Source of the DNA: a virus
Strand: one strand, 5' to 3'
Length of the DNA stretch: 64,000 bases
Virus record (IMG/VR): IMGVR_UViG_3300046328_000321
Location: 32,001 to 96,000 of that record
The notes beneath the pieces are model-generated. The model saw nothing but the letters and a program-made list of their open reading frames with translations, was not told where the DNA came from and did not search any database. Position 1 is the stretch's first letter; the number at the start of each line of letters is the position of its first letter. The translations under genes and the position numbers were made by a program. Positions 1 to 64,000 of the stretch are shown piece after piece.

Positions 1-97
1 TAAATATCTTAACACAGGTTTAGAACGCTTTTTAGTAGAAACACAAATAGATCTTATAATAAATAACTATGTTAGTAGAAATGATATTATAAGTATA

Positions 98-206
98 TGA
101 ACATAAACATTCCCTTTATAACATATTTCAGCTATACATACTTTAACTGAGCTATTACAGTTTAAACTGATGTATCTGTCAGTACTGTTAATTAAAGGAG
201 ATAAAG
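98..206 (+). repeat. Dispersed cassette leader (promoter + hairpin + RBS); copies at ~825, 1384, 14056, 36100, 36322, 41107
   Basis: Shared atacttta(a/t)(c/t)tg(a/g)g(c/t)tattacagtttaaactgatgtatctgtcagtactgt...aaggagat (copies at ~825 and ~36100 are a variant). Confidence 0.9.
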
Positions 207-770
207 ATGACTATCGTTACTAATGAAAACGGTATCTTTTACTATAATGAAAAGGGTGAATATCACCGTGAGGATGGACCTGCTGTTGAATATCGAAATG
301 GTGATAAAGAATGGTATCTGAATGATAAGCTTCACCGGATCGATGGTCCTGCTGTTGAATATGCGAATGGTGATAAAGTATGGTTCGTTAACGGTAAACG
401 GCACCGGACCAATGGTCCTGCTGTGGAATATAGCAATGGTGATAAAATATGGTATGTCGATGGTCAGCGCCATCGTGTGGATGGTCCTGCTTTTGAAACA
501 TTAGGTGGTTATAAAGCCTGGTATCTGAATGATAAGGTCCATCGTCTCGACGGTCCTGCTGTCGAAGATGTGAACGGTTATAAAGCCTGGTATGTCAATG
601 ATCAATACCATCGCACAGATGGACCTGCTGTGGAAGATGTGAACGGTTACGGTTATAAAGCCTGGTATCTGCATGGTCAACGCCATCGTGTGGATGGTCC
701 CGCTATTGAGCGGGCGGATGGTACTAAAGAATACTGGGTTAACGATATTCAACAGGATCCACCTGTTTAA
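207..770 (+). CDS. HRxDGPA-repeat protein, cassette copy A (7 repeats of ~23 aa)
   Basis: Tandem HRx(D/N)GPAxExxxGxKxWxxxG units; AAGGAG RBS; conserved leader and terminator. Confidence 0.9.
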   Translation: MTIVTNENGIFYYNEKGEYHREDGPAVEYRNGDKEWYLNDKLHRIDGPAVEYANGDKVWFVNGKRHRTNGPAVEYSNGDKIWYVDGQRHRVDGPAFETLGGYKAWYLNDKVHRLDGPAVEDVNGYKAWYVNDQYHRTDGPAVEDVNGYGYKAWYLHGQRHRVDGPAIERADGTKEYWVNDIQQDPPV

Positions 771-780
771 CTGATATAAA

Positions 781-817
781 TATACACACAGCTTATTAGA
801 CTGTGTGTATTTTTTTG
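781..817 (+). terminator. Rho-independent terminator of cassette A
   Basis: tacacacag...ctgtgtgta hairpin followed by T-tract. Confidence 0.8.
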
Positions 818-915
818 TTCCTGTTTGTAAACTATCTCAATCACTTATACTTTATTTGAACTATCGCTGTAGTTTAATCCATACATCTTTGGAACTATCA
901 GCCAAGGAGATAGAC

Positions 916-1335
916 ATGACTGTGATTAAAAACCAGTATGGTACTTTTTATAGGAATGACGCAGATCAACTCCATCGTACCGATGGACCTGCTATCGAAT
1001 ACGCGAATGGTGATAAGCGTTGGCATCTGCACGGTCAGCTTCATCGTGAAGATGGACCTGCTGTGGAATATGTAGATGGTAGTAAATCATGGTTCGTTAA
1101 CGGTAAACGGCACCGGACCAATGGTCCTGCTGTGGAATCTGCAGATGGTTATAAAGCCTGGTTCGTCAATGGTCGACGACATCGTACTGACGGTCCTGCT
1201 GTGGAATGGGGAGATGGTAGTAAGTCATGGTGGGTCGACGATAAGCTCCATCGTGAAGATGGTCCTGCTGTGGAATATCCAGATGGTACTAAAGAATACT
1301 GGGTTAACGGTGTTAAACAAGATCCACCTGTTTAA
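916..1335 (+). CDS. HRxDGPA-repeat protein, copy B (5 repeats)
   Basis: Start reassigned to ATG 916 after AAGGAG; same repeat and KQDPPV C-terminus. Confidence 0.9.
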   Translation: MTVIKNQYGTFYRNDADQLHRTDGPAIEYANGDKRWHLHGQLHREDGPAVEYVDGSKSWFVNGKRHRTNGPAVESADGYKAWFVNGRRHRTDGPAVEWGDGSKSWWVDDKLHREDGPAVEYPDGTKEYWVNGVKQDPPV

Positions 1336-1344
1336 CTGATATAG

Positions 1345-1381
1345 ATATATACACAGCCTGATAAGCTGTGTATATTTTTTT
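1345..1381 (+). terminator. Cassette terminator
   Basis: atatacacagc-ctgataa-gctgtgtatat + T-tract; recurs near 14800, 36280 and (variant) 41695. Confidence 0.85.
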
Positions 1382-1477
1382 ACCTTTTATAACATATTTC
1401 AGCTATACATACTTTAACTGGGTTATTACAGTTTAAACTGATGTATCTGTCAGTACTGTTAATTAAAGGAGATAAAG

Positions 1478-1984
1478 ATGACTATCGTTACTAATGAAAA
1501 GGGTGAACTTCATCGTGAAGATGGTCCTGCTGTAGAATATGCACATGGTTATAAAGTCTGGTATCTAAATGGTAAGTTCCATCGTGAAGATGGTCCCGCC
1601 ATCGAATATGCGAATGGTGATAAGCGTTGGTACATTGAAGATAAGCTCCATCGTGAAGATGGTCCTGCTGTAGAAGGTGCAGATGGTTATAAAGCATGGT
1701 GGGTCAATGGTCAACGACACAGGATGGACGGACCCGCTATCGAATATCCAGATGGTAGTAAAACTTGGTATCTGAACGATAAGGTCCATCGTACAGATGG
1801 TCCTGCTGTAGAAGGTGTAGATGGTACTAAAGAATGGTGGATCGATGATCAACTCCATCGTGAAGATGGTCCCGCCATCGAATATCCAGATGGTACTAAA
1901 GAATACTGGCTCCATGGTTATAAAGCCTGGTTTCTGAAAATATTAAACAAAATATTAACCAGGTATTCTTGTTTTAAATTTTAA
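1478..1984 (+). CDS. HRxDGPA-repeat protein, copy C (6 repeats, rearranged C-terminus)
   Basis: Same leader as copy A; lacks the QDPPV end and runs into unrelated AT-rich sequence. Confidence 0.85.
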   Translation: MTIVTNEKGELHREDGPAVEYAHGYKVWYLNGKFHREDGPAIEYANGDKRWYIEDKLHREDGPAVEGADGYKAWWVNGQRHRMDGPAIEYPDGSKTWYLNDKVHRTDGPAVEGVDGTKEWWIDDQLHREDGPAIEYPDGTKEYWLHGYKAWFLKILNKILTRYSCFKF

Positions 1985-2046
1985 AACAAGAATTTTTTAC
2001 TTGGATTAACTTTAAGACAATTTAACTTTTATAAAGATAGTAAATC

Positions 2047-2952
2047 ATGAATATAAATGAAATTAATCCAAAACCTCTTATTCTTTTGACAAATGTTCAA
2101 GAGACAACCGTCAATACCGCTGTTAATAATGAGAAGAAATATGTCGCTAAATCGATTATTAACATGTTGGATAAACCAACATGTTGTATTGTATATAATC
2201 ATTTCAGTTTAGATGCCATGATGGCTGCTGCTGTTTATAAGACACAAACACCAGGTTCGGTTGTCTACAGTAGTATTAAACAAATACCCTCAGATATTGA
2301 TTTTTATATTGTTATTGGGATGCGTAAAGTTCAAAGTTTTTACAATCCCCTCAAACGTATTTTTAATTTTAATAATGCTAAATTAGACTACTCAGAAAAC
2401 ATAAAATGTTATTGGGTTGAAACAAAAGGACATGACTATATGTCAACACCTTCTTTATTTCATAAGGTCTGCGAAGAATTTGGTGTAGTTTCTGAAGTTA
2501 TTGATCAAATTAGTTATGCTGTTGGTCGGATTTATGAGAAGGATTTGACTTTGAGTCAATTAGTTCTGGTTTATGTGAATATGATGTTAGCACAAGCTGC
2601 TATCGTCGACACACGGCGTAACTATAAACCTCGCGATATTCTCAATGACGATAATACAATTCGAGGAACTGATATAGAAAACTTTCGTGCTTATGTGAAA
2701 GCAATTCAACACAAAGTCAACGGAAGCATCAACCTGAAATATTTTACAATCGGTAATAAAACGTATAAAACCATATTGACAAACATTACAGATGATTACT
2801 TTTGGTCCATGCGTTTGATTCGTATTGCTCACGAATATGTTGTGAATCTTGCAATAACACCTCGGGGTTATTTAATTGATAGTAACATTTCAGATGAAGA
2901 TTGTAAAAGCATTGAAGTTCAAATTGATTTTATAAAAGCTGAAACATTTTAA
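2047..2952 (+). CDS. Hypothetical protein, possibly degenerate DHH-like fold
   Basis: 301-aa ORF; YNHFSLDAMMAAAVY resembles DHH motif I but no DHH triad is visible. Confidence 0.5.
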   Translation: MNINEINPKPLILLTNVQETTVNTAVNNEKKYVAKSIINMLDKPTCCIVYNHFSLDAMMAAAVYKTQTPGSVVYSSIKQIPSDIDFYIVIGMRKVQSFYNPLKRIFNFNNAKLDYSENIKCYWVETKGHDYMSTPSLFHKVCEEFGVVSEVIDQISYAVGRIYEKDLTLSQLVLVYVNMMLAQAAIVDTRRNYKPRDILNDDNTIRGTDIENFRAYVKAIQHKVNGSINLKYFTIGNKTYKTILTNITDDYFWSMRLIRIAHEYVVNLAITPRGYLIDSNISDEDCKSIEVQIDFIKAETF

Positions 2953-3000
2953 TATAAAACATAATTCTACCTGACCTTATGGGTCAGGTAGAAGTTTGTT

Positions 3001-5133
3001 TTATATTTTTTTGTATTTTTTACTGTCTCGAATATTCTGTATCAGTTCATCAACAGACAATACCTTTTTATCTGCGTCTGTCAGATTAACGGCCAGATGT
3101 CTAAGTTTTTGTTCTAATCGATGTATCACATAAGGATCTTTTTCCATACGAATTTGATCAACTGTATTTTCAATCGTCAAACGTAATTGAGATTGCTGTT
3201 GCTGCTGTCTTATTTTAACAGGATCATTATCTTGATTATTTTGTTTGTTAGAAGACAAAATATCTCTGACATTAATACCATAATAAGAAAGACCCGTACC
3301 TTTGGTTATAAACCAGAATGACAGCAACCAAGTAATCACCAGGTCATCATGTCCTCCTTCAGCATGGTCGACTCTACCATTTCTAATAACTAAAGATAAT
3401 ATCTGATCAATTATCTTAACATCATATACACTATCTGATGTTAATCTAACAGCATTCTGTAAAGTGTTACTATAAAGATCTGTGCGACTGGTCAGTCCAG
3501 TACCAGAAGTAGTAAAACCAAAGTGTTTTTTATACTCTACAAGAAGATCAGGTAAAGCCAATAAATTATACCTAAGTAATTTCTCTATACGAGTTAAGTC
3601 CGTAGGGTCTTCTACAGATTTTTGTACGACTGTATTATAAAGTCTTTTAAATGGATTAATACCTTTAGTGGGTAACATCAATAATAAATAATCAATAATG
3701 GCTGATCCTGAAGATCTTCTTTCAATGATGCAGGTAAAGTTTTCATATTTGACAAACCATTCTACCAACCACTGAGCAAACATAATTAAATTGGTTTCGT
3801 TGTAGTTACCAGCAGCTATGACTTCCCCAGTTTGTATATCTCGCATTGTCAGTCCGATATCATCCCCACCGACAGCATCACTGGTATCTATAGCCATACT
3901 GTAATGCCCTCTTACCATTCTAGAGGAAATTTCATTCTCAGATATATACCATCTGGTTATGTAACCAAATTGCTGAGACATTTCAGCATAATGGTCTAAT
4001 CTTTCAGATTTACGTATTCTCTCAGATTGTTCCACTGATAATGGGGAAGTCAAACTACCGGATGTCCAAATATTAAAAAAATCACGATCCGCGTCCTCTC
4101 CTTTAGCACCGGTGATTTCTAATGTTTCTTTTAACCACTGATCGGTATAACCCAACTGTCTATGGTTAAACGTGCAGTTTACACGAGCCTCTCCTTTTGG
4201 AGAATTTCGTCGGATTATTTTATATAGATCATTTATATCTACAGCGTCTAATAGTTTTTCATTCCAAACAGCTGAACCTTGTACTAATTCGTGAGTAAAC
4301 TTACCGTCAGGGTCGTCTTTTTTACCTGACGTTGTGGTAAAAATATTACCATACGGCTCATTCTTTCTTTTAGCTAATGAACGTGCTGCTGTTGTGGATG
4401 CCAGTGCTGCTGGTAAGGTAATACTAATATTAGGTAAGAATGCTATTTCATCAACTTTAAATACAGGCGATGTCAAACCCCGTCCTACATTTAAAGCCAT
4501 TTTCATAGATTTATTCGGGAGGTGACCTTCGTAAGCATTATTCAGATTACCTACGACTAACTTCTCTGTATTGGATACATCCCCTCTTTTTCTTTGATTT
4601 AAATAAAAAGGTAACTCATCAATAATATCTTTTAACCGTATTAAGTTAGCAGATCGGAGTTTATCGTCTTTGGTTAACAAGTTAATCTTACCAAAAGTCA
4701 TGCCTATATTTAATAAATAGGTATCTAATACATCGGAAGAAAAAGATTTACCTGTTTGACGTGGTTGTATGAGAAACAGAGTTACATGATTAAAAAATAA
4801 CCATGGTAAAGCAATACCACCGCGATTAGCGCGATATGATATTGGATCTGAAATGGAACCTCCAGGTACTCTTACAATTTCTCGAAGATAGTACCAATAG
4901 TTAATTTTACATTCAAAAACTATAGCCGCCATGCGTTCCACAGTTAGATTAGCAAAGTCGTATGGATCGACTCCCTGTAATTCTGGGTTATGTAATGCTA
5001 AAACAAAAGCATGGTTCTTTATACCCATGTCTCTGTATAAAGCAGCCATTCTTAAAAATGAAACATTCTTAGTTTTATGATCGACTATCGCATCGGGATA
5101 GTTCTTCCAATCATCAGCAAACAGTATAGTCAT
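3001..5133 (-). CDS. terL: Terminase large subunit (phiKZ gp25-like)
   Basis: Walker A QPRQTGKS, Walker B VFKVDE, nuclease motifs AIDTSDAVGGD, IERRSSG and HDDLVI. Confidence 0.9.
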   Translation of the reverse strand: MTILFADDWKNYPDAIVDHKTKNVSFLRMAALYRDMGIKNHAFVLALHNPELQGVDPYDFANLTVERMAAIVFECKINYWYYLREIVRVPGGSISDPISYRANRGGIALPWLFFNHVTLFLIQPRQTGKSFSSDVLDTYLLNIGMTFGKINLLTKDDKLRSANLIRLKDIIDELPFYLNQRKRGDVSNTEKLVVGNLNNAYEGHLPNKSMKMALNVGRGLTSPVFKVDEIAFLPNISITLPAALASTTAARSLAKRKNEPYGNIFTTTSGKKDDPDGKFTHELVQGSAVWNEKLLDAVDINDLYKIIRRNSPKGEARVNCTFNHRQLGYTDQWLKETLEITGAKGEDADRDFFNIWTSGSLTSPLSVEQSERIRKSERLDHYAEMSQQFGYITRWYISENEISSRMVRGHYSMAIDTSDAVGGDDIGLTMRDIQTGEVIAAGNYNETNLIMFAQWLVEWFVKYENFTCIIERRSSGSAIIDYLLLMLPTKGINPFKRLYNTVVQKSVEDPTDLTRIEKLLRYNLLALPDLLVEYKKHFGFTTSGTGLTSRTDLYSNTLQNAVRLTSDSVYDVKIIDQILSLVIRNGRVDHAEGGHDDLVITWLLSFWFITKGTGLSYYGINVRDILSSNKQNNQDNDPVKIRQQQQQSQLRLTIENTVDQIRMEKDPYVIHRLEQKLRHLAVNLTDADKKVLSVDELIQNIRDSKKYKKI

Positions 5134-5238
5134 GTTAAATTACCTCAAAACATAGTATGTAAAATCTGGGTAAAAAGACATCTACCAGCCCTTGTGAGGC
5201 TGGTAGATGTACTATAAATAAAGACCTTTTACATATCT

Positions 5239-5622
5239 TTATTTTTGTTTTTCGATAAGGTTCTTAAAAAACTCTATGTACTGAGATAAAAGTTCCCTAT
5301 CAAGGTCATCTTCAAATTTTCCTACTAAAGAATCGTATTTAAATACTATTTTCAAATTATTGTGTTGACGTATAAATTCAGGCATAGTTTCATCAACCTG
5401 CATGCGGATTGAATAAGCTACATATTGCACTTCATCTATACGACCGAATCTTTTGACATAATCAGTAAATACTTCTCTGTAAAAGAAAAATTCAACGCTC
5501 TGACCACCTACAGTTGTAAATTCAGATTTTTTGAATTCTGGCTGTAATGGTATTCTCTCTGTGGTGTAAAAGCGAATGCCTTTAAACATCACATAGAGTT
5601 TTATTATTAGTCTTTTGAACAT
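5239..5622 (-). CDS. Hypothetical protein
   Basis: ORF in the late minus-strand operon; GAGGA RBS before ATG at 5622. Confidence 0.6.
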   Translation of the reverse strand: MFKRLIIKLYVMFKGIRFYTTERIPLQPEFKKSEFTTVGGQSVEFFFYREVFTDYVKRFGRIDEVQYVAYSIRMQVDETMPEFIRQHNNLKIVFKYDSLVGKFEDDLDRELLSQYIEFFKNLIEKQK

Positions 5623-5648
5623 TTGATCCTCTCTAGATAACCATAGGA

Positions 5649-6866
5649 TCAAGAATTTCGACCTATCAAAGCTCTCAGACAAATATAAAGTATCAAAGAA
5701 GTTCTAGTAGCCATCAGTAAACTTTCAGAGAACTTACTTTTAGTGGAAAGTTTAACTATCTTACTACCCATGTCTCGTATCTTTATTAATTCTGGATCTG
5801 TGGATCGAGTAGATAAATAAAGATTTTTTAAATTAGTTAACACCATTGGGTAATCTCGCATATTACCAATAGAGTTCTGATGTAATAAATGATAACTATA
5901 AATAACTACTCTTTGTACGAACTCTTGCATCAAAACAGCATTTTCATTAATGCTGCCTTCATGCACTAGTTGTAAAACGATGTTAAGCATCTTATTAGAA
6001 CTATTTTTGTTGATACTGGCTATAACCTGTACCAACTCCTGCTTTATAAAACTGTTACGATCACTTAATATCTGTAGCATGTATTGAACATCAGTTTCTA
6101 CAGACTTTGTTTTATCTTTTAAAGTCTCTTCACCGTCTGCATCATAGAAAGTACCTCCGGTAGTATTTATTCTACCACCTGACTCTCTAACCAACATAAA
6201 CTCAGCATAATAATTCTTGATCATATCTCTGATACGACCTTGACTATCGGACACTGCATAAGTAACAGTAGAATCATCGGCAAATTTATGGAGATTATTA
6301 AGATGTATACTGTTTTTACCCGTCAGTTCATCAGAACGATAATCCACCACAGCGTGCCAACTACCAAGTTTCTTTATAAGATATTTGTTACTCAGATTAG
6401 CATATGTCATCTGAGCCACATGTGGATCGGCAGGATATTTGAAATAATGACTGAATAAAGCAGCTAAACATCTACAGAAGAAAATAACAGCCACGTCATA
6501 AGTAGCTCTCTTTTTCTTAGCCTCATTTATTAGATTACTTCTTAAAAACCCATGTATGAGATACATGCATGTCAGATTCATAATGTCACTACCGACTTTA
6601 TGACTGTGATCGATGGTATCGACAGATCTTATATCTTGAGTCAACTCAGCCAGACTTACGTCAAGCGCATCTTCATAAAATCTCTTCAGATCACTGTCTT
6701 TAAATCTAACGACATGTACACCTAACAAATTCCCACCAAAAAACTGTAAGTGTTCAGAATTTTGGTTGATGTATCCGATTTGAAACTTATACAGCTTATC
6801 AGCTAACTTAGCATCAAACTTCACATGTGCAAAATTCTTCTGAAAAGCTTCATATAAGTTTTTCAT
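5649..6866 (-). CDS. Conserved phiKZ-like protein, probably virion structural
   Basis: 405-aa ORF co-oriented with terminase; FFGGNLLGVHxVRF segment recalled from phiKZ-like phages. Confidence 0.6.
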   Translation of the reverse strand: MKNLYEAFQKNFAHVKFDAKLADKLYKFQIGYINQNSEHLQFFGGNLLGVHVVRFKDSDLKRFYEDALDVSLAELTQDIRSVDTIDHSHKVGSDIMNLTCMYLIHGFLRSNLINEAKKKRATYDVAVIFFCRCLAALFSHYFKYPADPHVAQMTYANLSNKYLIKKLGSWHAVVDYRSDELTGKNSIHLNNLHKFADDSTVTYAVSDSQGRIRDMIKNYYAEFMLVRESGGRINTTGGTFYDADGEETLKDKTKSVETDVQYMLQILSDRNSFIKQELVQVIASINKNSSNKMLNIVLQLVHEGSINENAVLMQEFVQRVVIYSYHLLHQNSIGNMRDYPMVLTNLKNLYLSTRSTDPELIKIRDMGSKIVKLSTKSKFSESLLMATRTSLILYICLRALIGRNS

Positions 6867-7393
6867 TTCAAATAACCTTTCATACTCTCTATGGCAGCTT
6901 TTCTGTTAAATACTACGTCAATACCCATACTGGTAGCCATGTCGTGTAGTAAAGCTACCTTACGAGTAGGGGTCACACATTCTACAGCCAAGATGACTTT
7001 TTTGTATTTTTTACTGTCAAGAGCAAGACGAAGTTTATCACTCGCCTGTACCATCTCCTGACCATCCATTTTGCTTCCATCAGTCGTGTAGACGTAAAGA
7101 TCTTTCTCATCGGCAGTTCCTGCTTGCTCATCCATTAATTCCATATCTTCAGGGTTCAACATATTCATGACTGATTCTTTACCGTAAGCTAGATTTAAAG
7201 CTTCACTGTAAATCTTACTCAAAGGACCCGTCATCACAACATTCTTACCTTTATTACCAGCAGCGTTGTCGGTAGCAGCAGGGGTAGCAGGTTCAGTACC
7301 TATTTTTACATCCGGTACTGGGTCAGTAGGATTCTTAACTGCCTTACTGACATTCTCAGTTGTAGATATGTTACTTATGTTAAAGATACCCAT
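6863..7393 (-). CDS. Hypothetical protein
   Basis: Start reassigned to MGIFN at 7393 (GGAG RBS); stop overlaps the next gene start. Confidence 0.65.
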   Translation of the reverse strand: MGIFNISNISTTENVSKAVKNPTDPVPDVKIGTEPATPAATDNAAGNKGKNVVMTGPLSKIYSEALNLAYGKESVMNMLNPEDMELMDEQAGTADEKDLYVYTTDGSKMDGQEMVQASDKLRLALDSKKYKKVILAVECVTPTRKVALLHDMATSMGIDVVFNRKAAIESMKGYLK

Positions 7394-7962
7394 GCTAGTA
7401 CTCCATAGTGTAGAAAGGAAAAAGTTACACACTGTGTGTAAACAGTTATCATAGCATAAATCGTTAGATCTTCTAAAAAATAAAAAAAAATATTTAAGGA
7501 TATAACTATGGGGGTCATATTTATAGGACATGCTATAAGGGGCTCCGCCCCTTATAGTAGCTGTTCCTTATTGAGATGCTCCTCTTCTAGGCTATATTAG
7601 CTTCATCGTTCCGTTACACTACACTTACGTCGACTTATGACTGCGACATAATATATATCTGAGTATAAATAAAAAATAATGAGTGTGTAAAAATAAAGGA
7701 CTCATGAGAATGTCTATAACAGTTATATCTTTATAATTGATGTAACTTCACTACTGTCTTATAAACATTTATTAAAATATAAGTTTATAAGTATAAACTA
7801 TCTATAGTAACAAATGTAGCATCCACCTTTCTATAGAGATTTTTTTTTTCGATTTTTTAGAAAAAAGGACTTTCTAGATAAGTTCAGTAACTTAAACTTT
7901 ACGTGAGACAATCCCAATCTTATACTGGGTAAGACACTCAGCAACATTCTGAAAGGAAACTG

Positions 7963-8457
7963 ATGAAAAAGCTGATCGCAATATTTGTTATATTACTCAC
8001 ACTCTTTCCCATGAAAGCAAGCGGTGATATAACAGAATACCTAAACGATCGCTGTGGTAAAAAATGTTTTCATGTTAACACCATGATTAATGAAGCTGTG
8101 CAAATAGCTTCGGAATCACATAAGGTTAATCCCGATGTGATAATCGCAGTGATGCAGGTAGAATCTAAATTTAATCCTAAAGCTGAAAACATGAGCAGCA
8201 AAGGACTGATGCAGGTGAACCTGAGGTATCATCGAAAAAAGTTCTCAGGAACTAATCCGTTTAACATATACGCTAACGTGTATGTAGGAACATCCATACT
8301 GAAAGAATGTATGGATAGAAGAGGGAATAACCTCACCAGAGCACTTAAATGCTATAATGGTGGTGGTGATCCCGGTTATGTGAAAAAAGTGATGACGGCT
8401 TTAAATAACGTCAGATCTCAAAAACTTATTGTAACACAAGGAAATCAAAATGGCTAA
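7963..8457 (+). CDS. Lytic transglycosylase (SLT domain) with N-terminal signal or anchor
   Basis: AVMQVESKFNPKA (catalytic E), SKGLMQV, ALKCYNGG; hydrophobic N-terminus. Confidence 0.9.
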   Translation: MKKLIAIFVILLTLFPMKASGDITEYLNDRCGKKCFHVNTMINEAVQIASESHKVNPDVIIAVMQVESKFNPKAENMSSKGLMQVNLRYHRKKFSGTNPFNIYANVYVGTSILKECMDRRGNNLTRALKCYNGGGDPGYVKKVMTALNNVRSQKLIVTQGNQNG

Positions 8458-9427
8458 GCAAAACACAATCGCAGTTTACGGTGCCGGTGGCTTTGGTATC
8501 AATATCGCAAGTCAATTTACTCGATTTGTTGGTAAGACAGATCCTGGTTTCGCTAAGATCATGCCTTACTTTATTGATACTAGCAAATCTAATTTGTTGG
8601 AAAGTGTTCCGCCTAACACATATTTGGTAGAAGGACTTGATGGTTCAGGTAAATTGCGTAATAGTAATTACGGTATAATTTCTGAAAAGAGTAAAGAAAT
8701 CTTGCATCAATTCCGTCCTGGTGATGTGAATGTAGTCGTACATTCAGGAGGTGGAGGATCAGGATCAGTGATTGGTCCAGTTCTTGTCAGCGAGTTGTTG
8801 GCTCGTGGTGAAACTGTTATTGTGTTGATCGGTGGTTCTACTTCATCTCGCATTGAAACAGAGAATACTAAAAAGACTTTGCAATCTTACGAAGTGATCT
8901 CACAAAGACGTGACAAACCTGTCATTTGTTTCTATCGTGAAAATACCAAAGATACTCCTCGTGGCGTTGTAGATAATCAGATGCAAGTAGCAGTTGTTGT
9001 GTTGGCAGCTATTTTCTCTGGTGCTAATCGGGAATTGGAATCTGCTGACTTGAGTAATTGGATCAACTATAATAAAGTGACAAGTTATTCTCCTAAACTT
9101 AATCTTCTAGAATTCCATTCTGGTGATGTGAAATTGGGTAAGGGTCAATCTCTGATCTCTTTGGCTACTTTGACAGATGACAATCACATCTCTGACATCG
9201 ACACACCTGTCGAATATCAGTGTGTAGGATACGTTGGCGAACAAGCTCAGAAAGCTATTTCCATGGAGATGCCTATTCATGCTTGTATTGTCGGCGGTGT
9301 CTTCAATGAAACGGTTAATCGTCTTGAAGAAAAAATTGCTGTGTTTGACGAAATTCGTGCTGTGGTGGTAGAGAAATCTATTATCAAATCCAACACTGTG
9401 TCTACCGATGATGGTTTGATCTTCTAA
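8450..9427 (+). CDS. phuZ: PhuZ phage tubulin
   Basis: YGAGGFGINI, FIDTS, GSGK, tubulin signature GGGSGS, acidic C-terminal DDGLIF tail. Confidence 0.92.
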   Translation: MAKQNTIAVYGAGGFGINIASQFTRFVGKTDPGFAKIMPYFIDTSKSNLLESVPPNTYLVEGLDGSGKLRNSNYGIISEKSKEILHQFRPGDVNVVVHSGGGGSGSVIGPVLVSELLARGETVIVLIGGSTSSRIETENTKKTLQSYEVISQRRDKPVICFYRENTKDTPRGVVDNQMQVAVVVLAAIFSGANRELESADLSNWINYNKVTSYSPKLNLLEFHSGDVKLGKGQSLISLATLTDDNHISDIDTPVEYQCVGYVGEQAQKAISMEMPIHACIVGGVFNETVNRLEEKIAVFDEIRAVVVEKSIIKSNTVSTDDGLIF

Positions 9428-9559
9428 TTAAAAATACACTCTGGCCTGTAATAGCCAGAGTGTATTTTTTTTTTAGTTACATTAAGGCCTTTAAAAAGTA
9501 CTGTGATAATACATACTTTGATTGATAATACCTGATTCATCAATCCAAAGGAAAGTAAC

Positions 9560-9931
9560 ATGACCAATAGCATTTTAACGGTTTATACCACTTATGTGGT
9601 ATCAATTGCTACCATGCGAATCAGATTCACACAAGATCTACCAGTACTGATTCTTACTTATTTGTTAAAATCTGATGAATATGAGCATTTGTTTGACTGG
9701 TTAATACAGCGCGCATATCTAGATTTGTTACACGATAACAAGTTTGGATTACAACAACATTACCAACACGATGTATTCGAAATGATTTACGACAATCATT
9801 ATAAATACGTTTTACCTACTTACATAGCAGATCGTCTCAGAGACATACATGTACTCCACCCAAGTCATGAAAAGACAATACATAAATTAATGGTTTGTGG
9901 TGATATAGTTTTTATTTCAAAAGGAAAGTAA
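9560..9931 (+). CDS. Hypothetical protein
   Basis: ORF with RBS downstream of the phage promoter motif. Confidence 0.6.
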   Translation: MTNSILTVYTTYVVSIATMRIRFTQDLPVLILTYLLKSDEYEHLFDWLIQRAYLDLLHDNKFGLQQHYQHDVFEMIYDNHYKYVLPTYIADRLRDIHVLHPSHEKTIHKLMVCGDIVFISKGK

Positions 9932-9934
9932 TCC

Positions 9935-10639
9935 ATGTATGATTATAAAAACCCAAGAGAACTATTGACCAAGGTCAGTGGTGTGATGGTAATCGATTTA
10001 GTTGACAAAATCCCATTATTAGAAGACTTTGTTCAAACCATCAAACCCTTGGAAGAAGGTATCTATGATGCAATAAGCAACAAACTGATTTTCTCTCCAA
10101 GTAAATACAGTTATGAAGATGTTGATTCTAAAGGTATCAGTAGATCTTTAAAGACATTAAAAGATTTTCAACAAGCCAAAGGTGTCATCCTTTCAAAGAA
10201 TTTCACTCAAAAGCCTGATAAAAAATCTTTAATCATCAGGAAAAATTTAACAAATAAACCGTTTACGGACACACGTCTTATCTCAGTAATTGAAAAAGTG
10301 ATTGACGATCATTTTTATAGACTTTGTCCTTATACGAAAACAACTTATAACAGTTTTAATATTGAAAATCTGATTCTGGATAAATATTCAGAAGATGAAA
10401 AAATATCTATCGCCGATGAAGTTCAATTTACATTGGCATCTGTTATGGAGCAAATTAATGAATTCATTGGACTCGACACTTGGCATTTCTATTTTACACA
10501 AAGACGTGGTAATGCTTTAGTCATCTCTAAAACAGTCGATTATCGTATTTATGATTGGTACAGAATGAAATGGGAAGCTGAAGGTAAAAGTATAGATGAA
10601 GAGGCAGAAGCTGATATCTTCAGTGTTTTGGCAGGATAA
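9935..10639 (+). CDS. Hypothetical protein
   Basis: 234-aa ORF in a tightly packed operon. Confidence 0.65.
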   Translation: MYDYKNPRELLTKVSGVMVIDLVDKIPLLEDFVQTIKPLEEGIYDAISNKLIFSPSKYSYEDVDSKGISRSLKTLKDFQQAKGVILSKNFTQKPDKKSLIIRKNLTNKPFTDTRLISVIEKVIDDHFYRLCPYTKTTYNSFNIENLILDKYSEDEKISIADEVQFTLASVMEQINEFIGLDTWHFYFTQRRGNALVISKTVDYRIYDWYRMKWEAEGKSIDEEAEADIFSVLAG

Positions 10640-11099
10640 TATGAATCAAATACTCTATACTGTAGATATGAGATCGGTGATAGAGTATTACAGAACAGTT
10701 AAAGAACTTCAAAAGGCGTACTCAGTGGTTACACTGAGTACGCTTATGGTTTTTATTTTAACTGTACCTGGTAATATGGATGATGAAGAATATTTTTGGC
10801 AAGTCATAGAACCCTATATTGTAGGAAGACCTGATGTATTTACAGATGAATTTATAATCGACGAACTGCAATTTTGGCTCGATGATTTAAAATTCTCTAT
10901 AGATCAGGAAGTTATTCGACAAACACCATATGGAGTAGACCCAGGTGAATCTTATTTCGTTCAATGGGTGGACCATACTACAGTTTTATTGAGATCTGTC
11001 ATATGTCTCCCGAATCAAAACTTAAACTTTATGTCTCGGACCTTAGCATCTCCGTTGACAATCTCGACTTACAATCATACACAGATGAATCTGATATGA
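10596..11099 (+). CDS. Hypothetical protein (true start likely 10641)
   Basis: Operon packing. Confidence 0.6.
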   Translation: MKRQKLISSVFWQDNMNQILYTVDMRSVIEYYRTVKELQKAYSVVTLSTLMVFILTVPGNMDDEEYFWQVIEPYIVGRPDVFTDEFIIDELQFWLDDLKFSIDQEVIRQTPYGVDPGESYFVQWVDHTTVLLRSVICLPNQNLNFMSRTLASPLTISTYNHTQMNLI

Positions 11100-11377
11100 C
11101 TAATGATGACTGGATAAAACTTATTTGGTTATGTCTTATTAGAAACAGAGAATTGATTTTAAAAGATACCTCTCATAAATCTCTACCTACCATTAACACA
11201 ATCCAGAAAATTCTAAACGGTTTTACCATTAAAGACTGTAGTTTAGACTTCGCTGAGGCCTATGATCAATTATATCAGATAGTCAAGACCCGCATCATAC
11301 AAGCTAAAATAGACCCTAAAAAGATCAGAGGTATGACCATGACATCACCCAACAATCTTTACATATACCATGTCTAA
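10964..11377 (+). CDS. Hypothetical protein
   Basis: Operon packing; start uncertain. Confidence 0.55.
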   Translation: MGGPYYSFIEICHMSPESKLKLYVSDLSISVDNLDLQSYTDESDMTNDDWIKLIWLCLIRNRELILKDTSHKSLPTINTIQKILNGFTIKDCSLDFAEAYDQLYQIVKTRIIQAKIDPKKIRGMTMTSPNNLYIYHV

Positions 11378-11822
11378 GCAAAGTGTAGTTGTCTTGGTGG
11401 GTATAAATGATAACTTAGGACAGATATTACAAAGCCATATAACAGAAATGTTATACATGTTACTCGGTAACACATTTCCCAGATACATTTTAAATGAAAC
11501 TTGTAGAGAAACTTATAGAAATCTAGTTAAGCAAATTATTGATAATACATCCGATGATTATTCTGATTTTTGTTTAAACTTATTGTCTTTACCAAATTTC
11601 AATGGACTTCCTTACGTCCATGGAGAACATCATCCGTTTGCTTACTGTGATGAGAAACATATGGCTGGACTTAATTTTGCCATAAGGCAATTAGGTACTT
11701 CTCTATTCTTTTCTATTGCTAAAAACAAACCTTCTGGTATGTATTTGAATAATATCAACTACATAGATACTGATACCATTGGTCTGCTCTACAAACAAAT
11801 GGTTGTGGAGTCCGTACTCTGA
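11370..11822 (+). CDS. Hypothetical protein
   Basis: Overlapping start/stop coupling. Confidence 0.6.
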   Translation: MSKQSVVVLVGINDNLGQILQSHITEMLYMLLGNTFPRYILNETCRETYRNLVKQIIDNTSDDYSDFCLNLLSLPNFNGLPYVHGEHHPFAYCDEKHMAGLNFAIRQLGTSLFFSIAKNKPSGMYLNNINYIDTDTIGLLYKQMVVESVL

Positions 11823-11832
11823 AAGCAACAAA

Positions 11833-12231
11833 ATGGATTTTCAACTCAATAAAGTTTATAGCTTTGTCACACGAGCACCTAGTCTTTTAGGCGCTTCTAT
11901 CATTAATGCCAAGTTGGTCGGTATCATGATAGCAGAGACAGCACGAAAAACTCATAACGTGGATATGCAATATCGTAAGATATTTCCATTACTTCCACCA
12001 AATACACCTGACGATATTGAAAGTTGTGTGTTCTATGAATTCATAGGACAGTCTGGTGATCGTGTTATTTACGCTGACCAATGGATCGATATGACCAGCG
12101 TGGAGATCGTTGACCATATTCGTATTGTGACTACTGTTGTCAATGCATCTTTGAACGATGTTGGTCGCATTCGTGATGTCCTTAATGCCATGGGGTATCG
12201 TGACTTCACAGTAGAAGTCACAACACCATAG
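11833..12231 (+). CDS. Conserved phiKZ-like hypothetical protein
   Basis: MDFQLNKVYSF start; ends the operon. Confidence 0.6.
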   Translation: MDFQLNKVYSFVTRAPSLLGASIINAKLVGIMIAETARKTHNVDMQYRKIFPLLPPNTPDDIESCVFYEFIGQSGDRVIYADQWIDMTSVEIVDHIRIVTTVVNASLNDVGRIRDVLNAMGYRDFTVEVTTP

Positions 12232-12267
12232 TAGTAATATCATTTATTTAAACATATTGAAATTATA

Positions 12268-12669
12268 ATGCCTTATTTTAAAGACTCATATGCAGATATA
12301 GGTCGTGATGAGTTGGTGCTCACACCAGAACCTATTGCCGGTTATATTGTTAATAAATTTGATAAAAATAAATTTACATATTTAATAATGTCAACCGGAC
12401 TTATTTATGTGCGTGAAATAGATATTAATTTGAAACCACACGTAGGTTGGGTGTATCTTCATGAGTCTTGTATCAATGAAATTTTTCCTAATGATAGACC
12501 CTATGTTTTGTTTGATATAGAATGTGTCAATCTAATTAACCATTACAGAGATGGACTTAGTATAAATAGCATGAATTTTCAAAAATTTTATCAGCAGCTT
12601 TTTAATAAATATGGAGTTCAAAAGCTCCATGAAGATTTTTTTGATAATTTTAACATTTTATCTTTTTAA
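12268..12669 (+). CDS. Hypothetical protein
   Basis: 133-aa ORF. Confidence 0.55.
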   Translation: MPYFKDSYADIGRDELVLTPEPIAGYIVNKFDKNKFTYLIMSTGLIYVREIDINLKPHVGWVYLHESCINEIFPNDRPYVLFDIECVNLINHYRDGLSINSMNFQKFYQQLFNKYGVQKLHEDFFDNFNILSF

Positions 12670-12670
12670 T

Positions 12671-13030
12671 ATGAAGCACATAGACAACTGGTTAGACTCA
12701 CCACCTTTTCAACAATCAGAAAATATAATCTATGCAAAATGGGTTATTAACTATTTTAGATTACCAGCTGGTTTAAAAATACAGTTTAATAAGTTCATGA
12801 TTGGATTTCATCTTTTTGCAGAATGGAAAGGAAACGTTTATCGAGTCACAGGTGCTTCTCGTATGGGTGATGTTTGGTTATCTGAGGACTTTAATCGTGA
12901 AAACGGTTACGATCTTCGTGTGGAAGTAAGTGAGCTAACCAACTGGTCTAATAAACCAGATGGTTCTTACGATCCGAATCTTTTTCCTACAAAGCCGTCT
13001 TATGATACGAGTCAGATGGTCACGGCATGA
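12671..13030 (+). CDS. Hypothetical phage protein
   Basis: YRVTGASRMGDVWL segment; start MKHID follows the upstream stop. Confidence 0.6.
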   Translation: MKHIDNWLDSPPFQQSENIIYAKWVINYFRLPAGLKIQFNKFMIGFHLFAEWKGNVYRVTGASRMGDVWLSEDFNRENGYDLRVEVSELTNWSNKPDGSYDPNLFPTKPSYDTSQMVTA

Positions 13031-13385
13031 AGGTTATGAGGTAAGTTCTAAAGGTGATAAAAGATTCTCTGCTTTAAACGCCATCTTACCAGAAGGTAGA
13101 AGTATAGAGCAGATTTATCAGCTTGACTGTAAAGGCTTTGACCCCGGTGGTACAAATTGGAGACTGGGAAAAGGAAAATCTCCTCTTAATCCTGATATCG
13201 ATTTGTACAGAGCTTACCTAGATCTTTGGAAGTGTTGGACGCTTCACAACTTCGATCTTATCTGTGAGTTGAACAGACTTGCTTATGAGAATAACAATTG
13301 CTTGAGAGACAGATTCGCTTCCACGGATATTAATCAGGCAAGAGCTTTAGCAGAAATACCGACCATACTGAGAAACAGGTCTTAA
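12960..13385 (+). CDS. Conserved phage hypothetical protein (YEVSSKGDKRFSA type)
   Basis: YEVSSKGDKRFSA...SIEQIYQ...KG pattern; true start probably ~13002. Confidence 0.55.
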   Translation: MVLTIRIFFLQSRLMIRVRWSRHEGYEVSSKGDKRFSALNAILPEGRSIEQIYQLDCKGFDPGGTNWRLGKGKSPLNPDIDLYRAYLDLWKCWTLHNFDLICELNRLAYENNNCLRDRFASTDINQARALAEIPTILRNRS

Positions 13386-13401
13386 CTCAAGGAATAGTAA
13401 A

Positions 13402-14058
13402 ATGATTAAATCAGACAAATGGATTCGTGAAGAATCTCTTCTTCGTGATATGATTGTTCCATTCTACATGGAAAGTATCAACAAAATCACAGTACATGGT
13501 GAAGAAAAGAAAATACCCAGCTATGGACTATCCTCTTATGGATACGATGTAAGATTGGGTGGTAATTTCACATTCTTCCGTGGTCCGCGTGAGCAGATTG
13601 TTCGTAATAGTTCTTACGACGGTGACGGACTTCCTGTTAACACAGTGGTTCCAGCAGGTACCCATGATGGTTTTATCGATATTGCTGATTTCACAAACAC
13701 CTGTGAAATCACAATGATTGAAAACGTTGCTTGGATCGAATTACCTCCCAAGAGTTTTTGTTTAGGACACACTCTTGAGCGTATAAGAATGTTACGCAAC
13801 GTAACGGCAATTTGTATGGGTAAATCTACAATAGCTCGTGCCGGCATCATCGTAACTGTAACACCTATTGAATCTGAATGGTCTGGATTTATAACATTGG
13901 AGATAGCTAATACCACAGATATCCCAGTACGTATTTATACCGGTATGGGTATTACTCAACTTCAATTTTTCCAATCGGACGAAGATTGTCTGGTGAGTTA
14001 CGCTGATCGTAATGGTAAATATCAGAATCAATTAGCTGTTCCTGTAACAGCTATATGA
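13402..14058 (+). CDS. dcd: dCTP deaminase
   Basis: SYGLSSYGYDVRL, GKSTIARAG, PIESEWSGFITLE, YADRNGKYQNQ. Confidence 0.95.
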   Translation: MIKSDKWIREESLLRDMIVPFYMESINKITVHGEEKKIPSYGLSSYGYDVRLGGNFTFFRGPREQIVRNSSYDGDGLPVNTVVPAGTHDGFIDIADFTNTCEITMIENVAWIELPPKSFCLGHTLERIRMLRNVTAICMGKSTIARAGIIVTVTPIESEWSGFITLEIANTTDIPVRIYTGMGITQLQFFQSDEDCLVSYADRNGKYQNQLAVPVTAI

Positions 14059-14163
14059 ACATAAACATTCCTTTTATAACATATTTCAACCACTTATACT
14101 TTATTTGGGTTATTACAGTTTAAACTGATGTATCTGTCAGTACTGTTAATTAAGGAGATGAAG

Positions 14164-14790
14164 ATGACTATCGTTACTAATGAAGAATGTACCTTTCATT
14201 ATAATGAAAAGAATGAGCTCCATCGTGAAGATGGACCTGCCATCGAAGATACAGATGGTTATAAAGCATGGTGGGTTAACGGTAAACGACACCGGACCAA
14301 TGGACCTGCTATCGAAGGTGCGGATGGTAGTAAGTCATGGTGGGTTAATGATCAACGCCATCGTACAGATGGACCTGCTGTGGAATATGTAAATGGTGAT
14401 AAACTATGGTTTGTTAATGATCAGCGCCATCGTGTGGATGGTCCCGCTGTCGAATATAACAATGGTTATAAAGCCTGGTATGTCGATGGTCAGCGTCATC
14501 GTGTGGATGGTCCCGCTGTCGAAGAAGCAGATGGTGGTAAAGTATGGTATCTGTATGGTCAACGACATCGTGAAGATGAACCTGCTGCAGAAGGTGCCAA
14601 TGGTAGTAAGTCATGGTGGGTTAACGGTCAACGACACCGGATCGACGGTCCTGCTGTAGAGCGAATAGACGGCCATAAAGAATGGTTCGTTAACGGTGAA
14701 CCCCATCGTGTAGATGGTCCCGCCATCGAATACCCAGATGGTACTAAAGAATACTGGCTCCATGGTGTTAAACAGGATCCACCTGTTTAA
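14164..14790 (+). CDS. HRxDGPA-repeat protein, copy D (8 repeats)
   Basis: Leader nearly identical to copy A; KQDPPV end; cassette terminator ~14800-14837. Confidence 0.9.
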   Translation: MTIVTNEECTFHYNEKNELHREDGPAIEDTDGYKAWWVNGKRHRTNGPAIEGADGSKSWWVNDQRHRTDGPAVEYVNGDKLWFVNDQRHRVDGPAVEYNNGYKAWYVDGQRHRVDGPAVEEADGGKVWYLYGQRHREDEPAAEGANGSKSWWVNGQRHRIDGPAVERIDGHKEWFVNGEPHRVDGPAIEYPDGTKEYWLHGVKQDPPV

Positions 14791-14841
14791 CTGATAGATA
14801 TATACACAGCCTGATAAGCTGTGTATATATTTTTTTTACCT

Positions 14842-14880
14842 TTTGTAAACTATTTCAGTCACATATATTCTATTTGAGCT
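14842..14880 (+). promoter_or_regulatory. Recurrent phage promoter motif TTGTAA-N15-TATA(C/T)T-N-TTGA (representative copy)
   Basis: Core motif recurs upstream of plus-strand units at ~135, 845, 1405, 9510, 14095, 16880, 17300, 19020, 24683, 26080, 35678, 36118, 36342, 41126, 53202, 58063. Confidence 0.7.
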
Positions 14881-14928
14881 GTGGTTTAACTTAACATTTA
14901 GTTGAGACTATTAGTTCAAGGAGTTATC

Positions 14929-14985
14929 ATGGAAGCATATGAAATCATTTTAACCGAAGAAGAGTGGAATTTCTTCTTCGGTTAA
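14929..14985 (+). CDS. 18-aa acidic/aromatic micropeptide MEAYEIILTEEEWNFFFG
   Basis: Own promoter motif (~14842-14880), AAGGAG RBS and terminator hairpin aggagaggtc/gacctctcct; not in the ORF track. Confidence 0.65.
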   Translation: MEAYEIILTEEEWNFFFG

Positions 14986-15092
14986 AAGGAGAGGTCTTTA
15001 CGACCTCTCCTTTTTTATAATCAATCATTTGAACATACTTTATTTTTTTTTTGTAAAGTATGTTTACCTATCATTCTAAGTCGGATAGTTAA

Positions 15093-15515
15093 ATGAAAGA
15101 ACATGATTTTGTCAAAGTTTTAGTCTTAAGTACTTTCAATAATCAATTTGGAAAACATTTAAATGATAATGATTTTAATATAATTTGCATCCCTAAGAAA
15201 CAAGATTTTCCCATAGCCTTTGAAATTTATACGAATCGAACAGATGATTTTCTTCGTCTGAGAGTTTATTTACAAATTGGTAAATCTGATTACTTGCAAA
15301 CTTTTAAACTTGAAGTTAATCCACCATTTCATAATTCAACTGTTGAAGATGAAGTATGGGTGACTTTAGGAAGTATCGATGTCTATCATTTAGAATCCAG
15401 ATATTTAAAAGAAGAGTACCTTTACAATTGTCCAGAACAAACATCGTCAATTATCCTCACTGAAGATGGATTTCCTATCCTTTCTGAGGATGGATCCTAT
15501 GTTCTGACAGAATAG
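15093..15515 (+). CDS. Hypothetical, probable virion protein
   Basis: C-terminal ILTEDG/ILSEDG repeats typical of tail-associated proteins. Confidence 0.55.
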   Translation: MKEHDFVKVLVLSTFNNQFGKHLNDNDFNIICIPKKQDFPIAFEIYTNRTDDFLRLRVYLQIGKSDYLQTFKLEVNPPFHNSTVEDEVWVTLGSIDVYHLESRYLKEEYLYNCPEQTSSIILTEDGFPILSEDGSYVLTE

Positions 15516-15605
15516 TAATACAATATATAATTCGTCAAATCTAAAACACATCCGGATAGATGGGAATCCTATGATAATATTTTACATTACGGCAAGGGTG
15601 TTATT

Positions 15606-16175
15606 ATGAGTTCAAGAAAAATAAGTGATATGTTACTATTACCCACACCGATGGGTCTAGAACAAACAGTAGTTGCTGTAAATGGTGTTAACTACCGTGT
15701 TACACTAAACGCTATTAAATCACTGGTAACAAAAGCGGATCTAGGATTAGGGAATGTCGACAACACAAGTGACATGGGTAAACCTATATCCACACTTATG
15801 TTAACTGCTTTAAATAATAAATCAGATACTTCGCATTCACATTCAATATCTGATGTAGTGGGTTTAATACAGTATATAACAGACCAACTGTCTATTCTAG
15901 CTGCATCTATGGCAAGTCTAGGACATACACATCAAGTATCAGATATTTTAGATTTAGTAAACCAGTTAAATAATAAAGTCAACATAAATGACTTAACAGC
16001 AATATCTATTTCCATAGATAATCTAAATACTGCTTTGTTAAATAAAACAAATATAGGACATTCACATACATCTAATGATATCTCAGACTTTGTTACCGAA
16101 GTCCAAAACATCGTCAATGCTATGGGGTTCGGAACACTGTTAAATGTCGTTACGATTGGTGACATACAGTGGTAA
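15606..16175 (+). CDS. Tail fibre-like protein
   Basis: GLGNVDNTSD plus three HxHxxxD(I/V) repeats. Confidence 0.7.
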   Translation: MSSRKISDMLLLPTPMGLEQTVVAVNGVNYRVTLNAIKSLVTKADLGLGNVDNTSDMGKPISTLMLTALNNKSDTSHSHSISDVVGLIQYITDQLSILAASMASLGHTHQVSDILDLVNQLNNKVNINDLTAISISIDNLNTALLNKTNIGHSHTSNDISDFVTEVQNIVNAMGFGTLLNVVTIGDIQW

Positions 16176-16227
16176 ATTTAATCCACTCACGATATTTTAT
16201 TCTTTCATAATTCCGTAGGAGTTAAGC

Positions 16228-16800
16228 ATGGCACAATTAAAGATTTCTAAGGTCACAAGTCTTCCAGGCACTTTTGATCCATCGACCCTTTATCTGGTTT
16301 CAGATGCGGTTCGCACAGATGATGTCAACATCTATGTTTCTAACAGTGCTGGTACTGCTGTCAAGCATGTGCCAACCTTTGCCGAATTAGAAACAATGGT
16401 AGATACCAAGATAGCTGCTGGTATTTCAGCCGCCTCAGCTTTACGAGTCGTTGCAGATATTACTGCTCGTAATGCATTGAATCCAACGGTCACTACTTTG
16501 GCACTTGTGTTGGACGCCACTGATGATATTTCGGTAACATCCGGTGCCGCTACTTATGTCTTCACAAATAATGGTGAAGATCCATGGACGAAGATCACTG
16601 AATATGAATCGCTCGATGTTGCAATTCAGTGGGACAATATTCTTTACAAACCAGCATCTACTGTTACAGATATAGATGATGCTGTCACCAAGCGTCACAC
16701 ACATACCAATAAAGCTGTATTAGATTTATTGACGTTCACTACCGTACTTGAATACAATGGTCAACCTGTTGTACCTCAACTGGTCGCTGAGCAATGGTGA
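16228..16800 (+). CDS. Tail fibre-associated virion protein
   Basis: KVTSLP..PSTLYLV N-terminus, VADITARNAL, DDAVTKRHTHTN. Confidence 0.65.
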   Translation: MAQLKISKVTSLPGTFDPSTLYLVSDAVRTDDVNIYVSNSAGTAVKHVPTFAELETMVDTKIAAGISAASALRVVADITARNALNPTVTTLALVLDATDDISVTSGAATYVFTNNGEDPWTKITEYESLDVAIQWDNILYKPASTVTDIDDAVTKRHTHTNKAVLDLLTFTTVLEYNGQPVVPQLVAEQW

Positions 16801-16976
16801 TCATAATAATTTAAATTTAACATAGATAGAGCCATATGGCTCTATCTATGTTTATTATGTTTGTAAATTATTTCAGTCACATATACTTCACTTGAGCTAT
16901 ACTCTAGTTCAATCGAGATTAACTCGATAGCCTATAGACAGTTGGGTTTTATTTACTGTCATTGAGGAGACGAGAC

Positions 16977-17228
16977 ATGGTGGTAACAACCTCAACTCAG
17001 TTACAGACTGAGGCAACAGCATTGGCCAAAGAGCTAATGATAGTGGCAAGGAGGATTGTGAACATGTTTGAAAAGTTATCAAAAGACAAACGCTACGATG
17101 CAATTGTCATTGAAGACTTTCATCGAAGTCTCAAAGCTGACCCATCGATCATGGGTCAGCTAAAGGCTATTGACATTATCATCGATGTCAGTTACATCGA
17201 TGAGATGGAAAAACTGATTAATCAGTAG
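16977..17228 (+). CDS. Small hypothetical protein in its own expression unit
   Basis: Promoter motif 16861-16900, GAGGAG RBS, terminator ~17237-17274. Confidence 0.7.
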   Translation: MVVTTSTQLQTEATALAKELMIVARRIVNMFEKLSKDKRYDAIVIEDFHRSLKADPSIMGQLKAIDIIIDVSYIDEMEKLINQ

Positions 17229-17350
17229 CCTGAATAAAATCCCCTAAGTCAAAAGCTTAGGGGATTTTTTTTTTCAACACCTTGCTATAATTTTTTGGTC
17301 ATATAAATTTTACTTGACTTATTGTGCCATCTCACCTAAAGGAAAGTATC

Positions 17351-17779
17351 ATGTCAATAACCGATAAAGTAAAATCGTTGCAAACAATTGTGGATTCTCA
17401 GTTTGTTAAGACACTTTGTCTTATGGAACATGAGGATGTGTTAGAACTGGTAAATGAACATAGTTTTAATAATGAATTTAAACAAGCCATTCTTGCTATG
17501 GATGCAGCAATCCATGCAGTATTATGGTCTCGTGGTACTTATGATGCTCTGACCATATCTCATTTTAATCAAATTCAATCTGATAAGAATATAAAACTAG
17601 CGATGAGGAATGTATCTGTAACAGATGCATTCATGGAACGAAACCGTGAGAAGTTAAATTCAGCTCCTTCTCATGTTGCTCGCTGGCAAATTATTCTTGA
17701 ATCTGAATTTAATAACGTTGTGTTGATGGATCGTACCGTTGCTATTATTTTGAAAGGTGAAAAAAATGGTAAAAGGTAA
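17351..17779 (+). CDS. Hypothetical protein
   Basis: AAGGA RBS before MSITDK. Confidence 0.6.
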   Translation: MSITDKVKSLQTIVDSQFVKTLCLMEHEDVLELVNEHSFNNEFKQAILAMDAAIHAVLWSRGTYDALTISHFNQIQSDKNIKLAMRNVSVTDAFMERNREKLNSAPSHVARWQIILESEFNNVVLMDRTVAIILKGEKNGKR

Positions 17780-18488
17780 ATTAATCGTTATAGAGGGTGT
17801 GGACGGTGTGGGTAAAAACACACAAGCTAAATTCATGACAACCTTGTTATCAGAGATAGTTCCTGTAAGGTTTTTCTCATTTCCTCAATACCATACAGAA
17901 ACTGGATTAGAGATTTCAAAATATCTTAACGGCAAAGCATCTGATCTTACAAGAATGCAAATTGCTGAACTCTATGCTAATGACAGGTTAGCTGTAAGAG
18001 ATGAAATCAATGAATGTCTTGACAAAGGTATTTTTGTAATATGTGATCGATACGTCATGTCTAACATAGCGTTTCAATCATCTTGGTATCTTAGCCGTGA
18101 TGGAGCTGGTGAGGAACAAGTCAAACTAGCTCAGAAAATAATTAACGATATTGATGAGTTAGAATATCAGCAAAATCAAATGCCTGTTCCTGATTTGACA
18201 TTGAGTTTGATTCTACCTGTAGATGTAACTATGGTTAGGGTTACAGGTAAAGATAGACGAGAATACACAGATGCAATTCAAGATATTCACGAAGTAGATG
18301 TGAAGTTACAAACACATGCTGCTGATTTTTTCAGTAAGATGGCTAACATGGGATTTTCAGAAACAATTAAAGTGATCAATTGTTGGAATTTTGTTAAAAA
18401 AGAACAATATTCTAAACAAGAGATTCATGAGAAAATTTGGTTTCCAAATGTTGTCAACCTCATTAAGAGTGTACGCGGGGATCGGTAA
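17766..18488 (+). CDS. tmk: Thymidylate kinase
   Basis: P-loop IEGVDGVGKNTQ, SFPQY, ICDRYVMSN, PDL. Confidence 0.92.
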   Translation: MVKGKLIVIEGVDGVGKNTQAKFMTTLLSEIVPVRFFSFPQYHTETGLEISKYLNGKASDLTRMQIAELYANDRLAVRDEINECLDKGIFVICDRYVMSNIAFQSSWYLSRDGAGEEQVKLAQKIINDIDELEYQQNQMPVPDLTLSLILPVDVTMVRVTGKDRREYTDAIQDIHEVDVKLQTHAADFFSKMANMGFSETIKVINCWNFVKKEQYSKQEIHEKIWFPNVVNLIKSVRGDR

Positions 18489-18993
18489 CAGAGATACACC
18501 TGAGTTCTACCTGAATAGAATGCGTAAAATAGCAACCCTTCTAGAGTTGCGAGGTTATGTGTTGCGATCAGGTGGGGCAGATGGAGCAGACTCTGCTTTC
18601 TACGAAGGTCTGTCAGACAAAGCCAACGCTGAGATATATTTGCCATGGGATGGTTATAATGGTCATTCCCATAAAGCATGTATCCCAGCGGAAGCTTACA
18701 GATTGGTGGAAAATCTGGTGCCAGACTTTCAATACAGATCACAAGCTGTACAACATCTGTTTGCCGGAAATGCGCAACAGATATTGGGTAAAGATCTGGA
18801 TTCACCTTCTGAATTTGTGATCTGTTATACCAGAGATGGTTATACAGGTCCTCACGACAGGAGCTTCAGGACAGGTGGTACCAAGATAGCCATAGACTTA
18901 GCAGTCAGTATAGGTATACCTGTGTTTAATATAAAAAGGATAGATCATCATAATACAGTGGTGAACTACTTCAACGATGATCACCTCCTTTAA
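18448..18993 (+). CDS. DprA/Smf-like (SLOG superfamily) protein
   Basis: YAGIGNRDTP, LRSGGADGADSAF, GGTKIAI motifs. Confidence 0.7.
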   Translation: MLSTSLRVYAGIGNRDTPEFYLNRMRKIATLLELRGYVLRSGGADGADSAFYEGLSDKANAEIYLPWDGYNGHSHKACIPAEAYRLVENLVPDFQYRSQAVQHLFAGNAQQILGKDLDSPSEFVICYTRDGYTGPHDRSFRTGGTKIAIDLAVSIGIPVFNIKRIDHHNTVVNYFNDDHLL

Positions 18994-19084
18994 ATCCCCT
19001 TTGTAAAAATACATAGTCATATATACTATACTTGACAATTGGGTCAATTTTTAATTGATACGGTTATTAAATGAGTGAAAACTT

Positions 19085-19157
19085 AGTCGTAATTCTCTGA
19101 TGAGTTCTGCGACTTTAAATAAAAGAACGAAACACCGTCCACAAGACGGTGTAAGAA
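19085..19157 (+). ncRNA. Type I hammerhead ribozyme
   Basis: CUGAUGA 19097-19103; stem II GUUCU/AGAAC; GAAA 19129-19132; stem III CACCGUC/GACGGUG; GUA cleavage triplet ending 19153; stem I UUCU/AGAA. Confidence 0.9.
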
Positions 19158-19480
19158 ATGTGTTAGCTTACGGTGATTACACACCATAAATCTTATTGGC
19201 TTATGGTCTAGCTGATGTTCTAACCAAACGTCAAACCGTGTGTCTATAGTTAGTTTCGCGAAAGAATACCCTTGGTCGGGATCTTAGCGCCGCTTCTATA
19301 GAAAGTTGTAAACTCTGGACTTGATCGCTCTAGAGAGCAGCCTATCATCCATTCGTATCTAATATGAGTGGATTTTAGAGTGCTATAAGATCTTACCGAC
19401 TATCAATCTACAGAACAATGTCAGCAGTTTATTCTGCGAAAATGACTTTGGTTCTTGATTGATAGTCGGTATTTTTTTTT
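19154..19480 (+). ncRNA. Unknown structured ncRNA released by the hammerhead
   Basis: ORF-free; several helices; closing 14-bp stem 19395-19408/19457-19470 followed by T-tract. Confidence 0.65.
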
Positions 19481-19541
19481 TTCTTTGGAAATATAAATAG
19501 TACCATACGGAGCATCTGCTCCGTATGGTACTTTATTATGT

Positions 19542-20126
19542 TTATGTATAAGTAAATGAAGTATCCTGACCTTCATGTAACTGGACTATTAACCCAGTAG
19601 CATCTGTACCAGCACTTACAACATCGATGGATATAATATCATCATCGTTTATAACAATACCGTTAGAAGGTAATGAATTGTTAAAATTTACAACAGCTGT
19701 TAGACTTGAGGTTTCATTAGCGTCAATAGACAGTAATGTACTTCCAGCTATATTAACACCATTCAAATTTACTTGTATGGTTACAAGTCCCATATTTGAA
19801 GGTATAAAAACACTGGCTCTTACATGTTTTAACAAGAAAGTTCGTGGAGATCTTAAATAAGCTACATTAACGCCTGCGGTTATAAACGTAGTAGTGTCTT
19901 TATACGCTAAAGCTAAAACTAGAGGATTAAAGATAGGTGAGTATTTTTTAACTGTGTCAGATCGAAGTCGTTCACTTGAAATATCAAGTAATGCTGTCGC
20001 ATTAACATCTGAGATATATGCATCTGTTTTATACTCATTACCGGTTTTAACATAGTAAAGAGTGGAAGCCTGTATGGCTGAAAGTAACGGTTTAGTCAAA
20101 ACCTTAGCTATACTAAGAATGTTCAT
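19542..20126 (-). CDS. Putative virion/tail accessory protein
   Basis: N-terminus resembles 16228-16800; beta-rich C-terminus. Confidence 0.6.
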   Translation of the reverse strand: MNILSIAKVLTKPLLSAIQASTLYYVKTGNEYKTDAYISDVNATALLDISSERLRSDTVKKYSPIFNPLVLALAYKDTTTFITAGVNVAYLRSPRTFLLKHVRASVFIPSNMGLVTIQVNLNGVNIAGSTLLSIDANETSSLTAVVNFNNSLPSNGIVINDDDIISIDVVSAGTDATGLIVQLHEGQDTSFTYT

Positions 20127-20138
20127 ATTGTTCCTTTT

Positions 20139-23100
20139 TTATTTATTCCAAACTCTAGTACAGTTTATCTCAACAGTTTTACCTTCATCAGTGGGATGAA
20201 AAGTTAAAGTTAGAGAATCTGTATCTAAAGATATTTCACCTGGAGATGGTAAGGCACCAGATATGATTACAGGGACCGTGTTATTATTAAGTTTGCCAGA
20301 AATAGCTGTATCTATAACCACTTCTTTACAGTTCATATCGAAAGATTCGGTACCCTGTAATTCATTTCCTAACTTAATGGCATTATCACTACCATTTGAA
20401 ACTATGGTTGTAACACCACAGAACTTATCAGATACCACATGGTCATTGGTACCATCGTATCCCAAACCAAACATAACATCAAGTCTACTATCTGCTTGCC
20501 TTATTGCTGAAACGACTATTGTATAAACAGTGTTACCATTTTTAGTAATAAATATTGTTGTACCAATGCGTTTTATACCGACATTATCCGAACTTGAAAC
20601 AGAGAACGATGAAATACCGGCAACAGCTCCATTTTTATTTGAGCTATCTCTAATGCTATAATGTAAGACGTCACTTGTACATATGTTAACAGTAGAAGAT
20701 GTGCTGAATAGTAAATAAATAAGTGGTCTATCACCACGCTTATGTTTACCCACACCTACAAAAGTAAATCTATTTAAAATATTTGACATATCTGCACATG
20801 ACACAGTCAACTCAAAATCACCCGTGACTTGTTTATCACCTACAGCAAATTGACCTACATTGTTACCAGGAAAAGTAACTCTATTGGATCCATCTAAATA
20901 AACATCTTTAGATTTAAATACAGAGTGCGCACTCACGATACCAGTGGGTAAATTGGATAATGCAGGTACTGTATTGCTTGTAAGTACAGGTACACCAGTT
21001 TCTGTTCTTGTAAAGAATGTAGGTACTTTGATACTCAGCCTTGTAGCGTTATCTTTTAAAACACCTTCAGCTAAACCAAATTTATAATAATTACCAGAAA
21101 TAAAAGATGTACCAGAAACACCGTTGGTAAAAGCTATGTTAATGCCGTATGCTAAGGGTTCAGGAGTCGACGATGTTAATTTAGAACCACTGTGATCGAG
21201 TTCCCAATTAGTCCCATTCCAACCATAATTCTTAGTACATATCCATCTAGAAGCACCACCGTGTGGGGTGTTGTTTAACCCAGCTGTAATAACACCAGCT
21301 CTGAAAGAGTACTTATCAATATTCAGATGTGCTATGAACATAGTGAATAAAACACCATCACTCAGCATAAATGACATTTGGCAATCGTAATTTGAAGAAT
21401 CAGAGACAATGTTACTACGTAACGTAGCATAGCTACCAGACGAATTATCGATCGATCTTAATATCGACATTACAGGGTAACCATAACCATTGTTACCACG
21501 TATCACTGTGTTGATAGTACCATCTAAATTAATAAGGTTATAACCTTCATTATTTTCAACTGTAAATCTATACCAAACACCATTATTTTTTACAAAATTG
21601 TAAGTTGATATAGACTTGTCACTTGAACTTGGGTAATTTGTTTTATTTACAGGTGATGTTGTTTGTCCAAATGTCATATAACTAACATGATTGTACAACC
21701 AATGTCCTTGTAAACCGTATATTTGACCTTTATTTCTTTTACAATCCTGATAATAACTGGTTACATAGTTAGATGTTTCAACAACGGTTGTATCTACCGA
21801 CCACCAGAATCCCAGTTTGGTACTAGATTCTGTCTTATAAACACAAAGCATCTGATCTGCACTAGATTCGAAGTCAACAACTAGATAGTTGATATATGTA
21901 TAATCAACAGGTATGAAAGGATTAGTCGTTGTGGAATCATAAAGGGTCCAACTTGTACCATCAAACGAAGCTAACGCGTCTAAACCAACTGCCCATATTT
22001 TATTATCATAACCAATGGCAACACCATTACAAGAACTAAAATTAGCATTTCTGTAACCTGTTACTGTGACTTGCTGCGCGGTTAAAGAGACTCTCGGATT
22101 AACAGTCCATAATCCAGTATCCCGACAAGCTATAAACACAACATCGTTTCTAACTGCTATTTGATGTATGTTAGTAAACGAACCAGTTATTCTCCAATAT
22201 CTAGATCCAGGTATCGAATAAAGAATAATCTCATTTTTTTTCGGTAATAAAACACTAGAAGCATCGTATGGTTTAGCTGCGGATATTTGTTCAGGTCCGT
22301 AAATATCAGGACTGACAACACCCATAACACCTTTGTTATTGTGAACAACAGCATAATCTGTGTCACTTAAAAGACCCGTGATAAGTTCAGGAACCTGTTT
22401 ATTTTTAGGTATGAGATTATACCCACTAACATAATCAACACCATTACTAACCTTAATAAAAGGTTGTACGCTATATTTATAAGAAGCTGATCCTACTGGA
22501 CCACCCGTTGTAATTTCTAAAGAGATTCGTTTTGCAAAGTCTTTCCTAAAATATAGATTAGGATTATTTGTAATTTCCTCATTCTCCCAGTCTCCAGTTA
22601 ACTGTATGGATCCGGAACCATTTGCAAGTGCGTCTATATCTAAGAAGTAGTCAGAATTAGTGTTACTACTTTCAAAAGCATAACCAAATATGTTTTGTAT
22701 CTTAGATCTGTTTCTATATACGTCTGAAAAATGTGTAAAATTTTGAACACGTTCTTCTCTGGTACCAATAGAGTTAAAAATACATCCTGATCTTTGATTG
22801 AAACCTAGATTCACAGAACCATCTGCGTGTTTTAAAGAATAATTTCTTTTATTTATAACAGGAAGATTAATATTTGGAATTATGGTTTCAGTGTAACACG
22901 ATGTTGTATTAGGGTGTGATCTAGTTGTTACTCTTACTATGTCTTCAGAAGAGTTTATATTTAAAATTGGAAAACAACTATAAGAATCAAAATAACCTAA
23001 AGTATTAGAATAAAAATTGTTAACCAACAGATTTTTTATCATTGACTTGTAAATTACCCAAGGGATTCCATTTGGGACATCAGTGTAGTCAAAAATAATT

Positions 23101-23546
23101 CTATAATAAATATCGTAATATTGACTTGTAGTTTGAATGCAAGGAGTAGCTAATTCAGTCAGTGTTAATAATTTTCCACTGCTACTTTCTAACATCACAG
23201 ATTTGATGGTTCTAGATACAGTTGAAGGAGGAGCAAAACGTGCCGAATATTGAAGTATCGCTGGTGTTGATTGTGTTTCATCAATGAAAGACCAGGCGGG
23301 GACACCAAATACATCACCAGAACGAACTAAAGACTCAAATCCATTTGAATCATTTGTATGAACAGTATATGGATACAAAGTAGGTTTATAAATCGCTGTG
23401 GATAATCGGACATTTAACTGTAGATTTCCACCCTCGACAGTAAAGTTTCTAATAAATCCATCACCTATGATGTTTTTACATTCAAATTCATTTTCTACTT
23501 CACTGGTTTGAATATTTACAGCTTTGATTGTAATGATACCTTGCAT
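20139..23546 (-). CDS. Large beta-rich virion protein (tail fibre or baseplate-like)
   Basis: 1135 aa, S/T/N-rich, beta-propeller-like segment (IWAVGLDALASFDGTSW). Confidence 0.65.
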   Translation of the reverse strand: MQGIITIKAVNIQTSEVENEFECKNIIGDGFIRNFTVEGGNLQLNVRLSTAIYKPTLYPYTVHTNDSNGFESLVRSGDVFGVPAWSFIDETQSTPAILQYSARFAPPSTVSRTIKSVMLESSSGKLLTLTELATPCIQTTSQYYDIYYRIIFDYTDVPNGIPWVIYKSMIKNLLVNNFYSNTLGYFDSYSCFPILNINSSEDIVRVTTRSHPNTTSCYTETIIPNINLPVINKRNYSLKHADGSVNLGFNQRSGCIFNSIGTREERVQNFTHFSDVYRNRSKIQNIFGYAFESSNTNSDYFLDIDALANGSGSIQLTGDWENEEITNNPNLYFRKDFAKRISLEITTGGPVGSASYKYSVQPFIKVSNGVDYVSGYNLIPKNKQVPELITGLLSDTDYAVVHNNKGVMGVVSPDIYGPEQISAAKPYDASSVLLPKKNEIILYSIPGSRYWRITGSFTNIHQIAVRNDVVFIACRDTGLWTVNPRVSLTAQQVTVTGYRNANFSSCNGVAIGYDNKIWAVGLDALASFDGTSWTLYDSTTTNPFIPVDYTYINYLVVDFESSADQMLCVYKTESSTKLGFWWSVDTTVVETSNYVTSYYQDCKRNKGQIYGLQGHWLYNHVSYMTFGQTTSPVNKTNYPSSSDKSISTYNFVKNNGVWYRFTVENNEGYNLINLDGTINTVIRGNNGYGYPVMSILRSIDNSSGSYATLRSNIVSDSSNYDCQMSFMLSDGVLFTMFIAHLNIDKYSFRAGVITAGLNNTPHGGASRWICTKNYGWNGTNWELDHSGSKLTSSTPEPLAYGINIAFTNGVSGTSFISGNYYKFGLAEGVLKDNATRLSIKVPTFFTRTETGVPVLTSNTVPALSNLPTGIVSAHSVFKSKDVYLDGSNRVTFPGNNVGQFAVGDKQVTGDFELTVSCADMSNILNRFTFVGVGKHKRGDRPLIYLLFSTSSTVNICTSDVLHYSIRDSSNKNGAVAGISSFSVSSSDNVGIKRIGTTIFITKNGNTVYTIVVSAIRQADSRLDVMFGLGYDGTNDHVVSDKFCGVTTIVSNGSDNAIKLGNELQGTESFDMNCKEVVIDTAISGKLNNNTVPVIISGALPSPGEISLDTDSLTLTFHPTDEGKTVEINCTRVWNK

Positions 23547-23558
23547 GATTTTCCTTAT

Positions 23559-24593
23559 TTAACCCAAAGAAGAGTATTCGAAAGCTTTGACTTCTACAAC
23601 AGATTGAGATCCCAGAACATAACCGATAGATGAAAATAACATATCGTTAGCAGTATTATTGGATACAAGTTGTCGTTCAATGACTTCTAAAACATTAGAT
23701 ATTGATTCAACATATGTTAAATTTGTTACAATACCATGTTCTGAATCTGATGTATAAGTGGATTCTATGGTTCGCGTAACAGTTTCTAAAACCTCATTTA
23801 TACCAGATGTGTATTTAATAGATGTATTTACAGTAGTATCATCAGTTATACCTAAATCAGGATCTGTTATAAAATTCAGAGAGGAATAACTTTTAGCAGA
23901 CGTTTGACTTGCTTCGTAATTAGTACGTGAATAAAATTTATAACTAACATCAGTTAACAATCCGTTTAGATATAGCAATACAGATGATGCATCATTATAG
24001 AAAGTTGTACTTATAATAACATCATTACCATTTAATAGTTGGGTTAGCAATACGTCAGAACCAACCACCTTAGAGTTTGTGACAAGCACAGCACGTTGTA
24101 TGTCATTCAATGCTGCGGAACCAGGCGGTCTAAATGATGGTATTAAATCACTGAACGCATCATCTATGTACAATCCAGATTGGTGTGGCCCGTCTCTATA
24201 CCCTAAATAAGTCTTTAAAATATCAGTAGGTACTGCGCTGACTAAAATCTGTCTAGACTTAACTATACTTGTACCACGATCTAAAGTAAATTTAAATACT
24301 TTATTGTCTCGAACAGCAGGTTGTTGAAATAACACAGTCTGTTGATTTTGCGGCTCCAACCAAATAACAGGAGTTCCAGTTAACTGTTCCCAAAGAAATG
24401 TATGATTTGTTAGATCTCCTATCAGCGTTGCATTTAATGTAATGATATCATCGCAAGAAACAGTCATGACTGCATCAAGCTGTATAGAAATGTTATCGAG
24501 AACGTTTCTAAATATATGACTTTGTGGATTGACAAATGGCATAAATCCCTCTTTATTTACTATCAAGTAATCACAAGATGATCGTAAAATCAA
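23559..24593 (-). CDS. Putative virion protein with PKD/Ig-like domain (start likely 24542)
   Basis: ITLNATL...TFLWEQLTG...VFKFTL pattern. Confidence 0.55.
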   Translation of the reverse strand: MILRSSCDYLIVNKEGFMPFVNPQSHIFRNVLDNISIQLDAVMTVSCDDIITLNATLIGDLTNHTFLWEQLTGTPVIWLEPQNQQTVLFQQPAVRDNKVFKFTLDRGTSIVKSRQILVSAVPTDILKTYLGYRDGPHQSGLYIDDAFSDLIPSFRPPGSAALNDIQRAVLVTNSKVVGSDVLLTQLLNGNDVIISTTFYNDASSVLLYLNGLLTDVSYKFYSRTNYEASQTSAKSYSSLNFITDPDLGITDDTTVNTSIKYTSGINEVLETVTRTIESTYTSDSEHGIVTNLTYVESISNVLEVIERQLVSNNTANDMLFSSIGYVLGSQSVVEVKAFEYSSLG

Positions 24594-24728
24594 GACTGCT
24601 TGACATTAATAGTTTAACAGAGAATGTCGGTACCGACTTCCTGTATTTTTTTTTTTCTGTCTTTTAGAGAATATATTAATACTACATACTTTATTTGAAC
24701 TAACTTTAAAAAGGGTTCAAATGGTTAA

Positions 24729-25337
24729 ATGATTATCAGGTTCAAATCTTACAGCCTAAAATATCGAATCTCACCAATGTGTTTCAACGTTTTTCAAAAT
24801 GGTGGATACCCAAGATTTAAATATAAACATTTTAGACAATTTATTCAACACGCTGGAATGTTGAAAAACCATAAAGAAAGTAACATGACAATAGAAATCA
24901 AATTTAAAACCCGTAGAGTTGTTAAGAAGAGGTATAAGACTTACAACCCTGTGACCTTTGCTGTTCCCAAAGAACTAAAGGATAAGATCCGTCGGGTATT
25001 TGAGTTGACGATCGCAGCGATCAAGACTAACACTGGTACTGTCACGGATTGGTACAACGTTGCCTTTCGCACCAAGCATGCTCTTGAGATAGCCAAAGTA
25101 GTCTATACAGATGAAACTGTTAAAGAATTTCAAACCATCTTTGACATGTTGGTATTGAAAGCTTCTGAACATGAATCGAATCTCAACTGGTTTCGATTCA
25201 ATGAAAACGAAGTGGCGTTGGTAGAAGACATGCATGAAGCCATGTGTGTGATGGAAGACGATGTTACCAGACGTATACAGTTAGAAACCATACACATAAC
25301 TGACAGGTACATGAAACAGTTTATAAACAAATCATGA
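24729..25337 (+). CDS. Hypothetical protein
   Basis: ORF downstream of the promoter motif; start uncertain (may be 24885). Confidence 0.55.
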   Translation: MIIRFKSYSLKYRISPMCFNVFQNGGYPRFKYKHFRQFIQHAGMLKNHKESNMTIEIKFKTRRVVKKRYKTYNPVTFAVPKELKDKIRRVFELTIAAIKTNTGTVTDWYNVAFRTKHALEIAKVVYTDETVKEFQTIFDMLVLKASEHESNLNWFRFNENEVALVEDMHEAMCVMEDDVTRRIQLETIHITDRYMKQFINKS

Positions 25338-25729
25338 ATCAATTAAATTTATTTACCAAACAGACAGGTAAACCCAAAAACAATTTACTAAAACCAGTTC
25401 TATCTCCTTCTAATATTAAACCCACTGCTTCAGGTTTATTTTATACAAGTATTGATAAAACATATAGTTGGGCCAATCGAATAAGAACTAACTATTGTTT
25501 TACGATTAAGGATAAAATTTCATTTGGAAAAGTTAAAATAGTTGAGTTGATTTTAAACCAAGATATTTTATCTGCTGAAGAATATAGTAAGCTTTCTAAA
25601 TGGGAAAAAAGAAATGTAGATCATTGGTTAAATGAAGATAAAACAAAAGCCATGATTAAAACACCTATGACAGTCAGAGTTCTGACAGAAACAGAAGCTT
25701 GGTACTACTGGGTAACTAAAGATTTTTAA
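25334..25729 (+). CDS. Hypothetical protein
   Basis: ATGA-coupled ORF. Confidence 0.55.
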   Translation: MNQLNLFTKQTGKPKNNLLKPVLSPSNIKPTASGLFYTSIDKTYSWANRIRTNYCFTIKDKISFGKVKIVELILNQDILSAEEYSKLSKWEKRNVDHWLNEDKTKAMIKTPMTVRVLTETEAWYYWVTKDF

Positions 25730-25783
25730 AATAAATAAACATATTTTACAAGACTGAGCCACATTTGGCTCAGTCTTGTATAT

Positions 25784-25999
25784 TTATTTTTTTACATTAT
25801 CATTCTGCTGCCATTTATCATCAATTGTGGCAAACCCTATATATGTTCCCACCACACCCATAACAAAAATATAAAAAGGACCAGCAACAGCACCTAATTG
25901 CGTATTGTTGCTATATAACAACAGCAATGGAAATCCTAAACCAGCGAGTAGTGATAACCAAGCCATTCGTCTTCTATTTCTCCATCTGTCTTGTTGCAT
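25784..25999 (-). CDS. Small two-TM membrane protein (holin-like)
   Basis: RWRNRRRMAW basic N-terminus followed by two hydrophobic helices; GAGG RBS. Confidence 0.6.
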   Translation of the reverse strand: MQQDRWRNRRRMAWLSLLAGLGFPLLLLYSNNTQLGAVAGPFYIFVMGVVGTYIGFATIDDKWQQNDNVKK

Positions 26000-26156
26000 A
26001 TAACCTCTTTGAAAATAATGAGTATACTTTATACTCAAAAAATTTATCATAAATTAACTGTTTGTAAATTATTTTGACCACATGTATTTTAATTGAAGTT
26101 TGGTATTTCACCAAGCATTATTAACACATAGGCTAATAACCAACTGTGTTTAAATC

Positions 26157-26528
26157 ATGGCAATTTTTTACAAGGGTGTTTTACGCTCATTGTTGAATGA
26201 TAACTTTCGTCCTGGCACTGTGACGAAAGACTTCAAAGAAGCGTTGCGGTGGGCAGAACGTATCAAAGGATCTGTTAAGAAGGGGCCTTCGCGACACATC
26301 AGTCATGGTAAGTCATGTGTCATCGAGATCATTTTTGATGAAAGAAAACTTCATCACCATGATGAGTTTCAAAAGTCAGGAGTGTCTGAACATGATCGAA
26401 AAAATTGTTGGACTTCAATAGCACATGTCAAAGCTCAGATCAACTCCAAAGTTGAATATCGAGTACTGACAGATGAAGAAGTCTGGGACATGTTTACTCT
26501 CAACACGAGTCAATCATGTTTATTTTGA
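26157..26528 (+). CDS. Hypothetical protein
   Basis: First gene after promoter motif ~26062-26097. Confidence 0.6.
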   Translation: MAIFYKGVLRSLLNDNFRPGTVTKDFKEALRWAERIKGSVKKGPSRHISHGKSCVIEIIFDERKLHHHDEFQKSGVSEHDRKNCWTSIAHVKAQINSKVEYRVLTDEEVWDMFTLNTSQSCLF

Positions 26529-26761
26529 TTTTCACCCGTCACAAAGATCCTAAATGGATTAACAAAATTGTGGTCTGCGATATCAGAACCCTTTTCAATC
26601 TTGCAAAAAGTCTGGACAGTTCTTCTGAAATAAAATCTTGGAACATACCAGAAATTCAGCGAAAAGGTGGAGTTAAGAAAGTTTTTGGTTGGAACGATAG
26701 GTCGGATCATTGGAAAAAATTCGACCTTAGTCTCACAGATGATGTCAGCGTAGTCTCTTAA
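26516..26761 (+). CDS. Hypothetical protein
   Basis: Operon packing. Confidence 0.5.
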   Translation: MFILIFTRHKDPKWINKIVVCDIRTLFNLAKSLDSSSEIKSWNIPEIQRKGGVKKVFGWNDRSDHWKKFDLSLTDDVSVVS

Positions 26762-26778
26762 AACAGAAAGGATCAATC

Positions 26779-27702
26779 ATGGAACGTTTCTATGGAAAGA
26801 AAGTGGAGATTCATTTCCACAAAAATTGTAAAGATGGTTTTACCTCAGCATATCTGTTCTACAGATATATGACAAATGTTTGCCGAGAAATCATCTTTAC
26901 ACCTGTTCAATATGACATGAGTCCTCCTATGTTGGCTGATGATGTTGATGCCTTGGTGATTGTCGATTTCAGTTATTCTGTTGAACAAACAGAAAAGTAC
27001 AGAACTGAAGTTAAGAACCTTGTCTTCATGGACCATCACCTCAAAGCAGCTAAAGACCATGGAGGTTATTGTTTTTGTGAAGTGAAGAGTGAATTTGGTC
27101 TATTCACAAAGATCATCAAAGAAGAGCGTTCAGGCGCTGGTCTCATGATGGATTTTTTGGAAGATATTGGGTTCGACATCATCGACATTCATAAAGAGGT
27201 AGCCCTCGCTGTGGAAGATCGGGATTTGTGGAATTTTAAACTTCCAAAAACAAAGTACTGGACACAAGTCTTGAACAACGTACATATGACGTTTGAGGCT
27301 TGGGATCAACTCTTAAATAACAAGGTTGCTTTGTCAGATGCATTTTCAAAGGCAGTTATTCAGGTAGAACAGTATGAGTTTATGGTGGCAGGTTATGTCA
27401 AACATTCTGTGACTGTTAATACATCTGAGGGACCTATGGCTTTGATCAATTGTGCTTCTAACTTTGCATCTTCTGTTGGTGAGACTTTGAGTAAAACCCA
27501 TGCATTTGCTTGCATGTTCATTGTTTCACCTAAGGACAAAATTGTAATTTGTTCTCTGAGAAGTGACAAAGAAACAGGTGTGGACGTGTGCGCAATCGCC
27601 GAAAAACATGGTGGTGGCGGACATCGCAATGCTGCTGGATTCTCATTCAGCTTATCTGACACCATGACTATGGCTAAGTTGATGGACGGATCTTTGTTTT
27701 AA
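26779..27702 (+). CDS. DHH/DHHA1 phosphoesterase
   Basis: HKNCKDGFTSA, IVDFS, MDHH, EDRDLW, SLRS, GGGGHRNAAGF. Confidence 0.9.
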   Translation: MERFYGKKVEIHFHKNCKDGFTSAYLFYRYMTNVCREIIFTPVQYDMSPPMLADDVDALVIVDFSYSVEQTEKYRTEVKNLVFMDHHLKAAKDHGGYCFCEVKSEFGLFTKIIKEERSGAGLMMDFLEDIGFDIIDIHKEVALAVEDRDLWNFKLPKTKYWTQVLNNVHMTFEAWDQLLNNKVALSDAFSKAVIQVEQYEFMVAGYVKHSVTVNTSEGPMALINCASNFASSVGETLSKTHAFACMFIVSPKDKIVICSLRSDKETGVDVCAIAEKHGGGGHRNAAGFSFSLSDTMTMAKLMDGSLF

Positions 27703-27755
27703 CAAACTGTAAAAAAGAAGAGGGTAAACCTCTTCTTTTTTATTAAAGGATTAAA

Positions 27756-28142
27756 ATGAAACTATATTTTACCACAGATTTTCTTTGTGAGTTGATAGAC
27801 CGTACTACCAAGAAAGTATTTTTCTCAGAAATAATTAGAATTAAACACATAGGTTACATTCATGAAGGTCAAAACATTGATAATTTTGATTTCACAAAAA
27901 ACATAGGAGTAACTTTAGATTTTAAGAATGTGATATTATCAGCATTAGATGACCGTAGTAAATTTGTTCCGTCTTTGAAAAACACAGTAAAAACAAAAAA
28001 TTTTTATATTGACATTTGTCAGCTGTCAAATACCACGCATACTGTTGAGACAGATGTAAAAAACGACAACAATCCATATCTGATAAAAATTGTTGACAAT
28101 TATTGCATAGTAAACATGTCTGACCTTTTTTTATCAAAGTAA
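27756..28142 (+). CDS. Hypothetical protein
   Basis: AAGGA RBS. Confidence 0.55.
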   Translation: MKLYFTTDFLCELIDRTTKKVFFSEIIRIKHIGYIHEGQNIDNFDFTKNIGVTLDFKNVILSALDDRSKFVPSLKNTVKTKNFYIDICQLSNTTHTVETDVKNDNNPYLIKIVDNYCIVNMSDLFLSK

Positions 28143-28209
28143 CCTACATTGTGGAAATAAAAATTTCCACAATGTAGGTCAATCTTTTAGAAGGAAACAA
28201 AAGGACAAA

Positions 28210-28647
28210 ATGCATTCATTTATAATAGATAAGACATTACCAGACTTTAAAGACTGTACGTGTCTTACAACATTTTTCAATTTAATTGGTGAATATCTAT
28301 TTCTGTGTTTCAGCAATGATACAGATGATGTTTATTTGTTTGATGGAAATTTTAGAATTTTAATGGAGTTTTCATCGGGCGGTGAGGTGTACTCTATAGC
28401 TACTGACTGTAAAACAAAAATAAAACTTGGATCATTTACAGCTCCACACAGCAATAAATGGGACAGTCAGTTAGAATTCACACCAAATTCTTCATTCAGT
28501 TTAATATTAAATGTTTTTCAACAACATGCTGAAGCCTACATAGAAAGAGAAAAGAAACTTTGTAAGTTTCTAATAAATGGTAAAGATCCACAGATCTTAA
28601 AAGATTTTATAGCTGGACATTGGGATAAATTCCCTAAGAAAGGTTAG
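28210..28647 (+). CDS. Hypothetical protein
   Basis: AAGGA RBS. Confidence 0.55.
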   Translation: MHSFIIDKTLPDFKDCTCLTTFFNLIGEYLFLCFSNDTDDVYLFDGNFRILMEFSSGGEVYSIATDCKTKIKLGSFTAPHSNKWDSQLEFTPNSSFSLILNVFQQHAEAYIEREKKLCKFLINGKDPQILKDFIAGHWDKFPKKG

Positions 28648-28648
28648 T

Positions 28649-28879
28649 ATGTTCATCGTTTTCGATATTCTTTATAAAAGTAATGGTGTTGAACGAATCG
28701 AAATGGCTGTATCTTCAGCTAAAGAAGCTGTGACAACTATCTGCTTACTATATGATCATCCCAGGGTCAAGGCTTTCAAAATGAGTCAATTTAGCCCTTC
28801 TGATTTGGGTATGGGTCCGAACGAAAATTATGAAAAATATCGTAAAGATAGTTTCACACAGCAAGACTATCGAGATTAA
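28649..28879 (+). CDS. Hypothetical protein
   Basis: Operon packing. Confidence 0.55.
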   Translation: MFIVFDILYKSNGVERIEMAVSSAKEAVTTICLLYDHPRVKAFKMSQFSPSDLGMGPNENYEKYRKDSFTQQDYRD

Positions 28880-28891
28880 AAGAAAAATAAC

Positions 28892-29350
28892 ATGGAAAAC
28901 GTTTTGAGAATGTACAAACAGCAACTTGATGAAATCATCCGGGAAGCTGAAAGCGACGGTGTGGTTCTGACCATTGAGTTGGTCAGCAAAAAGCCATTAG
29001 CTATGGGTAATCACCGTATGGTTTCGTTTGTTCGTGAAAAACGAAAATTAGCCACAGCGAATTCTGAGATGCATAAAGCATTAGATGAATCTGTTAAACA
29101 GGCTGGTAGTGTTTTAGCCGGTGATTCTGTTAAAGAACCCCCGTTTAAAATTTCCAAGTCCTCTATCGATCTGTATAGATGTGTATATCCCAGCAACCCC
29201 GCACTTCGTTTGGGTCAAACTTTTCACCAGTATTTCAAACTGGAAAAAATCACCAATCCCGAAGCTAAGGTACTTGCCGATCGTATTTACAACGCTGACG
29301 AGGTTGAGATCAAAGATTTGATTGACTACATCACAGATTGGAGCAATTGA
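28892..29350 (+). CDS. Hypothetical protein
   Basis: Appears two-domain; LRLGQTF motif in the C-terminal half. Confidence 0.6.
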   Translation: MENVLRMYKQQLDEIIREAESDGVVLTIELVSKKPLAMGNHRMVSFVREKRKLATANSEMHKALDESVKQAGSVLAGDSVKEPPFKISKSSIDLYRCVYPSNPALRLGQTFHQYFKLEKITNPEAKVLADRIYNADEVEIKDLIDYITDWSN

Positions 29351-29586
29351 TGATTCCGAAAAGCAGGATCGCTGATGCGTGGAACAGATTCTTCAACATT
29401 CCACCCTTTAAAGACTATAAAGTCAAAGCCAGCAGTGAAGAAGAGCGTACGGCCATTTCACAAACTGTGGATCAAAAGAAACTTGCTTGCGACTACGACA
29501 AAATAGCCATGTCAGACAAGTGTACTTTCTATCTCACAGATGGTGAAGTGGTTTGCGCTACATGTGGCAAGACTATCAGAGTCTAA
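29338..29586 (+). CDS. Hypothetical protein with C-terminal Cys cluster
   Basis: C..CATCG possible zinc ribbon. Confidence 0.55.
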   Translation: MEQLMIPKSRIADAWNRFFNIPPFKDYKVKASSEEERTAISQTVDQKKLACDYDKIAMSDKCTFYLTDGEVVCATCGKTIRV

Positions 29587-29637
29587 AGAAGAACAGGCCG
29601 AAGCCTGTTCTTCTTTTTCATTTAAATAAGGTAACAC

Positions 29638-29964
29638 ATGCATACGTATGAAGAATTGATGGCCTGTGACAAGTTCACTTTGGTTGAATACATCAAAGAT
29701 CTGGAAACAGAACTTGAAGGATTAAGCACCAGAATAGGTCCTCTTATCATGTCAAAAGAATCTTACGATAGAGTAGAGGTGGTGTTCCCTGACAATGTTT
29801 ACAAACCTTTTGAAGAAATCATAGGTAAAGCTGTTTGGGAAATGCAAAATTTGTTACAACTGCGTGAAGCAGCAGCTGTGTCAGGAGCCATGCGTTGGTC
29901 TTGGTCCCAAGAAGCTGGTATTGTTTCCGATAATCCATCAGTTAAAAAGTTTCGTTATGTCTAA
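29638..29964 (+). CDS. Hypothetical protein
   Basis: AAGGT RBS. Confidence 0.55.
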   Translation: MHTYEELMACDKFTLVEYIKDLETELEGLSTRIGPLIMSKESYDRVEVVFPDNVYKPFEEIIGKAVWEMQNLLQLREAAAVSGAMRWSWSQEAGIVSDNPSVKKFRYV

Positions 29965-30087
29965 ATGAGAGAGATCTATTTTACTTATTCAGAAGTTCAA
30001 CATGGAATTTCATAAGGTCCGTGAAGTCAAATAAGGTAAATTTTATATATCTGAACAAGAATCCAGACTGACATCTTTAAGAAGAAG

Positions 30088-38098: not shown

Positions 38099-38178
38099 TA
38101 ATATTTATAGAATTTATATGTAAATATGATTTTAAAATAAGTTTTATTTACATTCTATAACAATATGTTGGTGGTATA

Positions 38179-38880
38179 ATGACACGAATGACTTTACGTG
38201 AAATGAGTGAAATGGGAAAACAGCATAAAAAATCAACAGTTAACTATACGGAATTAACAAAATCGTATAAAACAGGTCATGATATATCTTTGCTAGATAC
38301 TATTGCTTCAGATTTAGATTTAATTGATTATATTAAAGCACATAAGAAAATATATTGTTTAGATGCACATTGTGTCCACCCTAATTATAGGTTAGATATA
38401 ATCTATGCTTTAAATGTATTTGAAGGTTGTCAACATTATGATCTGACTTTAAAAGAAAAGAAATTAGCCATTATAGCTGCTCTTTTTAGAAATATTAAAA
38501 AGTCAACAGTTACTTCAAATGTGTACAGGCAATTACAGCAAGATGGTAGAAGTATTGATGTTAAAGACATAGATATTTTAGATACTGTATTTCATCTGAA
38601 TAAACGAAAAACAAAACCATCTAAAAATGATACAGTCATATCTATGATTCTTTGGGATGCTAGATATATGTATCTTTATAATCCAGATTTAAATAGATTA
38701 GATTATTTGCTAGAAGTGTTTCAGGGTAAAGAAGTTAATGAACTTGCTGCAAGTTACATGGCTAGAAAAATTATTAATATTGAATTTACTACCAATTGGG
38801 GCAGATTAAAAGCTTTTAAACTCAATTGGTCAGATGTTGTTATCAACATCTATAAAGATTGGAAAATGGCAGTTATTTAA
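38179..38880 (+). CDS. Hypothetical protein (possible degenerate HD fold)
   Basis: IIAALF and ILWDA segments; lies before the DNA polymerase. Confidence 0.5.
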   Translation: MTRMTLREMSEMGKQHKKSTVNYTELTKSYKTGHDISLLDTIASDLDLIDYIKAHKKIYCLDAHCVHPNYRLDIIYALNVFEGCQHYDLTLKEKKLAIIAALFRNIKKSTVTSNVYRQLQQDGRSIDVKDIDILDTVFHLNKRKTKPSKNDTVISMILWDARYMYLYNPDLNRLDYLLEVFQGKEVNELAASYMARKIINIEFTTNWGRLKAFKLNWSDVVINIYKDWKMAVI

Positions 38881-38966
38881 ATATTGACACCTTACCACCT
38901 GAAAGGGTGGTAAGGTGTCTTCATCTTATTTTATATCTCAGTTCTATCGTTTGATAAGGAGTGAAT

Positions 38967-41090
38967 ATGTCTAGTAATCCATTTTTGAAATCAGCAGATG
39001 AATATGATAGGGATATAGATCCTATCAAACATTATATTTCCCAATCAGCTTATTTTCTTCATAAGCAAAAAGGTAAATCCATAGCCTACTATGAGGAACA
39101 GCTAAGGAAAAAACTGTTTGATGGTTCTATTCCAGATATACGTAACCCCACCGTAACTCATTACGAACGTGGAGAAAATGGTGACCGTTATGTTACCAAA
39201 TCAGGTCTTTATCAATATATCACCGGTGTGCAAAAAACCAATAGAATCATAGCTCCTACATTCACTACATATTTATCATCCAAGGAACAACCTTCTATTC
39301 TTGTAGACTTTGTAGACGATAACGTAGCTGGTAGGTCTAAATCTAAGAAAGAAGCATTTGTTGCTAAAACAGATGGTAACATGGTGCTGTTTGCCATCAA
39401 AGATAATGAACAGAATAATAAGAAGACTTATAATAACTCTTTGTCTGGTGCTTTTGGATCTAAGGGTTCACCTTTTTATAACCCAACAGCCCACAGTACT
39501 TTAACCAGCACAGTCAGAACAGAAAGTTCATTAGGTAATGCACTCAATGAAAAAATCGTAGCTGGCAGTAGACATTATAAAGACATCCAAACTACTTTAA
39601 ACAATGTGATTACACTTTCAATGAGTGTGGATCAAGAGTTTAAAAATACTATTCATAAATACAAATTACACATGCCTACAATAGATGAGACCATGGATTG
39701 TATTCAGTACTCATCTAAGTTGTATTGGTTAGACAGCAGAGGTACTGCCTCTATACGCAGATTAGTAGAAAAATTAGATGGATATGAAAGAGCTGCTGTG
39801 GTTTATATCAGCGATCTTTATCATATTCGTAAACATAATGAAAATTTCATCAGACAATTTTTGTTCAGAATATCCAGGAAAATTACTGATAAAATTTATG
39901 ACGAACCCATTAAAGTCATCCATAATCTTGATGAAAGCTTTGTAAATTACGGACATCAGATATGTCAGACAGAGATGAGAGGGTTTGGTAAGAAATATAA
40001 TGAACTTTCTTTAGAATCTGTTAATACCGTAGCTGCTACTTGTGTGAACATAAAAACAATAGTGGATGAATATCTAGATTTCATAAGAAGTTTTTTTCTA
40101 ACTAATAACGTACCTGCTAGTACAGCATTTATACCCAACATGATGCGTAGAGCTGTGGTTCTAAGTGACACAGATTCCACCATGTTTTCAGTAGATGATT
40201 ATGTGCAATGGTATTTTGGCGAATTGTGTTTTCACGATGAGGCTTTTGCAATAGCAGGTGCTGTAGTTTTTTTGGCTACTCAATGTATCGCGCATACGTT
40301 GGCTATTTTTTCTTCCAACATGGGTGTGGATAAGAAAAAGCTTTTTCAGATAGCTATGAAACCAGAGTTTGTGTTTCCTGTATTTGCCCAAACACCTGTA
40401 TCTAAACATTATTTTACTTTTAAAACCATTCAAGAAGGTAATGTTTATAAGAAACCAGATTTTGAAATCAAAGGTGTGCATCTGAAAAATTCCGCTTCCC
40501 CAGTGGAAGTGATTAAAGATGCCACAGGTTTGATGGAGAAATTACTTTTAGATATTTACGCAGGTAAGAAAATTAGATTGGCTGAAGTGATTAAACATAT
40601 AGCCGATCTAGAAAAAACCATTATTAAATCTTTGCTTACTGGTGAGGTTACTTATTATAAGAGAAGTAAAGTCAAATCCAAAGAAAGTTATTCTCAAGAT
40701 GAGGATCAGTCTAATTTTAAATGGCATAAATTTTGGCAACTTGTTTTTCAACCTACATATGGTGAAATACCCCTACCACCTTACAGTGTTTTGAAAGTAC
40801 CAACCACAGTGACCAATATCACTGGGTATAAAGAGTGGTTAGATAAGATAGATAACGATTCTTTTAAGCAAGCTTTAATGGGATGGATGGCATCCCGTAA
40901 TAAAGTAGATTTACCTACTTTATATATACCCATGGATTATGTATTAGCTAGAGGTATGCCTAAAGAAGCTTTGGCTGTGTTAGATGCAGAAAAAATTGTA
41001 TTGGATCTTACAAGTACGTATAGACTTATATTAGGCAGTTTGGGATTTTACGGTAAAACAAACATGTCTTTGACAGCTCAAGGTTATTAA
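38967..41090 (+). CDS. Family B DNA polymerase catalytic subunit (phiKZ gp50-like)
   Basis: KTYNNSLSG (motif B), VVLSDTDSTMF (motif C), MKPEF, KHY, EIKGVHLK. Confidence 0.85.
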   Translation: MSSNPFLKSADEYDRDIDPIKHYISQSAYFLHKQKGKSIAYYEEQLRKKLFDGSIPDIRNPTVTHYERGENGDRYVTKSGLYQYITGVQKTNRIIAPTFTTYLSSKEQPSILVDFVDDNVAGRSKSKKEAFVAKTDGNMVLFAIKDNEQNNKKTYNNSLSGAFGSKGSPFYNPTAHSTLTSTVRTESSLGNALNEKIVAGSRHYKDIQTTLNNVITLSMSVDQEFKNTIHKYKLHMPTIDETMDCIQYSSKLYWLDSRGTASIRRLVEKLDGYERAAVVYISDLYHIRKHNENFIRQFLFRISRKITDKIYDEPIKVIHNLDESFVNYGHQICQTEMRGFGKKYNELSLESVNTVAATCVNIKTIVDEYLDFIRSFFLTNNVPASTAFIPNMMRRAVVLSDTDSTMFSVDDYVQWYFGELCFHDEAFAIAGAVVFLATQCIAHTLAIFSSNMGVDKKKLFQIAMKPEFVFPVFAQTPVSKHYFTFKTIQEGNVYKKPDFEIKGVHLKNSASPVEVIKDATGLMEKLLLDIYAGKKIRLAEVIKHIADLEKTIIKSLLTGEVTYYKRSKVKSKESYSQDEDQSNFKWHKFWQLVFQPTYGEIPLPPYSVLKVPTTVTNITGYKEWLDKIDNDSFKQALMGWMASRNKVDLPTLYIPMDYVLARGMPKEALAVLDAEKIVLDLTSTYRLILGSLGFYGKTNMSLTAQGY

Positions 41091-41195
41091 ACCATATTCA
41101 CTCCTCTTCTAGACTATTTTAAGTATACATACTTTATTTGAGCTATTACAGTTTAAACTGATGTATCTGTCAGTACTGTATATAAGGAGATGAAG

Positions 41196-41684
41196 ATGAC
41201 TGTAATTACAAACCAGTATGGTACCTTTCATTATAATGAAAAGGGTGAATATCACCGTGAAGATGGTCCTGCTATAGAAGGTACCAATGGTGATAAAGCC
41301 TGGTATCTGAACGGTAAACTTCATCGCACAGATGGTCCTGCTGTCCAAGATGTGAGTGGTACTAAAGAATGGTGGGTCAACGGCAAACGGCACCGGATCG
41401 ACGGTCCTGCTATTGAAACATTAGGTGGTTATAAAGCCTGGTTCGTTAACGATCAACGACATCGTACAGATGGTCCTGCTGTCGAATATGTAAATGGTGA
41501 TAAAACATACTGGGTCAATGATCAACACCATCGTGAAGATGGACCTGCTGTGGAAGGTGCGGATGGTTATAAAGCCTGGTATCTGAACGGTAAACTTCAT
41601 CGTACAGATGGTCCTGCTGTAATATGGATAAATGATTATAAACAATACTGGGTTAACGGTGTTAAACAAAACCCACCTGGTTAA
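41196..41684 (+). CDS. HRxDGPA-repeat protein, copy G (6 repeats)
   Basis: Cassette leader ~41107-41195, KQNPPG end, terminator ~41694-41733. Confidence 0.9.
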   Translation: MTVITNQYGTFHYNEKGEYHREDGPAIEGTNGDKAWYLNGKLHRTDGPAVQDVSGTKEWWVNGKRHRIDGPAIETLGGYKAWFVNDQRHRTDGPAVEYVNGDKTYWVNDQHHREDGPAVEGADGYKAWYLNGKLHRTDGPAVIWINDYKQYWVNGVKQNPPG

Positions 41685-41736
41685 CTGATATAAATATACA
41701 CACAGCTTATCAGGCTGTGTGTATATTTTTTTTGTT

Positions 41737-42546
41737 TTAAATACCAGGACTTATTTGCAGTCTAATAAATCTACTATAATTCGTAGCAGAGTTCATGAAA
41801 TTAACAGCTTGCCAAACTTCCCTTAATTGAGTCTGATACATTTCTTCACTATCTGCCAAACCATCCACATAATTCTTAAACGCACCCAATTCTTGACCAC
41901 CAGACAAAAATGCCTGATCAATCCGAATTAACATAGTGTTATAAATATAAGCTTTAACAGCTAATTCACATAACTTACAAAATACATGCCAAGATCTTGG
42001 ATTGATATTTTCCATATTCTGTTCATTACCCACTACACATCTCAATACATAATAGTAATTGGGATGTGAGCTATCTCTAATAACTACAGTGGACCGCTCT
42101 ACCAATTCAGCTGTAGCATTGGACATAATAGGTACCGAGGAGAAGGAATTACCTACTCTAGCAGCAACACCCAATACATCACTGGAACATTCATTATTAA
42201 TAGCAGGAAATCCGTTGTTACCTATTCCATAAGGAGCTAATCCCACACTTAACACAGACATAATACTTCTATTATTCAATCTTTCAGGTGGGATGTGATA
42301 TAAGAGACTATATCTGTCTATATATTCAGGATTTAATCCATCTAAAGGAATCAAAGTGATTTGACCTCCCACGATATTGGTGTCCAATACCACTCTAGGT
42401 TTAATAACTTTACTTAATATTTCAGAATCCATACTCACAGGAGCCATAGGTCTCCAAGATCCATAGTTAGGACGAAATGTTTCTTGTAACACTTGGATAG
42501 GTATTCTATATTTGACCTCATCCAAAGCTTTTGTCATGATGGACAT
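41737..42546 (-). CDS. Conserved phiKZ-like core protein
   Basis: Position between DNA polymerase and chimallin; KAYIYN...GGQELG. Confidence 0.6.
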   Translation of the reverse strand: MSIMTKALDEVKYRIPIQVLQETFRPNYGSWRPMAPVSMDSEILSKVIKPRVVLDTNIVGGQITLIPLDGLNPEYIDRYSLLYHIPPERLNNRSIMSVLSVGLAPYGIGNNGFPAINNECSSDVLGVAARVGNSFSSVPIMSNATAELVERSTVVIRDSSHPNYYYVLRCVVGNEQNMENINPRSWHVFCKLCELAVKAYIYNTMLIRIDQAFLSGGQELGAFKNYVDGLADSEEMYQTQLREVWQAVNFMNSATNYSRFIRLQISPGI

Positions 42547-42555
42547 AAAGTATCC

Positions 42556-43686
42556 TTATTTAGAAAATTCATTAGCAAATATGATGTCATCCATAAACAG
42601 TTCATCTTTTTTCATAAAATCTAAACTGTTGTCTCTGTCTAATCTAGCAAGGTCATTTCTAAGATCTTGAATATAGAAATTATTTAATCTCCTACCCTTC
42701 TCAGGATTTTGAGTCAATAACAGTTCCATAGTGCGTCGTTTAGCCATTAACAAATACCACCAGACTTGTTTAGTAGGTGCTAAATCAGGCATCAAACCAA
42801 ACTCTTGAAAGTCTTCTGAATAGACAGAAGGTATCAGTTTTAATACACTATAGTAATGCATAGGTTTACGTTTTACATGTTTGACTAACTCATATAAGAC
42901 ATTATCCAAACTCGTATCTTGATCGATTATAGGAAAAGGGTGATTCTTATAAGTATCACCCATAGGCTGACCTGTTAGTAAATTATTAAACCTATTAAAG
43001 ATCACCAACTCTAAATGAGATCTCATCATGTTAGGTAGCACATACCGCATGATAAATTGCGAGATAGGGGCAATTCCACCATCTGTATTTATTCTAATGT
43101 CAAGTTGTTTTTCATAAAAAGCACGATACATCAGTAACAGTTTAGGTATATCTATCTTGACATAATTAATACCTTCTTCTGAATTATAATTAGGATTATC
43201 AGGTATTAGAAACCTAGTGTTACTTACATTGTGGGTAATAACCTCTACAGGTCTCATATTTTCCCAATTTCTATAAGCTTCTTCTACATCAAAGTAATCA
43301 GAAACAGAAAGTAAACAAGTCAATCCTCTGTATAAAAAATCTTTTCTGAATCTTCCAAAACTAACTTCTGATGTAAGTTCGAAATGGCGAGCGTAGTTAT
43401 TAACTCTTAAGTTATTAAGTTGGTTGAATCTGTATATATCCAAAGACATACCAGACAAAGCTGTTGTGATGATCCTGCAAAATAAATGTTTACTTCTAAC
43501 AGAAAATCCAGATGTCCTATAATAGTTTTCAATTTTAGTAATTTGTTTTTGAAAATTTCTTTTTATCAAATCAAATTGGCCTGGACGTATGAGGTCGTTG
43601 TTTTCTTGATAGTGTTTTGTGAACAACTCGTACATGATGATGTCTTTTTTAATAGAACTATAGGATTGCTGGTAAGATTGGAACAT
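42556..43686 (-). CDS. Conserved phiKZ-like core protein (start likely 43635)
   Basis: Divergent from chimallin, as recalled for phiKZ-like genomes. Confidence 0.6.
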   Translation of the reverse strand: MFQSYQQSYSSIKKDIIMYELFTKHYQENNDLIRPGQFDLIKRNFQKQITKIENYYRTSGFSVRSKHLFCRIITTALSGMSLDIYRFNQLNNLRVNNYARHFELTSEVSFGRFRKDFLYRGLTCLLSVSDYFDVEEAYRNWENMRPVEVITHNVSNTRFLIPDNPNYNSEEGINYVKIDIPKLLLMYRAFYEKQLDIRINTDGGIAPISQFIMRYVLPNMMRSHLELVIFNRFNNLLTGQPMGDTYKNHPFPIIDQDTSLDNVLYELVKHVKRKPMHYYSVLKLIPSVYSEDFQEFGLMPDLAPTKQVWWYLLMAKRRTMELLLTQNPEKGRRLNNFYIQDLRNDLARLDRDNSLDFMKKDELFMDDIIFANEFSK

Positions 43687-43921
43687 TTTTTACGGATAGT
43701 GTACTTATAATATGGAACTTAACGTTCAATCAATTCAGAGGGTAACCTCTGAGTAAATCATTGGTCGCGAATTTTCCCGTTTCTAAAAAAACTAGGACTT
43801 ACATACTTAATATGGAGTCGCTGGTTGATTAGTTTCAACGGGTAGTTCTACTTAGTCTTTAGTCATAAAGGCTGATTGTGCACAATCATTATTTAACTTC
43901 CATACTTCAAGGAAAATCAAA

Positions 43922-45757
43922 ATGGCTATCATTCACGACGACAAAATCACCACCTCTGCTCCTAAGGTACAAGACCAGCATGTTAATACCAACACTGCTG
44001 CCGTACAGCGTAATAGCTGGAACTTTGGTTCCGGTGGTAATATTTTTGCGGCACCTATTGGTCGCAGTATCGGTTCAGAAGTTTACAACGAGCTGAAAGG
44101 TTCGCTGATTGAGATTTATAAGAATGCTCAAAGTGATGCGTCTATCTCCATCTTGGACATGGATAATCAAAACGAAAGTGCTCTTGCATTTTCATGTCTG
44201 ATTGTTGCCATGCGGTTGAAGAACGTCCCCAATAAGGTTGCATATCACATTCTGATGTTGGAAGCTACCGGTGAACGTCCAAATCCAGTAATCCAATATA
44301 ATGGATCTAAGCAGATTGAACTACATCGTACTGCCGGCGATGCGATCGATGATATCCTTATTGGTAAGGCAAAGAGTATTGTTCAACGTGCATTTCCTTC
44401 TCATGAAACCCATTATACCGACACCACTGTCGTACCAGCGGGTTTCAATATGAAGGACAAAGCGGCTGTATACAAGTTGGCGTTGAATGCTGGTCTAGCC
44501 AACGGTACCGAATTGGAAACTTCTTCCAACACGTTCCAGGATCTGAATGTGAGTCAGATTCCCCAAGGTCAGCAATTGGTAGTGAACATGACCTTCGGGT
44601 CCACACCCATCGCCGATGATGTCGGTAACCTGATGCGTTCTGACTTCCAATTGAGCTTTGCTGCACAAAACAGTAAAGCTCAAAACAATCAGTCGTTGAA
44701 CAGTGGGGGTCGTGAGACTCGTATTGCTGACGTGGCTGGTTTTGTGGAAATGCTTTGGGCACCTGTGGAACCCATGGTCAATCCATACATGCCTGTGCAA
44801 CAACGACAGACACAGAAATTTGCTGCTCGTTCTGTCATCACCAGCATGACTTCTACACACAGCTATACTCCTGGATCTATGCTGTTGGCTGTGGCTATGT
44901 TGGACGCTTTGGCTCTCCATAATAACTATTACCAAGTCTTCCGTCCCTCTATGACGAAAGATCTGGATATTCGTGATGTGGGTGCCCTGAATATTGAAGG
45001 TAACTACGATAACAACCCAACCGGTGTGTCGTCTGTACTGGATACCAAGTCCTCCAGCTTCTCTCATGAGAACCTGGGTATGTTCTTGAATGCTTTAGTG
45101 CGTCCTGGTATGTTGGTGGCTATCGATTGTCCAGTCGGCGGTGCTCAATCTTGGTATACAGGTCTGTACGATGCAGCTTCCACTCGTGGTGGTTCTGCCT
45201 ATGACATCTTATACACAGCTGCGCAAGAACTGACGAATGGTAACTTTGCTCGTTTGTTCCCCAAGGGTGCACAGATGTTCTTGGATGCGGGTAATCGTAT
45301 TCATACGGGTATCTATACTGATCGCCAAGGTGCTCAGCGTGATATTCGAGATATCGACTATCTTGCAGCAGCAAACATTCTGGGTGCTAATAACGTGCAA
45401 GCGTTGCGTCAGTACACTGAAACATTCTGGAATCAGAACATCAGCTTGGCTGAGCGTTTGTCGGATCGTAAGCGTATGATTTCCAGCATGACCAACGAGA
45501 CTGCTACTTTTACCGGGTATGCAAATCGAGTTACTTTTTCTGGTACTTTCATCGAAGCACTACGTAAAGGTATCCAGGCATGTAACATGAATGTACGGAT
45601 CAACAGTCCGATGAGCGGTGCAGATTTCAACGCTCAACGCGGCGTTGCAACATTTGCTAACGCAGGTCTGATTGTACCTACCGGTTCGTTCATGGGTTTT
45701 GGCATTGCTCCTCAACACATGCAAAACATGATGCACATGGGTGGTTACCGCTATTAA
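43922..45757 (+). CDS. chmA: Chimallin (phage nuclear shell protein, phiKZ gp54-like)
   Basis: 611 aa, immediately upstream of the nvRNAP beta-prime gene, own promoter and terminator, codon bias suggesting high expression; co-occurs with PhuZ. Confidence 0.8.
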   Translation: MAIIHDDKITTSAPKVQDQHVNTNTAAVQRNSWNFGSGGNIFAAPIGRSIGSEVYNELKGSLIEIYKNAQSDASISILDMDNQNESALAFSCLIVAMRLKNVPNKVAYHILMLEATGERPNPVIQYNGSKQIELHRTAGDAIDDILIGKAKSIVQRAFPSHETHYTDTTVVPAGFNMKDKAAVYKLALNAGLANGTELETSSNTFQDLNVSQIPQGQQLVVNMTFGSTPIADDVGNLMRSDFQLSFAAQNSKAQNNQSLNSGGRETRIADVAGFVEMLWAPVEPMVNPYMPVQQRQTQKFAARSVITSMTSTHSYTPGSMLLAVAMLDALALHNNYYQVFRPSMTKDLDIRDVGALNIEGNYDNNPTGVSSVLDTKSSSFSHENLGMFLNALVRPGMLVAIDCPVGGAQSWYTGLYDAASTRGGSAYDILYTAAQELTNGNFARLFPKGAQMFLDAGNRIHTGIYTDRQGAQRDIRDIDYLAAANILGANNVQALRQYTETFWNQNISLAERLSDRKRMISSMTNETATFTGYANRVTFSGTFIEALRKGIQACNMNVRINSPMSGADFNAQRGVATFANAGLIVPTGSFMGFGIAPQHMQNMMHMGGYRY

Positions 45758-45916
45758 TCTGTTACCGTGAAAAGTAACTGAGTGTAAAGATACCCAGCTT
45801 CGGCTGGGTATCTTTTTTTTTTTTCTGCTATATAACCTTTGAAAAATATACTAATACTATATACTTTATGTGATGGTATTTCCTAATATCATCAAACAAC
45901 CAAAGGAGTATCGCCT

Positions 45917-48748
45917 ATGCCTGTCATACAGGAAATCATTCAGTTTGATGATATGTTTCATAAACTACATCACACACCTACTCTTATTAACCACATAGCT
46001 TGCGCCACATTGGAAGATAGGGAGAAGGTAAAAGAAATTCTTACCACTCATCTTAACAGTGATCAGATAAGTTTAGTACCTTCATGTCAATGCGGAGCTA
46101 CTAAAGGTGAATATTCCAAGAGTATGGTTTGTCCCGTCTGTAATACAGAAGTAAAAACTTCTGTGACTACAGATATCGAACCAGTAGTCTGGCTGAAGCA
46201 ACCAGAGAGTGTGGATAAGTTGATCAGTCCTATCTTTCTGATGATGTTAATCAAAAGGTTTACCAAATCAGGATTCTCAGTGATCGAATGGTTATGTAAT
46301 ACAAATTACTCTTCGACATCTAAACCTCCTGATAAAGTATTAGCTAAAATCCAGACATGTGGGATTGAACGAGGTTATAACAACTTCGTTAGGAATTTTG
46401 ATCCTATTATGGATTTGTTGTTTTCATTCATTGAGTTTGCTCCTAAAACTCAAAAGTTTGAAATGAAACAAGAAGACAAAATAGATCATTTACAACAACT
46501 AATCAGAGATCACAGAAACGCGATCTTTAGTGAGTATTTACCCATCCCAAATAAGATCATTTTGATCTTTGACACCCAGCCATTAGGGACTTATACTGAT
46601 CCTTCAGTAATGAAAGCTGTGGATGCTATTAACACAATGGTGTCCATTGATCGAGATTTCTATGATCAGAGTTCAAAAACCAAACAGAACCGTACGATCA
46701 AAGCTTTGATGTTACTTTGTGATTTTTATAACGATACCTTATTGTTAATGGCACATAAGCATGGTCATTTCCGTAAGCACATGTTTGGTAGTAGAACCAA
46801 TTTTTCTTTCCGAGCTGTAATCACATCGATTACAGCCGGTAAGAATTATGATGAGATCGAAGCTCCATGGTGTATGGCAATCACAGCATTCCGTATTCAT
46901 TTGTTGAATAAACTTTTGAAATACGGTATGGGTCATAACGAAGGGTTAGGATTTTTGTATAAACATACGTACAAACACCATTCTCTTCTGGAAAGATTCA
47001 TGCAGGAGATGATTGATGAGACCCCAATGAAAGGTATTTTCATTTGTTTGCAACGCAATTAACTATTTAGGTTGCCTTTATCAGTAATGGTAAAGTAAAA
47101 TTCTCCTTAATTGACGGGAACATCCTGCTAAAAACTTGTACACCAAACTACAATAGAAATATATGTAGCGGCCAAGGTAACTACTTGGGTATGGTAAAAG
47201 AAACAAGTCTGGGATAATCCGCAGCCGAACTCTTAACCAGAAATGGAAAGAGATGGGTTCAACGACTAGTCGAAAGACGTAACTCTTAGCAAGAGTGAAA
47301 CAGGAGACCCCTTTTGTATAAAAGGGTGAAGATATAGTCTGCTCTCGTATGAATAATACGAGCGGGTGTCGTAGCACACCGGGTAAAGAGAGTAAGCTGT
47401 TTAAGCTGAGCGACTTTACTGGACAATGGCCGAGTTTGTTACAAGGGTCAGCTCAACGAGTGAAAATCACAAAGTTCAAAACTAACCCTATGGACTTGAC
47501 TATAGGGATGCACATCTTAACAGTGCGTGCTAATCATTATTGGCATTTAACCAGGTAACTGGTTAAAGAATCTCTTCGAATTGCTGGAAACTCCTTAGAG
47601 TCTCATTACCACTGCGAGCTGTAAAGCAAAGCCACGGTTTAAAAAGTATGAGAATTGGACAATCAGCAGCGAAACTTCCTACGGGAAGTACGTTCAACGA
47701 TCATCGGAGTTACGCCCGAGTAGAACCTCAAGCGAGGAAGAAGTGGAGAGCACCCTACTATTTATGAGGGTGAAGATATGATCTGTTCCTGTATGAAAAT
47801 ACAGGCGGGTGTCTTAGCACACCGAGTAAAGAGAGTAAGCTATTATAGCTGAGCGGCTTTACTGGACAATAAGCCAAATGCTGATCAAAAGGTCCTCTTA
47901 ACTTGCGAAGGTTAAGATGTATTTCCTGAATTGCTGGGAACTCTCGTTAGACTGTTGAACTAAAGCGGAGTGTGAAAACACAAACGTAAATGTTTGAAAA
48001 TCAGCAGGTAGAGACAATCAGCAGCTAAGACGCTAAAGACAGTTGTGAAACTGGCTATGCGTAAAGTTCAACGACTATCCGGTAGCACGGAGTAGACCCA
48101 TGAGGGTCAAAGTAGGAAACGTCTCTAGGAAGACGGTGATATAGTCTGCTCTCACATGAGAATGTGAGCGGGTGTCAAAGCACACCGGGTGAGGAATCGA
48201 AAGATGGCTTCACTGGACAAAAGGTTTGATGGTAGAGTATTGCCATCTCTAAACATTCTTAACTGCGGGAAACTCCTTAGAGCTTTGTTGACCAACCTGT
48301 GGTAGAAATACACACAGCGGCTGAACTAACTATTCAGATATGGTAAAACTAACAAAGATTGGACAATCCGCACCGAAGCTCCTAACTAAGTATATTAACA
48401 TATACTTACATGGAGTGTGGCCAACGACTATCCCGTAAGGGAGTACACTCAAGCGAGTGGAAACAGAATGTACCGAAAGGTAAAGATATAGTCTAATCAG
48501 ATATGAAAGTATCTGGATCCTTAAGCAAGATCGATGAGTAGTAGCGTACTCAGGTTGGTGCTAGAGAGTTATGGTTTATGGATGCTCTCAACGTATCCAT
48601 AGCTCTTGATCAGAAAATGTCAGATATGTGGTATCCACTTTCACCGGAGTTCAACATCTTCCAAATGACAAAACCATTTCAAGTATCGGGAAACATAGCG
48701 ATCCCTAAACCTAACATCGCTACCATTTCATCTTGGTTGGAAAACTAG
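45917..48748 (+). CDS. rpoC: nvRNAP beta-prime N-terminal subunit (phiKZ gp55-like), 5 exons: 45917-47059, 47430-47531, 47874-47885, 48225-48233, 48581-48748; 477 aa spliced
   Basis: Zinc finger CQC..CPVC, FRKHMFGSR, FRAVI; splicing restores QRNPSL and PNADFDGD in frame. Confidence 0.92.
47060..47429 (+). ncRNA. Group I intron 1 (370 nt, no ORF)
   Basis: P1 gcaau/guugc with U.G; P aattgacgggaa, Q aatccgcagc, R gttcaacgacta, S aagatatagtct; terminal G. Confidence 0.92.
47532..47873 (+). ncRNA. Group I intron 2 (342 nt, no ORF)
   Basis: P1 ugcu/ggca; P aattgctggaaa, Q aatcagcagc, P7 gatca/tgatc (compensatory variant); terminal G. Confidence 0.92.
47886..48224 (+). ncRNA. Group I intron 3 (339 nt, no ORF)
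   Basis: P1 gau/guc; P aattgctgggaa, Q aatcagcagc, R gttcaacgacta, S gatatagtct; terminal G. Confidence 0.9.
48234..48580 (+). ncRNA. Group I intron 4 (347 nt, no ORF)
   Basis: P1 gauggu/gccauc; P aactgcgggaaa, Q aatccgcacc, R ccaacgacta, S aagatatagtct; terminal G. Confidence 0.92.
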
Positions 48749-48749
48749 T

Positions 48750-49373
48750 ATGTATCAAATCAATGTAGTTGAAGCTGCACCCATGGCTTTTGATTACCTT
48801 GCATTCCCTAACCAGTCTCCGATAACCGCTCTGTATTTCCAAAACCAACTTCAAAACTTCAACGCTGCGTTGACTGAAACTGGTCAAAGATTTATGCAAG
48901 GTGCGAGAGAACTCTATCAGCGTATCAACGACAGTACAGCCATCCGTATGGCTAAAGCTGCCATACGACATGCTAAAGGGATGTATCAACCTAATGTTAT
49001 CATTCAGATAGACGACATCGAAGGATTTAGAAGTGCCACACCCATGATGCAAAACTACATCATGGCACAACCTGATCTTCGAGACTTGTATCATCAACAA
49101 CGTGTAAACGGATACAGTGATACGTATATAGACATTGATCCTCAACGAAATTATGGACAACATTACTATTATCGCAGGGTAATGGATGGTGTGGTACAAG
49201 ATACTGAAGTCGATGGTGAATTTCAATGGGTAGCTAAACAATATTGTGACGAGCTTCTAGAAGGTCATACGGATTTGACCAATCAAGAACGTCATGACAT
49301 CTTGTTGACCTGGGACAAGATTCAAGCGATCCTAGCTGAGGAACGTGATCCTACAGACATATTCGGTAATTGA
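48750..49373 (+). CDS. Conserved phiKZ-like core protein (gp59-like by synteny)
   Basis: Follows the beta-prime gene; MQNYIMAQP...GYSDTY...YRRVMDG. Confidence 0.6.
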   Translation: MYQINVVEAAPMAFDYLAFPNQSPITALYFQNQLQNFNAALTETGQRFMQGARELYQRINDSTAIRMAKAAIRHAKGMYQPNVIIQIDDIEGFRSATPMMQNYIMAQPDLRDLYHQQRVNGYSDTYIDIDPQRNYGQHYYYRRVMDGVVQDTEVDGEFQWVAKQYCDELLEGHTDLTNQERHDILLTWDKIQAILAEERDPTDIFGN

Positions 49374-49459
49374 CAACATAAAAATACAGGGGGAAATCCC
49401 TGTATTTTTTTTTTCACTAGCTGTCATCATGTTATGATCTTTTACAAATAAAGGCTTAT

Positions 49460-49870
49460 ATGACTTTATCAGCTACCATGCCAAGTCTTAGTACAGATGG
49501 TTGGGTAAACAGTAGTCTTAAGACAGCGGACTATCTATTTTCACATTTCTTTGCTTCTGACTACAGTCAAACTTATGTCTTTCCTGGTCAAATTGCTTCC
49601 TTTGCATATATCCTACACAGCAATCAAGGTAATATACAAGGTACCATGACTGCTCTTCGACAAACTTTATCTACTTATTTCAGCAAGTACTATAAAGATG
49701 TGATTGTGGAAGTGGATGACAGTCCTACAGTATCGGGATCGAGTTTTATTGCTTTAAACATTTTCATGAACTTTACTGATGACAAAGGGGTGATTCATTC
49801 CTTAGGTAAAATGATTGAATACACTAACACAACTGTTAATAAAGTTGTTACTCTTAACAATGGACAATAA
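49460..49870 (+). CDS. Conserved phiKZ-like hypothetical protein
   Basis: PSLSTDGWV...SDYSQ; synteny. Confidence 0.6.
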   Translation: MTLSATMPSLSTDGWVNSSLKTADYLFSHFFASDYSQTYVFPGQIASFAYILHSNQGNIQGTMTALRQTLSTYFSKYYKDVIVEVDDSPTVSGSSFIALNIFMNFTDDKGVIHSLGKMIEYTNTTVNKVVTLNNGQ

Positions 49871-49872
49871 TC

Positions 49873-50400
49873 ATGGAAAATAATCTACAAAAAGAATTAG
49901 AAGATAGTATCAACCAAGGTTTCAAAGCTTTGGTATCTGATATACCTGTGGCTAAATTACCTGAAGAAATCTTCTCTAAACATTTTCTTCCTTATTTCTC
50001 AGGTGAAAAAACCCCTACTCAAGATAAACCTGTTTTTGCCGAATGGATATCTGTAGCTGGTACTCCTATGTCTCCTGTCGATATCATCGATAAAAACAAC
50101 GAGGTACTATTCAGAGTACCACCTATGTTTGACACAGGAATGATGACTCAGTTGCAAGGTCGTACCATGCGTGAGATCTTTAAACAATACGAGTTGTATA
50201 ACAACAACTTACCTCAAGTAGCCAATAATTTCCTGACCAAAGCTTTAACTGCTAAGTCTGAAGGTTATGATTCTGTGTCTTTAACCAAAGCCCAAGAAGA
50301 ATGGAATAGTATTCTTCAGCGATATGACTTAGGTGAGAAAACTAAGATTGCTGAAAAAAATGCTAATGTGCAAATAGATGATGATTTAATCTATGACTAA
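49873..50400 (+). CDS. Conserved phiKZ-like hypothetical protein
   Basis: FLPYF...WISVAG...LFRVPP; synteny. Confidence 0.6.
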   Translation: MENNLQKELEDSINQGFKALVSDIPVAKLPEEIFSKHFLPYFSGEKTPTQDKPVFAEWISVAGTPMSPVDIIDKNNEVLFRVPPMFDTGMMTQLQGRTMREIFKQYELYNNNLPQVANNFLTKALTAKSEGYDSVSLTKAQEEWNSILQRYDLGEKTKIAEKNANVQIDDDLIYD

Positions 50401-51541
50401 ACTCAAGTATTTGGTGTTGAGTGATATACATCTAGGTAGTAAGAACAACACCACTGCTGAGATCATCAACAACTTAGATATTTTTTTTAAAAACTATACT
50501 CAAGACGGTGAGTTTTCCGAGTTGGATATTATTTTCATAGCAGGTGATTTGTTCGACAGATTGCTTGACATGAACGATGATGACACACATTTGATCAAAC
50601 TTTGGTTAGACAGATTTTCTCGTTATTGTTCTAGATTTGATATTTCGATAAGAATACTGAAAGGTACGCCCAGTCATGATTGGAATCAATCTGCTCAGGT
50701 AGAAACAATTTGGAAAATCTCTAGATTGACAGGAGATTTCAAATATATAAATACATTATATATAGAGTACATGGAAAAACATAATATCCATGTACTCTAT
50801 GTACCTGATGAATGGGCAGGTACTACTGAAGAAACTTTAGAACAAGTTAAAACTCTAATGCGTGAGATGCAGTTAAAACAAGTAGACATTGCTATCATGC
50901 ATGGTTTGTTTAACTATCAACTACCTGGTATAGGTAAAGCTTCTAGTAAACACGACGAAGTTTCTTATCTTGAGATTGTCAGGTATTTTATTAACATTGG
51001 TCATATTCATACTCATTCTACCTATGAGCGCATATTAGCTCAAGGATCTTTTGACCGGCTGTCTCACGGTGAAGAAGAACCTAAAGGTGGTATGATCATG
51101 ATCATAGACCCTGATGAGGGAAACAAATATTTCTTTATCGAGAACAAGGGTGCTAAGATTTTTAAGACTATTACCTTAAAGAATGCAGATGTTGAAAAAT
51201 CAATGGAATTTATAGAGCGACAGCTTTTAAAGATTCCTATAAACGCATATATTAGAATTAAGGCAGCTAAAGATCACGGTGTTTATATCGGATTTGAAGA
51301 ACTAAAAATCAAGTTCCCTTTTTATAATTTCAGCAAGAAAAGCATAGAAGATGAAGAGGAAGCTGCCTATAATTCTCGTGTCAACGATATGCTAGATCTA
51401 GAATACACATCCATACAGATCGATAGAGATAACATCCAAATACTTTTATGGGATGAAATTTCTAAAAAACATATATTTAACACACAGCAACAAGCTATTT
51501 ATAGTCGAGTCGTCGAAAGTACTTTAGCAATTACAAGGTGA
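50393..51541 (+). CDS. sbcD: SbcD/Mre11-like metallophosphoesterase nuclease
   Basis: SDIHLG, AGDLFD, GTPSHD, MHG, GHIH motifs. Confidence 0.85.
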   Translation: MTKLKYLVLSDIHLGSKNNTTAEIINNLDIFFKNYTQDGEFSELDIIFIAGDLFDRLLDMNDDDTHLIKLWLDRFSRYCSRFDISIRILKGTPSHDWNQSAQVETIWKISRLTGDFKYINTLYIEYMEKHNIHVLYVPDEWAGTTEETLEQVKTLMREMQLKQVDIAIMHGLFNYQLPGIGKASSKHDEVSYLEIVRYFINIGHIHTHSTYERILAQGSFDRLSHGEEEPKGGMIMIIDPDEGNKYFFIENKGAKIFKTITLKNADVEKSMEFIERQLLKIPINAYIRIKAAKDHGVYIGFEELKIKFPFYNFSKKSIEDEEEAAYNSRVNDMLDLEYTSIQIDRDNIQILLWDEISKKHIFNTQQQAIYSRVVESTLAITR

Positions 51542-51544
51542 TAT

Positions 51545-52396
51545 ATGAACCCTTTATTTAACAGAGATATTTCTGCATTTCCCTTAAGCATCGGTACGTC
51601 ACTTGCATTTGAGTCTGTCTTTACAGGCAGACTCCCTGCTTTTGACCCAGAGCGTACAATACCTAACAAAGTCATACTGAGTAGCTATGATAGTTGTTAC
51701 ATTAATATAGCTACTCTTTATAGAAACATAGCTGGTGCTGTAGATAAAGAAGTCAAGTTACAGTCTAATGAAAATCATTATGCAGAAGTAGTAGAACAAG
51801 AAATGGATATCATTCAAAGTTTGTTCAAAGTAGAAGGTGGGGGTACAACTACACCTATTTTCTATACCATGACTTATGACAAAGCTGTTTCTAAAGCAAA
51901 ATCTAAGATTGTAGATCTGCGTCAAGACAGAACAGATCTTCAGAAGCACGAAAGAGCTATTTTGGTTAAAACCATAGAGAAGCTTAAACAGATACCTTCA
52001 ATTGAAAAGTACAAAGATTATCTCAAGACTTCTATTTCAACCAAAGCTTTGATCATGACTCATGTACCTTTTGATCTTCTGTCTCATCAAAAAATGGGTA
52101 AGTTGGATCTACTAGAAAGCCATACAGGTAAACTGAAACCTAGATATGAATGGGGGAGTAAATTTTATCCTTTAGGTGATCGAGATATGTCACACCTACC
52201 TTTTATTGAAAAATTGCTTTTAATCTTTGGTGATAAAGTTTTGATACAACCCGCATTGACAAAAATCAGACAGCAAGTTTACGATGTTTCTATAAAAAGA
52301 GGTTGGACCTCCATGACAACAAAAGCCAAAGTAGTGATGGACTTATCTACAGATATTCCTGAACCCATGATAGCTCGTATGTTGGCTCAGCTATAA
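51545..52396 (+). CDS. Conserved phiKZ-like core protein (gp66-like by synteny)
   Basis: PLSIGTSLAFE, LLESHTG; synteny. Confidence 0.6.
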   Translation: MNPLFNRDISAFPLSIGTSLAFESVFTGRLPAFDPERTIPNKVILSSYDSCYINIATLYRNIAGAVDKEVKLQSNENHYAEVVEQEMDIIQSLFKVEGGGTTTPIFYTMTYDKAVSKAKSKIVDLRQDRTDLQKHERAILVKTIEKLKQIPSIEKYKDYLKTSISTKALIMTHVPFDLLSHQKMGKLDLLESHTGKLKPRYEWGSKFYPLGDRDMSHLPFIEKLLLIFGDKVLIQPALTKIRQQVYDVSIKRGWTSMTTKAKVVMDLSTDIPEPMIARMLAQL

Positions 52397-52454
52397 ATTA
52401 ATTTCCCTAATAATGTATTGATTGTAAAAACACTAACCATTTTAAGGCACCATC

Positions 52455-53144
52455 ATGTCAACAGAAAATAATTCACCTAAAGTTATCGAACCTCCAAAAA
52501 TCAACGAACTTGCTAAGTTCTTGATGTTTGCACCTAATCCTAACAACGCAACCCGTCGCAGTCGTTTGGTATGGGCCATTCGCGACGGTAACCCCCGCAT
52601 CACAATTTGGACCAATGATCCTTCTGATAAAGACGGTCGTGGTTCTATCAATGCCCCGATGAATCCTGAAACCTTCTTCATGTTTTTAGATATGTTTGAA
52701 GAGATTGTCAAGGGTGAAAATAATAAGAAAATGTCAATTGACATGTTGACGGCAGTACGCAGTGAAAATCCAACTGAACGAAATGTCAATCCAGAAAAGA
52801 TTCCTTTGTCTAAATTGTTCTTCGGTAAAGATGATCAAGGGTTGGCCTGGATGTCTGTTATTTCTCTAGAAAGTGATACCCGTCCACGTTTAAAATTCAC
52901 ATTTCGATTGTCTGATTATCACAAAATCTATCGGTCTGATGGCAGTGTTTTGTCAGAAAGTGAAGCTTCTTGTCTACACGCATTGTCAACTATTCGAGCC
53001 ATCCGTAGTATTTATACCCAAAACGTTAATTTCTACAAACCGCCTTATGATAAAAATGCGGTCATGGGAAGTTATGGTAAGAAACCTTTTGAATCTAAAA
53101 CTTCATCAAAATCAATTGCTAATTTTGACGACCTAACTTTTTAA
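52455..53144 (+). CDS. Conserved core protein (gp67/ChmC-like by synteny)
   Basis: Position directly before the gp68-like gene; GNPRITIWTND. Confidence 0.5.
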   Translation: MSTENNSPKVIEPPKINELAKFLMFAPNPNNATRRSRLVWAIRDGNPRITIWTNDPSDKDGRGSINAPMNPETFFMFLDMFEEIVKGENNKKMSIDMLTAVRSENPTERNVNPEKIPLSKLFFGKDDQGLAWMSVISLESDTRPRLKFTFRLSDYHKIYRSDGSVLSESEASCLHALSTIRAIRSIYTQNVNFYKPPYDKNAVMGSYGKKPFESKTSSKSIANFDDLTF

Positions 53145-53248
53145 TACCAACTTTACAGACAGGCCCTCATTAGAAGGGCCTGTCTAGATATTTTAGGTAG
53201 TATATATTTTACTTGAGCTGTATATCAACTTCTTTAAGAAAGTAACAA

Positions 53249-54802
53249 ATGCGAATAGTGACAAGTATTGCTCAACAAACACCAAAAGCCATGGTTGAAC
53301 ATAAAGGTCAAACAATTGACTTTCAAGTCAGTGTGTTTGGTAAAGGGGCCATGATTTCAGATGAGGATGATGATGTAGATTTGAAAGACGATGTCTTTCA
53401 TTATTTAAATTTCTATTGGTCAAGTTTGCCTGCTGAAGATCAGGATAAACTATTTGAAGTTTATGGACGGTTGAAAGAAATATTGACACTTTCGTACACC
53501 ATATCAGAATTGAATGAAAATTTAGCAAGAGCAAGTGCTGAACTTTTATCTTTCCATAAACTCGATACTATTAAAATGTGGATGTCGTTCAGTTCTGGGA
53601 TTATGATTCCAGAAGCTTTTCTTCCAGATTACATTCCCAATACGGATAATAACTCAACAAGAGAAAAAACATATACTAAGTCCGATTATGTTGGTCTTGT
53701 ATCTTTGTCATTGGCTTTGCGTTGTATGATTCCAATTTGGGGTGAATACATTGCGGGTACACGACGTTCCTATGGTAACTATTATAAAGAGTTTTGGGCA
53801 TTCATGTTGTTGAAGTATTCTGATATTCTTCACAGCTTAGACATGCAAAAACTGAAAATTTATATTGAAAACAATCTTGCTCAATCAAAAGACGACAGTG
53901 AAAAATTACTAAATGTACTTCCAATTGAAGATTACCCGCAATGGTTGTTATCTCTAACAGTAGTTAAGAAACTTTGTATCGGTGATATTTCAGGCAATTA
54001 TCCGAAAGATCCACAGTACAGTTTAATCAAGTACATTTACAAGTTCTTGATGCAACGTATTAAATCACCTGAAGCTGATCACGCTAACAAAATTCAAAAG
54101 AATCGCTTGGATGAGATCGGTCGTGATAATAAAGGTACCGTCTTAGAACGATACCGTATGAAAACAAATTTGTCACCGGGTGAGGTGGTAGAACTAGAAT
54201 ACTCCGTAGAGAATCTTCCCTATGTGGCCAGTCGACTGACCACTAAGATGACAGAAGAAATTTTCACATCTGCACAACATACTTGTTGTCAACTTCGTGA
54301 CCATCAAATCACAGACGTACAGGTATTGTTGTTATCATGGGTGTTAAAACCTGTTATATCTCCAAGAGGAATTCCTTATCTTAACAGAGATATTATCATT
54401 CAGTTACTTGGTGTGTTGCAAAGTGTTCTTTGGGTTCGAGGACATAAATATTTGGCATTATTGGTTTCTTCTTTTCCGAGAATTTCAGATAGGGAATATG
54501 TCTTAGCCCCACAAAGTTCTAAAGACAGAATTCCTAAGGAGCTCTCAGATAAATTGGAATCATTATATCCTTATAGTAAACCAGTTGGTCGAATCACCAC
54601 AGGTAAAGTTTCCAATTACGCGTTAGAAGCTATTGAACAAGTTGTGACTGCTTTGGTAGCTCATAGTTGGGTACCTACAGCTGAAGATAAATGGCTGAAG
54701 GAAGTTTTAGGTTCTAACAGTCGTGTATTTATTATCAAGTCAGACATTAGGTCTGATTTATCAAAACTGCTCATTGAGTTGGGCGAAAGGAGTTGGTCAT
54801 GA
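53249..54802 (+). CDS. nvRNAP promoter-specificity subunit (phiKZ gp68-like)
   Basis: 517 aa; TYTKSDY.GL...LRCMIPIWGEYI; synteny. Confidence 0.65.
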   Translation: MRIVTSIAQQTPKAMVEHKGQTIDFQVSVFGKGAMISDEDDDVDLKDDVFHYLNFYWSSLPAEDQDKLFEVYGRLKEILTLSYTISELNENLARASAELLSFHKLDTIKMWMSFSSGIMIPEAFLPDYIPNTDNNSTREKTYTKSDYVGLVSLSLALRCMIPIWGEYIAGTRRSYGNYYKEFWAFMLLKYSDILHSLDMQKLKIYIENNLAQSKDDSEKLLNVLPIEDYPQWLLSLTVVKKLCIGDISGNYPKDPQYSLIKYIYKFLMQRIKSPEADHANKIQKNRLDEIGRDNKGTVLERYRMKTNLSPGEVVELEYSVENLPYVASRLTTKMTEEIFTSAQHTCCQLRDHQITDVQVLLLSWVLKPVISPRGIPYLNRDIIIQLLGVLQSVLWVRGHKYLALLVSSFPRISDREYVLAPQSSKDRIPKELSDKLESLYPYSKPVGRITTGKVSNYALEAIEQVVTALVAHSWVPTAEDKWLKEVLGSNSRVFIIKSDIRSDLSKLLIELGERSWS

Positions 54803-56259
54803 ATTTTATCGGTATGTCTAAACAATCTTTGCGTGTGGCTAAACTCACCATGCAGGAGACGGGTACTTATAACCCAGTACATCAGCGTCCCTATATGACG
54901 CATGTTTCAGGGGACTTAATGCAGTCTATCGGTCAACGTCTAGAACAAGTTGGTAATAACACTATTTCTGGATCTGTGCTGGGTGGCATCGCAAGTTCGA
55001 TCATGTCTCCATCTGCCACTCCTGGTAATGTGGTGCAAATCCCTTATGGTTGGGCTGAGCGTCGCATTCGTTTCATTCTTGAAGTCCATGCGACGAGCAA
55101 TACAGGTATCACCACCATCTTTTATTTTCAAGGTTTCACAGACCATTTGGGTGTAAGTGTTAATGGACATGTAGATCCTAATATGAGTTTTGTACTTAAC
55201 AGTTATATTCGAGTTAATCGAATTGAGCAGTTGGGACCTATGGGGTACACAGTGCGCGACACAGTGACTCAATCGTCACAGGTGATCAACCCCGATCCAT
55301 CGGAAGCCATGAAACAGACGTACAAAATGCGTCCGCAAGAAGTATTTACAGGCATTCAATCCGGATACATTGAGAATGCACACAGCTACACAGAACCAGG
55401 CGTTGGTTTTATTGATGGACGATTGCGTTTAGGTACAGAAGCTATTGGTAGTAATAGAGATAATAACTTACCAGCTTCATACGTAAGTAAAGTTTTTGAA
55501 TCGCATCGGCAAGCGTGTGCACTTGCAGATTTTGGTCAAAATGACGCGGACATTTTGACACGAGGTAGTCAACTGGCTCTTGACACCATGATAGGTGAGA
55601 ATCCGTTTGTTCGAGCCTTAGGTGCTGTTCGCGGTATGATGAATGCTACAACATTCACATATGGAGATCTGATGAAGATTGACCCTAATACATCCGCTGT
55701 GACCAACATGATTCGTTTAGGATACACACATCAAACGGCGGTTCATCAGACTGGTCAAACTGAGTATTGGAATGGAGCTAATCGTGAAACTGTAGTGGCT
55801 ACTATGTTGTCCAATGCGGTACCAGCCATCATGATGAGTTTGTTCATTTCAAAAGTGTCATTCATGAGTACTAACCACAGCTCTATGGGTCAAATCCATA
55901 CGCAATTATTGGGTGGTTCTTCTGTAACTGCTGCTGACATGACCCACGCATTTCAGATTCTTCGAAATCGCTTAGATAATGAAATCTTCATGGATATCTC
56001 TTACGGCGGTCAACAGTTGTACACCTTAGAAATGGAAGTAGATATTTTTGGTGAGACAAAAATTAATATTGCCATCGACGGTGGTCCTTCGATTATCTAT
56101 GTGACACCATCATTCTGCGATGGTTTGCTTGTACCTGTTTTGGCTCCTAATCGTCAGGTGTTCGATCACAACGTACATAATTTCGAACAAATGTTTAAAG
56201 TTGTAGAACAAGTATCGACACCAATGCAAACTGGTAATACCATCAATAACACAATCTGA
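54799..56259 (+). CDS. Nuclear-shell import factor candidate (phiKZ gp69/PicA/Imp1-like)
   Basis: ETGTY....RPY, GW.ERR.RF, PSFCDGL..PV; position between gp68-like and gp70-like genes. Confidence 0.6.
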   Translation: MNFIGMSKQSLRVAKLTMQETGTYNPVHQRPYMTHVSGDLMQSIGQRLEQVGNNTISGSVLGGIASSIMSPSATPGNVVQIPYGWAERRIRFILEVHATSNTGITTIFYFQGFTDHLGVSVNGHVDPNMSFVLNSYIRVNRIEQLGPMGYTVRDTVTQSSQVINPDPSEAMKQTYKMRPQEVFTGIQSGYIENAHSYTEPGVGFIDGRLRLGTEAIGSNRDNNLPASYVSKVFESHRQACALADFGQNDADILTRGSQLALDTMIGENPFVRALGAVRGMMNATTFTYGDLMKIDPNTSAVTNMIRLGYTHQTAVHQTGQTEYWNGANRETVVATMLSNAVPAIMMSLFISKVSFMSTNHSSMGQIHTQLLGGSSVTAADMTHAFQILRNRLDNEIFMDISYGGQQLYTLEMEVDIFGETKINIAIDGGPSIIYVTPSFCDGLLVPVLAPNRQVFDHNVHNFEQMFKVVEQVSTPMQTGNTINNTI

Positions 56260-56269
56260 AAGTACCACC

Positions 56270-57640
56270 ATGAAATTGCTATCAGTTTATCAAGCTATTC
56301 TAGAATACGCAACAATGTCTGCGGATATCAAAGGTTTTGTGCATAATAAATACGGCGCAGACTCGAAGGAACCTGTGTTGATTGAAGGTAAGCAACTTGT
56401 ATTACCGTATAGTGAACAGCTTCGAAATTTTGATCCAGACGCTAAAATGATCTTTCACCCTATGGCAGAAAATATTTTCAAGGGTGAGTCTGAGGTCATC
56501 AAACATTTGAAAGAACGTATCATGACCAAAGCTAATATCAGCTTTGCCATGATCTTTCAATCACTGTTAAACATTCTGGCAAGTCCGGATCTGCATTCTC
56601 AGATGAATCCTCAGCAGGCTGAATTGTTCAATATGGGAATGGATGCAGATGTAAAGGCTTTAGCTAATTTTACCCGCATCATGACACAAAGTTTGAAGAC
56701 GAAACCAGATCGCGGATTCATCTCTTCATATCTTAATCGTGGTGCAAGTTATGAGGGTAAACGTTGTACTCGTGTAAACGTGGTGTCGTTTCCTCTATAT
56801 GAACAATTGACCAAGGAGAAACCATCTCCAAATGGTATTACAATTGACCATCTGCGTGTGAAGGATCGTGAATGTTTCATTAAGTTGTATGAATTTATCT
56901 TTCCTGATCTGGAAAAAATTGAAGTCTATAACTACGGTACTAATAATACCACAGCACCTTACTTAGATGCTTTGTTATTGGGTTCGACTAAAATCACATC
57001 TCGATTGAATGATCTGGTAGAGCTCTATGGGGACTATATTGGAGATACTGAGAAAGTATTGTTTAGTACAGACTGGTATGACGATGTAAAATCCATGGAG
57101 TCATTGAAATCTGATATTCTTCGTATACCTGTACAGTATGGCAGCGATGGTACTTTGGCACCTCAAACAGTTGTAGAACAATCGCAAGATAATAAAACTC
57201 CTGTAGTAAATGTGTCTCAGATGTCCACAATGCCTGTTGCTCAATCTCAACGTCAAGCAGTTGCCCCTGTTGTAAAAGGTAAGATCAGTTTCCAAGATGC
57301 GGTGCAAAGTAACGGAGTGGCTCAACAAATGCAGTATCCACCACAGCACATGATGCCTGTCGGATATCCTCATCAGCAACCCATGGCTCCGGTGGGATAT
57401 CCGCAACATCAACAACCTATGATGCAACCGCATCCTCAACAAATGCAACCTCAAATGTATCAGCAACCTATGCAACAACCTATGATGCAACCTATGATGC
57501 AACCGCAAATGTATCCTCAACAAATGCCTATGCAGCCTCAGATGTATCAGCAACCTATGCAACAACCGATGATGCAACCGCAGACTAGTATGGGTAGTTG
57601 GCCAGCACCAGCTGCCGGATCACAAGTCTATTATAGATAA
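56270..57640 (+). CDS. Conserved core protein (gp70-like) with Q/P/M-rich tail
   Basis: LVLP...FHPMAEN..KGES; synteny. Confidence 0.6.
   Translation: MKLLSVYQAILEYATMSADIKGFVHNKYGADSKEPVLIEGKQLVLPYSEQLRNFDPDAKMIFHPMAENIFKGESEVIKHLKERIMTKANISFAMIFQSLLNILASPDLHSQMNPQQAELFNMGMDADVKALANFTRIMTQSLKTKPDRGFISSYLNRGASYEGKRCTRVNVVSFPLYEQLTKEKPSPNGITIDHLRVKDRECFIKLYEFIFPDLEKIEVYNYGTNNTTAPYLDALLLGSTKITSRLNDLVELYGDYIGDTEKVLFSTDWYDDVKSMESLKSDILRIPVQYGSDGTLAPQTVVEQSQDNKTPVVNVSQMSTMPVAQSQRQAVAPVVKGKISFQDAVQSNGVAQQMQYPPQHMMPVGYPHQQPMAPVGYPQHQQPMMQPHPQQMQPQMYQQPMQQPMMQPMMQPQMYPQQMPMQPQMYQQPMQQPMMQPQTSMGSWPAPAAGSQVYYR
57325..57585 (+). repeat. Low-complexity coding repeat (QPM/QPMMQ/MYQQ)
   Basis: Tandem caacctatg(atg) units. 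Confidence 0.85.
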
Positions 57641-57702
57641 CCTAATAGGTTAAATAACCCAGAGCCCCACAAGGAGCTCTGGGTATATTTAAAACATATA
57701 GG

Positions 57703-58026
57703 TTATTTTTTTGTACGGTAAATGTCTTTAATGGATTCTATCTCTGTGAAGTCTGGCAGTATTATGGCTGTCATGGTGGATCTATAGTTATCACTACTTT
57801 CCAAACCATTGACTCTCATAACTGTATAATGATATTGTTTGTCAATACCCAGTTCATCTAAAAGACCGTAGAAGTCACCTCTGTACTTATCCAACAAATG
57901 TGTATCTATGACTTTAAACTGTGTGTTTGTATTTCTCAAATAAGTTAAATGAGATTCTACTGTGTTGATGAAACCTTCTTCAAAATAAAAAGTTTCAATA
58001 TTAGGAAGTTGTTTAAGGATGTTCAT
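57703..58026 (-). CDS. Conserved small phiKZ-like protein
   Basis: YRGDFYGLL...MRVNGL. Confidence 0.6.
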   Translation of the reverse strand: MNILKQLPNIETFYFEEGFINTVESHLTYLRNTNTQFKVIDTHLLDKYRGDFYGLLDELGIDKQYHYTVMRVNGLESSDNYRSTMTAIILPDFTEIESIKDIYRTKK

Positions 58027-58106
58027 GATAGATTTTATTCCTGTATCTATAACATCTAGGTTACATATACTTTACTTGACTTATATCCCTTCAATAAAAT
58101 TGTATC

Positions 58107-58610
58107 ATGAACATCTTTGTTCTGGATTTAGATCCTAAGACATCAGCAAGATATTTGTGTAATGAACATTGCTGTAAGATGGTTGTGGAATCCGCTCAAA
58201 TGTTATCTACAGCACACAGACTTAAGTCAGATGACACAGACGGACTTTACAAATTAGCTCACATCAATCATCCATCTACTATTTGGACCAGAGAATCGGT
58301 AGAAAATTACTTGTGGCATTATGAATACTTTTGCTATATGGCAGAAGAGTATGAGGAACGTTATGGTAAGATTCATTTAACATACATGATGTTAAAGAAC
58401 AGACTTCAGTTACCTCCAGAGAAAATAACGGAAACTAAAAGGACTCCGTTTACTTTGTGTATGCCGGAAATTTATAAACAGGACGATCCCGTTCAAGCTT
58501 ATAGAGCTTTTTATATAGGTGAAAAACTTAAGTTTGCTCACTGGTCTTTACCATCAACAATACCATCATGGATCATCAAACACGTAAGGAACAATCATGC
58601 AGAACAATGA
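58107..58610 (+). CDS. Pyrimidine-dimer DNA glycosylase / DenV-related protein
   Basis: MNIFVLD...H..KM.VESAQMLSTAH, YKLAHINHPS.IW, RYGKIH, VQAYRAFY. Confidence 0.75.
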   Translation: MNIFVLDLDPKTSARYLCNEHCCKMVVESAQMLSTAHRLKSDDTDGLYKLAHINHPSTIWTRESVENYLWHYEYFCYMAEEYEERYGKIHLTYMMLKNRLQLPPEKITETKRTPFTLCMPEIYKQDDPVQAYRAFYIGEKLKFAHWSLPSTIPSWIIKHVRNNHAEQ

Positions 58611-61079
58611 ACTGAAACTTCAATATGTGGGTATACAAGGACTTAATTCTTACTGTATGCATAATTCATCATCACGAGCTGTGATGTTTTCTTCTCACAT
58701 TGGACAACGTCTGGTAATTGAAGGAGCTCAACAGAAACTTGTACAAACTGGGCTTGAACAAGAATTTGGTAAATATACGTTCAATGTCAAGATGCCTGAG
58801 AATGGTCGTATTGTTGCTATCTTAGACAGGTATCCTCGTGGTGTAGGTAGTAAATCTCTTAATTTCAATCCAGAGACCTATGTCTTCTTTGAACGTGAAG
58901 ACAACAAGCAAGTAGATTATATTCTCATCCCGTACAAAGCTCAGTTCCATCAGAATTTTGGTTTTAAGTACAAGATGAATAAGAAAAATATCGGAAAGCT
59001 TCAGCCAGGTGCTTATATTGCAAAAGATACTATTTTTGCAGACAGTCCTGCTGTTTCTGACAATGGTAATTTCATGTTTGGTATCAATGCCAACATTGCC
59101 CTGATGTCCATTCCCTCAGTGGCTGAAGATGGCATTATGATCTCCAGAGACTTTCTACCTAAGTTAAAGTTCAAGATTTATGATACTCGACAAGTCAACT
59201 TTGGATCTAAACAATTTCCATTGAACCTTTATGGTACTTTGGATGAAGTAAAACCATTTCCTGAGATCGGAGATAAGATTCGAGAAGATGGTATTTTGAT
59301 GGCTTTTAGAGACTTTAACACAGCTCTGTCTCCTGTTGAAATGTCTAAGATGGATTTAATGGAAGTAGATCACACTTTTGATGAATGTGTATATGTACGA
59401 GGTGGTGTGGGTACTGTGGTTGACATTAAGATTACCAGAAACAACTCACCTATTAAGAACATGCCTGTGGAAATGTCATGTTATCTGAACCGTTACTGGG
59501 AAGCCAATCAAGCTTTTTATAAGAAAGTTATTGATTTAGAAGCCGGTCTGCGTAAAGATAACCGAATGAAATTTGGAACCACTGATATTTTAACAACATC
59601 AAAGTTTGATAAATTAGTTTATGAGGCTATGGTGCATACTAACCATAACTTCAATCAGTTTAAACAACCTCTTCAACTCCAATCACGTAAGTCTACTGTA
59701 GACGAATACCAGATACAATTTACTATTGAATACACCATTGAACCCTGTGAAGGATTCAAATTGACTGATAATCACGGTTTTTACTAGCCGCTTTTGACAG
59801 AGATGTCAATCGATCATTTTCCTAATTGCGGGGAACCACCTAAAGCTTCATTGACCAACTTAGTTACGAAAGTAAGTTAAGGGCTACGCTAACTACGTAG
59901 GTATGGTAAAACTAATGAAGATATATGGGCAATCCGCACCGAAGCTCCTAACTAAGTATATTAACATATACTTACATGGAGTGTGGCCAACGACTATCCC
60001 GTAAGGGAGTAGGCTCATGAGAGTCGAAATGGAAAGCGTCCTACTGTTGAACAGAGGATGAAGATATAGTCTGTTCCTACATGAAAGTGTGGGTGGGTGT
60101 CACAGCACACCGGGTGAAGAATCGAAAGACGGCTTCACTGGACAAAAAGGGAAAAGGTGTTATTTGTAAAGTAGAAGAACCTGAGAACATGCCTGTCGAT
60201 GAAAATGGCAACCGTGCCGACATCGTCATGGATGCAGCTTCTACTATCTCACGTATGAACTTAGGCAGGCTTTACGAGCAACACATGGCATCTGCCTTGC
60301 GCGACGTTACTCAAAATGTTCGCATGTTGTTTGGATTTGAACGATTGAAACCAACATCCATTAAAGCTGAGAATTTGCTAGACAGTTTTCCAATTCAAAA
60401 GATCGAAGAAGCTCATCAGTACGTGTTAGGTTTCTATAACCTTATTTCAGAAAAGCAATATAACTTTTATTCTAAACTGACAGATCCTAAGCAAATTGCC
60501 GAGCATATCTGTGATATCATATCCGATCACGTTTATGCATATATTCCTATTGATAAACAGATCAGTAGTAAAGATATCGTGAAACGCATCGAGAATTCCA
60601 TATACAAACCCGTTTATGGAAAAATTACCTATCGAGGTAATTCTGGTGAGGTCGTGCTTACTGAACGAAATGTGCGCATTGCTCCTTTATACATGATGTT
60701 ATTGGAAAAAATCGCTGATGATTGGACAGCTGTAGCCACTGGTAATCTTCAGCTACATGGTTTACTGGCTCAGGTCAACAGACGTGAAAAGCATTCAAGA
60801 CCTCATAGGAACACTCCTGTTCGCACCATCGGTGAAACAGAGGGACGTTTATTTGTAGGTTATTGTGGAAGAGAAGCGGTCGCTGAGATGTTGGATCGTT
60901 CAGGTAATCCTCTTGTACAAAGACACATGACTAGGAACATTCTTGAAGCCAATCGTCCAACAAATATCAATGAGATTGTAGATCGTAACTTGGTTAACTA
61001 CGGTAATACCAAGTCTGTACAGATCATCAACCATATGTTTACTTGTATGGGTTTTAAAACCAAATACGTTCCAGAATGA
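58597..61079 (+). CDS. rpoB: nvRNAP beta subunit (phiKZ gp71-73-like), exons 58597-59778 and 60150-61079; 703 aa spliced
   Basis: NSSSRAVM, AEDG, spliced GFKLTDNHG-GKGVI, SRMNLGRLYE, GETE. Confidence 0.92.
59779..60149 (+). ncRNA. Group I intron 5 (371 nt, no ORF)
   Basis: P1 cggu/gccg; P aattgcggggaa, Q aatccgcacc, R ccaacgacta, S aagatatagtct; terminal G. Confidence 0.92.
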
Positions 61080-61086
61080 GAACATC

Positions 61087-63093
61087 ATGATAAATGCAAG
61101 AGAAATTTGTAATAAACCAGTAGAAGAGTTGGTCCATCTTCCTATCAAATTCAATCTGGTTTTTGAAGATGGGTCAACTGTAGCAAGTAGTCGTAATAAG
61201 ACTATTTATAATTGGTATTTCTGGCAGATCCATCGATCTTATCCAGGATTACCTTTGACATCTCGTCACTGTGTGGAGAGTATACTTAAAGGGCAACCTT
61301 TGAGTTCGGATACACATATAGAATTACTTAGTAAAATAGCCGAGGACACTGTCTGGCATTTCAAACTGAGTAATCCTGCCGATCGTGAAGTCCTTAACAA
61401 ACTGATTTATCAAATTACCAACAACATCCATGATAAGGTAACATGTACAGCTGAGGCTTCTGTATCATCCATTGACATTCTTGATTTCATTGAGGTAGTA
61501 GATCACCCAATGGTCAAACAAATCAATGATTCCACACAACCTCATAATGATTCAATTGTTGACAGCTATAATAAAATTTTAACTATTATTAAAAATAATG
61601 ATGAACTGGCTAATAACAATTTGGCTAGAGCTGTACGATCAAAGATGGTAAATGCCAACCAGGTGACACAATGTGTTGCTGTGCGTGGATTCATGACTGA
61701 AGTAGATGGTAAGATTCTTCCTACTCCTATTATGAGTAATTTCACAGAAGGTTTTACTCGATTACACGATTATGTCGCTGAGTCAAGATCAGCTGCTAAG
61801 AGCCATTATTTCTCTGAGTCCCCTCTGGAAGATGCTGAGTATTTTGCTCGACGGCTTCAACTATTGTGTATGACTGTAGAACGACTGACTTATACAGACT
61901 GCGGAAGTAACGAGTACATGGAGTGGTTGGTTCTTCCTCCTACTAAAGATGAAAACGGAGCAACTGTTTATCAGGGTGATTTAGCTTATATGGCTGGTAA
62001 ATATTACCTAGACGAAACATCAGGATCTTTAAAAATGATTCGTGGGGATGATCCGTCACTTCATGGTAAAATTCTAAAAATTCGGTCTGTATTAGGTTGT
62101 AGGGAATCTGATAAACATGCAGTTTGTGCCGTGTGTTTTGGTGGTTTATCCTTTAATTTGTCAGCATACACAAACTTAGGTCATATTTGTGCAGCTACGA
62201 TGACTCAACAGACTTCTCAATCTGTGTTGTCAAACAAACATTATCAGGCAAGTTCGGTTTCTCCAACGATCAATTTATCTGAAAACACAGGTAGATTTTT
62301 CACACTTACCAAGGAGAAAACAGGTTACATTATGGATGGTAAGTATAGAAAATTGAAACCAACAATTACGATCAGCCGCGAGTCACTTCCAGGACTTGTA
62401 GATTTACACATTGCTCAAGATGTAACAAAGATTAATCCTACACGGGTATCTGCCATCACAACCATTGATATTTGCATCACGGATACTAAAGGTAAGCAAT
62501 TGGTAGATACAGTTGATTTGTCACAAGGTAATCGTGGGGCTAATTTATCACAAGAGTTCTTGTACTATCTCAAGGACAATGGATGGCAGACTGATGCAAG
62601 AGCTAATTTTGTGTTAGATTTGGCTAAGTGGAACTTTAGTCTTCCATTGTTTAAGATGCCTGACATCGAATATTCGTTCTCAGATCACTCTAAACAAGTG
62701 GCGGAGATCATCGAATCTAAATTGGAGAACTTAAACGATCGTCAAACTCCAGAGTCAGCGGTTTATACACTGCAACAGCTATTCATGTTGGTCAATGCTA
62801 AGCTCAATGTAAATATAGCGTGTTTGGAAGTAATCATCTACGCAAGTATGGTGAGTAAAGCAGGTACTTATGGTTTGTCTCGTGGATCTGCTGAGGCTGT
62901 GATGTCAATCGCTGCTCGCGTTATGAAGAACCGCAGTCTATCTGTGGCATTTGCCTATCAAGGCCAACAAGATGTCATTCTAAATCCGTCAAGCTATTAC
63001 AAGCTGGACAGACCAGATAGTCCGTTTGATGTGTTCGTAATGCCTCATGAGGTACTCGAAGCAGAGAAACAGCGTAGAATGATGTCAGTCTGA
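61087..63093 (+). CDS. nvRNAP beta-prime C-terminal subunit (phiKZ gp74-like)
   Basis: ESRSAAKS, EYFARRLQL, DCGS, C....VCAVCFG, QQTSQSVLSNKH trigger-loop region. Confidence 0.88.
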   Translation: MINAREICNKPVEELVHLPIKFNLVFEDGSTVASSRNKTIYNWYFWQIHRSYPGLPLTSRHCVESILKGQPLSSDTHIELLSKIAEDTVWHFKLSNPADREVLNKLIYQITNNIHDKVTCTAEASVSSIDILDFIEVVDHPMVKQINDSTQPHNDSIVDSYNKILTIIKNNDELANNNLARAVRSKMVNANQVTQCVAVRGFMTEVDGKILPTPIMSNFTEGFTRLHDYVAESRSAAKSHYFSESPLEDAEYFARRLQLLCMTVERLTYTDCGSNEYMEWLVLPPTKDENGATVYQGDLAYMAGKYYLDETSGSLKMIRGDDPSLHGKILKIRSVLGCRESDKHAVCAVCFGGLSFNLSAYTNLGHICAATMTQQTSQSVLSNKHYQASSVSPTINLSENTGRFFTLTKEKTGYIMDGKYRKLKPTITISRESLPGLVDLHIAQDVTKINPTRVSAITTIDICITDTKGKQLVDTVDLSQGNRGANLSQEFLYYLKDNGWQTDARANFVLDLAKWNFSLPLFKMPDIEYSFSDHSKQVAEIIESKLENLNDRQTPESAVYTLQQLFMLVNAKLNVNIACLEVIIYASMVSKAGTYGLSRGSAEAVMSIAARVMKNRSLSVAFAYQGQQDVILNPSSYYKLDRPDSPFDVFVMPHEVLEAEKQRRMMSV

Positions 63094-63138
63094 GGACATA
63101 GAAAAAGTCTACATATGTAGACTTTTTCTTTTACCATC

Positions 63139-64000
63139 ATGGAAATAAATGTAGATAAACACTTTCACCTGGTTAAATACACACATTCATTTAGTGTCTC
63201 TTTACCATCACCCAGAACTGTAGCCATGTTGCTTAAGTTCTGTATTAAATTTGTTCAAGTTAATTATGTTAACGTAGGTAATCGACAAAATGTGATTCAA
63301 AAAACCTACGCATGGAAAAATAAGTCCAGTACAGAGTTTCGATTTCACATAGCTCAATATGCAGATTTCCAAAAGATTTTAGCATATGATCATTTTGACG
63401 ACAGTATGTACACCATTGCAGAAGCTGAACCCTATGAAGCTGTAAAGTGTGACATTAAGTTAAACCCAGGTTGGGAATTGAGAGACTATCAAAAAGAAGT
63501 AGTCGATTTCTGTTCCAATAAGTATGAAGGTGATTTTAACAGTAGATTGGTGTCTTTACCAACAGGTACAGGTAAAGGTATAAGTTCATTAGCGACAGCC
63601 GCTAATTTAGGTGAACGAGTTTTTGTTCTCGTATTACCTAAGTATATTGAGAAATGGGCAGAAGAGATCACTTCAGTTTTAAATGTCAAACCTAAAGAAG
63701 TGATGACGGTACAAGGTGGGGATCAGCTAAAAGGATTAATTTCTTTGGCTTCAGATGGACAGCTCACTAGTAAATTCGTCATTTGTAGTTTGACCACATT
63801 CATGTACTATATAGATGCTTATTCACAATCTGTAGATGAGTTTGCTGCAAGTGGTTATGAATGTAAACCTTGTGATTTTGCCAAAATCATTAAAGCCGGT
63901 ACGATGATCGTGGATGAGGGACATCAACATTTCCATGCCGTATTCAAAGCCCTTACTCACATGCACATCAATAATCTGGTGTTTCTGACGGCCACTTTGG
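63139..64000 (+). CDS. SF2 DExH helicase (phiKZ gp75-like), truncated by the window end
   Basis: LRDYQ, LPTGTGKG, IVDEGH, LTAT; open to the end; absent from the ORF track. Confidence 0.85.
   Translation, partial: MEINVDKHFHLVKYTHSFSVSLPSPRTVAMLLKFCIKFVQVNYVNVGNRQNVIQKTYAWKNKSSTEFRFHIAQYADFQKILAYDHFDDSMYTIAEAEPYEAVKCDIKLNPGWELRDYQKEVVDFCSNKYEGDFNSRLVSLPTGTGKGISSLATAANLGERVFVLVLPKYIEKWAEEITSVLNVKPKEVMTVQGGDQLKGLISLASDGQLTSKFVICSLTTFMYYIDAYSQSVDEFAASGYECKPCDFAKIIKAGTMIVDEGHQHFHAVFKALTHMHINNLVFLTATL

Follow-up and report, generated by a model that had tools for sequence, protein, structure and literature searches.

A divergent, uncultured chimallivirus carries a family of at least 12 genes built from 69-nt repeat units, and these genes are mosaics of common repeat units. 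On balance we consider it somewhat probable that they constitute an expanded, unit-recombining paralogue family with a MORN-like fold, which is probably expressed early and whose products most likely act as non-catalytic binders or adaptors. The genes, the mosaic structure, the architecture of the cassettes and the purifying selection on the scaffold codons are established, as is the fold class at the level of structure prediction. In this phage the family takes the form of an independently transcribed, mutually recombining gene set.

A multigene repeat family in a nucleus-forming phage

The 113-kb contig (record IMGVR_UViG_3300046328_000321; CheckV completeness, 43%) encodes chimallin, PhuZ, multisubunit RNA polymerases, a DNA polymerase, and TerL, and its source is a divergent, nucleus-forming giant phage of the chimalliviruses. 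A megablast comparison of 6 kb with cultured phages gave no match, and a TerL peptide-pattern scan across viral contigs gave no close relative. Likewise, exact DNA patterns from the 5'UTR and terminator were found on none of the viral and metagenome contigs scanned, and a metagenome scan with the dCTP deaminase encoded beside gene D returned only relatives of ~40% identity, all without repeat genes.

The window, that is, the whole stretch of 64,000 nt that was analyzed and to which all positions refer, contains six genes (A to F) with 7, 5, 6, 8, 1, and 6 units of 69 nt, matching exactly the coordinates and unit counts of the preliminary description. We counted 32 occurrences of the pattern CAYMGNNNNRAYGGNCCNGC in the window, all on the + strand, and none in any of 100 shuffles. 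Extending the count to the whole contig doubles the six copies to twelve genes with 57 units, again on the + strand throughout, with six genes lying outside the window; this is a minimum, covering only the 43%-complete genome. Both contig ends fall inside genes of the family, and ten genes are complete. The features of the window are as follows.

105..206, +, leader of gene A: promoter-like box (105-156), 5'UTR hairpin (157-188), and Shine-Dalgarno sequence; PWM score 52.0
207..770, +, gene A: 187 aa, N-cap, 7 units, and QQDPPV cap
782..810, +, terminator hairpin of gene A: variant stem with compensatory changes, then a T-run
814..915, +, leader of gene B: promoter-like box (814-865; PWM score 58.1) and 5'UTR hairpin of variant form (861-913)
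916..1335, +, gene B: 139 aa, 5 units
1347..1375, +, family terminator hairpin after gene B
1376..1477, +, leader of gene C: promoter box (1376-1427) and 5'UTR hairpin
1478..1984, +, gene C: 168 aa, shortened N-cap, 6 units
~1966-1998, +, gene C's own hairpin terminator
14063..14163, +, leader of gene D: promoter box (14063-14114) and 5'UTR hairpin
14164..14790, +, gene D: 208 aa, 8 units; the protein used for modeling
14800..14828, +, family terminator hairpin after gene D
36088..36308, +, cassette without a repeat gene: promoter box, 5'UTR hairpin, and family terminator
36311..36410, +, leader of gene E: promoter box (36311-36362) and 5'UTR
36411..36554, +, gene E: 47 aa, N-cap and one degenerate last unit
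41096..41195, +, leader of gene F: promoter box (41096-41147) and 5'UTR hairpin
41196..41684, +, gene F: 162 aa, 6 units
41696..41724, +, terminator hairpin of gene F: variant stem

The repeat signature is HRxDGPAxExxxGxKxW, within a unit of 23 residues. Tandem Repeats Finder reports a period of 69 or 138, and the HRxDGPA motifs are spaced by 23 aa in 43 of 45 intervals and by 25 aa in the other two; unit 6 of gene A has a two-residue GY insertion. As first described, HR..GPA and G.K.W stay fixed and variation is concentrated at a few positions, and per-position counts over the 57 contig units bear this out: H1, P6, A7, and K15 are present in all 57, R2 and G5 in 56, and G13 in 55, with W17 in 45 and Y in the remaining units. 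Entropy exceeds 2 bits only at unit positions 3, 10, 11, 14, 16, and 23. The products are soluble proteins of 5 to 24 kDa, apart from one 44-kDa fusion, and are mildly acidic (pI 5.4-6.5, one 8.9; GRAVY approximately -1). A role in DNA mimicry was considered and is unlikely, because the acidity is only mild.

Individual copies depart from this plan. In gene C, the C-cap is replaced by GYKAWF plus 17 unrelated residues, and gene E looks like a minimal or decaying copy. Paralogue gN has an extra 190-aa N-terminal domain fused to its repeats; for this domain Pfam gives no match and no homologue was found, and AF2 run on the single sequence reaches a pLDDT of only ~30.

Most repeat genes lie in a standard cassette

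Most genes of the family are autonomous transcription units, and the cassette comprises, in order, phage-specific promoter box, 5'UTR stem-loop, Shine-Dalgarno sequence, ORF, and family-specific intrinsic terminator. There are 25 matches to the promoter box, all on the + strand and every one upstream of an ORF. The ~100-nt leaders described earlier as near-identical are 86 to 90% identical over 102 nt in A, C, and D; the leaders of E and F are 68 to 78% identical to that of gene A, and the leader of B lies outside the leader repeat family because of its variant 5'UTR (hairpin MFE, -14.1 kcal/mol; z, -2.8). The 5'UTR hairpin has three compensatory pairs, as seen by folding and alignment. Terminators are mostly shared, as had been stated, with the 29-nt hairpin following A, B, D, and F (four of the six window genes) but not C or E; seven of its nine copies are identical at 29/29 positions. 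The cassette at 36088..36308 surrounds a 26-aa hydrophobic mini-ORF (36192-36272), and gene H has a differing upstream region.

The promoter box also precedes the PhuZ operon and the RNA polymerase gene that neighbors chimallin, and chimallin itself has a weak version of it upstream. This common promoter class suggests that the repeat genes are probably expressed early in infection, by analogy with phiKZ (PMC10914365); the early expression proposed previously thus gains indirect support, with its timing taken from phiKZ. A sigma-70 reading of the box was rejected because no sigma-70-like site turned up in a simple scan of the leaders and because chimalliviruses use their own polymerases for transcription (PMC10914365).

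The repeats are predicted to form a MORN-like sheet

The AlphaFold2 model of the gene D protein (pLDDT, 96.9; pTM, 0.85) is a single-layer sheet of beta-hairpins, and its best Foldseek matches are MORN1, junctophilins, radial-spoke proteins, and MORN4, with E values down to 2e-8. VIA-align gives a Z score of 10.7 for MORN1 and 10.6 to 10.8 for MORN-protein matches, and a wide search independent of Foldseek yields five chains with Z>=8, including MORN1, junctophilin-2, and a radial-spoke protein; the two others are axonemal chains, which we take to be of the MORN type. Viral structural matches include MORN proteins of giant viruses. The predicted fold is therefore MORN-like, a repeat fold as first proposed, but according to the model and the structural comparisons it is a single-layer sheet and not a closed solenoid. 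Like the phage repeats, those of MORN proteins (PF02493; MORN1, junctophilins, MORN4, RSP1/RSP10) have a 23-residue period with one beta-hairpin per repeat, and these proteins form elongated single-layer antiparallel sheets, as predicted here. However, known MORN proteins are eukaryotic and cellular, and their signature, YxGxWxxGKxHGxG, differs from HRxDGPAxExxxGxKxW, with no match at the sequence level.

Neither Pfam MORN (PF02493) nor MORN_2 (PF07661) matched four of the proteins at E<=0.1 or the whole contig at E<=1, and sequence searches against solved structures, with a single protein or a family profile, gave nothing useful, the profile matching no PDB chain. The only Pfam model at cut-off is DUF6745 (PF20530), with 46.6 bits for B and 47.2 for C (cut-off, 27) and a score slightly under it for A (26.8). 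This match spans only profile positions ~50-86, about 30 of 206, and reflects one or two repeats embedded in the model, with the complete domain absent; DUF6745 is also the pre-computed assignment of most database homologues. At E<=0.001 the repeat family comprises 26,030 representative clusters, and the closest ESM Atlas clusters are 77 to 100% viral. The HRxDGPA family is thus very large and unnamed, among the larger uncharacterized families that we have encountered. A and D match no NCBIfam family, gN has one sub-threshold match there, PHROGs has only unnamed short families, and we found neither a structure nor a paper for the HRxDGPA repeat; searches of the literature on DUF6745, jumbo-phage MORN repeats, and Chimalliviridae multigene families returned no relevant paper.

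Repeat units are exchanged between genes

Three lines of evidence show that the genes are mosaics: grouping of the units by gene is absent, sites become less compatible the farther apart they lie, and identical tracts are longer than in permutations. Units are as similar between genes as within them (nucleotide identity, 0.685 and 0.680, respectively), and the best match of nearly every unit is a unit of another gene, in non-collinear order. Strict clustering of units by gene had been named as an outcome that would refute the proposal, and the unit tree shows no such clustering, with 44 gene-label changes versus 42.3 when shuffled; the last units form one clade (SH-aLRT, 99). Site incompatibility grows with distance (PHI-type test with codon-block permutation, p<0.001), with a linkage decay scale of ~10 nt. 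Together the ten longest exact tracts amount to 448 nt, whereas permutations averaged 340 and never exceeded 427 (p<1/300), so that both this and the PHI-type test reject a non-recombining history, in agreement with the recombination originally suspected. The patchwise blocks reported between distant copies are also present: positions 382-429 and 1091-1138 are equal at 48/48 positions within an exact tract of 50 nt, the 27-mer GAAACATTAGGTGGTTATAAAGCCTGG is found both at 495 and at 41415, and the last units of C and D are 94% identical.

We propose that the family diversifies by in-register recombination between the 69-nt units of separate genes, perhaps through unequal crossing-over or gene conversion, with homology supplied by the nearly invariant CATCGTGAAGATGGTCCTGCT segments. 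The short direct repeats GTTTAA(A)CTGAT at the cassette borders would recombine too, and gene I continues through the border motif straight into gene J's UTR.

Selection on the scaffold and the variable sites

Scaffold codons are under strong purifying selection, with pN/pS of 0.01 to 0.15 in all copies, and these are therefore real coding genes. The variable sites look nearly neutral, with relaxed constraint: pN/pS rises from 0.61 in close pairs of units to 0.76 in intermediate ones and 1.03 at saturation. The diversified binder repertoire envisaged in the preliminary description thus finds no signal of diversifying selection, and because the same positions vary throughout the wider-family consensus, the variability may be just what the fold tolerates.

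These values raise the question of whether the family is a dispensable, moron-like cassette that duplicates and contracts by homologous recombination like an accordion, with no selection for diversity and a generic or minor function. We regard this as rather unlikely, but it is a plausible account of the near-neutral variable sites, of the truncated or degenerate appearance of copies E and C, of the unrelated mini-ORF housed in the same type of cassette, and of flanks that are better conserved than interiors (terminator, 87%; UTR, 82%; units, 68%). It is harder to reconcile with the strong purifying selection on scaffold codons in every copy, or with the open frames and start signals of their own that all ten complete genes possess (the upstream region of gene H being the differing one). 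Moreover, multi-copy arrays of the same repeat are again present on other, unrelated phage contigs, which suggests that copy number itself is retained.

Candidate functions

The reading that we favor, of an expanded family of binders or adaptors, would have the proteins act stoichiometrically and without catalysis on proteins of the host or the phage while the cell is being taken over. Binding is the most likely function. MORN proteins are non-enzymatic protein-binding scaffolds, and the location of the genes among the takeover genes of a nucleus-forming phage suggests a role in host- or self-interaction. Their neighbors are a dCTP deaminase, a DNA polymerase, other family members, and unnamed small genes. 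No catalytic-domain match was obtained in the repeat proteins; elsewhere, homologues are fused to kinase, phosphatase, HEAT/LRV, and pentapeptide domains. Such multidomain fusions, the pI and GRAVY values, and the catalytic-domain result are the points cited for a binder role.

Eukaryotic MORN proteins serve as scaffold, membrane-junction, and cytoskeleton adaptors, and the phage proteins could similarly serve the phage's own cell biology as adaptors for the chimallin shell, the PhuZ spindle, the early membrane vesicle, or selection of nucleus cargo. The structural matches to junctophilins, MORN1, and axonemal scaffold proteins, the position of the genes among the chimallin, PhuZ, and RNA polymerase genes with a promoter class in common, and the additional domain of gN would all fit. 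We nonetheless think it improbable, since tblastn with gene C matched no cultured chimallivirus, the sole matches being Celeribacter phage P12053L, Agrobacterium phage Atu_ph07, and one uncultured phage, and the family is therefore not part of the conserved nucleus machinery; the repeat is also found in small podoviruses and bacteria.

Equally doubtful is a recombination-fed library, in which frequent in-register exchange between dispersed 69-nt units at the time of replication would keep generating new paralogue combinations in a phage population, each neutralizing a different host defense or toxin protein. PADLOC gave no credible match that would link the family to host defense (nothing for A, D, and F, and for gN one weak orphan-methyltransferase match to its N-terminal part, E 0.0026), and no paper making this link was found. 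If true, the family would be the viral equivalent of cassette-based repertoires like vls and VLR, and such libraries may be widespread among uncultured phages, given that other phage contigs also have multi-copy arrays of the repeat. Should the targets of the paralogues differ, the family would offer a new source of natural small beta-sheet binders and a new class of phage takeover or counter-defense proteins; should they not, it would be a clear case of short repeats and standard cassettes driving gene-family turnover in a phage.

Because this metagenome contig breaks in family genes at both ends, some mosaic joins could be assembly chimeras, that is, short-read paths through paralogous 69-nt units, and the exact tracts in common (45 to 66 nt in coding regions, ~80 nt in leaders) are comparable in length to assembler k-mers, and an exact-sequence look-up in a protein collection missed five paralogues whose flanking genes are present there on 2 to 5 contigs; yet an artefact is very improbable as the source of even part of the mosaic, given that the assembly runs through ten complete genes whose flanks are unique, that a linkage decay of ~10 nt is far below k-mer size and not expected from chimeric joins, and that the same type of array stands on independent contigs of other phages.

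Relation to known repeat families

The binder or adaptor family proposed here resembles the repeat families of giant viruses (MORN, ankyrin, and F-box proteins of pandoravirus and mimivirus, and the MGFs of ASFV), which likewise place many paralogues in one large genome, arise by duplication and recombination, and have a presumed role in host interaction. It differs from them in belonging to a bacteriophage (Chimalliviridae), in its tiny genes within a standard cassette of promoter, UTR hairpin, and terminator, and in that unit-level mosaicism is statistically demonstrated. Borrelia vls, Neisseria pilS, Anaplasma msp2, and lamprey VLR similarly combine a conserved framework with variable patches and the exchange of tracts between dispersed copies. 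However, those systems have a single expression site, silent donors, and programmed high-rate conversion, whereas the phage copies each have their own promoter, with no sign of a programmed mechanism or a high rate.

YwqK and the MORN_2 proteins (PF07661, COG2849) are bacterial beta-hairpin repeats with a period similar to that of the phage repeat, but their sequence model is unmatched on the contig. YwqK-type proteins are immunity proteins that neutralize toxins by binding, and MORN2 families are reportedly expanded in invasive Fusobacterium. No toxin partner gene lies beside the family copies. We note that one homologue of the phage proteins bears the JGI name 'antitoxin component YwqK'.

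A dispersed repeat gene family in a nucleus-forming phage

The window covers positions 32001-96000 of an IMG/VR virus contig of 113,368 bp (43% complete by CheckV). Its source is a divergent jumbo phage of the nucleus-forming kind, with the following marker genes.

43922-45757, chimallin (phrog_4795; best tblastn match Burkholderia phage FLC9, 34% identity)
8450-9427, PhuZ tubulin
45917-47062, 58597-59787, 60081-61079 and 61087-63093, pieces of a multisubunit RNA polymerase
38961-41090, DNA polymerase
3001-5133, minus strand, TerL

Searching the window with a degenerate pattern for the HRxDGPA-coding core gives 32 matches, in six clusters that are all on the plus strand; 100 shuffles give none. 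Re-examination returns exactly the six genes and unit counts of the preliminary description, which was made from sequence alone.

207-770, plus strand, gene A, 7 units
916-1335, plus strand, gene B, 5 units
1478-1984, plus strand, gene C, 6 units
14164-14790, plus strand, gene D, 8 units
36411-36554, plus strand, gene E, 1 unit
41196-41684, plus strand, gene F, 6 units

The whole contig has twelve repeat genes with 57 units, on the plus strand throughout, and its ends truncate the first and last of these genes, so that the assembly broke within the family on both sides. In a fused paralogue outside the window (genome 21412-22557) a 190-aa N-terminal domain is joined to the repeats; this domain (L006:889-1458, genome 21412-21981) has a predicted long helix and is an orphan, with no homologue among 5.8 billion proteins and no Pfam match. 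An ORF adjoining the one-unit gene E (window 36727-37572) matches phrog_4285 ('transposase'; E = 4e-29) and no Pfam family. The locus of gene E may have been disrupted by a mobile element.

The predicted fold is MORN-like

Within the 23-residue unit, H1, R2, D4, G5, P6, A7, E9, G13, K15 and W17 are invariant or nearly so; entropy exceeds 2 bits at positions 3, 10, 11, 14, 16 and 23, and is about 2 at position 22. The N-cap, MTIVTNExGTFHYNEKGE, is a degenerate half-repeat, and the last units form one single clade and are followed by the cap (V/I)(K/Q/E)Q(D/N)P(P/S)(V/G). With a GRAVY of about -1 and a pI of 5.4-6.5 (8.9 in one case), the proteins are hydrophilic and mildly acidic, and domain searches found no catalytic domain in them.

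An AlphaFold2 model of the gene D product, built on 48 paralogues and homologues, has short strands and turns with a strict 23-residue periodicity (pLDDT 96.9, pTM 0.85). The best Foldseek matches among solved structures are MORN1, junctophilins, radial-spoke proteins and MORN4, with E-values down to 2e-8, and in VIA-align MORN1 reaches a Z score of 10.7 and the CPAP G-box, likewise a single-layer sheet, one of 9.6. A wide search independent of Foldseek also places MORN-type chains on top; the five chains with Z of at least 8 include MORN1, junctophilin-2 and a radial-spoke protein, and the remaining two, both axonemal, are taken to be MORN-type. The three structure searches thus agree on a MORN-like fold for the model. 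We reject MORN membership by sequence, as the Pfam MORN and MORN_2 models match nowhere on the contig even at E<=1, and the family profile matches no PDB chain; the fold behaves as MORN-like, but the sequence does not place the repeat in the MORN family. The sole model above cut-off is DUF6745, with coverage of only ~30 of 206 positions, and we found no mention of it in the literature.

Repeat units are shuffled among paralogues

Mean nucleotide identity of units is 0.680 within genes and 0.685 between genes, and the best match of almost every unit is a unit of a different gene. The five units of gene I, beyond the window, have their closest counterparts in five separate genes, and the orders do not correspond. 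A maximum-likelihood tree of the 57 units requires 44 gene-label changes, compared with 42.3 for shuffled labels, so the units show no clustering by gene; the strict clustering that the preliminary description had set against a recombination-driven repertoire is absent. When units are labeled first, middle or last, the tree requires 9 changes, compared with 19.3 for shuffled labels, and none of 300 shuffles is as low.

The nucleotide blocks reported in that description are real: 380-429 and 1089-1138 form a 50-nt exact tract, the shared 27-mer is present at 495 and 41415, and the 3' similarity of genes C and D is borne out by 94% identity of their final units. The longest of the further shared tracts, at 66 nt, links gene A with a gene outside the window. 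The ten longest exact intergene tracts sum to 448 nt; 300 permutations preserving the identity of each unit pair average 340 nt and never exceed 427 nt. In a pairwise-incompatibility (PHI-type) test compatibility falls off with distance, and significance survives block permutation of entire codons (p<0.001 up to 3 codons). Unit order also conflicts, with type {A2, D7} (gene and unit number) preceding type {A3, D4} in gene A and following it in gene D.

Imperfect direct repeats flank the cassettes (promoter-like box, 5'UTR hairpin, ORF and terminator): GTTTAACTGAT spans the stop codon, and GTTTAAACTGAT lies within the 5'UTR.

765-775, 1330-1340 and 14785-14795, GTTTAACTGAT border motif
160-171, 1431-1442, 14118-14129, 36366-36377 and 41151-41162, GTTTAAACTGAT border motif

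Gene I reads through GTTTAACTGAT at its stop codon directly into the 5'UTR of gene J, starting at GTTTAAACTGAT, and the intervening terminator and promoter are absent from this junction (genome ~97595-97645, beyond the window). Gene C has lost its cap: ...EYWLHG is followed by a mid-unit GYKAWF and then by unrelated sequence. The I-J junction and the end of gene C are both structural footprints consistent with recombination at short homologies. Conservation is greater in flanks than in interiors (terminator 87%, UTR 82%, last unit plus cap 82%, N-cap 75%, internal units 68%). We propose that the paralogues diversify by in-register recombination with one another; a neutral accordion and, further, partial assembly chimerism are rival explanations.

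Scaffold codons have pN/pS of 0.01-0.15, indicating that the genes are maintained as folded proteins. At the variable positions pN/pS rises from 0.61 among the closest unit pairs through 0.76 among intermediate ones to 1.03 at saturation, and positive selection was not detected there. The variable positions in the wider-family consensus are identical to those in the phage units. Synonymous codons at fixed residues are drawn from a narrower choice than genome usage, with CGT encoding R2 in 77% of units (28% genome-wide) and AGA never used, which fits common descent, homogenisation, or both.

Repeat genes share an expression cassette

A 52-nt box with consensus C-TTTGTAAA-TATTTCAGT-ACATATACTTTA-TTGAG lies 5' of each repeat gene in the window. 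A weight matrix from 21 hand-picked sites recovers these and four more, giving 25 plus-strand and no minus-strand matches on the contig, a strand bias that is partly built in because all seeds came from the plus strand. Each match is 30-110 nt ahead of an ORF.

7893, 14864, 16882, 17304, 19022, 24685, 26083, 35678, 45860, 53203, 58066 and seven cassette leaders, plus strand, box (18 sites in the window)
157-188, 861-913, 1428-1459, 14115-14146 and 41147-41180, 5'UTR stem-loop just 5' of the Shine-Dalgarno site

The box is phage-wide, extending beyond the repeat family to the RNA polymerase gene beside chimallin (45860), a transglycosylase-PhuZ operon (7893) and others, with a weaker version upstream of chimallin. 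A simple scan of the leaders found no sigma-70 likeness, and we reject that identity. The early genes of phiKZ are transcribed by a virion polymerase, which uses ~32 conserved AT-rich promoters (PMC10914365); by analogy, this chimallivirus probably uses the box as its early promoter class.

The stem-loop between box and Shine-Dalgarno site is conserved in the family and has three compensatory pairs among nine leaders, with changes from C-G to U-A, and gene B has a different inner stem. Nine copies of a 29-nt hairpin with a T-run are present, seven of which are identical, and eight of the nine lie 3' of family genes. The ninth copy is 3' of a 26-aa hydrophobic mini-ORF (36192-36272, GTG start at 36192, stop at 36272) in a family cassette with box, 5'UTR hairpin and terminator (window 36088-36308); the ORF may encode a small membrane peptide, or the cassette may have had its content replaced. 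Two unrelated small genes lie 3' of repeat genes (L013:257-647 and L012, genome 98005-98431). Their leaders (box and UTR) are near-identical over ~120 nt, indicating that expression cassettes are exchanged irrespective of the cargo they carry.

Possible roles and wider distribution

We are confident in the gene set, fold, mosaic structure and cassette taken jointly. Our favored reading is that the repeat genes are independent, probably early, transcription units for small MORN-like binding proteins, which would bind proteins of the host or the phage as the cell is taken over. We moderately favor early timing, by analogy with phiKZ, and lean to a similar degree toward stoichiometric binding; a specifically counter-defence role seems rather unlikely. 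A rival explanation is that the proteins work for the phage itself, in the biology of its nucleus, spindle or vesicle. In long cellular homologues the repeat is joined with kinase, phosphatase, HEAT/LRV and pentapeptide domains, the pattern to be expected if it is a general-purpose binding module.

The HRxDGPA repeat is very widespread and unstudied. It is present in 26,030 representative clusters at E<=0.001 (13,142 at E<=1e-10), and 7,794 of 8,000 scored candidates in a 90%-clustered protein collection match (E<=0.001), almost all unnamed among the 120 matches listed. The closest ESM Atlas clusters are 77-100% viral, and the viral matches by structure include uncultured Caudovirales as well as MORN proteins of giant viruses. 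Among cultured phages, gene C has tblastn matches in two only: Celeribacter phage P12053L, in the small-gene region at its left end, and Agrobacterium phage Atu_ph07. Every match lies in an annotated hypothetical protein, and none is in a cultured chimallivirus. Tandem arrays of the HRxDGPA repeat, with different caps, are also present on other phage contigs. A 77-kb viral contig of 35% GC (L016:1529-4193) has four tandem paralogues of 4-6 units each with a common C-terminal tail, ...ELSVAEIEQLLGYK(V/I)K(I/V)V, and L019-L021 (57% GC) have two tandem paralogues with a tail unlike that one.

Follow-up and report, generated by a model that had tools for sequence, protein, structure and literature searches.

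A very likely pseudoknot-braced hammerhead ribozyme directly upstream of a structured, conserved RNA in a phage that encodes chimallin

Hammerhead ribozymes are plentiful in phage DNA, and their biological roles are mostly unproven. The locus described here raises two questions: is a hammerhead-like stretch in a freshwater phage contig a genuine self-cleaving ribozyme, and, if so, which of the RNAs on either side of the predicted cut would its activity serve? We analyzed a stretch of 64,000 nt (hereafter, the window; positions 32,001–96,000 of IMG/VR record IMGVR_UViG_3300046328_000321, a freshwater contig of 113 kb representing ~43% of a genome), in which a preliminary description, made from the letters of the window, had placed a pseudoknotted type I hammerhead in a stand-alone transcription unit. 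Coordinates below are those of the window unless a contig is named. Judging from sequence comparisons, we consider it very likely that the hammerhead at 19085–19159 is genuine, and highly probable that it is a pseudoknot-braced ribozyme that cuts a structured RNA free with a defined 5′ end. While the hammerhead is of a known kind, its setting in a chimallin-encoding phage and its coupling to a conserved, unclassified RNA are new.

A complete type I hammerhead motif in a freshwater jumbo phage

The window encodes a chimallin-family nuclear shell protein (43922–45757; phrog_4795, E 2e-69) and split RNA polymerase beta subunits of the phiKZ type (45917–47062 and 61087–63093), which indicates a jumbo phage of the nucleus-forming type. 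A blastn search of the region against 50,697 GenBank phage records gave no match. The ribozyme stretch is contained in 14 freshwater DNA sequencing runs and in no RNA run among the runs listed, and contigs from four freshwater runs over the region are identical fragments with 0 variants. RtcB and RNA-ligase families were looked for in the record, which covers ~43% of the genome, and none were found.

The plus strand at 19085–19159 forms a complete type I hammerhead, the chain ends of which exit through an open stem I (Table 1). The preliminary description had reported a complete core with stems I–III, and each of these elements was recovered in place. The core comprises C3–A9, G12–A14, the A15.1–U16.1 pair and a non-G nucleotide at position 17; loops cap only stems II and III, and the open stem I makes the topology type I. 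Stem I is short, with four base pairs plus one: an AA spacer separates the 5′ strand of the pseudoknot from UUCU, and beyond the UUCU/AGAA helix an A·A mismatch is followed by an A19091–U19159 pair. Stem II carries the G10.1–C11.1 pair, and stem III (strands ACACCGUC and GACGGUGU) is closed by A15.1–U16.1, which corresponds to A19132–U19152. Loop II is 15 nt long (GCGACUUUAAAUAAA), and its first six bases, GCGACU, are the 3′ strand of the pseudoknot. Fast hammerhead cleavage at physiological Mg2+ needs a tertiary contact between stem I and the stem or loop of stem II; here the predicted 6-bp pseudoknot would supply that contact.

Table 1. Features of the ribozyme locus and of the RNA downstream of it (window coordinates)
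Feature	Position	Strand	Remarks
Promoter-like motif, ATATANANTNTACTTGAC type	19018-19036	+	Repeated, strand-biased; putative promoter
Other copies of the motif in the window	17300-17318, 35674-35692, 58062-58080	+	Two more copies elsewhere in the record
Pseudoknot 5′ strand, AGUCGU	19085-19090	+	Pairs with loop II 19109-19114, 6 bp
Stem I, 5′ strand	19091-19096	+	UUCU 19093-19096 pairs with AGAA 19154-19157
Catalytic core CUGAUGA (C3-A9)	19097-19103	+	
Stem II and loop II	19104-19128	+	GUUCU 19104-19108 with AGAAC 19124-19128, 5 bp
Core GAA (G12 A13 A14)	19129-19131	+	A15.1 at 19132
Stem III and loop CACAA	19132-19152	+	8 bp, 19132-19139 with 19145-19152
Predicted cleavage site	19153/19154	+	Cut after A19153, position 17 of GUA; placed by the hammerhead register
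Stem I, 3′ strand AGAA, then A, U	19154-19159	+	Also the first bases of the downstream RNA
Conserved structured core of the downstream RNA	19154-19395	+	~69% identical to related contigs L026/L027
Terminal 15-bp stem enclosing a smaller hairpin, then 11 U	19396-19481	+	Probable intrinsic terminator and 3′ end

We assessed the rarity of the motif with a descriptor that required CUGANGA, GAA, at least 3 bp in each stem and H at position 17. Run on both strands of the whole 113-kb record, it found 19085–19159 as the sole type I hammerhead. Among 300 dinucleotide-preserving shuffles of the record there were 124 minimal matches; in two of them the combined stem length reached 17 bp or more, as it does in the window. 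A chance origin is unlikely for one genome and not negligible for a large scan. The shuffle rate is too high for a scan of many windows, so the motif alone is not convincing and the comparative evidence decides.

The Rfam search that the preliminary description had proposed as a check turned out against it, in that no hammerhead model reached its curated threshold. The models used to judge membership (RF00163, RF00008, RF02275-7 and RF03152) gave no match to the ribozyme at the gathering threshold, and a search of 800 nt (18900–19700) at E values up to 10 returned no hammerhead. When 91 nt were searched, the best model was RF03152 (RAGATH-1 hammerhead), with 18.8 bits against a threshold of 56.3; RF00008 scored 13.9 bits against 48.5, and RF00163 did not match. 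The alignment to RF03152 shares the type I form and keeps the right register throughout, from stem I through CUGAUGAG, CGAAAC, stem III and the GU-H triplet back to stem I. By the Rfam criterion the element is nonetheless not a member of that family: it lacks the 5′ hairpin of RAGATH-1, and its stem II and loop II are much longer than those of the model. As a control, a clear type I hammerhead in another phage contig (L003) scored 17.6 and 16.9 bits, and 13 further clear type I hammerheads in the fetched phage contigs were all missed at the gathering threshold. Because these controls score equally low, a sub-threshold Rfam score is weak evidence against the fold. The Rfam models are insensitive to this kind of phage hammerhead, and such elements are therefore probably under-annotated.

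Compensatory changes in two related contigs

Relatives were sought through the DprA-like ORF that lies upstream of the ribozyme (18391–18993; phrog_768): homologues were collected, the five closest were aligned, and the alignment was scanned against IMG/VR. Two contigs (L026/L036 and L027/L039) encode a DprA-like protein with 57% identity, and four further DprA-like proteins (P0001–P0004) at 60–83% identity imply that closer relatives exist. Run blind on the related loci, the descriptor found a type I hammerhead at 5884–5946 of L026 and at 6253–6315 of L027, in the syntenic position and with stem sequences that differ from those of the window. The element of the relatives reads AGCCUU-A-UCUAU-CUGAUGA-GUCCU-AAGGCUUUAAACACA-AGGAC-GAA-ACACAU-CACAA-GUGUGU-A-AUAGA.

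A covariance model built from the window sequence alone and the hammerhead structure found one copy and no more over the full length of each of the three records, and the copies in the relatives scored 54.7 bits (E about 1e-11 to 1e-12). The model also matched other phage type I hammerheads at lower scores, a set biased by the shared stem II sequence with which they were fetched. On the model-based alignment, 97.8% of cells were paired across 24 pairs, the pseudoknot included. In six pairs both partners differ and pairing is kept; the pseudoknot and stem I have two such pairs each, and stems II and III one each. Two further one-sided changes retain pairing, and the one pair that is lost lies outermost in stem I, where a new adjacent pair makes up for it. 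When the pairing partners were slid by 1–3 columns, 35–49% of cells were paired and there were 0 double changes.

Each helix takes part in this pattern. The complementarity between GCGACU in loop II and the upstream AGUCGU, which the preliminary description had noted, is kept in both relatives as AGCCUU/AAGGCU, with two pairs altered on both sides, one on one side and none broken. Stem I becomes UCUAU/AUAGA, with two pairs changed on both sides, and stem II becomes GUCCU/AGGAC, with one compensatory pair; stem III has 6 bp with one compensatory and one one-sided change around the same CACAA loop. The core is identical at 11 of 11 nucleotides, and 24 of the 27 unpaired columns are identical (the core, loop III and most of loop II among them), as against only 29 of the 44 paired columns. 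The distance from pseudoknot to core is 6 nt in the window and in the relatives, and loop II is 15 nt in both, with a conserved CUUUAAA segment. Conserved unpaired and variable paired positions are the signature expected of a catalytic RNA, and this alignment shows it. The covariation statistics are thin, with only two distinct sequences in the collections searched and 7 of 500 shuffles reaching the observed values; as far as the alignment indicates, the pattern is consistent across four independent helices.

Further searches yielded no additional relatives. Single-protein searches of IMG/VR for relatives of the two flanking ORFs confirmed none, a pattern scan of metagenome contigs returned only a contig already known from IMG/VR, and scans of viral sequences with two patterns, the second of them an RNA-block pattern, recovered only the two known relatives. 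A separate two-block pattern gave three chance matches in GC-rich coding DNA, and a scan of genome contigs gave 26 chance matches without extended similarity; both sets were rejected.

The comparison also bears on the reading that there is no ribozyme at all, the motif being a chance match around a minus-strand terminator hairpin or a mere part of a structured RNA. A terminator-pattern scan does list 19152–19132 on the minus strand with a T-rich tail (TTCGTTCTTT / TTCGTTCTTTTATTT), the minus strand of the region folds well too (z = −6.2), and the sub-threshold Rfam scores, like the two equally good motifs among the 300 shuffled genomes, would be in line with this reading. The corresponding hairpin of the relatives has 6 bp rich in A-U and G-U pairs, is without a T-run and is not listed by the terminator scan; because the terminator pattern is not conserved, the minus-strand terminator falls. 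With 11 core nucleotides invariant while all four helices covary, the pseudoknot included, and with the neighboring genes and tRNAs of the relatives on the ribozyme strand, we regard the absence of a ribozyme as extremely improbable.

The 5′ strand of the pseudoknot has an alternative, a simple hairpin in competition with stem II: in the nested fold of minimum free energy, 19085–19091 pair with 19108–19114 and that stem is disrupted. This suggests a conditional switch in which the 5′ flank forms either the activating pseudoknot or the nested hairpin that unfolds stem II, and pseudoknot contacts could suit allosteric control (PMC3088659). We think such a switch very unlikely, and with it a release of the downstream RNA that would be regulated, for instance by timing, by ions or by a factor. 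In an H-type arrangement the pseudoknot helix can coexist sterically with stem II, and a nested-fold program is unable to draw the two together; apart from the pseudoknot itself, neither a ligand-binding element nor an alternative pairing is conserved.

A pseudoknot-braced type I hammerhead, as the preliminary description had proposed, is thus the reading favored by the compensatory changes in the two related contigs and by its match to previously described hammerheads. Pseudoknots that brace stems I and II occur in ~40% of hammerheads and in all three types (Perreault et al. 2011, PMC3088659). The hammerheads of that study share with the present element the core and three-way junction, a Watson–Crick pseudoknot of 4–6 bp and parallel stems I and II. 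The pseudoknot here would connect loop II with a 5′ tail beyond the open stem I, whereas the best-studied cases are of type II and connect loop I with a 3′ tail.

The downstream RNA, its transcription and its strand

What follows the ribozyme is an ORF-free region (19154–19482) that folds far better than its shuffles (z = −7.5). Similarity to the relatives in blastn starts at the ribozyme (19096) and runs to ~19384, with 69% identity over ~250–290 nt, and upstream of it there is no alignment between the phage and the relatives. The conserved core contains invariant blocks (CCCUUGGUCGGGA, AAGUUGUAAACU, AGAGAGCAGCCUAU and UUUAGAGUGCU) separated by hairpins that differ in sequence, keep their pairing and follow the same order in the relatives. 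Of the 68 pairs in its consensus fold, 10 show compensatory changes.

No Rfam family accounts for this RNA. Rfam searches matched it to no family at E values up to 10 in the window (18900–19700) or up to 1 in L027 (4500–7200). By this criterion it is not a member of GOLLD, ROOL or other known large phage RNAs; the same search does find GOLLD in two other contigs (L003 and L008). The terminal hairpin, a probable intrinsic terminator, is not conserved in sequence in the relatives.

Two further features of the region were noted. The loops UCUAACCAA (19219–19227) and UUGGUC (19272–19277) are invariant and complementary over five bases (ACCAA with UUGGU), and could form a kissing contact within or between molecules. 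A perfect 15-bp hairpin at 19499–19532, with T-rich tracts on both strands, precedes a convergent gene (19542–20126) and is probably a bidirectional terminator.

The preliminary description had derived a stand-alone transcription unit from a phage promoter motif upstream and the lack of an ORF behind the ribozyme. Both observations hold: the plus strand has no ORF of at least 40 aa after the ribozyme before 19627, and the motif is real as a repeated element. Four matches occur in the window against 0.04 expected, all on the plus strand; the whole record has six forward and 0 reverse, and both relatives show the same coding-strand bias. The copy at 19018–19036 ends 48 nt before the pseudoknot, and three other copies lie ~37 nt before a Shine–Dalgarno sequence and an ATG (AAGGAAAGUAUC-AUG). 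AT-rich motifs are found upstream of the early operons of jumbo phages that encode their own RNA polymerases (PMC7598289), and by analogy the motif fits these early-promoter consensus elements and may be active as one. We rejected a sigma-70 interpretation of TTGACA at 19032, which lacks an acceptable −10 hexamer behind it; the three sister copies, with a start codon only ~37 nt downstream, contradict it as well.

The stand-alone unit itself held for this phage and not for the relatives, in which the nearest copy of the motif lies 3.6–4 kb upstream of the ribozyme. Between their DprA-like gene and the ribozyme are a tRNA-Thr, an HNH-type ORF, an intron-containing tRNA and an ORF-free structured stretch of 586 nt, and these intervening genes and tRNAs are all on the ribozyme strand. 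That the ribozyme is conserved with or without a nearby promoter is expected if it gives the downstream RNA a fixed 5′ end whatever the start point of transcription. The 586-nt stretch (L027 5660–6245 and the matching part of L026), with z = −3.9 against shuffles, is without a counterpart in the record of the window; it may be another non-coding RNA, with a 3′ end that the hammerhead would define.

The assignment of the ribozyme to the plus strand is supported by three sequence features: the co-directional genes and tRNAs of the relatives, the occurrence of the promoter-like motif on one strand only, and the U·G pairs in the pseudoknot and in stem III of the relatives, which on the other strand would be A·C.

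The same arrangement raises the alternative that the ribozyme is real and was selected for processing or limiting the upstream transcript, and not for maturing the downstream RNA. The ribozyme of the relatives ends a long co-directional stretch of tRNA-Thr, intron-containing tRNA and the structured 586 nt, no terminator is evident in this phage between the end of the DprA-like ORF at 18993 and the ribozyme, and the processing of long phage transcripts to shorter units has been proposed by Perreault et al. (PMC3088659). We consider this role unlikely, and hold the same low expectation for a variant in which the ribozyme would give an upstream mRNA or tRNA a 3′ end with a 2′,3′-cyclic phosphate or uncouple its stability from that of the RNA behind it. 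It is the downstream RNA that is conserved together with the ribozyme, while the upstream sequences of the phage and its relatives are unrelated, and the 3′ strand of stem I belongs to the downstream RNA. The upstream and downstream roles are not exclusive.

Proposed maturation of the downstream RNA and comparison with other phage hammerheads

Given that the downstream region is ORF-free, structured and conserved, defining the 5′-OH end of this RNA is the best reading, and the most likely function of the putative ribozyme is to mature a conserved, unclassified phage RNA at its 5′ end. Transcription would arrive from the left, starting at the motif at 19018–19036 or continuing out of the thymidylate kinase/DprA-like operon; a long upstream transcript that contains tRNAs would bring it to the ribozyme in the relatives. 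Once transcribed, the ribozyme would fold, with the pseudoknot bracing the active fold, and would cut after A19153 by internal transesterification, leaving a 2′,3′-cyclic phosphate on the leader-plus-ribozyme fragment and a 5′-OH on A19154. The chemistry of hammerhead cleavage is established, and that it occurs here we infer from conservation. Stem I, with its 4–5 bp, would melt after the cut and free the structured non-coding RNA, the 5′ end of which would be fixed wherever transcription began. In this phage the freed RNA would be ~330 nt long, made up of the 240-nt conserved core and the putative terminator hairpin. The ribozyme thereby gives a precise prediction, an RNA that begins at A19154 with a 5′-OH, and this RNA is easy to make and to look for.

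Hammerheads are frequent in phage genomes and also occur in prophage DNA (PMC3088659). As in the cases of Perreault et al., the present element lies in phage DNA outside rolling-circle replicons, and transcript processing was the role proposed there. Those hammerheads flank protein genes, whereas the one described here is tied to one conserved non-coding RNA, and its host, unlike theirs, is a jumbo phage that encodes chimallin. A hammerhead is thus coupled to a specific conserved structured RNA in a lineage that encodes a nuclear shell protein as well as multisubunit RNA polymerases of its own.

The type I hammerheads of the other fetched contigs lie in tRNA or non-coding RNA regions. L003 has a hammerhead at 7027–7088(−) and GOLLD at 6186–6653(−), and L008 has them at 6522–6578(−) and 5724–6146(−); in each of these large phage contigs, 374–376 nt separate the type I hammerhead from the Rfam GOLLD match that follows it on the same strand, and by analogy the ribozyme may set the 5′ end of the GOLLD RNA. 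The logic is the same as in the phage of the window, where an ornate phage RNA in a tRNA-rich region likewise has a ribozyme at its 5′ border, although the downstream RNA described here is shorter and resembles neither GOLLD nor ROOL nor any other Rfam family. In the limited collection of literature that we searched, no paper connected hammerheads with GOLLD or with nucleus-forming phages.

Other arrangements were seen as well. In a long phage tRNA array (L011), a hammerhead at 6034–6125(−) ends 2–3 nt before a tRNA gene at 5961–6031(−) and could stand in for 5′ processing of that tRNA. In two viral contigs, a hammerhead shares its strand with a pistol or twister ribozyme ~1–1.3 kb away (6340–6424 with 7407–7472, both (−), in L004; 1038–1105 with 2376–2441, both (+), in L025). 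Ribozyme-flanked arrangements of this kind have been reported for prophages. The downstream RNA of the window has no second ribozyme at its 3′ end; a hairpin with a U-run stands there instead.

In engineered RNAs, a hammerhead in front of a guide RNA or aptamer provides the cargo with an exact 5′ end. In those constructs, as here, bases of the cargo form the 3′ strand of stem I, and the cargo starts at a defined 5′-OH whichever promoter is used; unlike them, the element described here is natural, conserved and, by the predicted pairing, pseudoknot-braced.

More tentatively, and with rather more doubt than confidence, we suggest that the hammerhead and the RNA behind it may form a single conserved module, a new class of ribozyme-matured ornate RNA in freshwater nucleus-forming jumbo phages. 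If so, then together with the hammerheads near GOLLD it would point to a general rule by which large structured phage RNAs are cut from tRNA-type transcripts by a 5′ ribozyme, and the reason would be a function that needs an exact 5′-OH terminus. Candidates for such a need would be closure of a helix between the 5′ and 3′ ends, assembly of higher-order RNA particles through the complementary UCUAACCAA and UUGGUC loops, and escape from RNases that depend on the 5′ end.

A 2025 review of nucleus-forming phages, consulted on ribozymes, introns, non-coding RNAs and tRNAs, discusses only group I introns, and the word ‘noncoding’ is absent from it (PMC12908238). Group I introns recognized by Rfam are also present in the window. 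Four lie head to tail (47059–47362, 47522–47805, 47849–48168 and 48209–48515) directly behind the RNA polymerase beta-subunit ORF at 45917–47062, and two others, at 31576–31824 and 59769–60093, lie in a tRNA region and beside another RNA polymerase subunit gene.

Follow-up and report, generated by a model that had tools for sequence, protein, structure and literature searches.

[quoted passage not shown] Judged by sequence and architecture, the family appears to link loci of distant phages as versions of one RNA, with a core that spans two unrelated lytic groups. We favor, at a probability of about 60%, the reading that this is a dedicated gene for a stable RNA, matured by the hammerhead and acting in trans along with the phage tRNAs. 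The sequence-only reading of the locus had already proposed a novel structured phage RNA with a ribozyme-defined 5' end. Both proposals held, as no Rfam family matched, the homologues show covariation, and the core and pseudoknot of the ribozyme covary across lineages, with a predicted 5' end at 19154.

The window corresponds to bases 32001-96000 of the 113-kb IMG/VR record IMGVR_UViG_3300046328_000321, which is estimated to be about 43% complete. Its DNA was found in 14 freshwater metagenome runs, all of them DNA runs, and the contigs from these runs were identical, of low coverage and free of variants. The record encodes a chimallin-type nuclear shell protein, a phiKZ-type DNA polymerase, a large terminase and split RNA polymerase beta subunits of both the virion and non-virion types, and the phage is therefore a nucleus-forming (chimallivirus-like) jumbo phage. 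The RNA locus sits inside a 548-nt gap free of ORFs and is laid out as follows:

18391-18993, + strand: DprA-like gene, one flank of the ORF-free gap
19015-19037, + strand: promoter-like motif of the CATATAnTnTACTTGAC type, a recurring motif and the putative start of the unit
19081-19153, + strand: type I (open stem I) hammerhead with a pseudoknot between loop II and the 5' flank, its anatomy read from the sequence
19154-19392, + strand: conserved RNA core of 239 nt with a predicted 5'-hydroxyl end, defined by homologues and covariation
19395-19481, + strand: intrinsic terminator (14-15 bp stem with a hairpin inside it, then 11 U), from sequence and fold
19542-20126, - strand: convergent gene of unknown function, the other flank of the gap

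The absence of coding potential and the relative GC richness noted earlier for this locus were both confirmed: the longest ORF overlapping 19154-19480 measures at most 51 amino acids, and the G+C content of 19154-19392 reaches 40.6%, higher than the genome value of 36.9% and than the 32.1% averaged over 51 ORF-free segments. The remark that the RNA has no tRNA or tmRNA ends was also borne out by ARAGORN, whose sole prediction in the window was a tRNA-Arg at 32008-32084, with no tRNA or tmRNA at the RNA locus. Identity with either class was rejected, there being no cloverleaf and no tRNA-like ends. Four copies of the CATATAnTnTACTTGAC-type motif occur in the 113-kb record, every one on the + strand, and the three others stand about 30 nt upstream of a ribosome-binding site and start codon. 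Three matches were counted in the window versus 0.24 expected from shuffles, and the 19015-19037 motif is very likely, by this sequence recurrence, a phage promoter. At the other end of the unit, the final 14-bp stem and U-tract that had been described before were recovered as a terminator whose strand 19395-19408 pairs with 19457-19470, directly followed by the 11 U; our terminator scan handles loops of up to 8 nt and therefore missed this longer-looped structure. Enclosed by the promoter motif and the terminator, the locus is thus a self-contained transcription unit without a protein gene and, since the next gene is convergent, there is no downstream target for regulation.

The closest DprA-like homologues showed 83% and 72% identity; other viral contigs of relatives were gathered through alignment of DprA-like homologues. 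The relatives G001 (IMGVR_UViG_3300021440_000015) and G002 (IMGVR_UViG_3300046313_000313) carry the hammerhead plus the RNA (nhmmer E values of 5e-27 and 5e-28). Conservation between these two records and the window runs from the pseudoknot strand of the hammerhead to about 8 nt past the last hairpin of the RNA, so only the hammerhead and the core are common, and the promoter, the terminator and the other flanks differ. G001 and G002 have additional RNA on both sides, 570 nt upstream and a 3' extension of 350 nt, the window phage having the core alone. A hammerhead search of related records reached two further carriers, G022 and G023, in which the ribozyme is followed by the same 3' module, namely, a helix, an unpaired AAGUUGU, a variable hairpin and a long hairpin with the base RGCAGCCU.../...GRGUGCU. 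BLAST with the G022 hammerhead then matched the cultured N4-like Pseudomonas phages ZC03 and ZC08, where the space from tRNA-Met to tRNA-Asn is taken up by a hammerhead and an RNA of 254 nt. The hammerhead cleavage site lies directly at the 5' end of the RNA in the window, G001, G002, G022, G023, ZC03 and ZC08.

The hammerhead itself comprises the following parts:

19085-19089, + strand: pseudoknot strand AGUCG in the 5' flank, partner of the loop strand CGACU
19090-19096, + strand: 5' strand of stem I
19097-19103, + strand: CUGAUGA core
19104-19108 with 19124-19128, + strand: stem II, 5 bp, with a 15-nt loop
19110-19114, + strand: loop II strand CGACU
19129-19132, + strand: GAAA core
19133-19139 with 19145-19151, + strand: stem III, 7 bp
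19152, + strand: U16.1
19153, + strand: A17, with the predicted cut on its 3' side (GUA triplet)

On comparative sequence evidence, 19081-19153 is a complete type I hammerhead whose core, stems and pseudoknot are kept and covary. Stem I is open, its 5' flank pairing with the first bases of the product. The same layout was observed in G001, G002, G022, ZC03 and Klebsiella phage Miami and recurs across six lineages; stems II and III vary in sequence while their pairing holds in all six, and the pseudoknot changes on both sides across lineages (AGUCG/CGACU, AGCCUU/AAGGCU and ACGUCG/CGACGU). Scores against the Rfam models were below the gathering cut-offs, at 13.9 bits for the window hammerhead with RF00008 (cut-off, 48.5) and 16.1 bits for those of G001 and G002 with RF00163 (cut-off, 34); these models cover forms with a long loop II and a pseudoknot poorly. 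Pseudoknotted type I hammerheads are known from phages and prophages (Perreault et al. 2011, PMC3088659; Rfam RF00163 / clan CL00010), and such pseudoknots are required for fast cleavage and are the usual tertiary brace of natural hammerheads (PMC3088659). The ribozyme described here resembles the phage type I hammerheads of that study (PMC3088659) in its CUGAUGA and GAAA cores, three stems, GUA triplet and 5-6 bp pseudoknot, but differs in that the ribozyme is not the product and instead would make the 5' end of a downstream conserved RNA. From this anatomy, we infer that the hammerhead cleaves itself after A19153. The hammerhead of phage Miami, which is of the same subtype, lies upstream of a tubulin gene, and the RNA downstream of it matched neither of our covariance models, R1 and R2.

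Hammerheads are common in the intergenic regions of phages and at sites between cistrons (PMC3088659), and the locus described here lies between convergent genes with two terminators. Both facts would suit a processed leader, trailer or spacer that separates or stabilizes neighboring transcripts or insulates convergent transcription. We nevertheless consider such a role very unlikely, as the block made of hammerhead and core is conserved while its neighbors change, its motifs are common to unrelated phages and, within the window, no gene shares the transcript.

Covariance model R1 represents the complete RNA and was built on sequences of the window clade only (without G022, G023 and ZC03); searched with filters off, it found the G023 RNA over its full length and at the right place (E = 6e-5), in an alignment that lines up AAACC..UACG, AAGUUGU, AGCAGCC and GAGUGCU. 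The same model gave weak matches, also at the right place, on G022 (E = 2.4) and ZC03 (E = 3.3); since these are not significant, the proposed membership of G022 and ZC03 is argued from motifs and architecture. Model R2, which gives the window 90 bits with the window among its source sequences, misses ZC03. The order AAGUUGU then AGCAGCC found in the ZC03 RNA was seen in 104 of 2,000,000 shuffles (5e-5), and the AGCAGCC hairpin of this phage has 18 positions, 17 of them paired and one a purine-purine mismatch where the family usually has it. On these sequence features, ZC03 and ZC08 are probable members of the family.

Other searches delimited its spread. BLAST of the locus and the surrounding 10 kb against GenBank phages gave no match, and searches for related loci with single proteins found nothing. 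Motif-pattern scans of IMG/VR and JGI metagenomes returned only the two close relatives, G023 or chance matches in coding DNA; a motif scan of GTDB genomes gave 20 matches, none with a hammerhead. The pattern match in L014 was attributed to chance, and weak covariance matches in L079, L088 and L089 were rejected since they fell inside coding DNA. R1 likewise drew no match from three additional records obtained by way of the DprA-like gene, and before its filters were switched off it matched nothing in 53 other related records. Across 50 chimallivirus-like records, R1 and R2 found no members besides G022 and G023. With the 48 others lacking a copy, the RNA is dispensable for the group and, being absent from most related phages, the family is accessory rather than part of a core function.

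The conserved RNA has the following elements:

19161-19165 with 19388-19392, + strand: weak closing helix, with only three pairs in this phage
19167-19242, + strand: 5' domain, a helix of 19167-19174 with 19235-19242 (GC..ACGGU/ACCGU..G) around two hairpins
19184-19191/19200-19206, + strand: first hairpin of the 5' domain
19214-19219/19227-19232, + strand: second hairpin of the 5' domain, with the loop CUAACCA
19243-19302, + strand: middle domain, a long irregular helix of 19243-19264 with 19283-19302 whose 3' strand abuts AAGUUGU
19269-19280, + strand: hairpin CCC-UUGGUC-GGG capping the middle domain, kept in relatives with compensatory changes
19303-19312, + strand: unpaired junction strand AAGUUGUAAA, with AAGUUGU kept in all five lineages
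19313-19335, + strand: variable hairpin CUCUGGA/UCUAGAG with the loop CUUGAUCGC, 100% paired, with two pairs changed on both sides
19336-19384, + strand: long hairpin with the conserved base AGCA-GC-CUA... paired with ...UAG-AG-UGCU
19385-19392, + strand: short 3' tail ending in AUC, which may close the RNA by pairing with 19161-19165

Including the terminator (19140-19482, + strand), the predicted fold reaches -110 kcal/mol (z = -5.4 versus shuffles), and the core alone -69.9 kcal/mol (z = -3.4). The complementary strand folds well too, and the strand was therefore assigned by the hammerhead, the U-run, the promoter motif and the G-U pairs, which are numerous, in keeping with the + strand. 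An alignment of four sequences (the window clade and G023) showed 91.6% of cells paired, with 29 of 71 pairs changed on both sides. None of 500 shuffles reached this pairing and slid partners paired at about 40%, figures that are flattered since the alignment was fitted to the model, and alignments of the five lineages are small. The middle-domain helix contributes ten pairs changed on both sides out of 19. For the closing helix, four of five pairs changed on both sides with 85% of cells paired, again in the model-fitted alignment. In the 5' domain, the helix reads ACGGU/ACCGU in the window, ACGAU/AUCGU in G001 and G002, and AGGGU/ACCCU in G023, and by eye UACGGUU in G022 is able to pair with AACCGUA. 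The long hairpin forms a 16-pair helix across four lineages, with six pairs changed on both sides, and the variable hairpin is longer and different in G022, G023 and ZC03. Within the middle domain, UACCCUUGGUCGGGA is invariant in the window clade, and the unpaired strands CAAA, UACCCUU and AAGUUGU are conserved between the helical domains. Conserved unpaired motifs together with compensatory changes point to selection on the fold.

These comparisons also sorted the helices proposed by the sequence-only reading. Three of them, accauaa/uuauggu, cucugga/ucuagag and auccauuc/gaguggau, are kept by the relatives with compensatory changes. The pairing acggu/accgu is equally kept and compensated as a helix, but its interpretation as a pseudoknot fell: guuagcu/agcugau, with three of its seven pairs broken in relatives, is not kept, which leaves acggu/accgu as a plain nested helix. 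The multibranch closure of 19274-19290 with 19380-19401 was not upheld, as GGUCGG/CCGACU is broken in relatives (60% of cells paired). Every lineage keeps the AGCA/UGCU base of the long hairpin, with which the GCGC/GUGC portion of the closure is in competition, and the CCGACU strand of the closure is part of the terminator. This terminator is specific to the window phage, the sequence of relatives diverging past the core; the conserved RNA therefore ends near 19392 and not at 19480. The RNA of about 320 nt first described thus stands as a structured unit and is reduced in length to 239 conserved nt plus a lineage-specific terminator.

The same strand bears on a role in regulation. A riboswitch-like switch controlling the 19395-19481 terminator would exploit the ability of GGUCGG (19274-19279) to pair with CCGACU (19396-19401) in competition with the terminator stem, and the sequence 3' of the core does vary by lineage. 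However, both the terminator and the competing strand are missing in relatives, where the alternative pairing is broken, and the conformational switch suggested earlier therefore finds no comparative support; there is also no downstream gene to regulate. A guide RNA for a nuclease, considered along with the switch, has no nuclease, TnpB, IscB, Cas or reverse transcriptase gene linked to the unit. Neither idea fits the ZC03 RNA, which ends about 10 nt past the last hairpin, at the next tRNA, and we regard the pair of them as highly improbable. Guide and antitoxin roles alike lack support from context, with no linked nuclease or toxin gene and with neighbors that differ between lineages.

No match was found in the window with Rfam 15 at the gathering score, and relaxing the threshold to E values up to 10 on 18900-19650 yielded only chance-level matches to hairpin families. 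Rfam also gave no covering match on the homologous RNAs of G022, G023 and ZC03. No model resemblance was detected to GOLLD, ROOL, RNase P, tmRNA, SRP, 6S, T-box, drum, HEARO or rRNA. The literature on jumbo-phage transcriptomes and biology describes other small RNAs and group I introns, and not the window RNA. Several candidate identities were tried and rejected. Mimicry of the 3' end of 16S rRNA or of the L11-binding region of 23S rRNA was dropped because local alignment scores equaled those of shuffles. An RNase P-like P4 pairing was discarded since AAGUUGU has, by inspection, no conserved partner strand and no Rfam match. A supposed association of drum RNAs with hammerheads was not borne out by a published account.

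GOLLD (RF01998) and ROOL (RF03087) are large ornate RNAs of phages and prophages that often adjoin tRNA islands, with which they are possibly co-transcribed (PMC5737381; bioRxiv 10.1101/2024.12.08.627333). The family described here shares with them the status of a structured phage RNA of unknown function and the habit of lying near tRNA islands. It differs in size (190-260 nt, versus 580-800 nt for GOLLD and ROOL) and in having a 5' end that a hammerhead is predicted to make, and neither GOLLD nor ROOL matches the window RNA in sequence or by model. A self-assembling ornate RNA, one that, like ROOL and GOLLD, would use loop-loop contacts to build homo-oligomers, would agree with this tRNA-near habit (PMC5737381; bioRxiv 10.1101/2024.12.08.627333) and with the complementarity of two loops invariant in the clade, ACCAA (19221-19225) and UUGGU (19272-19276), which could kiss. 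Yet the invariance of these loops means that they provide no covariation, the corresponding segments are not loops in G022, G023 and ZC03, and the contact could equally form within one molecule. With an RNA two to three times smaller than ROOL and GOLLD and without homology to them, we judge such assembly unlikely.

Three of the five lineages have the unit within a tRNA array or next to one. In G023, it stands within the array, in the order tRNA-Thr, hammerhead, RNA and, further on, tRNA-Gln; in G001 and G002, tRNA-Thr, an HNH gene and tRNA-Leu precede an ORF-free island of 1.3 kb that contains it. The unit stands alone in the window phage, as it does in G022, a record devoid of tRNA genes. 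Neighboring genes and the position of the unit differ between lineages, even among close relatives, and an HNH gene and group I introns adjoin it in G001/G002 and G023. This variable position, the HNH and intron neighbors and the patchy distribution (five lineages in two unrelated groups and none of the 48 related records) might all be read as signs of a selfish or neutral cassette, a mobile module of hammerhead and RNA that spreads between phages without benefit to them, often entering tRNA clusters beside homing endonucleases. The module itself, however, codes for neither an endonuclease nor an integrase nor a reverse transcriptase and, in the window phage, is equipped with a promoter and a terminator of its own. 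Its fold, to judge by the conserved unpaired motifs and the compensatory changes, is under selection, so that we find this explanation quite unlikely.

A protein partner was sought through the ORFs common to carriers, and none was found. Among ZC03 ORFs, only the DprA-like gene has a homologue in every carrier genome, and all 21 of the 21 complete chimallivirus-like records possess this gene, although most of them lack the RNA. As a core gene of the whole group, its sharing says nothing specific to the RNA, and the DprA-like protein was dropped as a candidate partner. The further ORFs shared with carriers encode a dCTP deaminase and an HNH endonuclease.

The reading that we prefer, a dedicated gene for a stable hammerhead-matured RNA, would operate as follows. 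Transcription would start from the phage-type promoter at 19015-19037, and the nascent RNA would fold into the pseudoknotted type I hammerhead and be cut after A19153. This cut would remove a leader of about 115 nt and leave the 239-nt core with a 5'-hydroxyl, while the terminator at 19395-19481 would supply the 3' end in the window phage. In relatives, the hammerhead would release the RNA from a precursor upstream of it, either tRNA or RNA, and in ZC03 the following tRNA, instead of a terminator, would set the 3' end. Given this varied upstream context across lineages, the hammerhead seems to serve for detaching the RNA from any sequence that precedes it. The product, made along with the phage tRNAs, may act in trans, by binding a protein or a tRNA or translation component, as a scaffold or decoy, and would have no role as a cis-regulator. 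We infer its accumulation and its binding role in trans from genomic context.

A more specific function was also weighed. The junction with its unpaired strands could be the active or binding site of a catalytic RNA, or of one directed at tRNA or the ribosome, as suggested by conserved single-stranded nucleotides between covarying helices and by the embedding of the unit in tRNA arrays. The RNA island of G023, which also carries an 88-nt mimic of the L1 stalk of 23S rRNA, is compatible with this idea. Against it, the RNA is unlike the models of RNase P, T-box, tmRNA and rRNA, it resembles E. coli 16S and 23S rRNA no more than shuffles do, and no substrate can be named. The L1-stalk mimic, moreover, is missing from the window phage and from three of the four other carrier records searched (G001, G002, G022 and G023). 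This function therefore seems to us improbable too. A broader extension of our preferred reading, which we put forward as tentative and rather doubtful, is that the RNA belongs to a new class made from tRNA operons, matured by a ribozyme and either catalytic or acting on the translation or tRNA machinery of the host. Such a class is envisaged for lytic phages that bring their own RNA polymerases, namely, nucleus-forming jumbo phages and N4-like phages.

Phage T4 offers another likeness by description. Its species 1 and species 2 RNAs (rnaC and rnaD) are stable RNAs of unknown function within the tRNA gene cluster, about 120-140 nt long, and are processed from the tRNA operon by host tRNA-processing enzymes, without a ribozyme. 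Like them, RNAs of the family would be small and stable and would come, in some carriers, from a tRNA operon, with the difference that T4 uses no ribozyme. Structured phage RNAs beside tRNA genes, such as GOLLD, ROOL and the T4 stable RNAs, are functional mysteries, and the family described here now joins them, compact at about 240 nt and with an evident means of maturation. As this family is apparently present in ZC03 and ZC08, both cultured Pseudomonas aeruginosa phages, expression, partners and phenotype would be testable.

As a separate observation, the L1-stalk copy in G023 hints at islands of RNAs that mimic or engage the translation apparatus.

A further RNA element was found in G023 (IMGVR_UViG_3300028536_000014), a distant jumbo-phage record in which a hammerhead is followed by the same 3′ RNA module, and was detected with the Rfam LSU model and by pairwise alignment:

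L080 603-692 (the G023 stretch; = G023:C1:75270-75359), minus strand: L1-stalk copy or mimic (23S rRNA helices 76-78), ~88 nt

This element matched positions 2126-2215 of the LSU model at 63.6 bits, above the cut-off, and aligned to E. coli 23S rRNA 2100-2186 at ~78% identity, with a local score of 90 against a maximum of 35 for shuffled sequences. It was not reported when its sub-range was re-scanned alone, and was recovered by the pairwise alignment and a second search. The element lies ~600 nt past the hammerhead-led RNA of G023, within the same ORF-poor tRNA/RNA island, and no L1-stalk mimic was present in any of the four other records searched, namely, the window phage (G000), its close relatives G001 and G002, and the distant G022. 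The mimic could serve as a decoy, with ribosomal protein uL1 or tRNA elbows as its target. The covariance model of the hammerhead-led RNA gave a second, weak match over its full length (E 0.079) on the minus strand of G023 (L080 850-1051), ~250 nt further downstream than the first copy; this match may represent either a degenerate second copy or a chance match.

In G001 (IMGVR_UViG_3300021440_000015), the hammerhead-led RNA is flanked by two ORF-free stretches, both conserved in G002 (IMGVR_UViG_3300046313_000313), where their counterparts lie in L013:

L012 6580-7150 (G001): 570-nt stretch upstream of the RNA
L012 7470-7820 (G001): ~350-nt stretch downstream of the RNA

Neither stretch had a counterpart in the window phage or a match in Rfam.

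The pseudoknotted hammerhead subtype of the window also occurs in the cultured nucleus-forming phages Miami (MT701590), YC1, BUCTxx100, and VB_ZK_P1, with Klebsiella, Stenotrophomonas, and Raoultella as hosts. At the Miami locus, the only one read among these phages, the hammerhead (MT701590 222403-222448, in L091) precedes the tubulin (PhuZ) gene, within a gap that carries no annotation; the RNA downstream of the hammerhead did not match the hammerhead-led RNA models.

In the window, the hammerhead-led RNA adjoins a DprA-like (SLOG-type) gene (18391-18993). Each of the 21 complete chimallivirus-like records searched contains a homologue of this gene, as does the N4-like Pseudomonas phage ZC03, so it appears to belong to the core gene set of these phages. 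The motif CATATAnTnTACTTGAC recurs on the plus strand at window positions 17297, 19015, 35671, and 58059, ~30 nt upstream of start codons, and probably represents a promoter class of a phage RNA polymerase.

Immediately behind the 5′ portion (45917-47062) of an RNA polymerase beta-subunit gene, four group I introns lie head to tail (47059-48515); these and two others elsewhere in the window all scored above the Rfam cut-off:

47059-47362: intron 1 of the tandem run
47522-47805: intron 2
47849-48168: intron 3
48209-48515: intron 4
59769-60093: intron between RNA polymerase gene pieces
31576-31824: intron in the tRNA-Leu region

Upstream of the window, the second largest ORF-free segment of the record (G000:C1:11460-12496; 1038 nt, 39.6% G+C) may be another RNA locus. 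The tRNA array of ZC03 contains two more unannotated gaps of ~230 and ~165 nt (L122 2765-2996 and 3079-3242; ZC03 42765-42996 and 43079-43242), and ARAGORN classified its annotated tRNA-Arg (42997-43078) as an unusual tRNA whose anticodon has only two bases.

Follow-up and report, generated by a model that had tools for sequence, protein, structure and literature searches.

Four group I introns in the active-site codons of a phiKZ-type RNA polymerase gene of an uncultured jumbo phage

The window analysed here is a stretch of 64,000 nucleotides from an uncultured nucleus-forming jumbo phage (a chimallivirus). It contains a phiKZ gp55-type RNA polymerase (RNAP) gene with four group I introns, each at a position of its own in a span of 41 codons which surrounds the catalytic loop. 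Removal of the introns gives a stop-free product of 477 aa which reads ...LQRN/PSLLQGS...TVRA/PNAD/FDG/DALN... and carries RNPSL and NADFDGD. The three Asp codons of DFDGD are located on three different exons. Very probably, repeated homing into a hot spot common to the phage family left four ORF-less, structurally maintained ribozymes in this gene.

The interrupted gene and its product

The features of the locus are:

43922-45757: chimallin (Pfam PF25677), with exon 1 of the RNAP gene directly downstream
45917-47059, plus strand: exon 1, 1143 nt, 381 codons, ends ...LQRN; PHROG 2987 positions 1-380
47060-47429, plus strand: intron 1, 370 nt, ORF-less, after residue 381; RF00028 79.1 bits
47430-47531, plus strand: exon 2, 102 nt, PSLLQGS...TVRA; PHROG 2987 positions 381-413
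47532-47873, plus strand: intron 2, 342 nt, ORF-less, after residue 415; RF00028 87.7 bits
47874-47885, plus strand: exon 3, 12-nt micro-exon, PNAD, first catalytic Asp; PHROG positions 415-418
47886-48224, plus strand: intron 3, 339 nt, ORF-less, after residue 419; RF00028 68.5 bits
48225-48233, plus strand: exon 4, 9-nt micro-exon, FDG, second catalytic Asp; PHROG positions 419-421
48234-48580, plus strand: intron 4, 347 nt, ORF-less, after residue 422; RF00028 68.4 bits
48581-48748, plus strand: exon 5, 168 nt, DALN...WLEN and stop, third catalytic Asp; PHROG 2987 positions 422-475
48750-49373: PHROG 3254 gene, downstream neighbour of the RNAP gene

The joined product is the N-terminal β' subunit of a non-virion RNAP of the phiKZ gp55 type. 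It matches PHROG 2987 with an E-value of 4e-103 and the exons are collinear with the profile; an 8-position gap in the match corresponds to A plus PNAD plus FDG. Full-length homologues contain Pfam PF00623, and those from cultured phages are annotated as non-virion β' subunit or PHIKZ055. The succession of chimallin and RNAP gene matches the order gp54 to gp55 in phiKZ-type phages. In HPP-Temi the shell protein is followed by the RNAP gene and by a downstream ORF of similar size; FLC9 and fnug appear to have the same arrangement, with flanking genes annotated as hypothetical proteins only. By protein the nearest cultured relative is the intron-less Burkholderia phage FLC9 (41% identity). A megablast search of the region against cultured phages returned a single 42-nt match to an intron core.

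All four junctions are in phase 0, all 5' exons end in T and all introns end in G. A dynamic programme for spliced alignment, whose only input was a profile built from intron-less homologues plus the constraint that introns follow T and end in G, recovered exactly the same four introns. The predicted protein includes the region APNADFDGDALN.

An earlier note, made from the letters of the sequence, had claimed four group I introns in this gene; the Infernal/Rfam check (68-88 bits) bears this out, and its coordinates and arithmetic are exact. The 477-aa protein with both motifs which it had assembled is indeed stop-free and collinear with PHROG 2987. Recomputed exon coordinates agree that each catalytic Asp is on its own exon and that every junction is in phase 0. 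Its remark that skipping of exons preserves the frame also holds arithmetically, all exons being multiples of 3 nt. An alignment to intron-less gp55 homologues had been proposed as a check: 53 such homologues are unbroken across all four junctions and read NADFDGDALN without interruption. An intact copy of NADFDGD elsewhere had been named as counter-evidence; none is present in the 113-kb contig, which is about 43% complete, and the one further β'-like gene identified on it has the motif interrupted as well.

Ribozyme cores and base pairing

All four introns match RF00028 over the full-length model (positions 1-253) with E-values of 2e-18 to 3e-15, i.e., far beyond chance; the Rfam gathering score is 50 bits. 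The terminal (omega) G is present at the 3' splice site in 4 of 4 introns. The P1 helices of introns 1 to 4 comprise 5, 5, 3, and 6 bp; a U.G pair is present at the splice site in all four, and the guide G is at intron nucleotide 12, 11, 7, and 9, respectively. In intron 1 exon GCAAU pairs with guide GUUGC, in intron 2 GUGCU with GGCAU. The P1 of intron 3 (GAU/GUC) is weak with only 3 bp; its P10 is UUU/AAG, and its guide GUC recurs in the site-419 introns of four relatives (L009, L051, L073, and L090). Intron 4 has a P1 of 6 bp (GAUGGU/GCCAUC) and a P10 of 8 bp. No convincing P10 pairing was found for introns 1 and 2, and in L004 and L090 the search for the guide of the intron-2 orthologue gave no clear candidate. 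P1 was re-derived by hand and by script; the P1 placement by Rfam was rejected for introns 1 and 3 because the true splice site is not inside it. The mean P1 length was 4.33 bp compared to 3.38 +/- 0.20 bp with shuffled exons, and the maximum in 200 shuffles was 4.0 bp.

Covariation is evident at several positions. At site 381 P1 shows compensatory changes, GCAAU/GUUGC versus GGAAU/GUUCC versus GAAAU/GUUUC, the last in L090. The P7 of intron 2 (GAUCA/UGAUC) differs from that of neighbour introns (GACUA/UAGUC) by a double compensatory change. In the site-422 introns of nine orthologues 23 of 42 consensus pairs have compensatory double changes, and the P1 pair types in these nine include CG (5) and UA (3). 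A U-A pair in the P10 of intron 4 is replaced by C-G in L004. Altogether, P1/P10 pairing covaries with synonymous changes in the exons. Judged by sequence, the four introns are group I introns (IA-like) with intact and structurally constrained ribozyme cores, and they are predicted to self-splice.

In exon 4 the bases UUU pair in the P10 of intron 3 and GAUGGU in the P1 of intron 4. Because different bases are used, pairing competition forces no splicing order.

None of the four window introns contains an ORF of endonuclease size, none on the coding strand exceeding 69 aa; thus, they are best described as ORF-less derivatives or passengers. The window introns share mosaic blocks with 70-87% identity. 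Intron 4 and an intron of the β gene have 82 nt which are identical.

Close relatives, the phage family and known systems

In the relatives L001/L004 (77% aa identity) introns 1 and 3 are absent and introns 2 and 4 are present. The L001/L004 ORF reads LQRNPSLLQGS unbroken; in L001 exons 1 and 2 are contiguous, as are exons 3 and 4. The orthologue of intron 2, at the same site 415, holds a 532-aa ORF, located at 6302-7900 in L001, where it weakly matches NUMOD1. In L090, a separately assembled contig from another metagenome sample with 80% aa identity, Rfam detects an intron at each of these four sites. The two micro-exons of L090 (12 + 9 nt) are identical to those of the window in 21 of 21 nt; identity is 73-77% for the larger exons and about 59-83% for the introns (about 84% for intron 4). 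In sequence terms all four junctions are independently validated, i.e., by homologues, by L001/L004, by L090, and by P1/P10 covariation. The earlier description of the arrangement as extreme is fair; unique it is not, since L090 has the same four introns.

About 27 of 80 IMG/VR relatives carry one to four introns within the same approximately 45 codons, and the different insertion sites number at least 10; most family members are intron-less in this stretch. L042 has three, possibly four, introns at partly different sites; the predicted fourth (268 nt) was undetected by Rfam at E <= 0.01. Three introns are present in L083, L028, L044, and L035. Spliced alignment misplaced the last intron of L035, where the locus is truncated, and that of L044, where the reading which restores DGDEVNF needs an intron ending in A. 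Four relatives with meaningless spliced-alignment output (L008, L025, L069, and L071) were left out of the counts.

Several insertions in relatives are 1.2-2.0 kb long, big enough for an endonuclease gene. Long ORF-bearing introns are located at site 415 in L004 and at sites 419-422 in L010, L023, L032, L058, and L059. The cultured phage fnug, a member of the phiKZ species, has two ORF-bearing introns (273 and 386 aa, at 4703-5524 and 6338-7498 of fnug), one at the first site of the window and one a codon past its fourth site; PA7 has one such intron. On the contig of the window the second β'-like gene has its ADFDGD split by two introns which flank a 6-nt exon. The active-site stretch is a recurrent, family-wide landing site for introns.

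Introns in phiKZ-type RNAP genes are already known and the four-intron case with micro-exons is an extreme variant. The gp55 introns of phiKZ have been listed (PMC11512511); this phage is reported to have introns in gp55 and gp180 with the endonucleases gp56/72/179 (PMC11512511, PMC10914365). Predicted RNAP introns of phiKZ were found unspliced in long-read cDNA (PMC10914365), which counts against splicing in the window. PhiPA3 gp210 lies in an intron of the virion RNAP β gene, an RNAP-gene endonuclease used in phage competition (PMC11620839). The known cases (PhiPA3 gp210, phiKZ gp55/gp180, 201phi2-1 gp273/274) share with the window the family, the intron class and insertion at conserved catalytic residues. 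They have one or two introns per gene, usually with an HNH endonuclease ORF, whereas the window has four ORF-less introns within 41 codons; 12- and 9-nt exons with each catalytic Asp codon on its own exon are a property of the window alone in this comparison.

Tandem group I introns with exon skipping are reported for Twort orf142, which has three introns compared to four here, and for DNA polymerase, terminase, and ribonucleotide reductase genes of Bastillevirinae, with two to three introns and a small internal exon (PMC11878797). That report has at most three introns per gene, its host genes and phage lineages differ from those of the window, and the text consulted gives no exon as short as 12, 9, or 6 nt (PMC11878797). 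Unlike in Twort and Bastillevirinae, the ribosomes would be kept away from the site of splicing in a nucleus-forming phage. Literature searches for NADFDGD with intron, or for micro-exon with group I intron and phage, yielded nothing relevant. Fungal mitochondrial genes rich in introns, cox1 for example, also have many group I introns in one conserved gene and very short exons, driven by homing endonucleases. They differ in being organellar and often maturase-dependent, and their introns are spread gene-wide and not concentrated in one catalytic loop.

Origin and maintenance of the introns

We propose that group I (IA-like) introns entered the gene on four occasions, at four positions within 41 codons, the invariant active-site DNA being presumably an ideal endonuclease target. 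Every intron carries a separate internal guide sequence which fits the exon immediately upstream of it. By GTP-initiated transesterification the four ribozymes would excise themselves and ligate 1143 + 102 + 12 + 9 + 168 nt, and the ligated mRNA would encode the 477-aa subunit with RNPSL and NADFDGD. The endonucleases were probably lost later, with ORF-bearing versions surviving at the same sites in relatives. An imprecise loss would destroy an essential enzyme, which may be why the introns persist, and the occupied sites would be shielded from the cognate endonucleases of co-infecting phages.

Such shielding could also be the main reason why the sites stay occupied. The ORF-less introns interrupt four candidate endonuclease recognition sites in the catalytic-loop DNA, long introns with ORFs occupy the same sites in L004, L010, L023, L032, L058, L059, and fnug, and the RNAP-gene intron endonuclease PhiPA3 gp210 can cripple an intron-less co-infecting phage (PMC11620839). 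However, occupancy guards only against cognate enzymes, and most members of the family thrive intron-less here. We regard protection as the main cause of maintenance as somewhat unlikely; it is compatible with a selfish origin. Considerably less likely is that the intron array is a regulatory device in which slow, ordered, or conditional splicing, or in-frame skipping that yields a dead subunit, sets the timing or level of the non-virion RNAP and thereby controls middle and late transcription. The frame is preserved whichever 5' site is joined to a 3' site further downstream, tandem group I introns of phages are documented to skip exons in SIOphi and Twort orf142 (PMC11878797), and the four-intron state is kept in two phages with 80% aa identity. 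Yet intron content varies (4/4/2 at 77-80% identity, none in most of the family), and such free variation among close relatives is better explained by selfish gain and loss than by a conserved regulator. Further, neither a regulatory element nor a sensor of conditions can be seen.

A decaying pseudogene, or an assembly artefact caused by repeated intron sequence, is highly improbable and was rejected. The shared mosaic blocks (70-87%) and the 82 identical nt in intron 4 and the β-gene intron can mislead assemblers, and the contig is a fragment. Against this, each guide is distinct and matched to its own exon, all exons are in frame with the invariant residues kept, the four cores exceed the Rfam cut-off by a wide margin, and L090, from another sample, has the same architecture with diverged introns. 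Repeated homing with subsequent loss of the endonucleases remains our preferred explanation. As an extension, intron arrays might have been co-opted in the catalytic-loop DNA of both RNAPs such that splicing order or skipping sets the supply of active versus dominant-negative β'. Given that transcripts would be made and spliced in a compartment free of ribosomes, such a regulated supply is conceivable; nevertheless we consider it unlikely.

Gene callers cut these genes short at QRN, TVRA, NAD, or FDG. Consequently, many metagenomic genomes and some cultured ones, including those of fnug and PA7, have catalytic subunits which are overlooked or wrongly annotated. The locus shows how densely such introns can be packed: exons of 9 and 12 nt, and of 6 nt in the paralogue, must each act both as 3' exon for one ribozyme and as P1 substrate for the next. 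The hot spot bears on the warfare of intron endonucleases between co-infecting phages, as in PhiPA3 versus phiKZ, and on the published hypothesis that intron activity gave rise to the split RNAP genes of these phages (PMC7598289). Should co-option hold, micro-exons as short as 9 nt, or 6 nt in the case of the paralogue, would be near the physical limit of P1/P10 recognition, and both multisubunit RNAP loops would be a standing battleground of homing elements, with at least ten sites in approximately 45 codons.

The interrupted beta-prime gene and its exons

The source contig is a viral fragment of 113 kb from IMG/VR, with a completeness of about 43%, and encodes chimallin. Thus, the phage is a nucleus-forming, phiKZ-like jumbo phage. 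The order of shell protein and RNAP gene is common to the window and to cultured relatives. By position and family the gene is the counterpart of phiKZ gp55, which in the non-virion RNAP forms the beta-prime-like N-terminal subunit. Its profile, PHROG 2987, is named 'RNA polymerase beta subunit' and is 478 positions long. The pieces of the gene in Pseudomonas phage fnug carry the annotations PHIKZ055 and 'non-virion RNAP subunit beta-prime'.

Chimallin, the RNAP gene and its four introns (RNAP gene on the + strand; P1 given as exon / guide)
43922-45757: chimallin, nuclear shell protein; Pfam PF25677 at 6e-30, PHROG 4795
45917-47062: exon-1 ORF of RNAP beta-prime, directly 3' of the chimallin ORF; PHROG 2987 positions 1-380; stops at ...LQRN
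47060-47429: intron 1, 370 nt; full-length RF00028 match 47059-47362, 79.1 bits; P1 GCAAU / GUUGC
47532-47873: intron 2, 342 nt; full-length RF00028 match 47522-47805, 87.7 bits; P1 GUGCU / GGCAU
47886-48224: intron 3, 339 nt; full-length RF00028 match 47849-48168, 68.5 bits; P1 GAU / GUC, only 3 bp, a weak point
48234-48580: intron 4, 347 nt; full-length RF00028 match 48209-48515, 68.4 bits; P1 GAUGGU / GCCAUC

The earlier note had claimed four ORF-less tandem group I introns. The Rfam group I model RF00028 (cut-off 50 bits) bears out all four with 68.4-87.7 bits; the intron boundaries given above are those of the note. An ORF check revealed no endonuclease-sized ORF in any of them. Each 5' exon ends in T and each intron in G, and all four junctions are in phase 0. 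The exons of 1143, 102, 12, 9 and 168 nt join to a stop-free ORF of 477 aa which reads ...LQRN|PSLLQGS...TVRA|PNAD|FDG|DALN...

Several comparisons support these junctions. Exon 2 is collinear with PHROG 2987 positions 381-413 and exon 5 with positions 422-475; the eight unmatched positions in between are accounted for by the last residue of exon 2, PNAD and FDG. The alignment to intron-less homologues proposed in the earlier note agrees: a protein search yielded 53 full-length homologues in which QRNPSLLQGS...(A/S)xNADFDGD...N is unbroken across all junctions. A spliced-alignment programme of our own, which uses a profile of such homologues and requires that an intron follows a T and ends in G, returned unsupervised exactly the four introns of the window, i.e., after residues 381, 415, 419 and 422 of the joined product. 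In a relative with 77% amino acid identity (L001/L004) LQRNPSLLQGS and PNADFDG are both contiguous, so that introns are absent from sites 1 and 3; introns are present at sites 2 and 4, and a 532-aa ORF resides in intron 2.

Locus L090, from another metagenome and separately assembled (80% protein identity), has four Rfam-positive introns at the same four sites (84.5, 72.2, 65.7 and 83.4 bits). This rules out an assembly artefact. Compared with the window both micro-exons are identical (21/21 nt), whereas the larger exons are 73-77% and the introns 59-83% identical. The arrangement thus persists through divergence. The intron/exon anatomy is secure.

Pairing of ribozymes and exons

In all four introns the guide sequence pairs with the last exon bases via a U.G wobble. 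Across 43 predicted introns of the family the exon-guide helix has a mean of 4.33 bp, compared to 3.38 +/- 0.20 bp with shuffled exons (maximum 4.0 in 200 shuffles). At site 422, exon GAUGGU is combined with guide GCCAUC in the window and two relatives (L032, L037), and GACGGU with GCCGUC or GCUGUC in eight other loci. The site-381 pair GCAAU/GUUGC becomes GGAAU/GUUCC or GAAAU/GUUUC in relatives. At both sites the guides compensate for synonymous exon changes. Nine site-422 orthologues folded jointly with RNAalifold gave a consensus with P1, P3, P4-P6 and P8 and with double compensatory changes in 23 of its 42 pairs.

Intron 4 also pairs with the first bases of exon 5 in an 8-bp P10; one U-A pair of this helix in the window is C-G in L004. 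The 9-nt exon is shared between its two neighbours without overlap: its UUU can join P10 of intron 3, and its remaining six bases constitute P1 of intron 4, which leaves no base unused. A convincing P10 was not found for introns 1 and 2, nor a clear guide for the intron-2 orthologues of L004 and L090.

Most introns of the family, those of distant loci included, carry a conserved 3'-end motif, CTGGACAA-N(2-3)-G (window 47419-47429, 47863-47873 and 48214-48224; also L042, L083, L028, L011 and L009). The motif repeats the TGGACAATC segment in the P5/P4 region of the same introns; it may serve as P9.0 or in 3' splice-site presentation.

Related introns on the contig and in other phages

The contig has nine RF00028 matches; by collinearity with PHROG profiles, eight of them split genes for RNAP subunits. 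Those outside the gp55-type gene are:

Further RNAP gene introns
Window 59769-60149: intron in the beta-subunit gene (PHROG 3295), 76.4 bits; splits profile positions 402|403, junction ...KLTD|GKGVICK...
G000:C1:15897-16186 (L089, upstream contig part, 6898-7187): intron in a large RNAP subunit gene (PHROG 3148), 86 bits; splits 1050|1052
G000:C1:9947-12492 (L089 948-3493), upstream of the window: second beta-prime-like RNAP gene (PHROG 2986)
L089 2436-2961 and 2968-3331: tandem group I introns of the PHROG 2986 gene, flanking the 6-nt micro-exon TTCGAT (FD)

In the PHROG 2986 gene exon 1 covers profile positions 4-484 and ends ...LGAD, and the last exon covers 487-539 and starts GDTMSL; joining restores GADFDGD in a 551-aa product (...LGADFDGDTMSL...). 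Its first intron, located at the homologous AD|FD position, resembles intron 3 of the window. An intact copy elsewhere, which the earlier note considered fatal to its claim, did not emerge: neither NADFDGD nor DFDGD is contiguous in any frame of the 113 kb, about 43% of the genome.

The introns form a mosaic family. An 82-nt block is identical in intron 4 (48364-48445) and the beta-gene intron (59930-60011), the 3' tail of which differs by 4 nt from that of intron 3. Intron 1 matches intron 2 at 87% identity in its 3' part and is like the intron-4 type in its 5' part. Separately, a group I core (62 bits, 31576-31824) lies just 3' of an HNH endonuclease ORF (31039-31536), followed by tRNA-Arg(TCT) at 32008-32084 and a second HNH ORF (32160-32735); a second tRNA match at 32785-32858 is from Rfam only, ARAGORN made no call there.

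The protein calls of relatives group by length, with ends at QRN, TVRA, NAD, NADFDG or NADFDGD. Among 80 IMG/VR loci (32-77% amino acid identity), about 27 have insertions in their DNA within the same ~45 codons, a hot spot across the family. The sites lie after residues 381, 413, 415, 418, 419, 422 and 423 and, as phase-1 insertions, within codons 388, 416 and 420. Several measure 1.2-2.0 kb, room for endonuclease genes.

Rfam-supported intron arrays in related loci
L083: three introns, micro-exons of 11 and 12 nt
L028: three introns, one 12-nt micro-exon
L044 and L035: three introns each
L042: three, possibly four introns, micro-exons of 15 and 12 nt, sites partly different
L011 and L082: two introns each

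The site-422 intron of L044 (8002-8300) has the expected guide GCCGTC, and restoring ...DGDEVNF... requires that it ends in A instead of G. A sequencing error, a degenerate intron or an unusual 3' splice site could account for this.

Cultured phages usually have the gene uninterrupted (FLC9, FLC4-3B, HPP-Temi). In fnug, of the phiKZ species (L087 3501-7735, MT133560.1), two ORF-bearing group I introns follow HRN and NADFDGD, and in phage PA7 (L088 3501-6488) one ORF-bearing intron splits the gp55 gene. Their GenBank records list exons and intron ORFs as separate hypothetical proteins; the sole labelled piece is the short last exon of fnug, as non-virion RNAP beta-prime.

Probable repeated invasion of active-site DNA

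On the best-supported explanation, the invariant, essential active-site DNA is an ideal homing target that would have been invaded repeatedly; the endonuclease genes would have been lost afterwards and functional ribozymes kept, since inexact removal would be lethal. This account is in line with the published rationale for introns at active sites (PMC12908238) and with the example of PhiPA3 gp210 (PMC11620839). A plausible added benefit would be that occupied sites are protected from cognate endonucleases. A regulatory role through gating, or through dominant-negative isoforms from exon skipping, is speculative: all exons are multiples of 3 nt and skipping is documented in other phage intron pairs (PMC11878797), yet the number of introns differs freely between close relatives, evidence against a conserved regulator. 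Splicing in this phage is a prediction, and for the predicted RNAP introns of phiKZ one study reported no spliced cDNA (PMC10914365). Any function past selfish persistence is speculative.

Jumbo-phage RNAP genes with group I introns have been described (PMC11620839, PMC11512511), and so have phage genes that carry two or three introns with small internal exons and undergo exon skipping (PMC11878797). In the literature we found no precedent for four introns packed into 41 codons, for exons of 12, 9 or 6 nt between phage group I introns, for the catalytic Asp triad spread across three exons, or for the catalytic loop being a many-site hot spot in this phage family. We rate the four-intron RNAP gene as an extreme form of a known phenomenon, an array of interest to specialists in RNA catalysis and phage conflict.

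Follow-up and report, generated by a model that had tools for sequence, protein, structure and literature searches.

Mosaic structure of a nuclease-free group I intron in an RNA polymerase gene of a jumbo phage, and its probable origin by exchange among intron copies of one genome

In a 64-kb stretch of viral DNA (hereafter the window; bases 32001-96000 of a linear, 113,368-bp IMG/VR contig with a CheckV completeness of 43%), an RNA polymerase (RNAP) gene is interrupted at a conserved motif by an intron, parts of which are identical or nearly so to two different introns of another RNAP gene. How could a single intron come to have different closest neighbours in its different parts? The initial annotation had described this fifth intron (I5) as a mosaic of introns 3 and 4 (I3 and I4), formed within a family of ORF-less ribozymes that swap modules by recombination or gene conversion.

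The contig encodes a chimallin homologue, as well as the split beta and beta' subunits of two multisubunit RNAPs (PHROGs 2986, 2987, 3015, 3148 and 3295), and it therefore belongs to a nucleus-forming jumbo phage. Its cultured relatives are all distant: the top cultured protein match is Burkholderia phage FLC9, at ~41-42%. In megablast searches against cultured phages, the beta gene found no match, and the beta' gene region found only three intron matches of ~40 nt, all in unrelated phages. Since the nearest cultured relative has only ~41% protein identity, cultured phages were unfit for determining the polarity of intron changes, and relatives from IMG/VR were used.

Nine group I introns were found on the contig, against 7 in the 164 kb of a sister contig and 4 in the 309 kb of phage PhiPA3. 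One of the nine lies inside a tRNA-Leu(UAA) gene. The other eight are all in RNAP beta or beta' genes and form one family, recognized at 203-296 bits by a single nhmmer profile built from them, with which no partial copies were found on the contig. None of the eight has a nuclease ORF; two free-standing HNH-like genes are present on the contig, adjoining the tRNA cluster. Five copies (I1 to I5) are in the window (Table 1), where the exon junctions of the non-virion RNAP (nvRNAP) beta' introns were derived from alignment to FLC9 gp381, and three more (IA, IB and IC) are beyond it. IA and IB split the LGAD|FD|GD motif of the virion-RNAP beta' gene, and IC follows ..NDD, after two conserved Asp, in the virion-RNAP beta gene. 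IA and IC contain extra sequence in the P1 loop (155 and 220 nt, respectively); a search there for nuclease remnants detected no similarity to the HNH-bearing introns of relatives.

Table 1. Features of the window, with their coordinates and the evidence for each.
Feature	Coordinates	Strand	Evidence
Chimallin (phage-nucleus shell) homologue	43922-45757		Pfam PF25677, E 6e-30
I1, nvRNAP beta' gene, after ..LQRN (..QRN/PSL..); long P9.2 tail	47060-47429	+	RF00028, 79.1 bits
I2, nvRNAP beta' gene, ..TVRA/PNAD boundary; long P9.2 tail	47532-47873	+	RF00028, 87.7 bits
I3, nvRNAP beta' gene, NAD/FDG boundary; P9.2 to 3' end (~48187-48224) matches I5	47886-48224	+	RF00028, 68.5 bits
I4, nvRNAP beta' gene, FDG/D boundary in the NADFDGD motif; holds the partner of the 82-nt block (48364-48445)	48234-48580	+	RF00028, 68.4 bits
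Exon 1, nvRNAP beta-fragment gene	58597-59778	+	PHROG 3295 positions 6-402, E 5e-113
I5, ORF-less group I intron, 371 nt, nvRNAP beta-fragment gene, HG/GKG codon boundary	59779-60149	+	RF00028 and splice-site features
I5, 5' half: P1, P2, P3, P4 5' strand, extended P5; resident backbone, closest to R5	59779-59929	+	Module tree, AU test, triplet test
I5, block identical to I4 (82 nt): P4 3' strand, P6/P6a, J6/7, P7 5' strand, P7.1	59930-60011	+	Exact identity
I5, P7.2, P3 3' strand, P8; single donor not evident, P7.2 somewhat I3-like	60012-60053	+	40-60% identity to all copies
I5, J8/7, P7 3' strand, P9, P9.1; family-conserved	60054-60112	+	74-85% identity to every copy except I4
I5, P9.2 hairpin and 3' terminal ..CUGGACAAAAAG; short P9.2 form as in I3	60113-60149	+	91% identity to I3, 24-54% to others
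Exon 2, nvRNAP beta-fragment gene	60150-61079	+	PHROG 3295 positions 403-690; Pfam RNA_pol_Rpb2_6, E 4e-11

I5 is a complete group I intron, matched by Rfam RF00028 at 76.4 bits (gathering score 50), with model positions 1-253 at 59769-60093. Read from the sequence, its P1 would be short (4-5 bp), exon ..CGGU (59775-59778) pairing with GCCG (59787-90) through a wobble pair U59778.G59787, and its 3' end is the terminal G60149. Excision joins ..TDNHG to GKGVICKVEE and restores a conserved reading frame. The spliced junction, NHG|GKGVICK, aligns with ..TDCFGGKGVICK (..FGGKGVICK) in gp370 of phage FLC9, which has no intron there, and the PHROG 3295 match runs on across it from position 402 to 403; the intron splits the HG|GKG motif of the beta subunit, as first stated. 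No ORF of 60 aa or more, and so no homing endonuclease, was found within 59779-60149. A 31-nt insertion between the 5' strand of P7 and the 3' strand of P3, where phage introns of the IA type have two extra hairpins (P7.1 and P7.2), contains UCCCGUAAGGGA and GGCUC-AUGA-GAGUC. Judged by these features, I5 looks like a functional ORF-less group I intron, with a putative P7.1/P7.2 insertion and a P9.1/P9.2 extension at its 3' end.

This 3' extension is common to seven of the eight contig copies: P9 is followed by the invariant P9.1 hairpin, then by P9.2, which varies, and finally by a ..GGACAA..G end. Over 25 family members from the contig and from IMG/VR, 97.6% of the proposed cells were paired and 10 pairs had compensatory changes; none of the slid or shuffled controls came near this value. 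P9 and P9.2 covary, with four compensated pairs backing P9.2, and P9.1 is invariant, in part by construction, as that very motif had been used to find the IMG/VR copies. The pairing and its compensatory changes indicate that the tail belongs to the ribozyme and is not junk sequence. A pairing of the conserved 3' GGACAA with J7/9 or with the 5' region was also considered, and rejected for lack of covariation. In I5, the family signature (GGGUGUC-NNN-GCACACC, a covarying P9.2 and a ..GGACA(A/G)..G end) is found at 60097-60149. The exception is I4, the tail of which had been called unrelated and is indeed of another architecture, being only 19-31% identical, from P9.2 onwards, to each of the other copies.

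The similarities from which the idea of a mosaic arose proved accurate. The segment 59930-60011 of I5 is identical over 82 nt to 48364-48445 in I4; the match, nt 152-233 of I5, can be extended at neither end, and no exact direct repeat in the window is longer. When mismatches are allowed, it grows to 93% identity over 109 nt (59926-60034 versus 48360-48468), and the blastn alignment of I4 with I5 reaches 89% over 141 nt. At the 3' end, 60095-60149 and 48170-48224 of I3 differ at 4 of 55 ungapped positions, the difference of about 4 nt noted at the outset, within a wider similarity of 85% over 94 nt (blastn, 88% over 85 nt). Blastn also aligned nt 184-223 of I3 with nt 210-247 of I5, at 82.5% identity. 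A longer version of P9.2 is shared by I1 and I2, as had been stated (89% over 73 nt). For both I4 and I5, the closest copy overall is the other one (60% identity).

Such local similarities are spread over the whole family. An all-against-all blastn comparison of the copies returned, besides I4/I5 and I3/I5, the pairs IA/IC (98% over 100 nt), I3/IB (95% over 107 nt), I3/IA (92% over 62 nt), IB/IC (95% over 40 nt) and I1/I2 (87% over 105 nt). Module by module, the closest pairs are IA and IC (100%) and IB and I3 (96%) in P3-P5; IA and I3 (90%), IB and IC (91%), and I4 and I5 (100%) in P6-P7; IB and IC (87%) and I1 and I2 (85%), next to I3 and I5, from P9.2 to the 3' end. Identities across module types are 33-55%. 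Among IA, IB, IC and I3, all four combinations of two P3-P5 types with two P6 types are present, a set that a single tree without exchange cannot yield. The proposal that ORF-less group I ribozymes of one genome form a family and swap modules is upheld, and on stronger evidence than the window alone could give, because the three members beyond it display the same reticulation.

We compared intron occupancy with that of relatives. The nearest ones are two IMG/VR contigs from different samples, which have 87% and 77% protein identity to our contig in two genes, and which are identical to each other over the examined 9-kb loci. Their beta' gene has introns at the I2 and I4 sites only. The copy at the I2 site carries a 532-aa HNH ORF (L041 5302-6900), with matches to PHROG 59 and PHROG 959, both annotated as HNH endonuclease. 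The I3 site of the same contig is empty, CCAAATGCTGAT and TTTGACGGT being contiguous, and so is the I1 site, exons 1 and 2 being contiguous in L041, L043, L016 and L024; I1 and I3, both ORF-less, have empty sites in all relatives examined. A relative at 40% identity has no intron at these loci. In the beta gene of the nearest relative (gene B), the intron, hereafter R5, is shifted to HGG|KG, one codon downstream of the I5 site, and contains a 265-aa HNH ORF within its P1 loop; PHROG 374, to which this HNH type belongs, was searched on our contig and gave no match. Each of the two positions, HG|GKG and HGG|KG, recurs among the family members of other contigs and of PhiPA3. R4 denotes the relative's intron at the I4 site. 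I5 is colinear with R5 (81% over 304 nt) and I4 with R4 (84% over 280 nt), and both introns must therefore predate the split of the two phages.

Recombination was tested by maximum chi-square. In all six triplets of contig introns, as in three triplets that included the relative's positional homologues, none of 500 permutations reached the observed value. When I5 was compared with I4 and I3, more than 40 informative sites in succession agreed with I4, and the 32 terminal ones with I3. In the triplet of I5, R5 and I4, I5 was R5-like except at nt 182-241, where the informative sites match I4, and, again relative to R5, those at the 3' end of I5 agree with I3 (0/500 in both cases). Trees of separate modules changed accordingly: I5 pairs with R5 over nt 61-147 (SH-aLRT 100), and falls into a clade with I4 and R4 over nt 148-233 (SH-aLRT 97), while in the tail tree it is I4 that pairs with R4 (SH-aLRT 100). 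The AU test rejected a grouping of I5 with I3 in the first two modules (p=7e-5 for nt 61-147 and p=0.0013 for nt 148-233), and a grouping of I5 with I4 in the tail (p=0.014). The nearest relatives of I5 thus differ from segment to segment beyond chance, by module identities, permutation tests, trees and AU tests alike, which bears out recombination or gene conversion among the introns. The composition first proposed has to be amended: I5 is a mosaic, not simply of I3 plus I4 but with the backbone of a resident, R5-like intron.

The donor of each patch can be named with less confidence than the mosaic itself. The AU test did not reject a grouping of I5 with R5 for the tail (p=0.41) or for the 82-nt block (p=0.21), modules which are short and in which the long and short forms of P9.2 entered as gaps only. 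We therefore do not claim phylogeny alone as proof of the donor of either patch, and the origin of the tail from I3 rests mainly on the ~37 nt from P9.2 to the 3' end.

The relatives also inform on the age of the identical block. Compared with its positional homologues, it has 93% identity to R4 (over 71 nt) and 92.5% to R5 (over 67 nt). I4 and I5 do not differ from each other in the block, yet 5 of ~70 positions separate each of them from its own positional homologue in the relative, and they share derived states along with a mix of R4-type and R5-type states. Such a distribution of states indicates that the identity is one of concerted evolution after the split. Transfer probably went in both directions; its direction is ambiguous, as I4 also carries R5-like states.

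Taken together, a DNA-level exchange among the copies of the intragenomic family is, in our judgement, a likely explanation of I5 as a whole. The family has colonised the catalytic motifs of multisubunit RNAP genes in chimallin-encoding jumbo phages. Its copies share identical core stretches of 10-23 nt (AAUUGC in P3/J3-4, AAUC(A/C)GCA in the 3' strand of P4, CAACGACUA in P7, GAAGAUAUAGUCUG in J8/7, and the P9.1 hairpin), and could therefore recombine at the DNA level during replication, the outcome being non-reciprocal gene conversion with tracts of ~40-140 nt. I5 would have begun as a resident intron of the HGGKG motif, related to the sister phage's HNH-bearing intron; it lies one codon upstream of the latter, and its own P1 loop is free of a nuclease ORF. 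The block from the 3' strand of P4 through P6 to P7.1 would have been exchanged between I5 and I4 very recently, so that no difference is left, and the part from P9.2 to the 3' end is shared with I3. Consistent with this scheme, the block edges adjoin stretches that are near-identical in most copies, namely the P4 3' strand, the P7 and J8/7-P7 motifs and the P9.1 hairpin, which is the pattern expected of homology-seeded gene conversion. Gene conversion at the DNA level is the most likely mechanism, and was probably seeded in these conserved core motifs; both host genes are still colinear, which argues for conversions and against crossovers. We infer that all copies would still splice.

The patches might instead have been imported from introns of co-infecting phages, via homing or recombination between genomes. 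The family is indeed widespread, with ~32 distinct copies in IMG/VR jumbo-phage contigs, nearly all within RNAP genes. The distant contig L028 has a short P9.2 resembling those of I3 and I5, so that this piece could be of outside origin, and the HNH genes of relatives drive such transfer, with co-conversion. In addition, IC carries an IA-type P3-P5 module on our contig and an IB/I3-type module in the relative at the same site. Against import stands the fact that the closest match to each patch is inside the genome (100% for I4/I5 and for IA/IC, 96% for IB/I3), whereas the best outside matches for the patches of I5 are 92.5-93% for the 82-nt block and ~90-91% for the tail; moreover, a single outside donor would have had to place the same sequence into both sites of the 82-nt block. 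We regard import as improbable.

An assembly artefact, in which similar introns were collapsed or swapped by the metagenome assembler into a false identical block or chimera, is suggested by the metagenomic nature of the contig and by repeats of 80-140 nt, close to short-read k-mer sizes. A wrong join, however, would link beta' to beta exons, and on either side of the block colinearity and reading frame are intact in both genes; the flanks of I5 follow the R5-type backbone on both of its sides. De Bruijn assembly does not render two differing sequences identical in two contexts, the same type of mosaic occurs in five other intron pairs, and two contigs of different samples agree exactly in the introns of the relative. 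An artefact is thus very improbable. Least probable of all, at a slightly lower level still, is that I5 is a recent duplicate of I4, or the reverse, with fast-diverging ends around a frozen core and no recombination: group I cores do evolve more slowly than peripheral hairpins and the two introns are the closest copies overall, but P6a, a peripheral hairpin, and P7.1 lie within the identical block and are not conserved in the family, each intron is colinear with its own homologue (R5 over the 5' half of I5, R4 over the full length of I4) and predates the split, and I4 has the tail architecture of R4 where I5 has a tail of the family type.

Exchange among resident copies leaves aside how the copies reached their sites, for which spread without a cis-encoded nuclease, by reverse splicing or trans-acting HNH enzymes, had been put forward; such spread is conjectural. 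At the I5, I2 and IC sites, the P1 loops of the introns in relatives contain HNH ORFs of 265 or 532 aa, or ~1 kb of additional sequence. As HNH genes are present in introns of relatives or of PhiPA3 at these three sites, homing followed by loss of the nuclease is a simple alternative, and at least as likely there as nuclease-free spread. Help in trans from the two free-standing HNH-like genes is possible. In a broader and more speculative reading, which we think rather unlikely to hold, the eight nuclease-free introns would be a co-evolving community in which frequent ectopic gene conversion within the phage nucleus preserves both function and similarity, and copies could seed sites beside occupied ones (I1, I3 and the one-codon shift of I5) by reverse splicing or with free-standing HNH enzymes.

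Related systems are known. In phage T4, domains of the td, nrdB and sunY introns have reportedly been exchanged experimentally via shared core sequences. As in T4, several related group I introns reside here in one phage genome, and crossovers in short shared core sequences, by homologous recombination at the DNA level, would have led to chimeric introns that are still structured. The T4 chimeras were selected in the laboratory and involved deletion of the DNA between the introns; those on our contig, in contrast, are natural, concern eight copies, leave both host genes intact and include a tract of zero divergence. In the Staphylococcus phage Twort, the gene orf142 is reported to hold three ORF-less group I introns of subgroup IA. 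It resembles our case by the presence of several ORF-less introns in one phage gene with short internal exons, and differs by its host gene and its intron lineage. No module exchange between the orf142 copies is known to have been described.

Closer to our contig, gene 065 (nvRNAP beta) of PhiPA3 has an ORF-less intron that scores 180 bits against the profile built from our eight copies. It shares with I5 the gene, the HGGKG motif, the family, the P9.1 hairpin and the ..CUGGACAAAAAG end, and differs by its position one codon downstream, at HGG|KG. We know of no report of mosaicism in this intron. The mobile gp210 intron of PhiPA3 lies in the virion-RNAP (vRNAP) beta gene and encodes an active nicking HNH endonuclease that serves phage-phage competition (Birkholz et al., Science 2024, PMC11620839). 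Like the family described here, it is a group I intron at a catalytic-site motif of a chimallivirus RNAP gene, and IC occupies the same site, after the two conserved Asp; unlike it, all eight contig copies are devoid of a nuclease ORF. In PhiKZ, whose nvRNAP beta gene likewise has a group I intron, gp71 and gp73 are separated by the HNH gene gp72 (an arrangement mentioned in PMC10914365). Group I introns in chimallivirus RNAP genes (PhiPA3 gp210, PhiKZ gp71/72/73) and recombination between introns in T4 were therefore already known. The novelty lies in how large and how clear this natural case is, with nine introns in 113 kb, a tract of zero divergence and the full set of four module combinations.

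For annotation, the consequence is that such RNAP genes are mis-called as fragments unless introns are modelled, PhiPA3 gene 065 being annotated only as a fragment. Natural evidence for a trading of modules among the ribozyme paralogues of one virus, with some tracts kept identical, is much rarer than laboratory-made chimeras such as those of T4. The contig offers a compact data set, with eight copies, at least 5 high-identity exchanges and a sister phage for polarity, in which the placement of crossovers relative to ribozyme domains and the compatibility of swapped modules can be addressed. The finding bears on how introns persist and spread after loss of their homing nuclease, and on why the catalytic motifs of jumbo-phage RNAPs are so heavily colonised, intron nucleases being weapons between phages (PMC11620839). 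If the copies do form a co-evolving community, their dense occupation of these motifs would shield the sites from the homing nucleases of rival phages.

Two insertion points of the group I intron family, spaced exactly one codon apart, were found in the HGGKG motif (window 59778/59779 for I5, the ORF-less intron of the non-virion RNA polymerase beta gene, versus 5188/5189 in comparison sequence L038; also L039, L036, L040, L024, L026 and L009). The HG|GKG point is occupied in the contig studied and in three other contigs, and the HGG|KG point in the nearest relative, three further contigs and PhiPA3. Guide sequences match the respective insertion points, GCCG versus GCCACC. For the PhiPA3 intron, in gene 065, the RF00028 score was 79 bits, and the family profile of the contig studied gave 180 bits; in the PhiPA3 record this gene is annotated merely as a "fragment" misc_feature. 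Relatives also carry family introns at residue 303/304 of the virion beta gene, inside its second exon, and at residue 536/537 of the gene following the beta fragment, two sites that are empty in the contig studied.

Coordinates of introns, intron parts and free-standing ORFs (L003, whole contig; other L-numbers, comparison sequences)
Feature	Sequence	Positions	Remark
IA P1-loop insert	L003	11435-11590	~155 extra nt; upstream of window
IC P1-loop insert	L003	15677-15897	~220 extra nt; upstream of window
Intron IC	L003	15677-16253	immediately 3' of two conserved Asp residues, virion-RNAP beta subunit
HNH-like ORF	window	31039-31536	165 aa, free-standing
tRNA-Leu(UAA) gene	window	31561-31890	group I intron at 31592-31831
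HNH-like ORF	window	32160-32735	191 aa, free-standing; PHROG 59 (HNH endonuclease) match
P9.1 hairpin, I5	window	60097-60112	GGGUGUC-NNN-GCACACC; equivalent place in six other copies
Relatives' introns, further RNAP sites	L017	3221-5951	
Relatives' introns, further RNAP sites	L018	896-1324	
PhiPA3 gene 065 intron	L044	~1503-1952	HQ630627.1 ~55005-55454; ORF-less; HGG|KG

IC occupies the site at which PhiPA3 harbours its gp210 HNH intron, but is itself devoid of a nuclease ORF. It shares its P3-P5 module, at 100% identity, with IA, one of the introns of the virion beta' gene. In both IA and IC, the extra nucleotides follow the 5' splice site and precede the guide sequence, i.e. they lie in the P1 loop, where relatives keep HNH genes. 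Upon comparison with the relatives' nuclease genes, no resemblance was detected for either insert. The IA insert contains a perfect 10-bp hairpin.

In the 3' extension, the sequence of P9.1 is invariant, whereas free covariation is seen in P9 and P9.2, the helices next to it. This invariance is unbiased only for the seven in-genome copies, because the IMG/VR copies were retrieved using the P9.1 motif itself. Such conservation of sequence might reflect a tertiary contact or the binding of a protein.

A further group I intron, of 240 nt, interrupts tRNA-Leu(UAA) between tRNA positions 31 and 32, and sits elsewhere than the cyanobacterial and plastid tRNA-Leu introns, which are found at U34|A35. 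Because an A ends the 5' exon, the predicted splice-site pair would be A-U, instead of the usual U.G. The tRNA cluster is flanked by the two free-standing HNH-like ORFs, candidate nucleases that may serve the ORF-less introns in trans.
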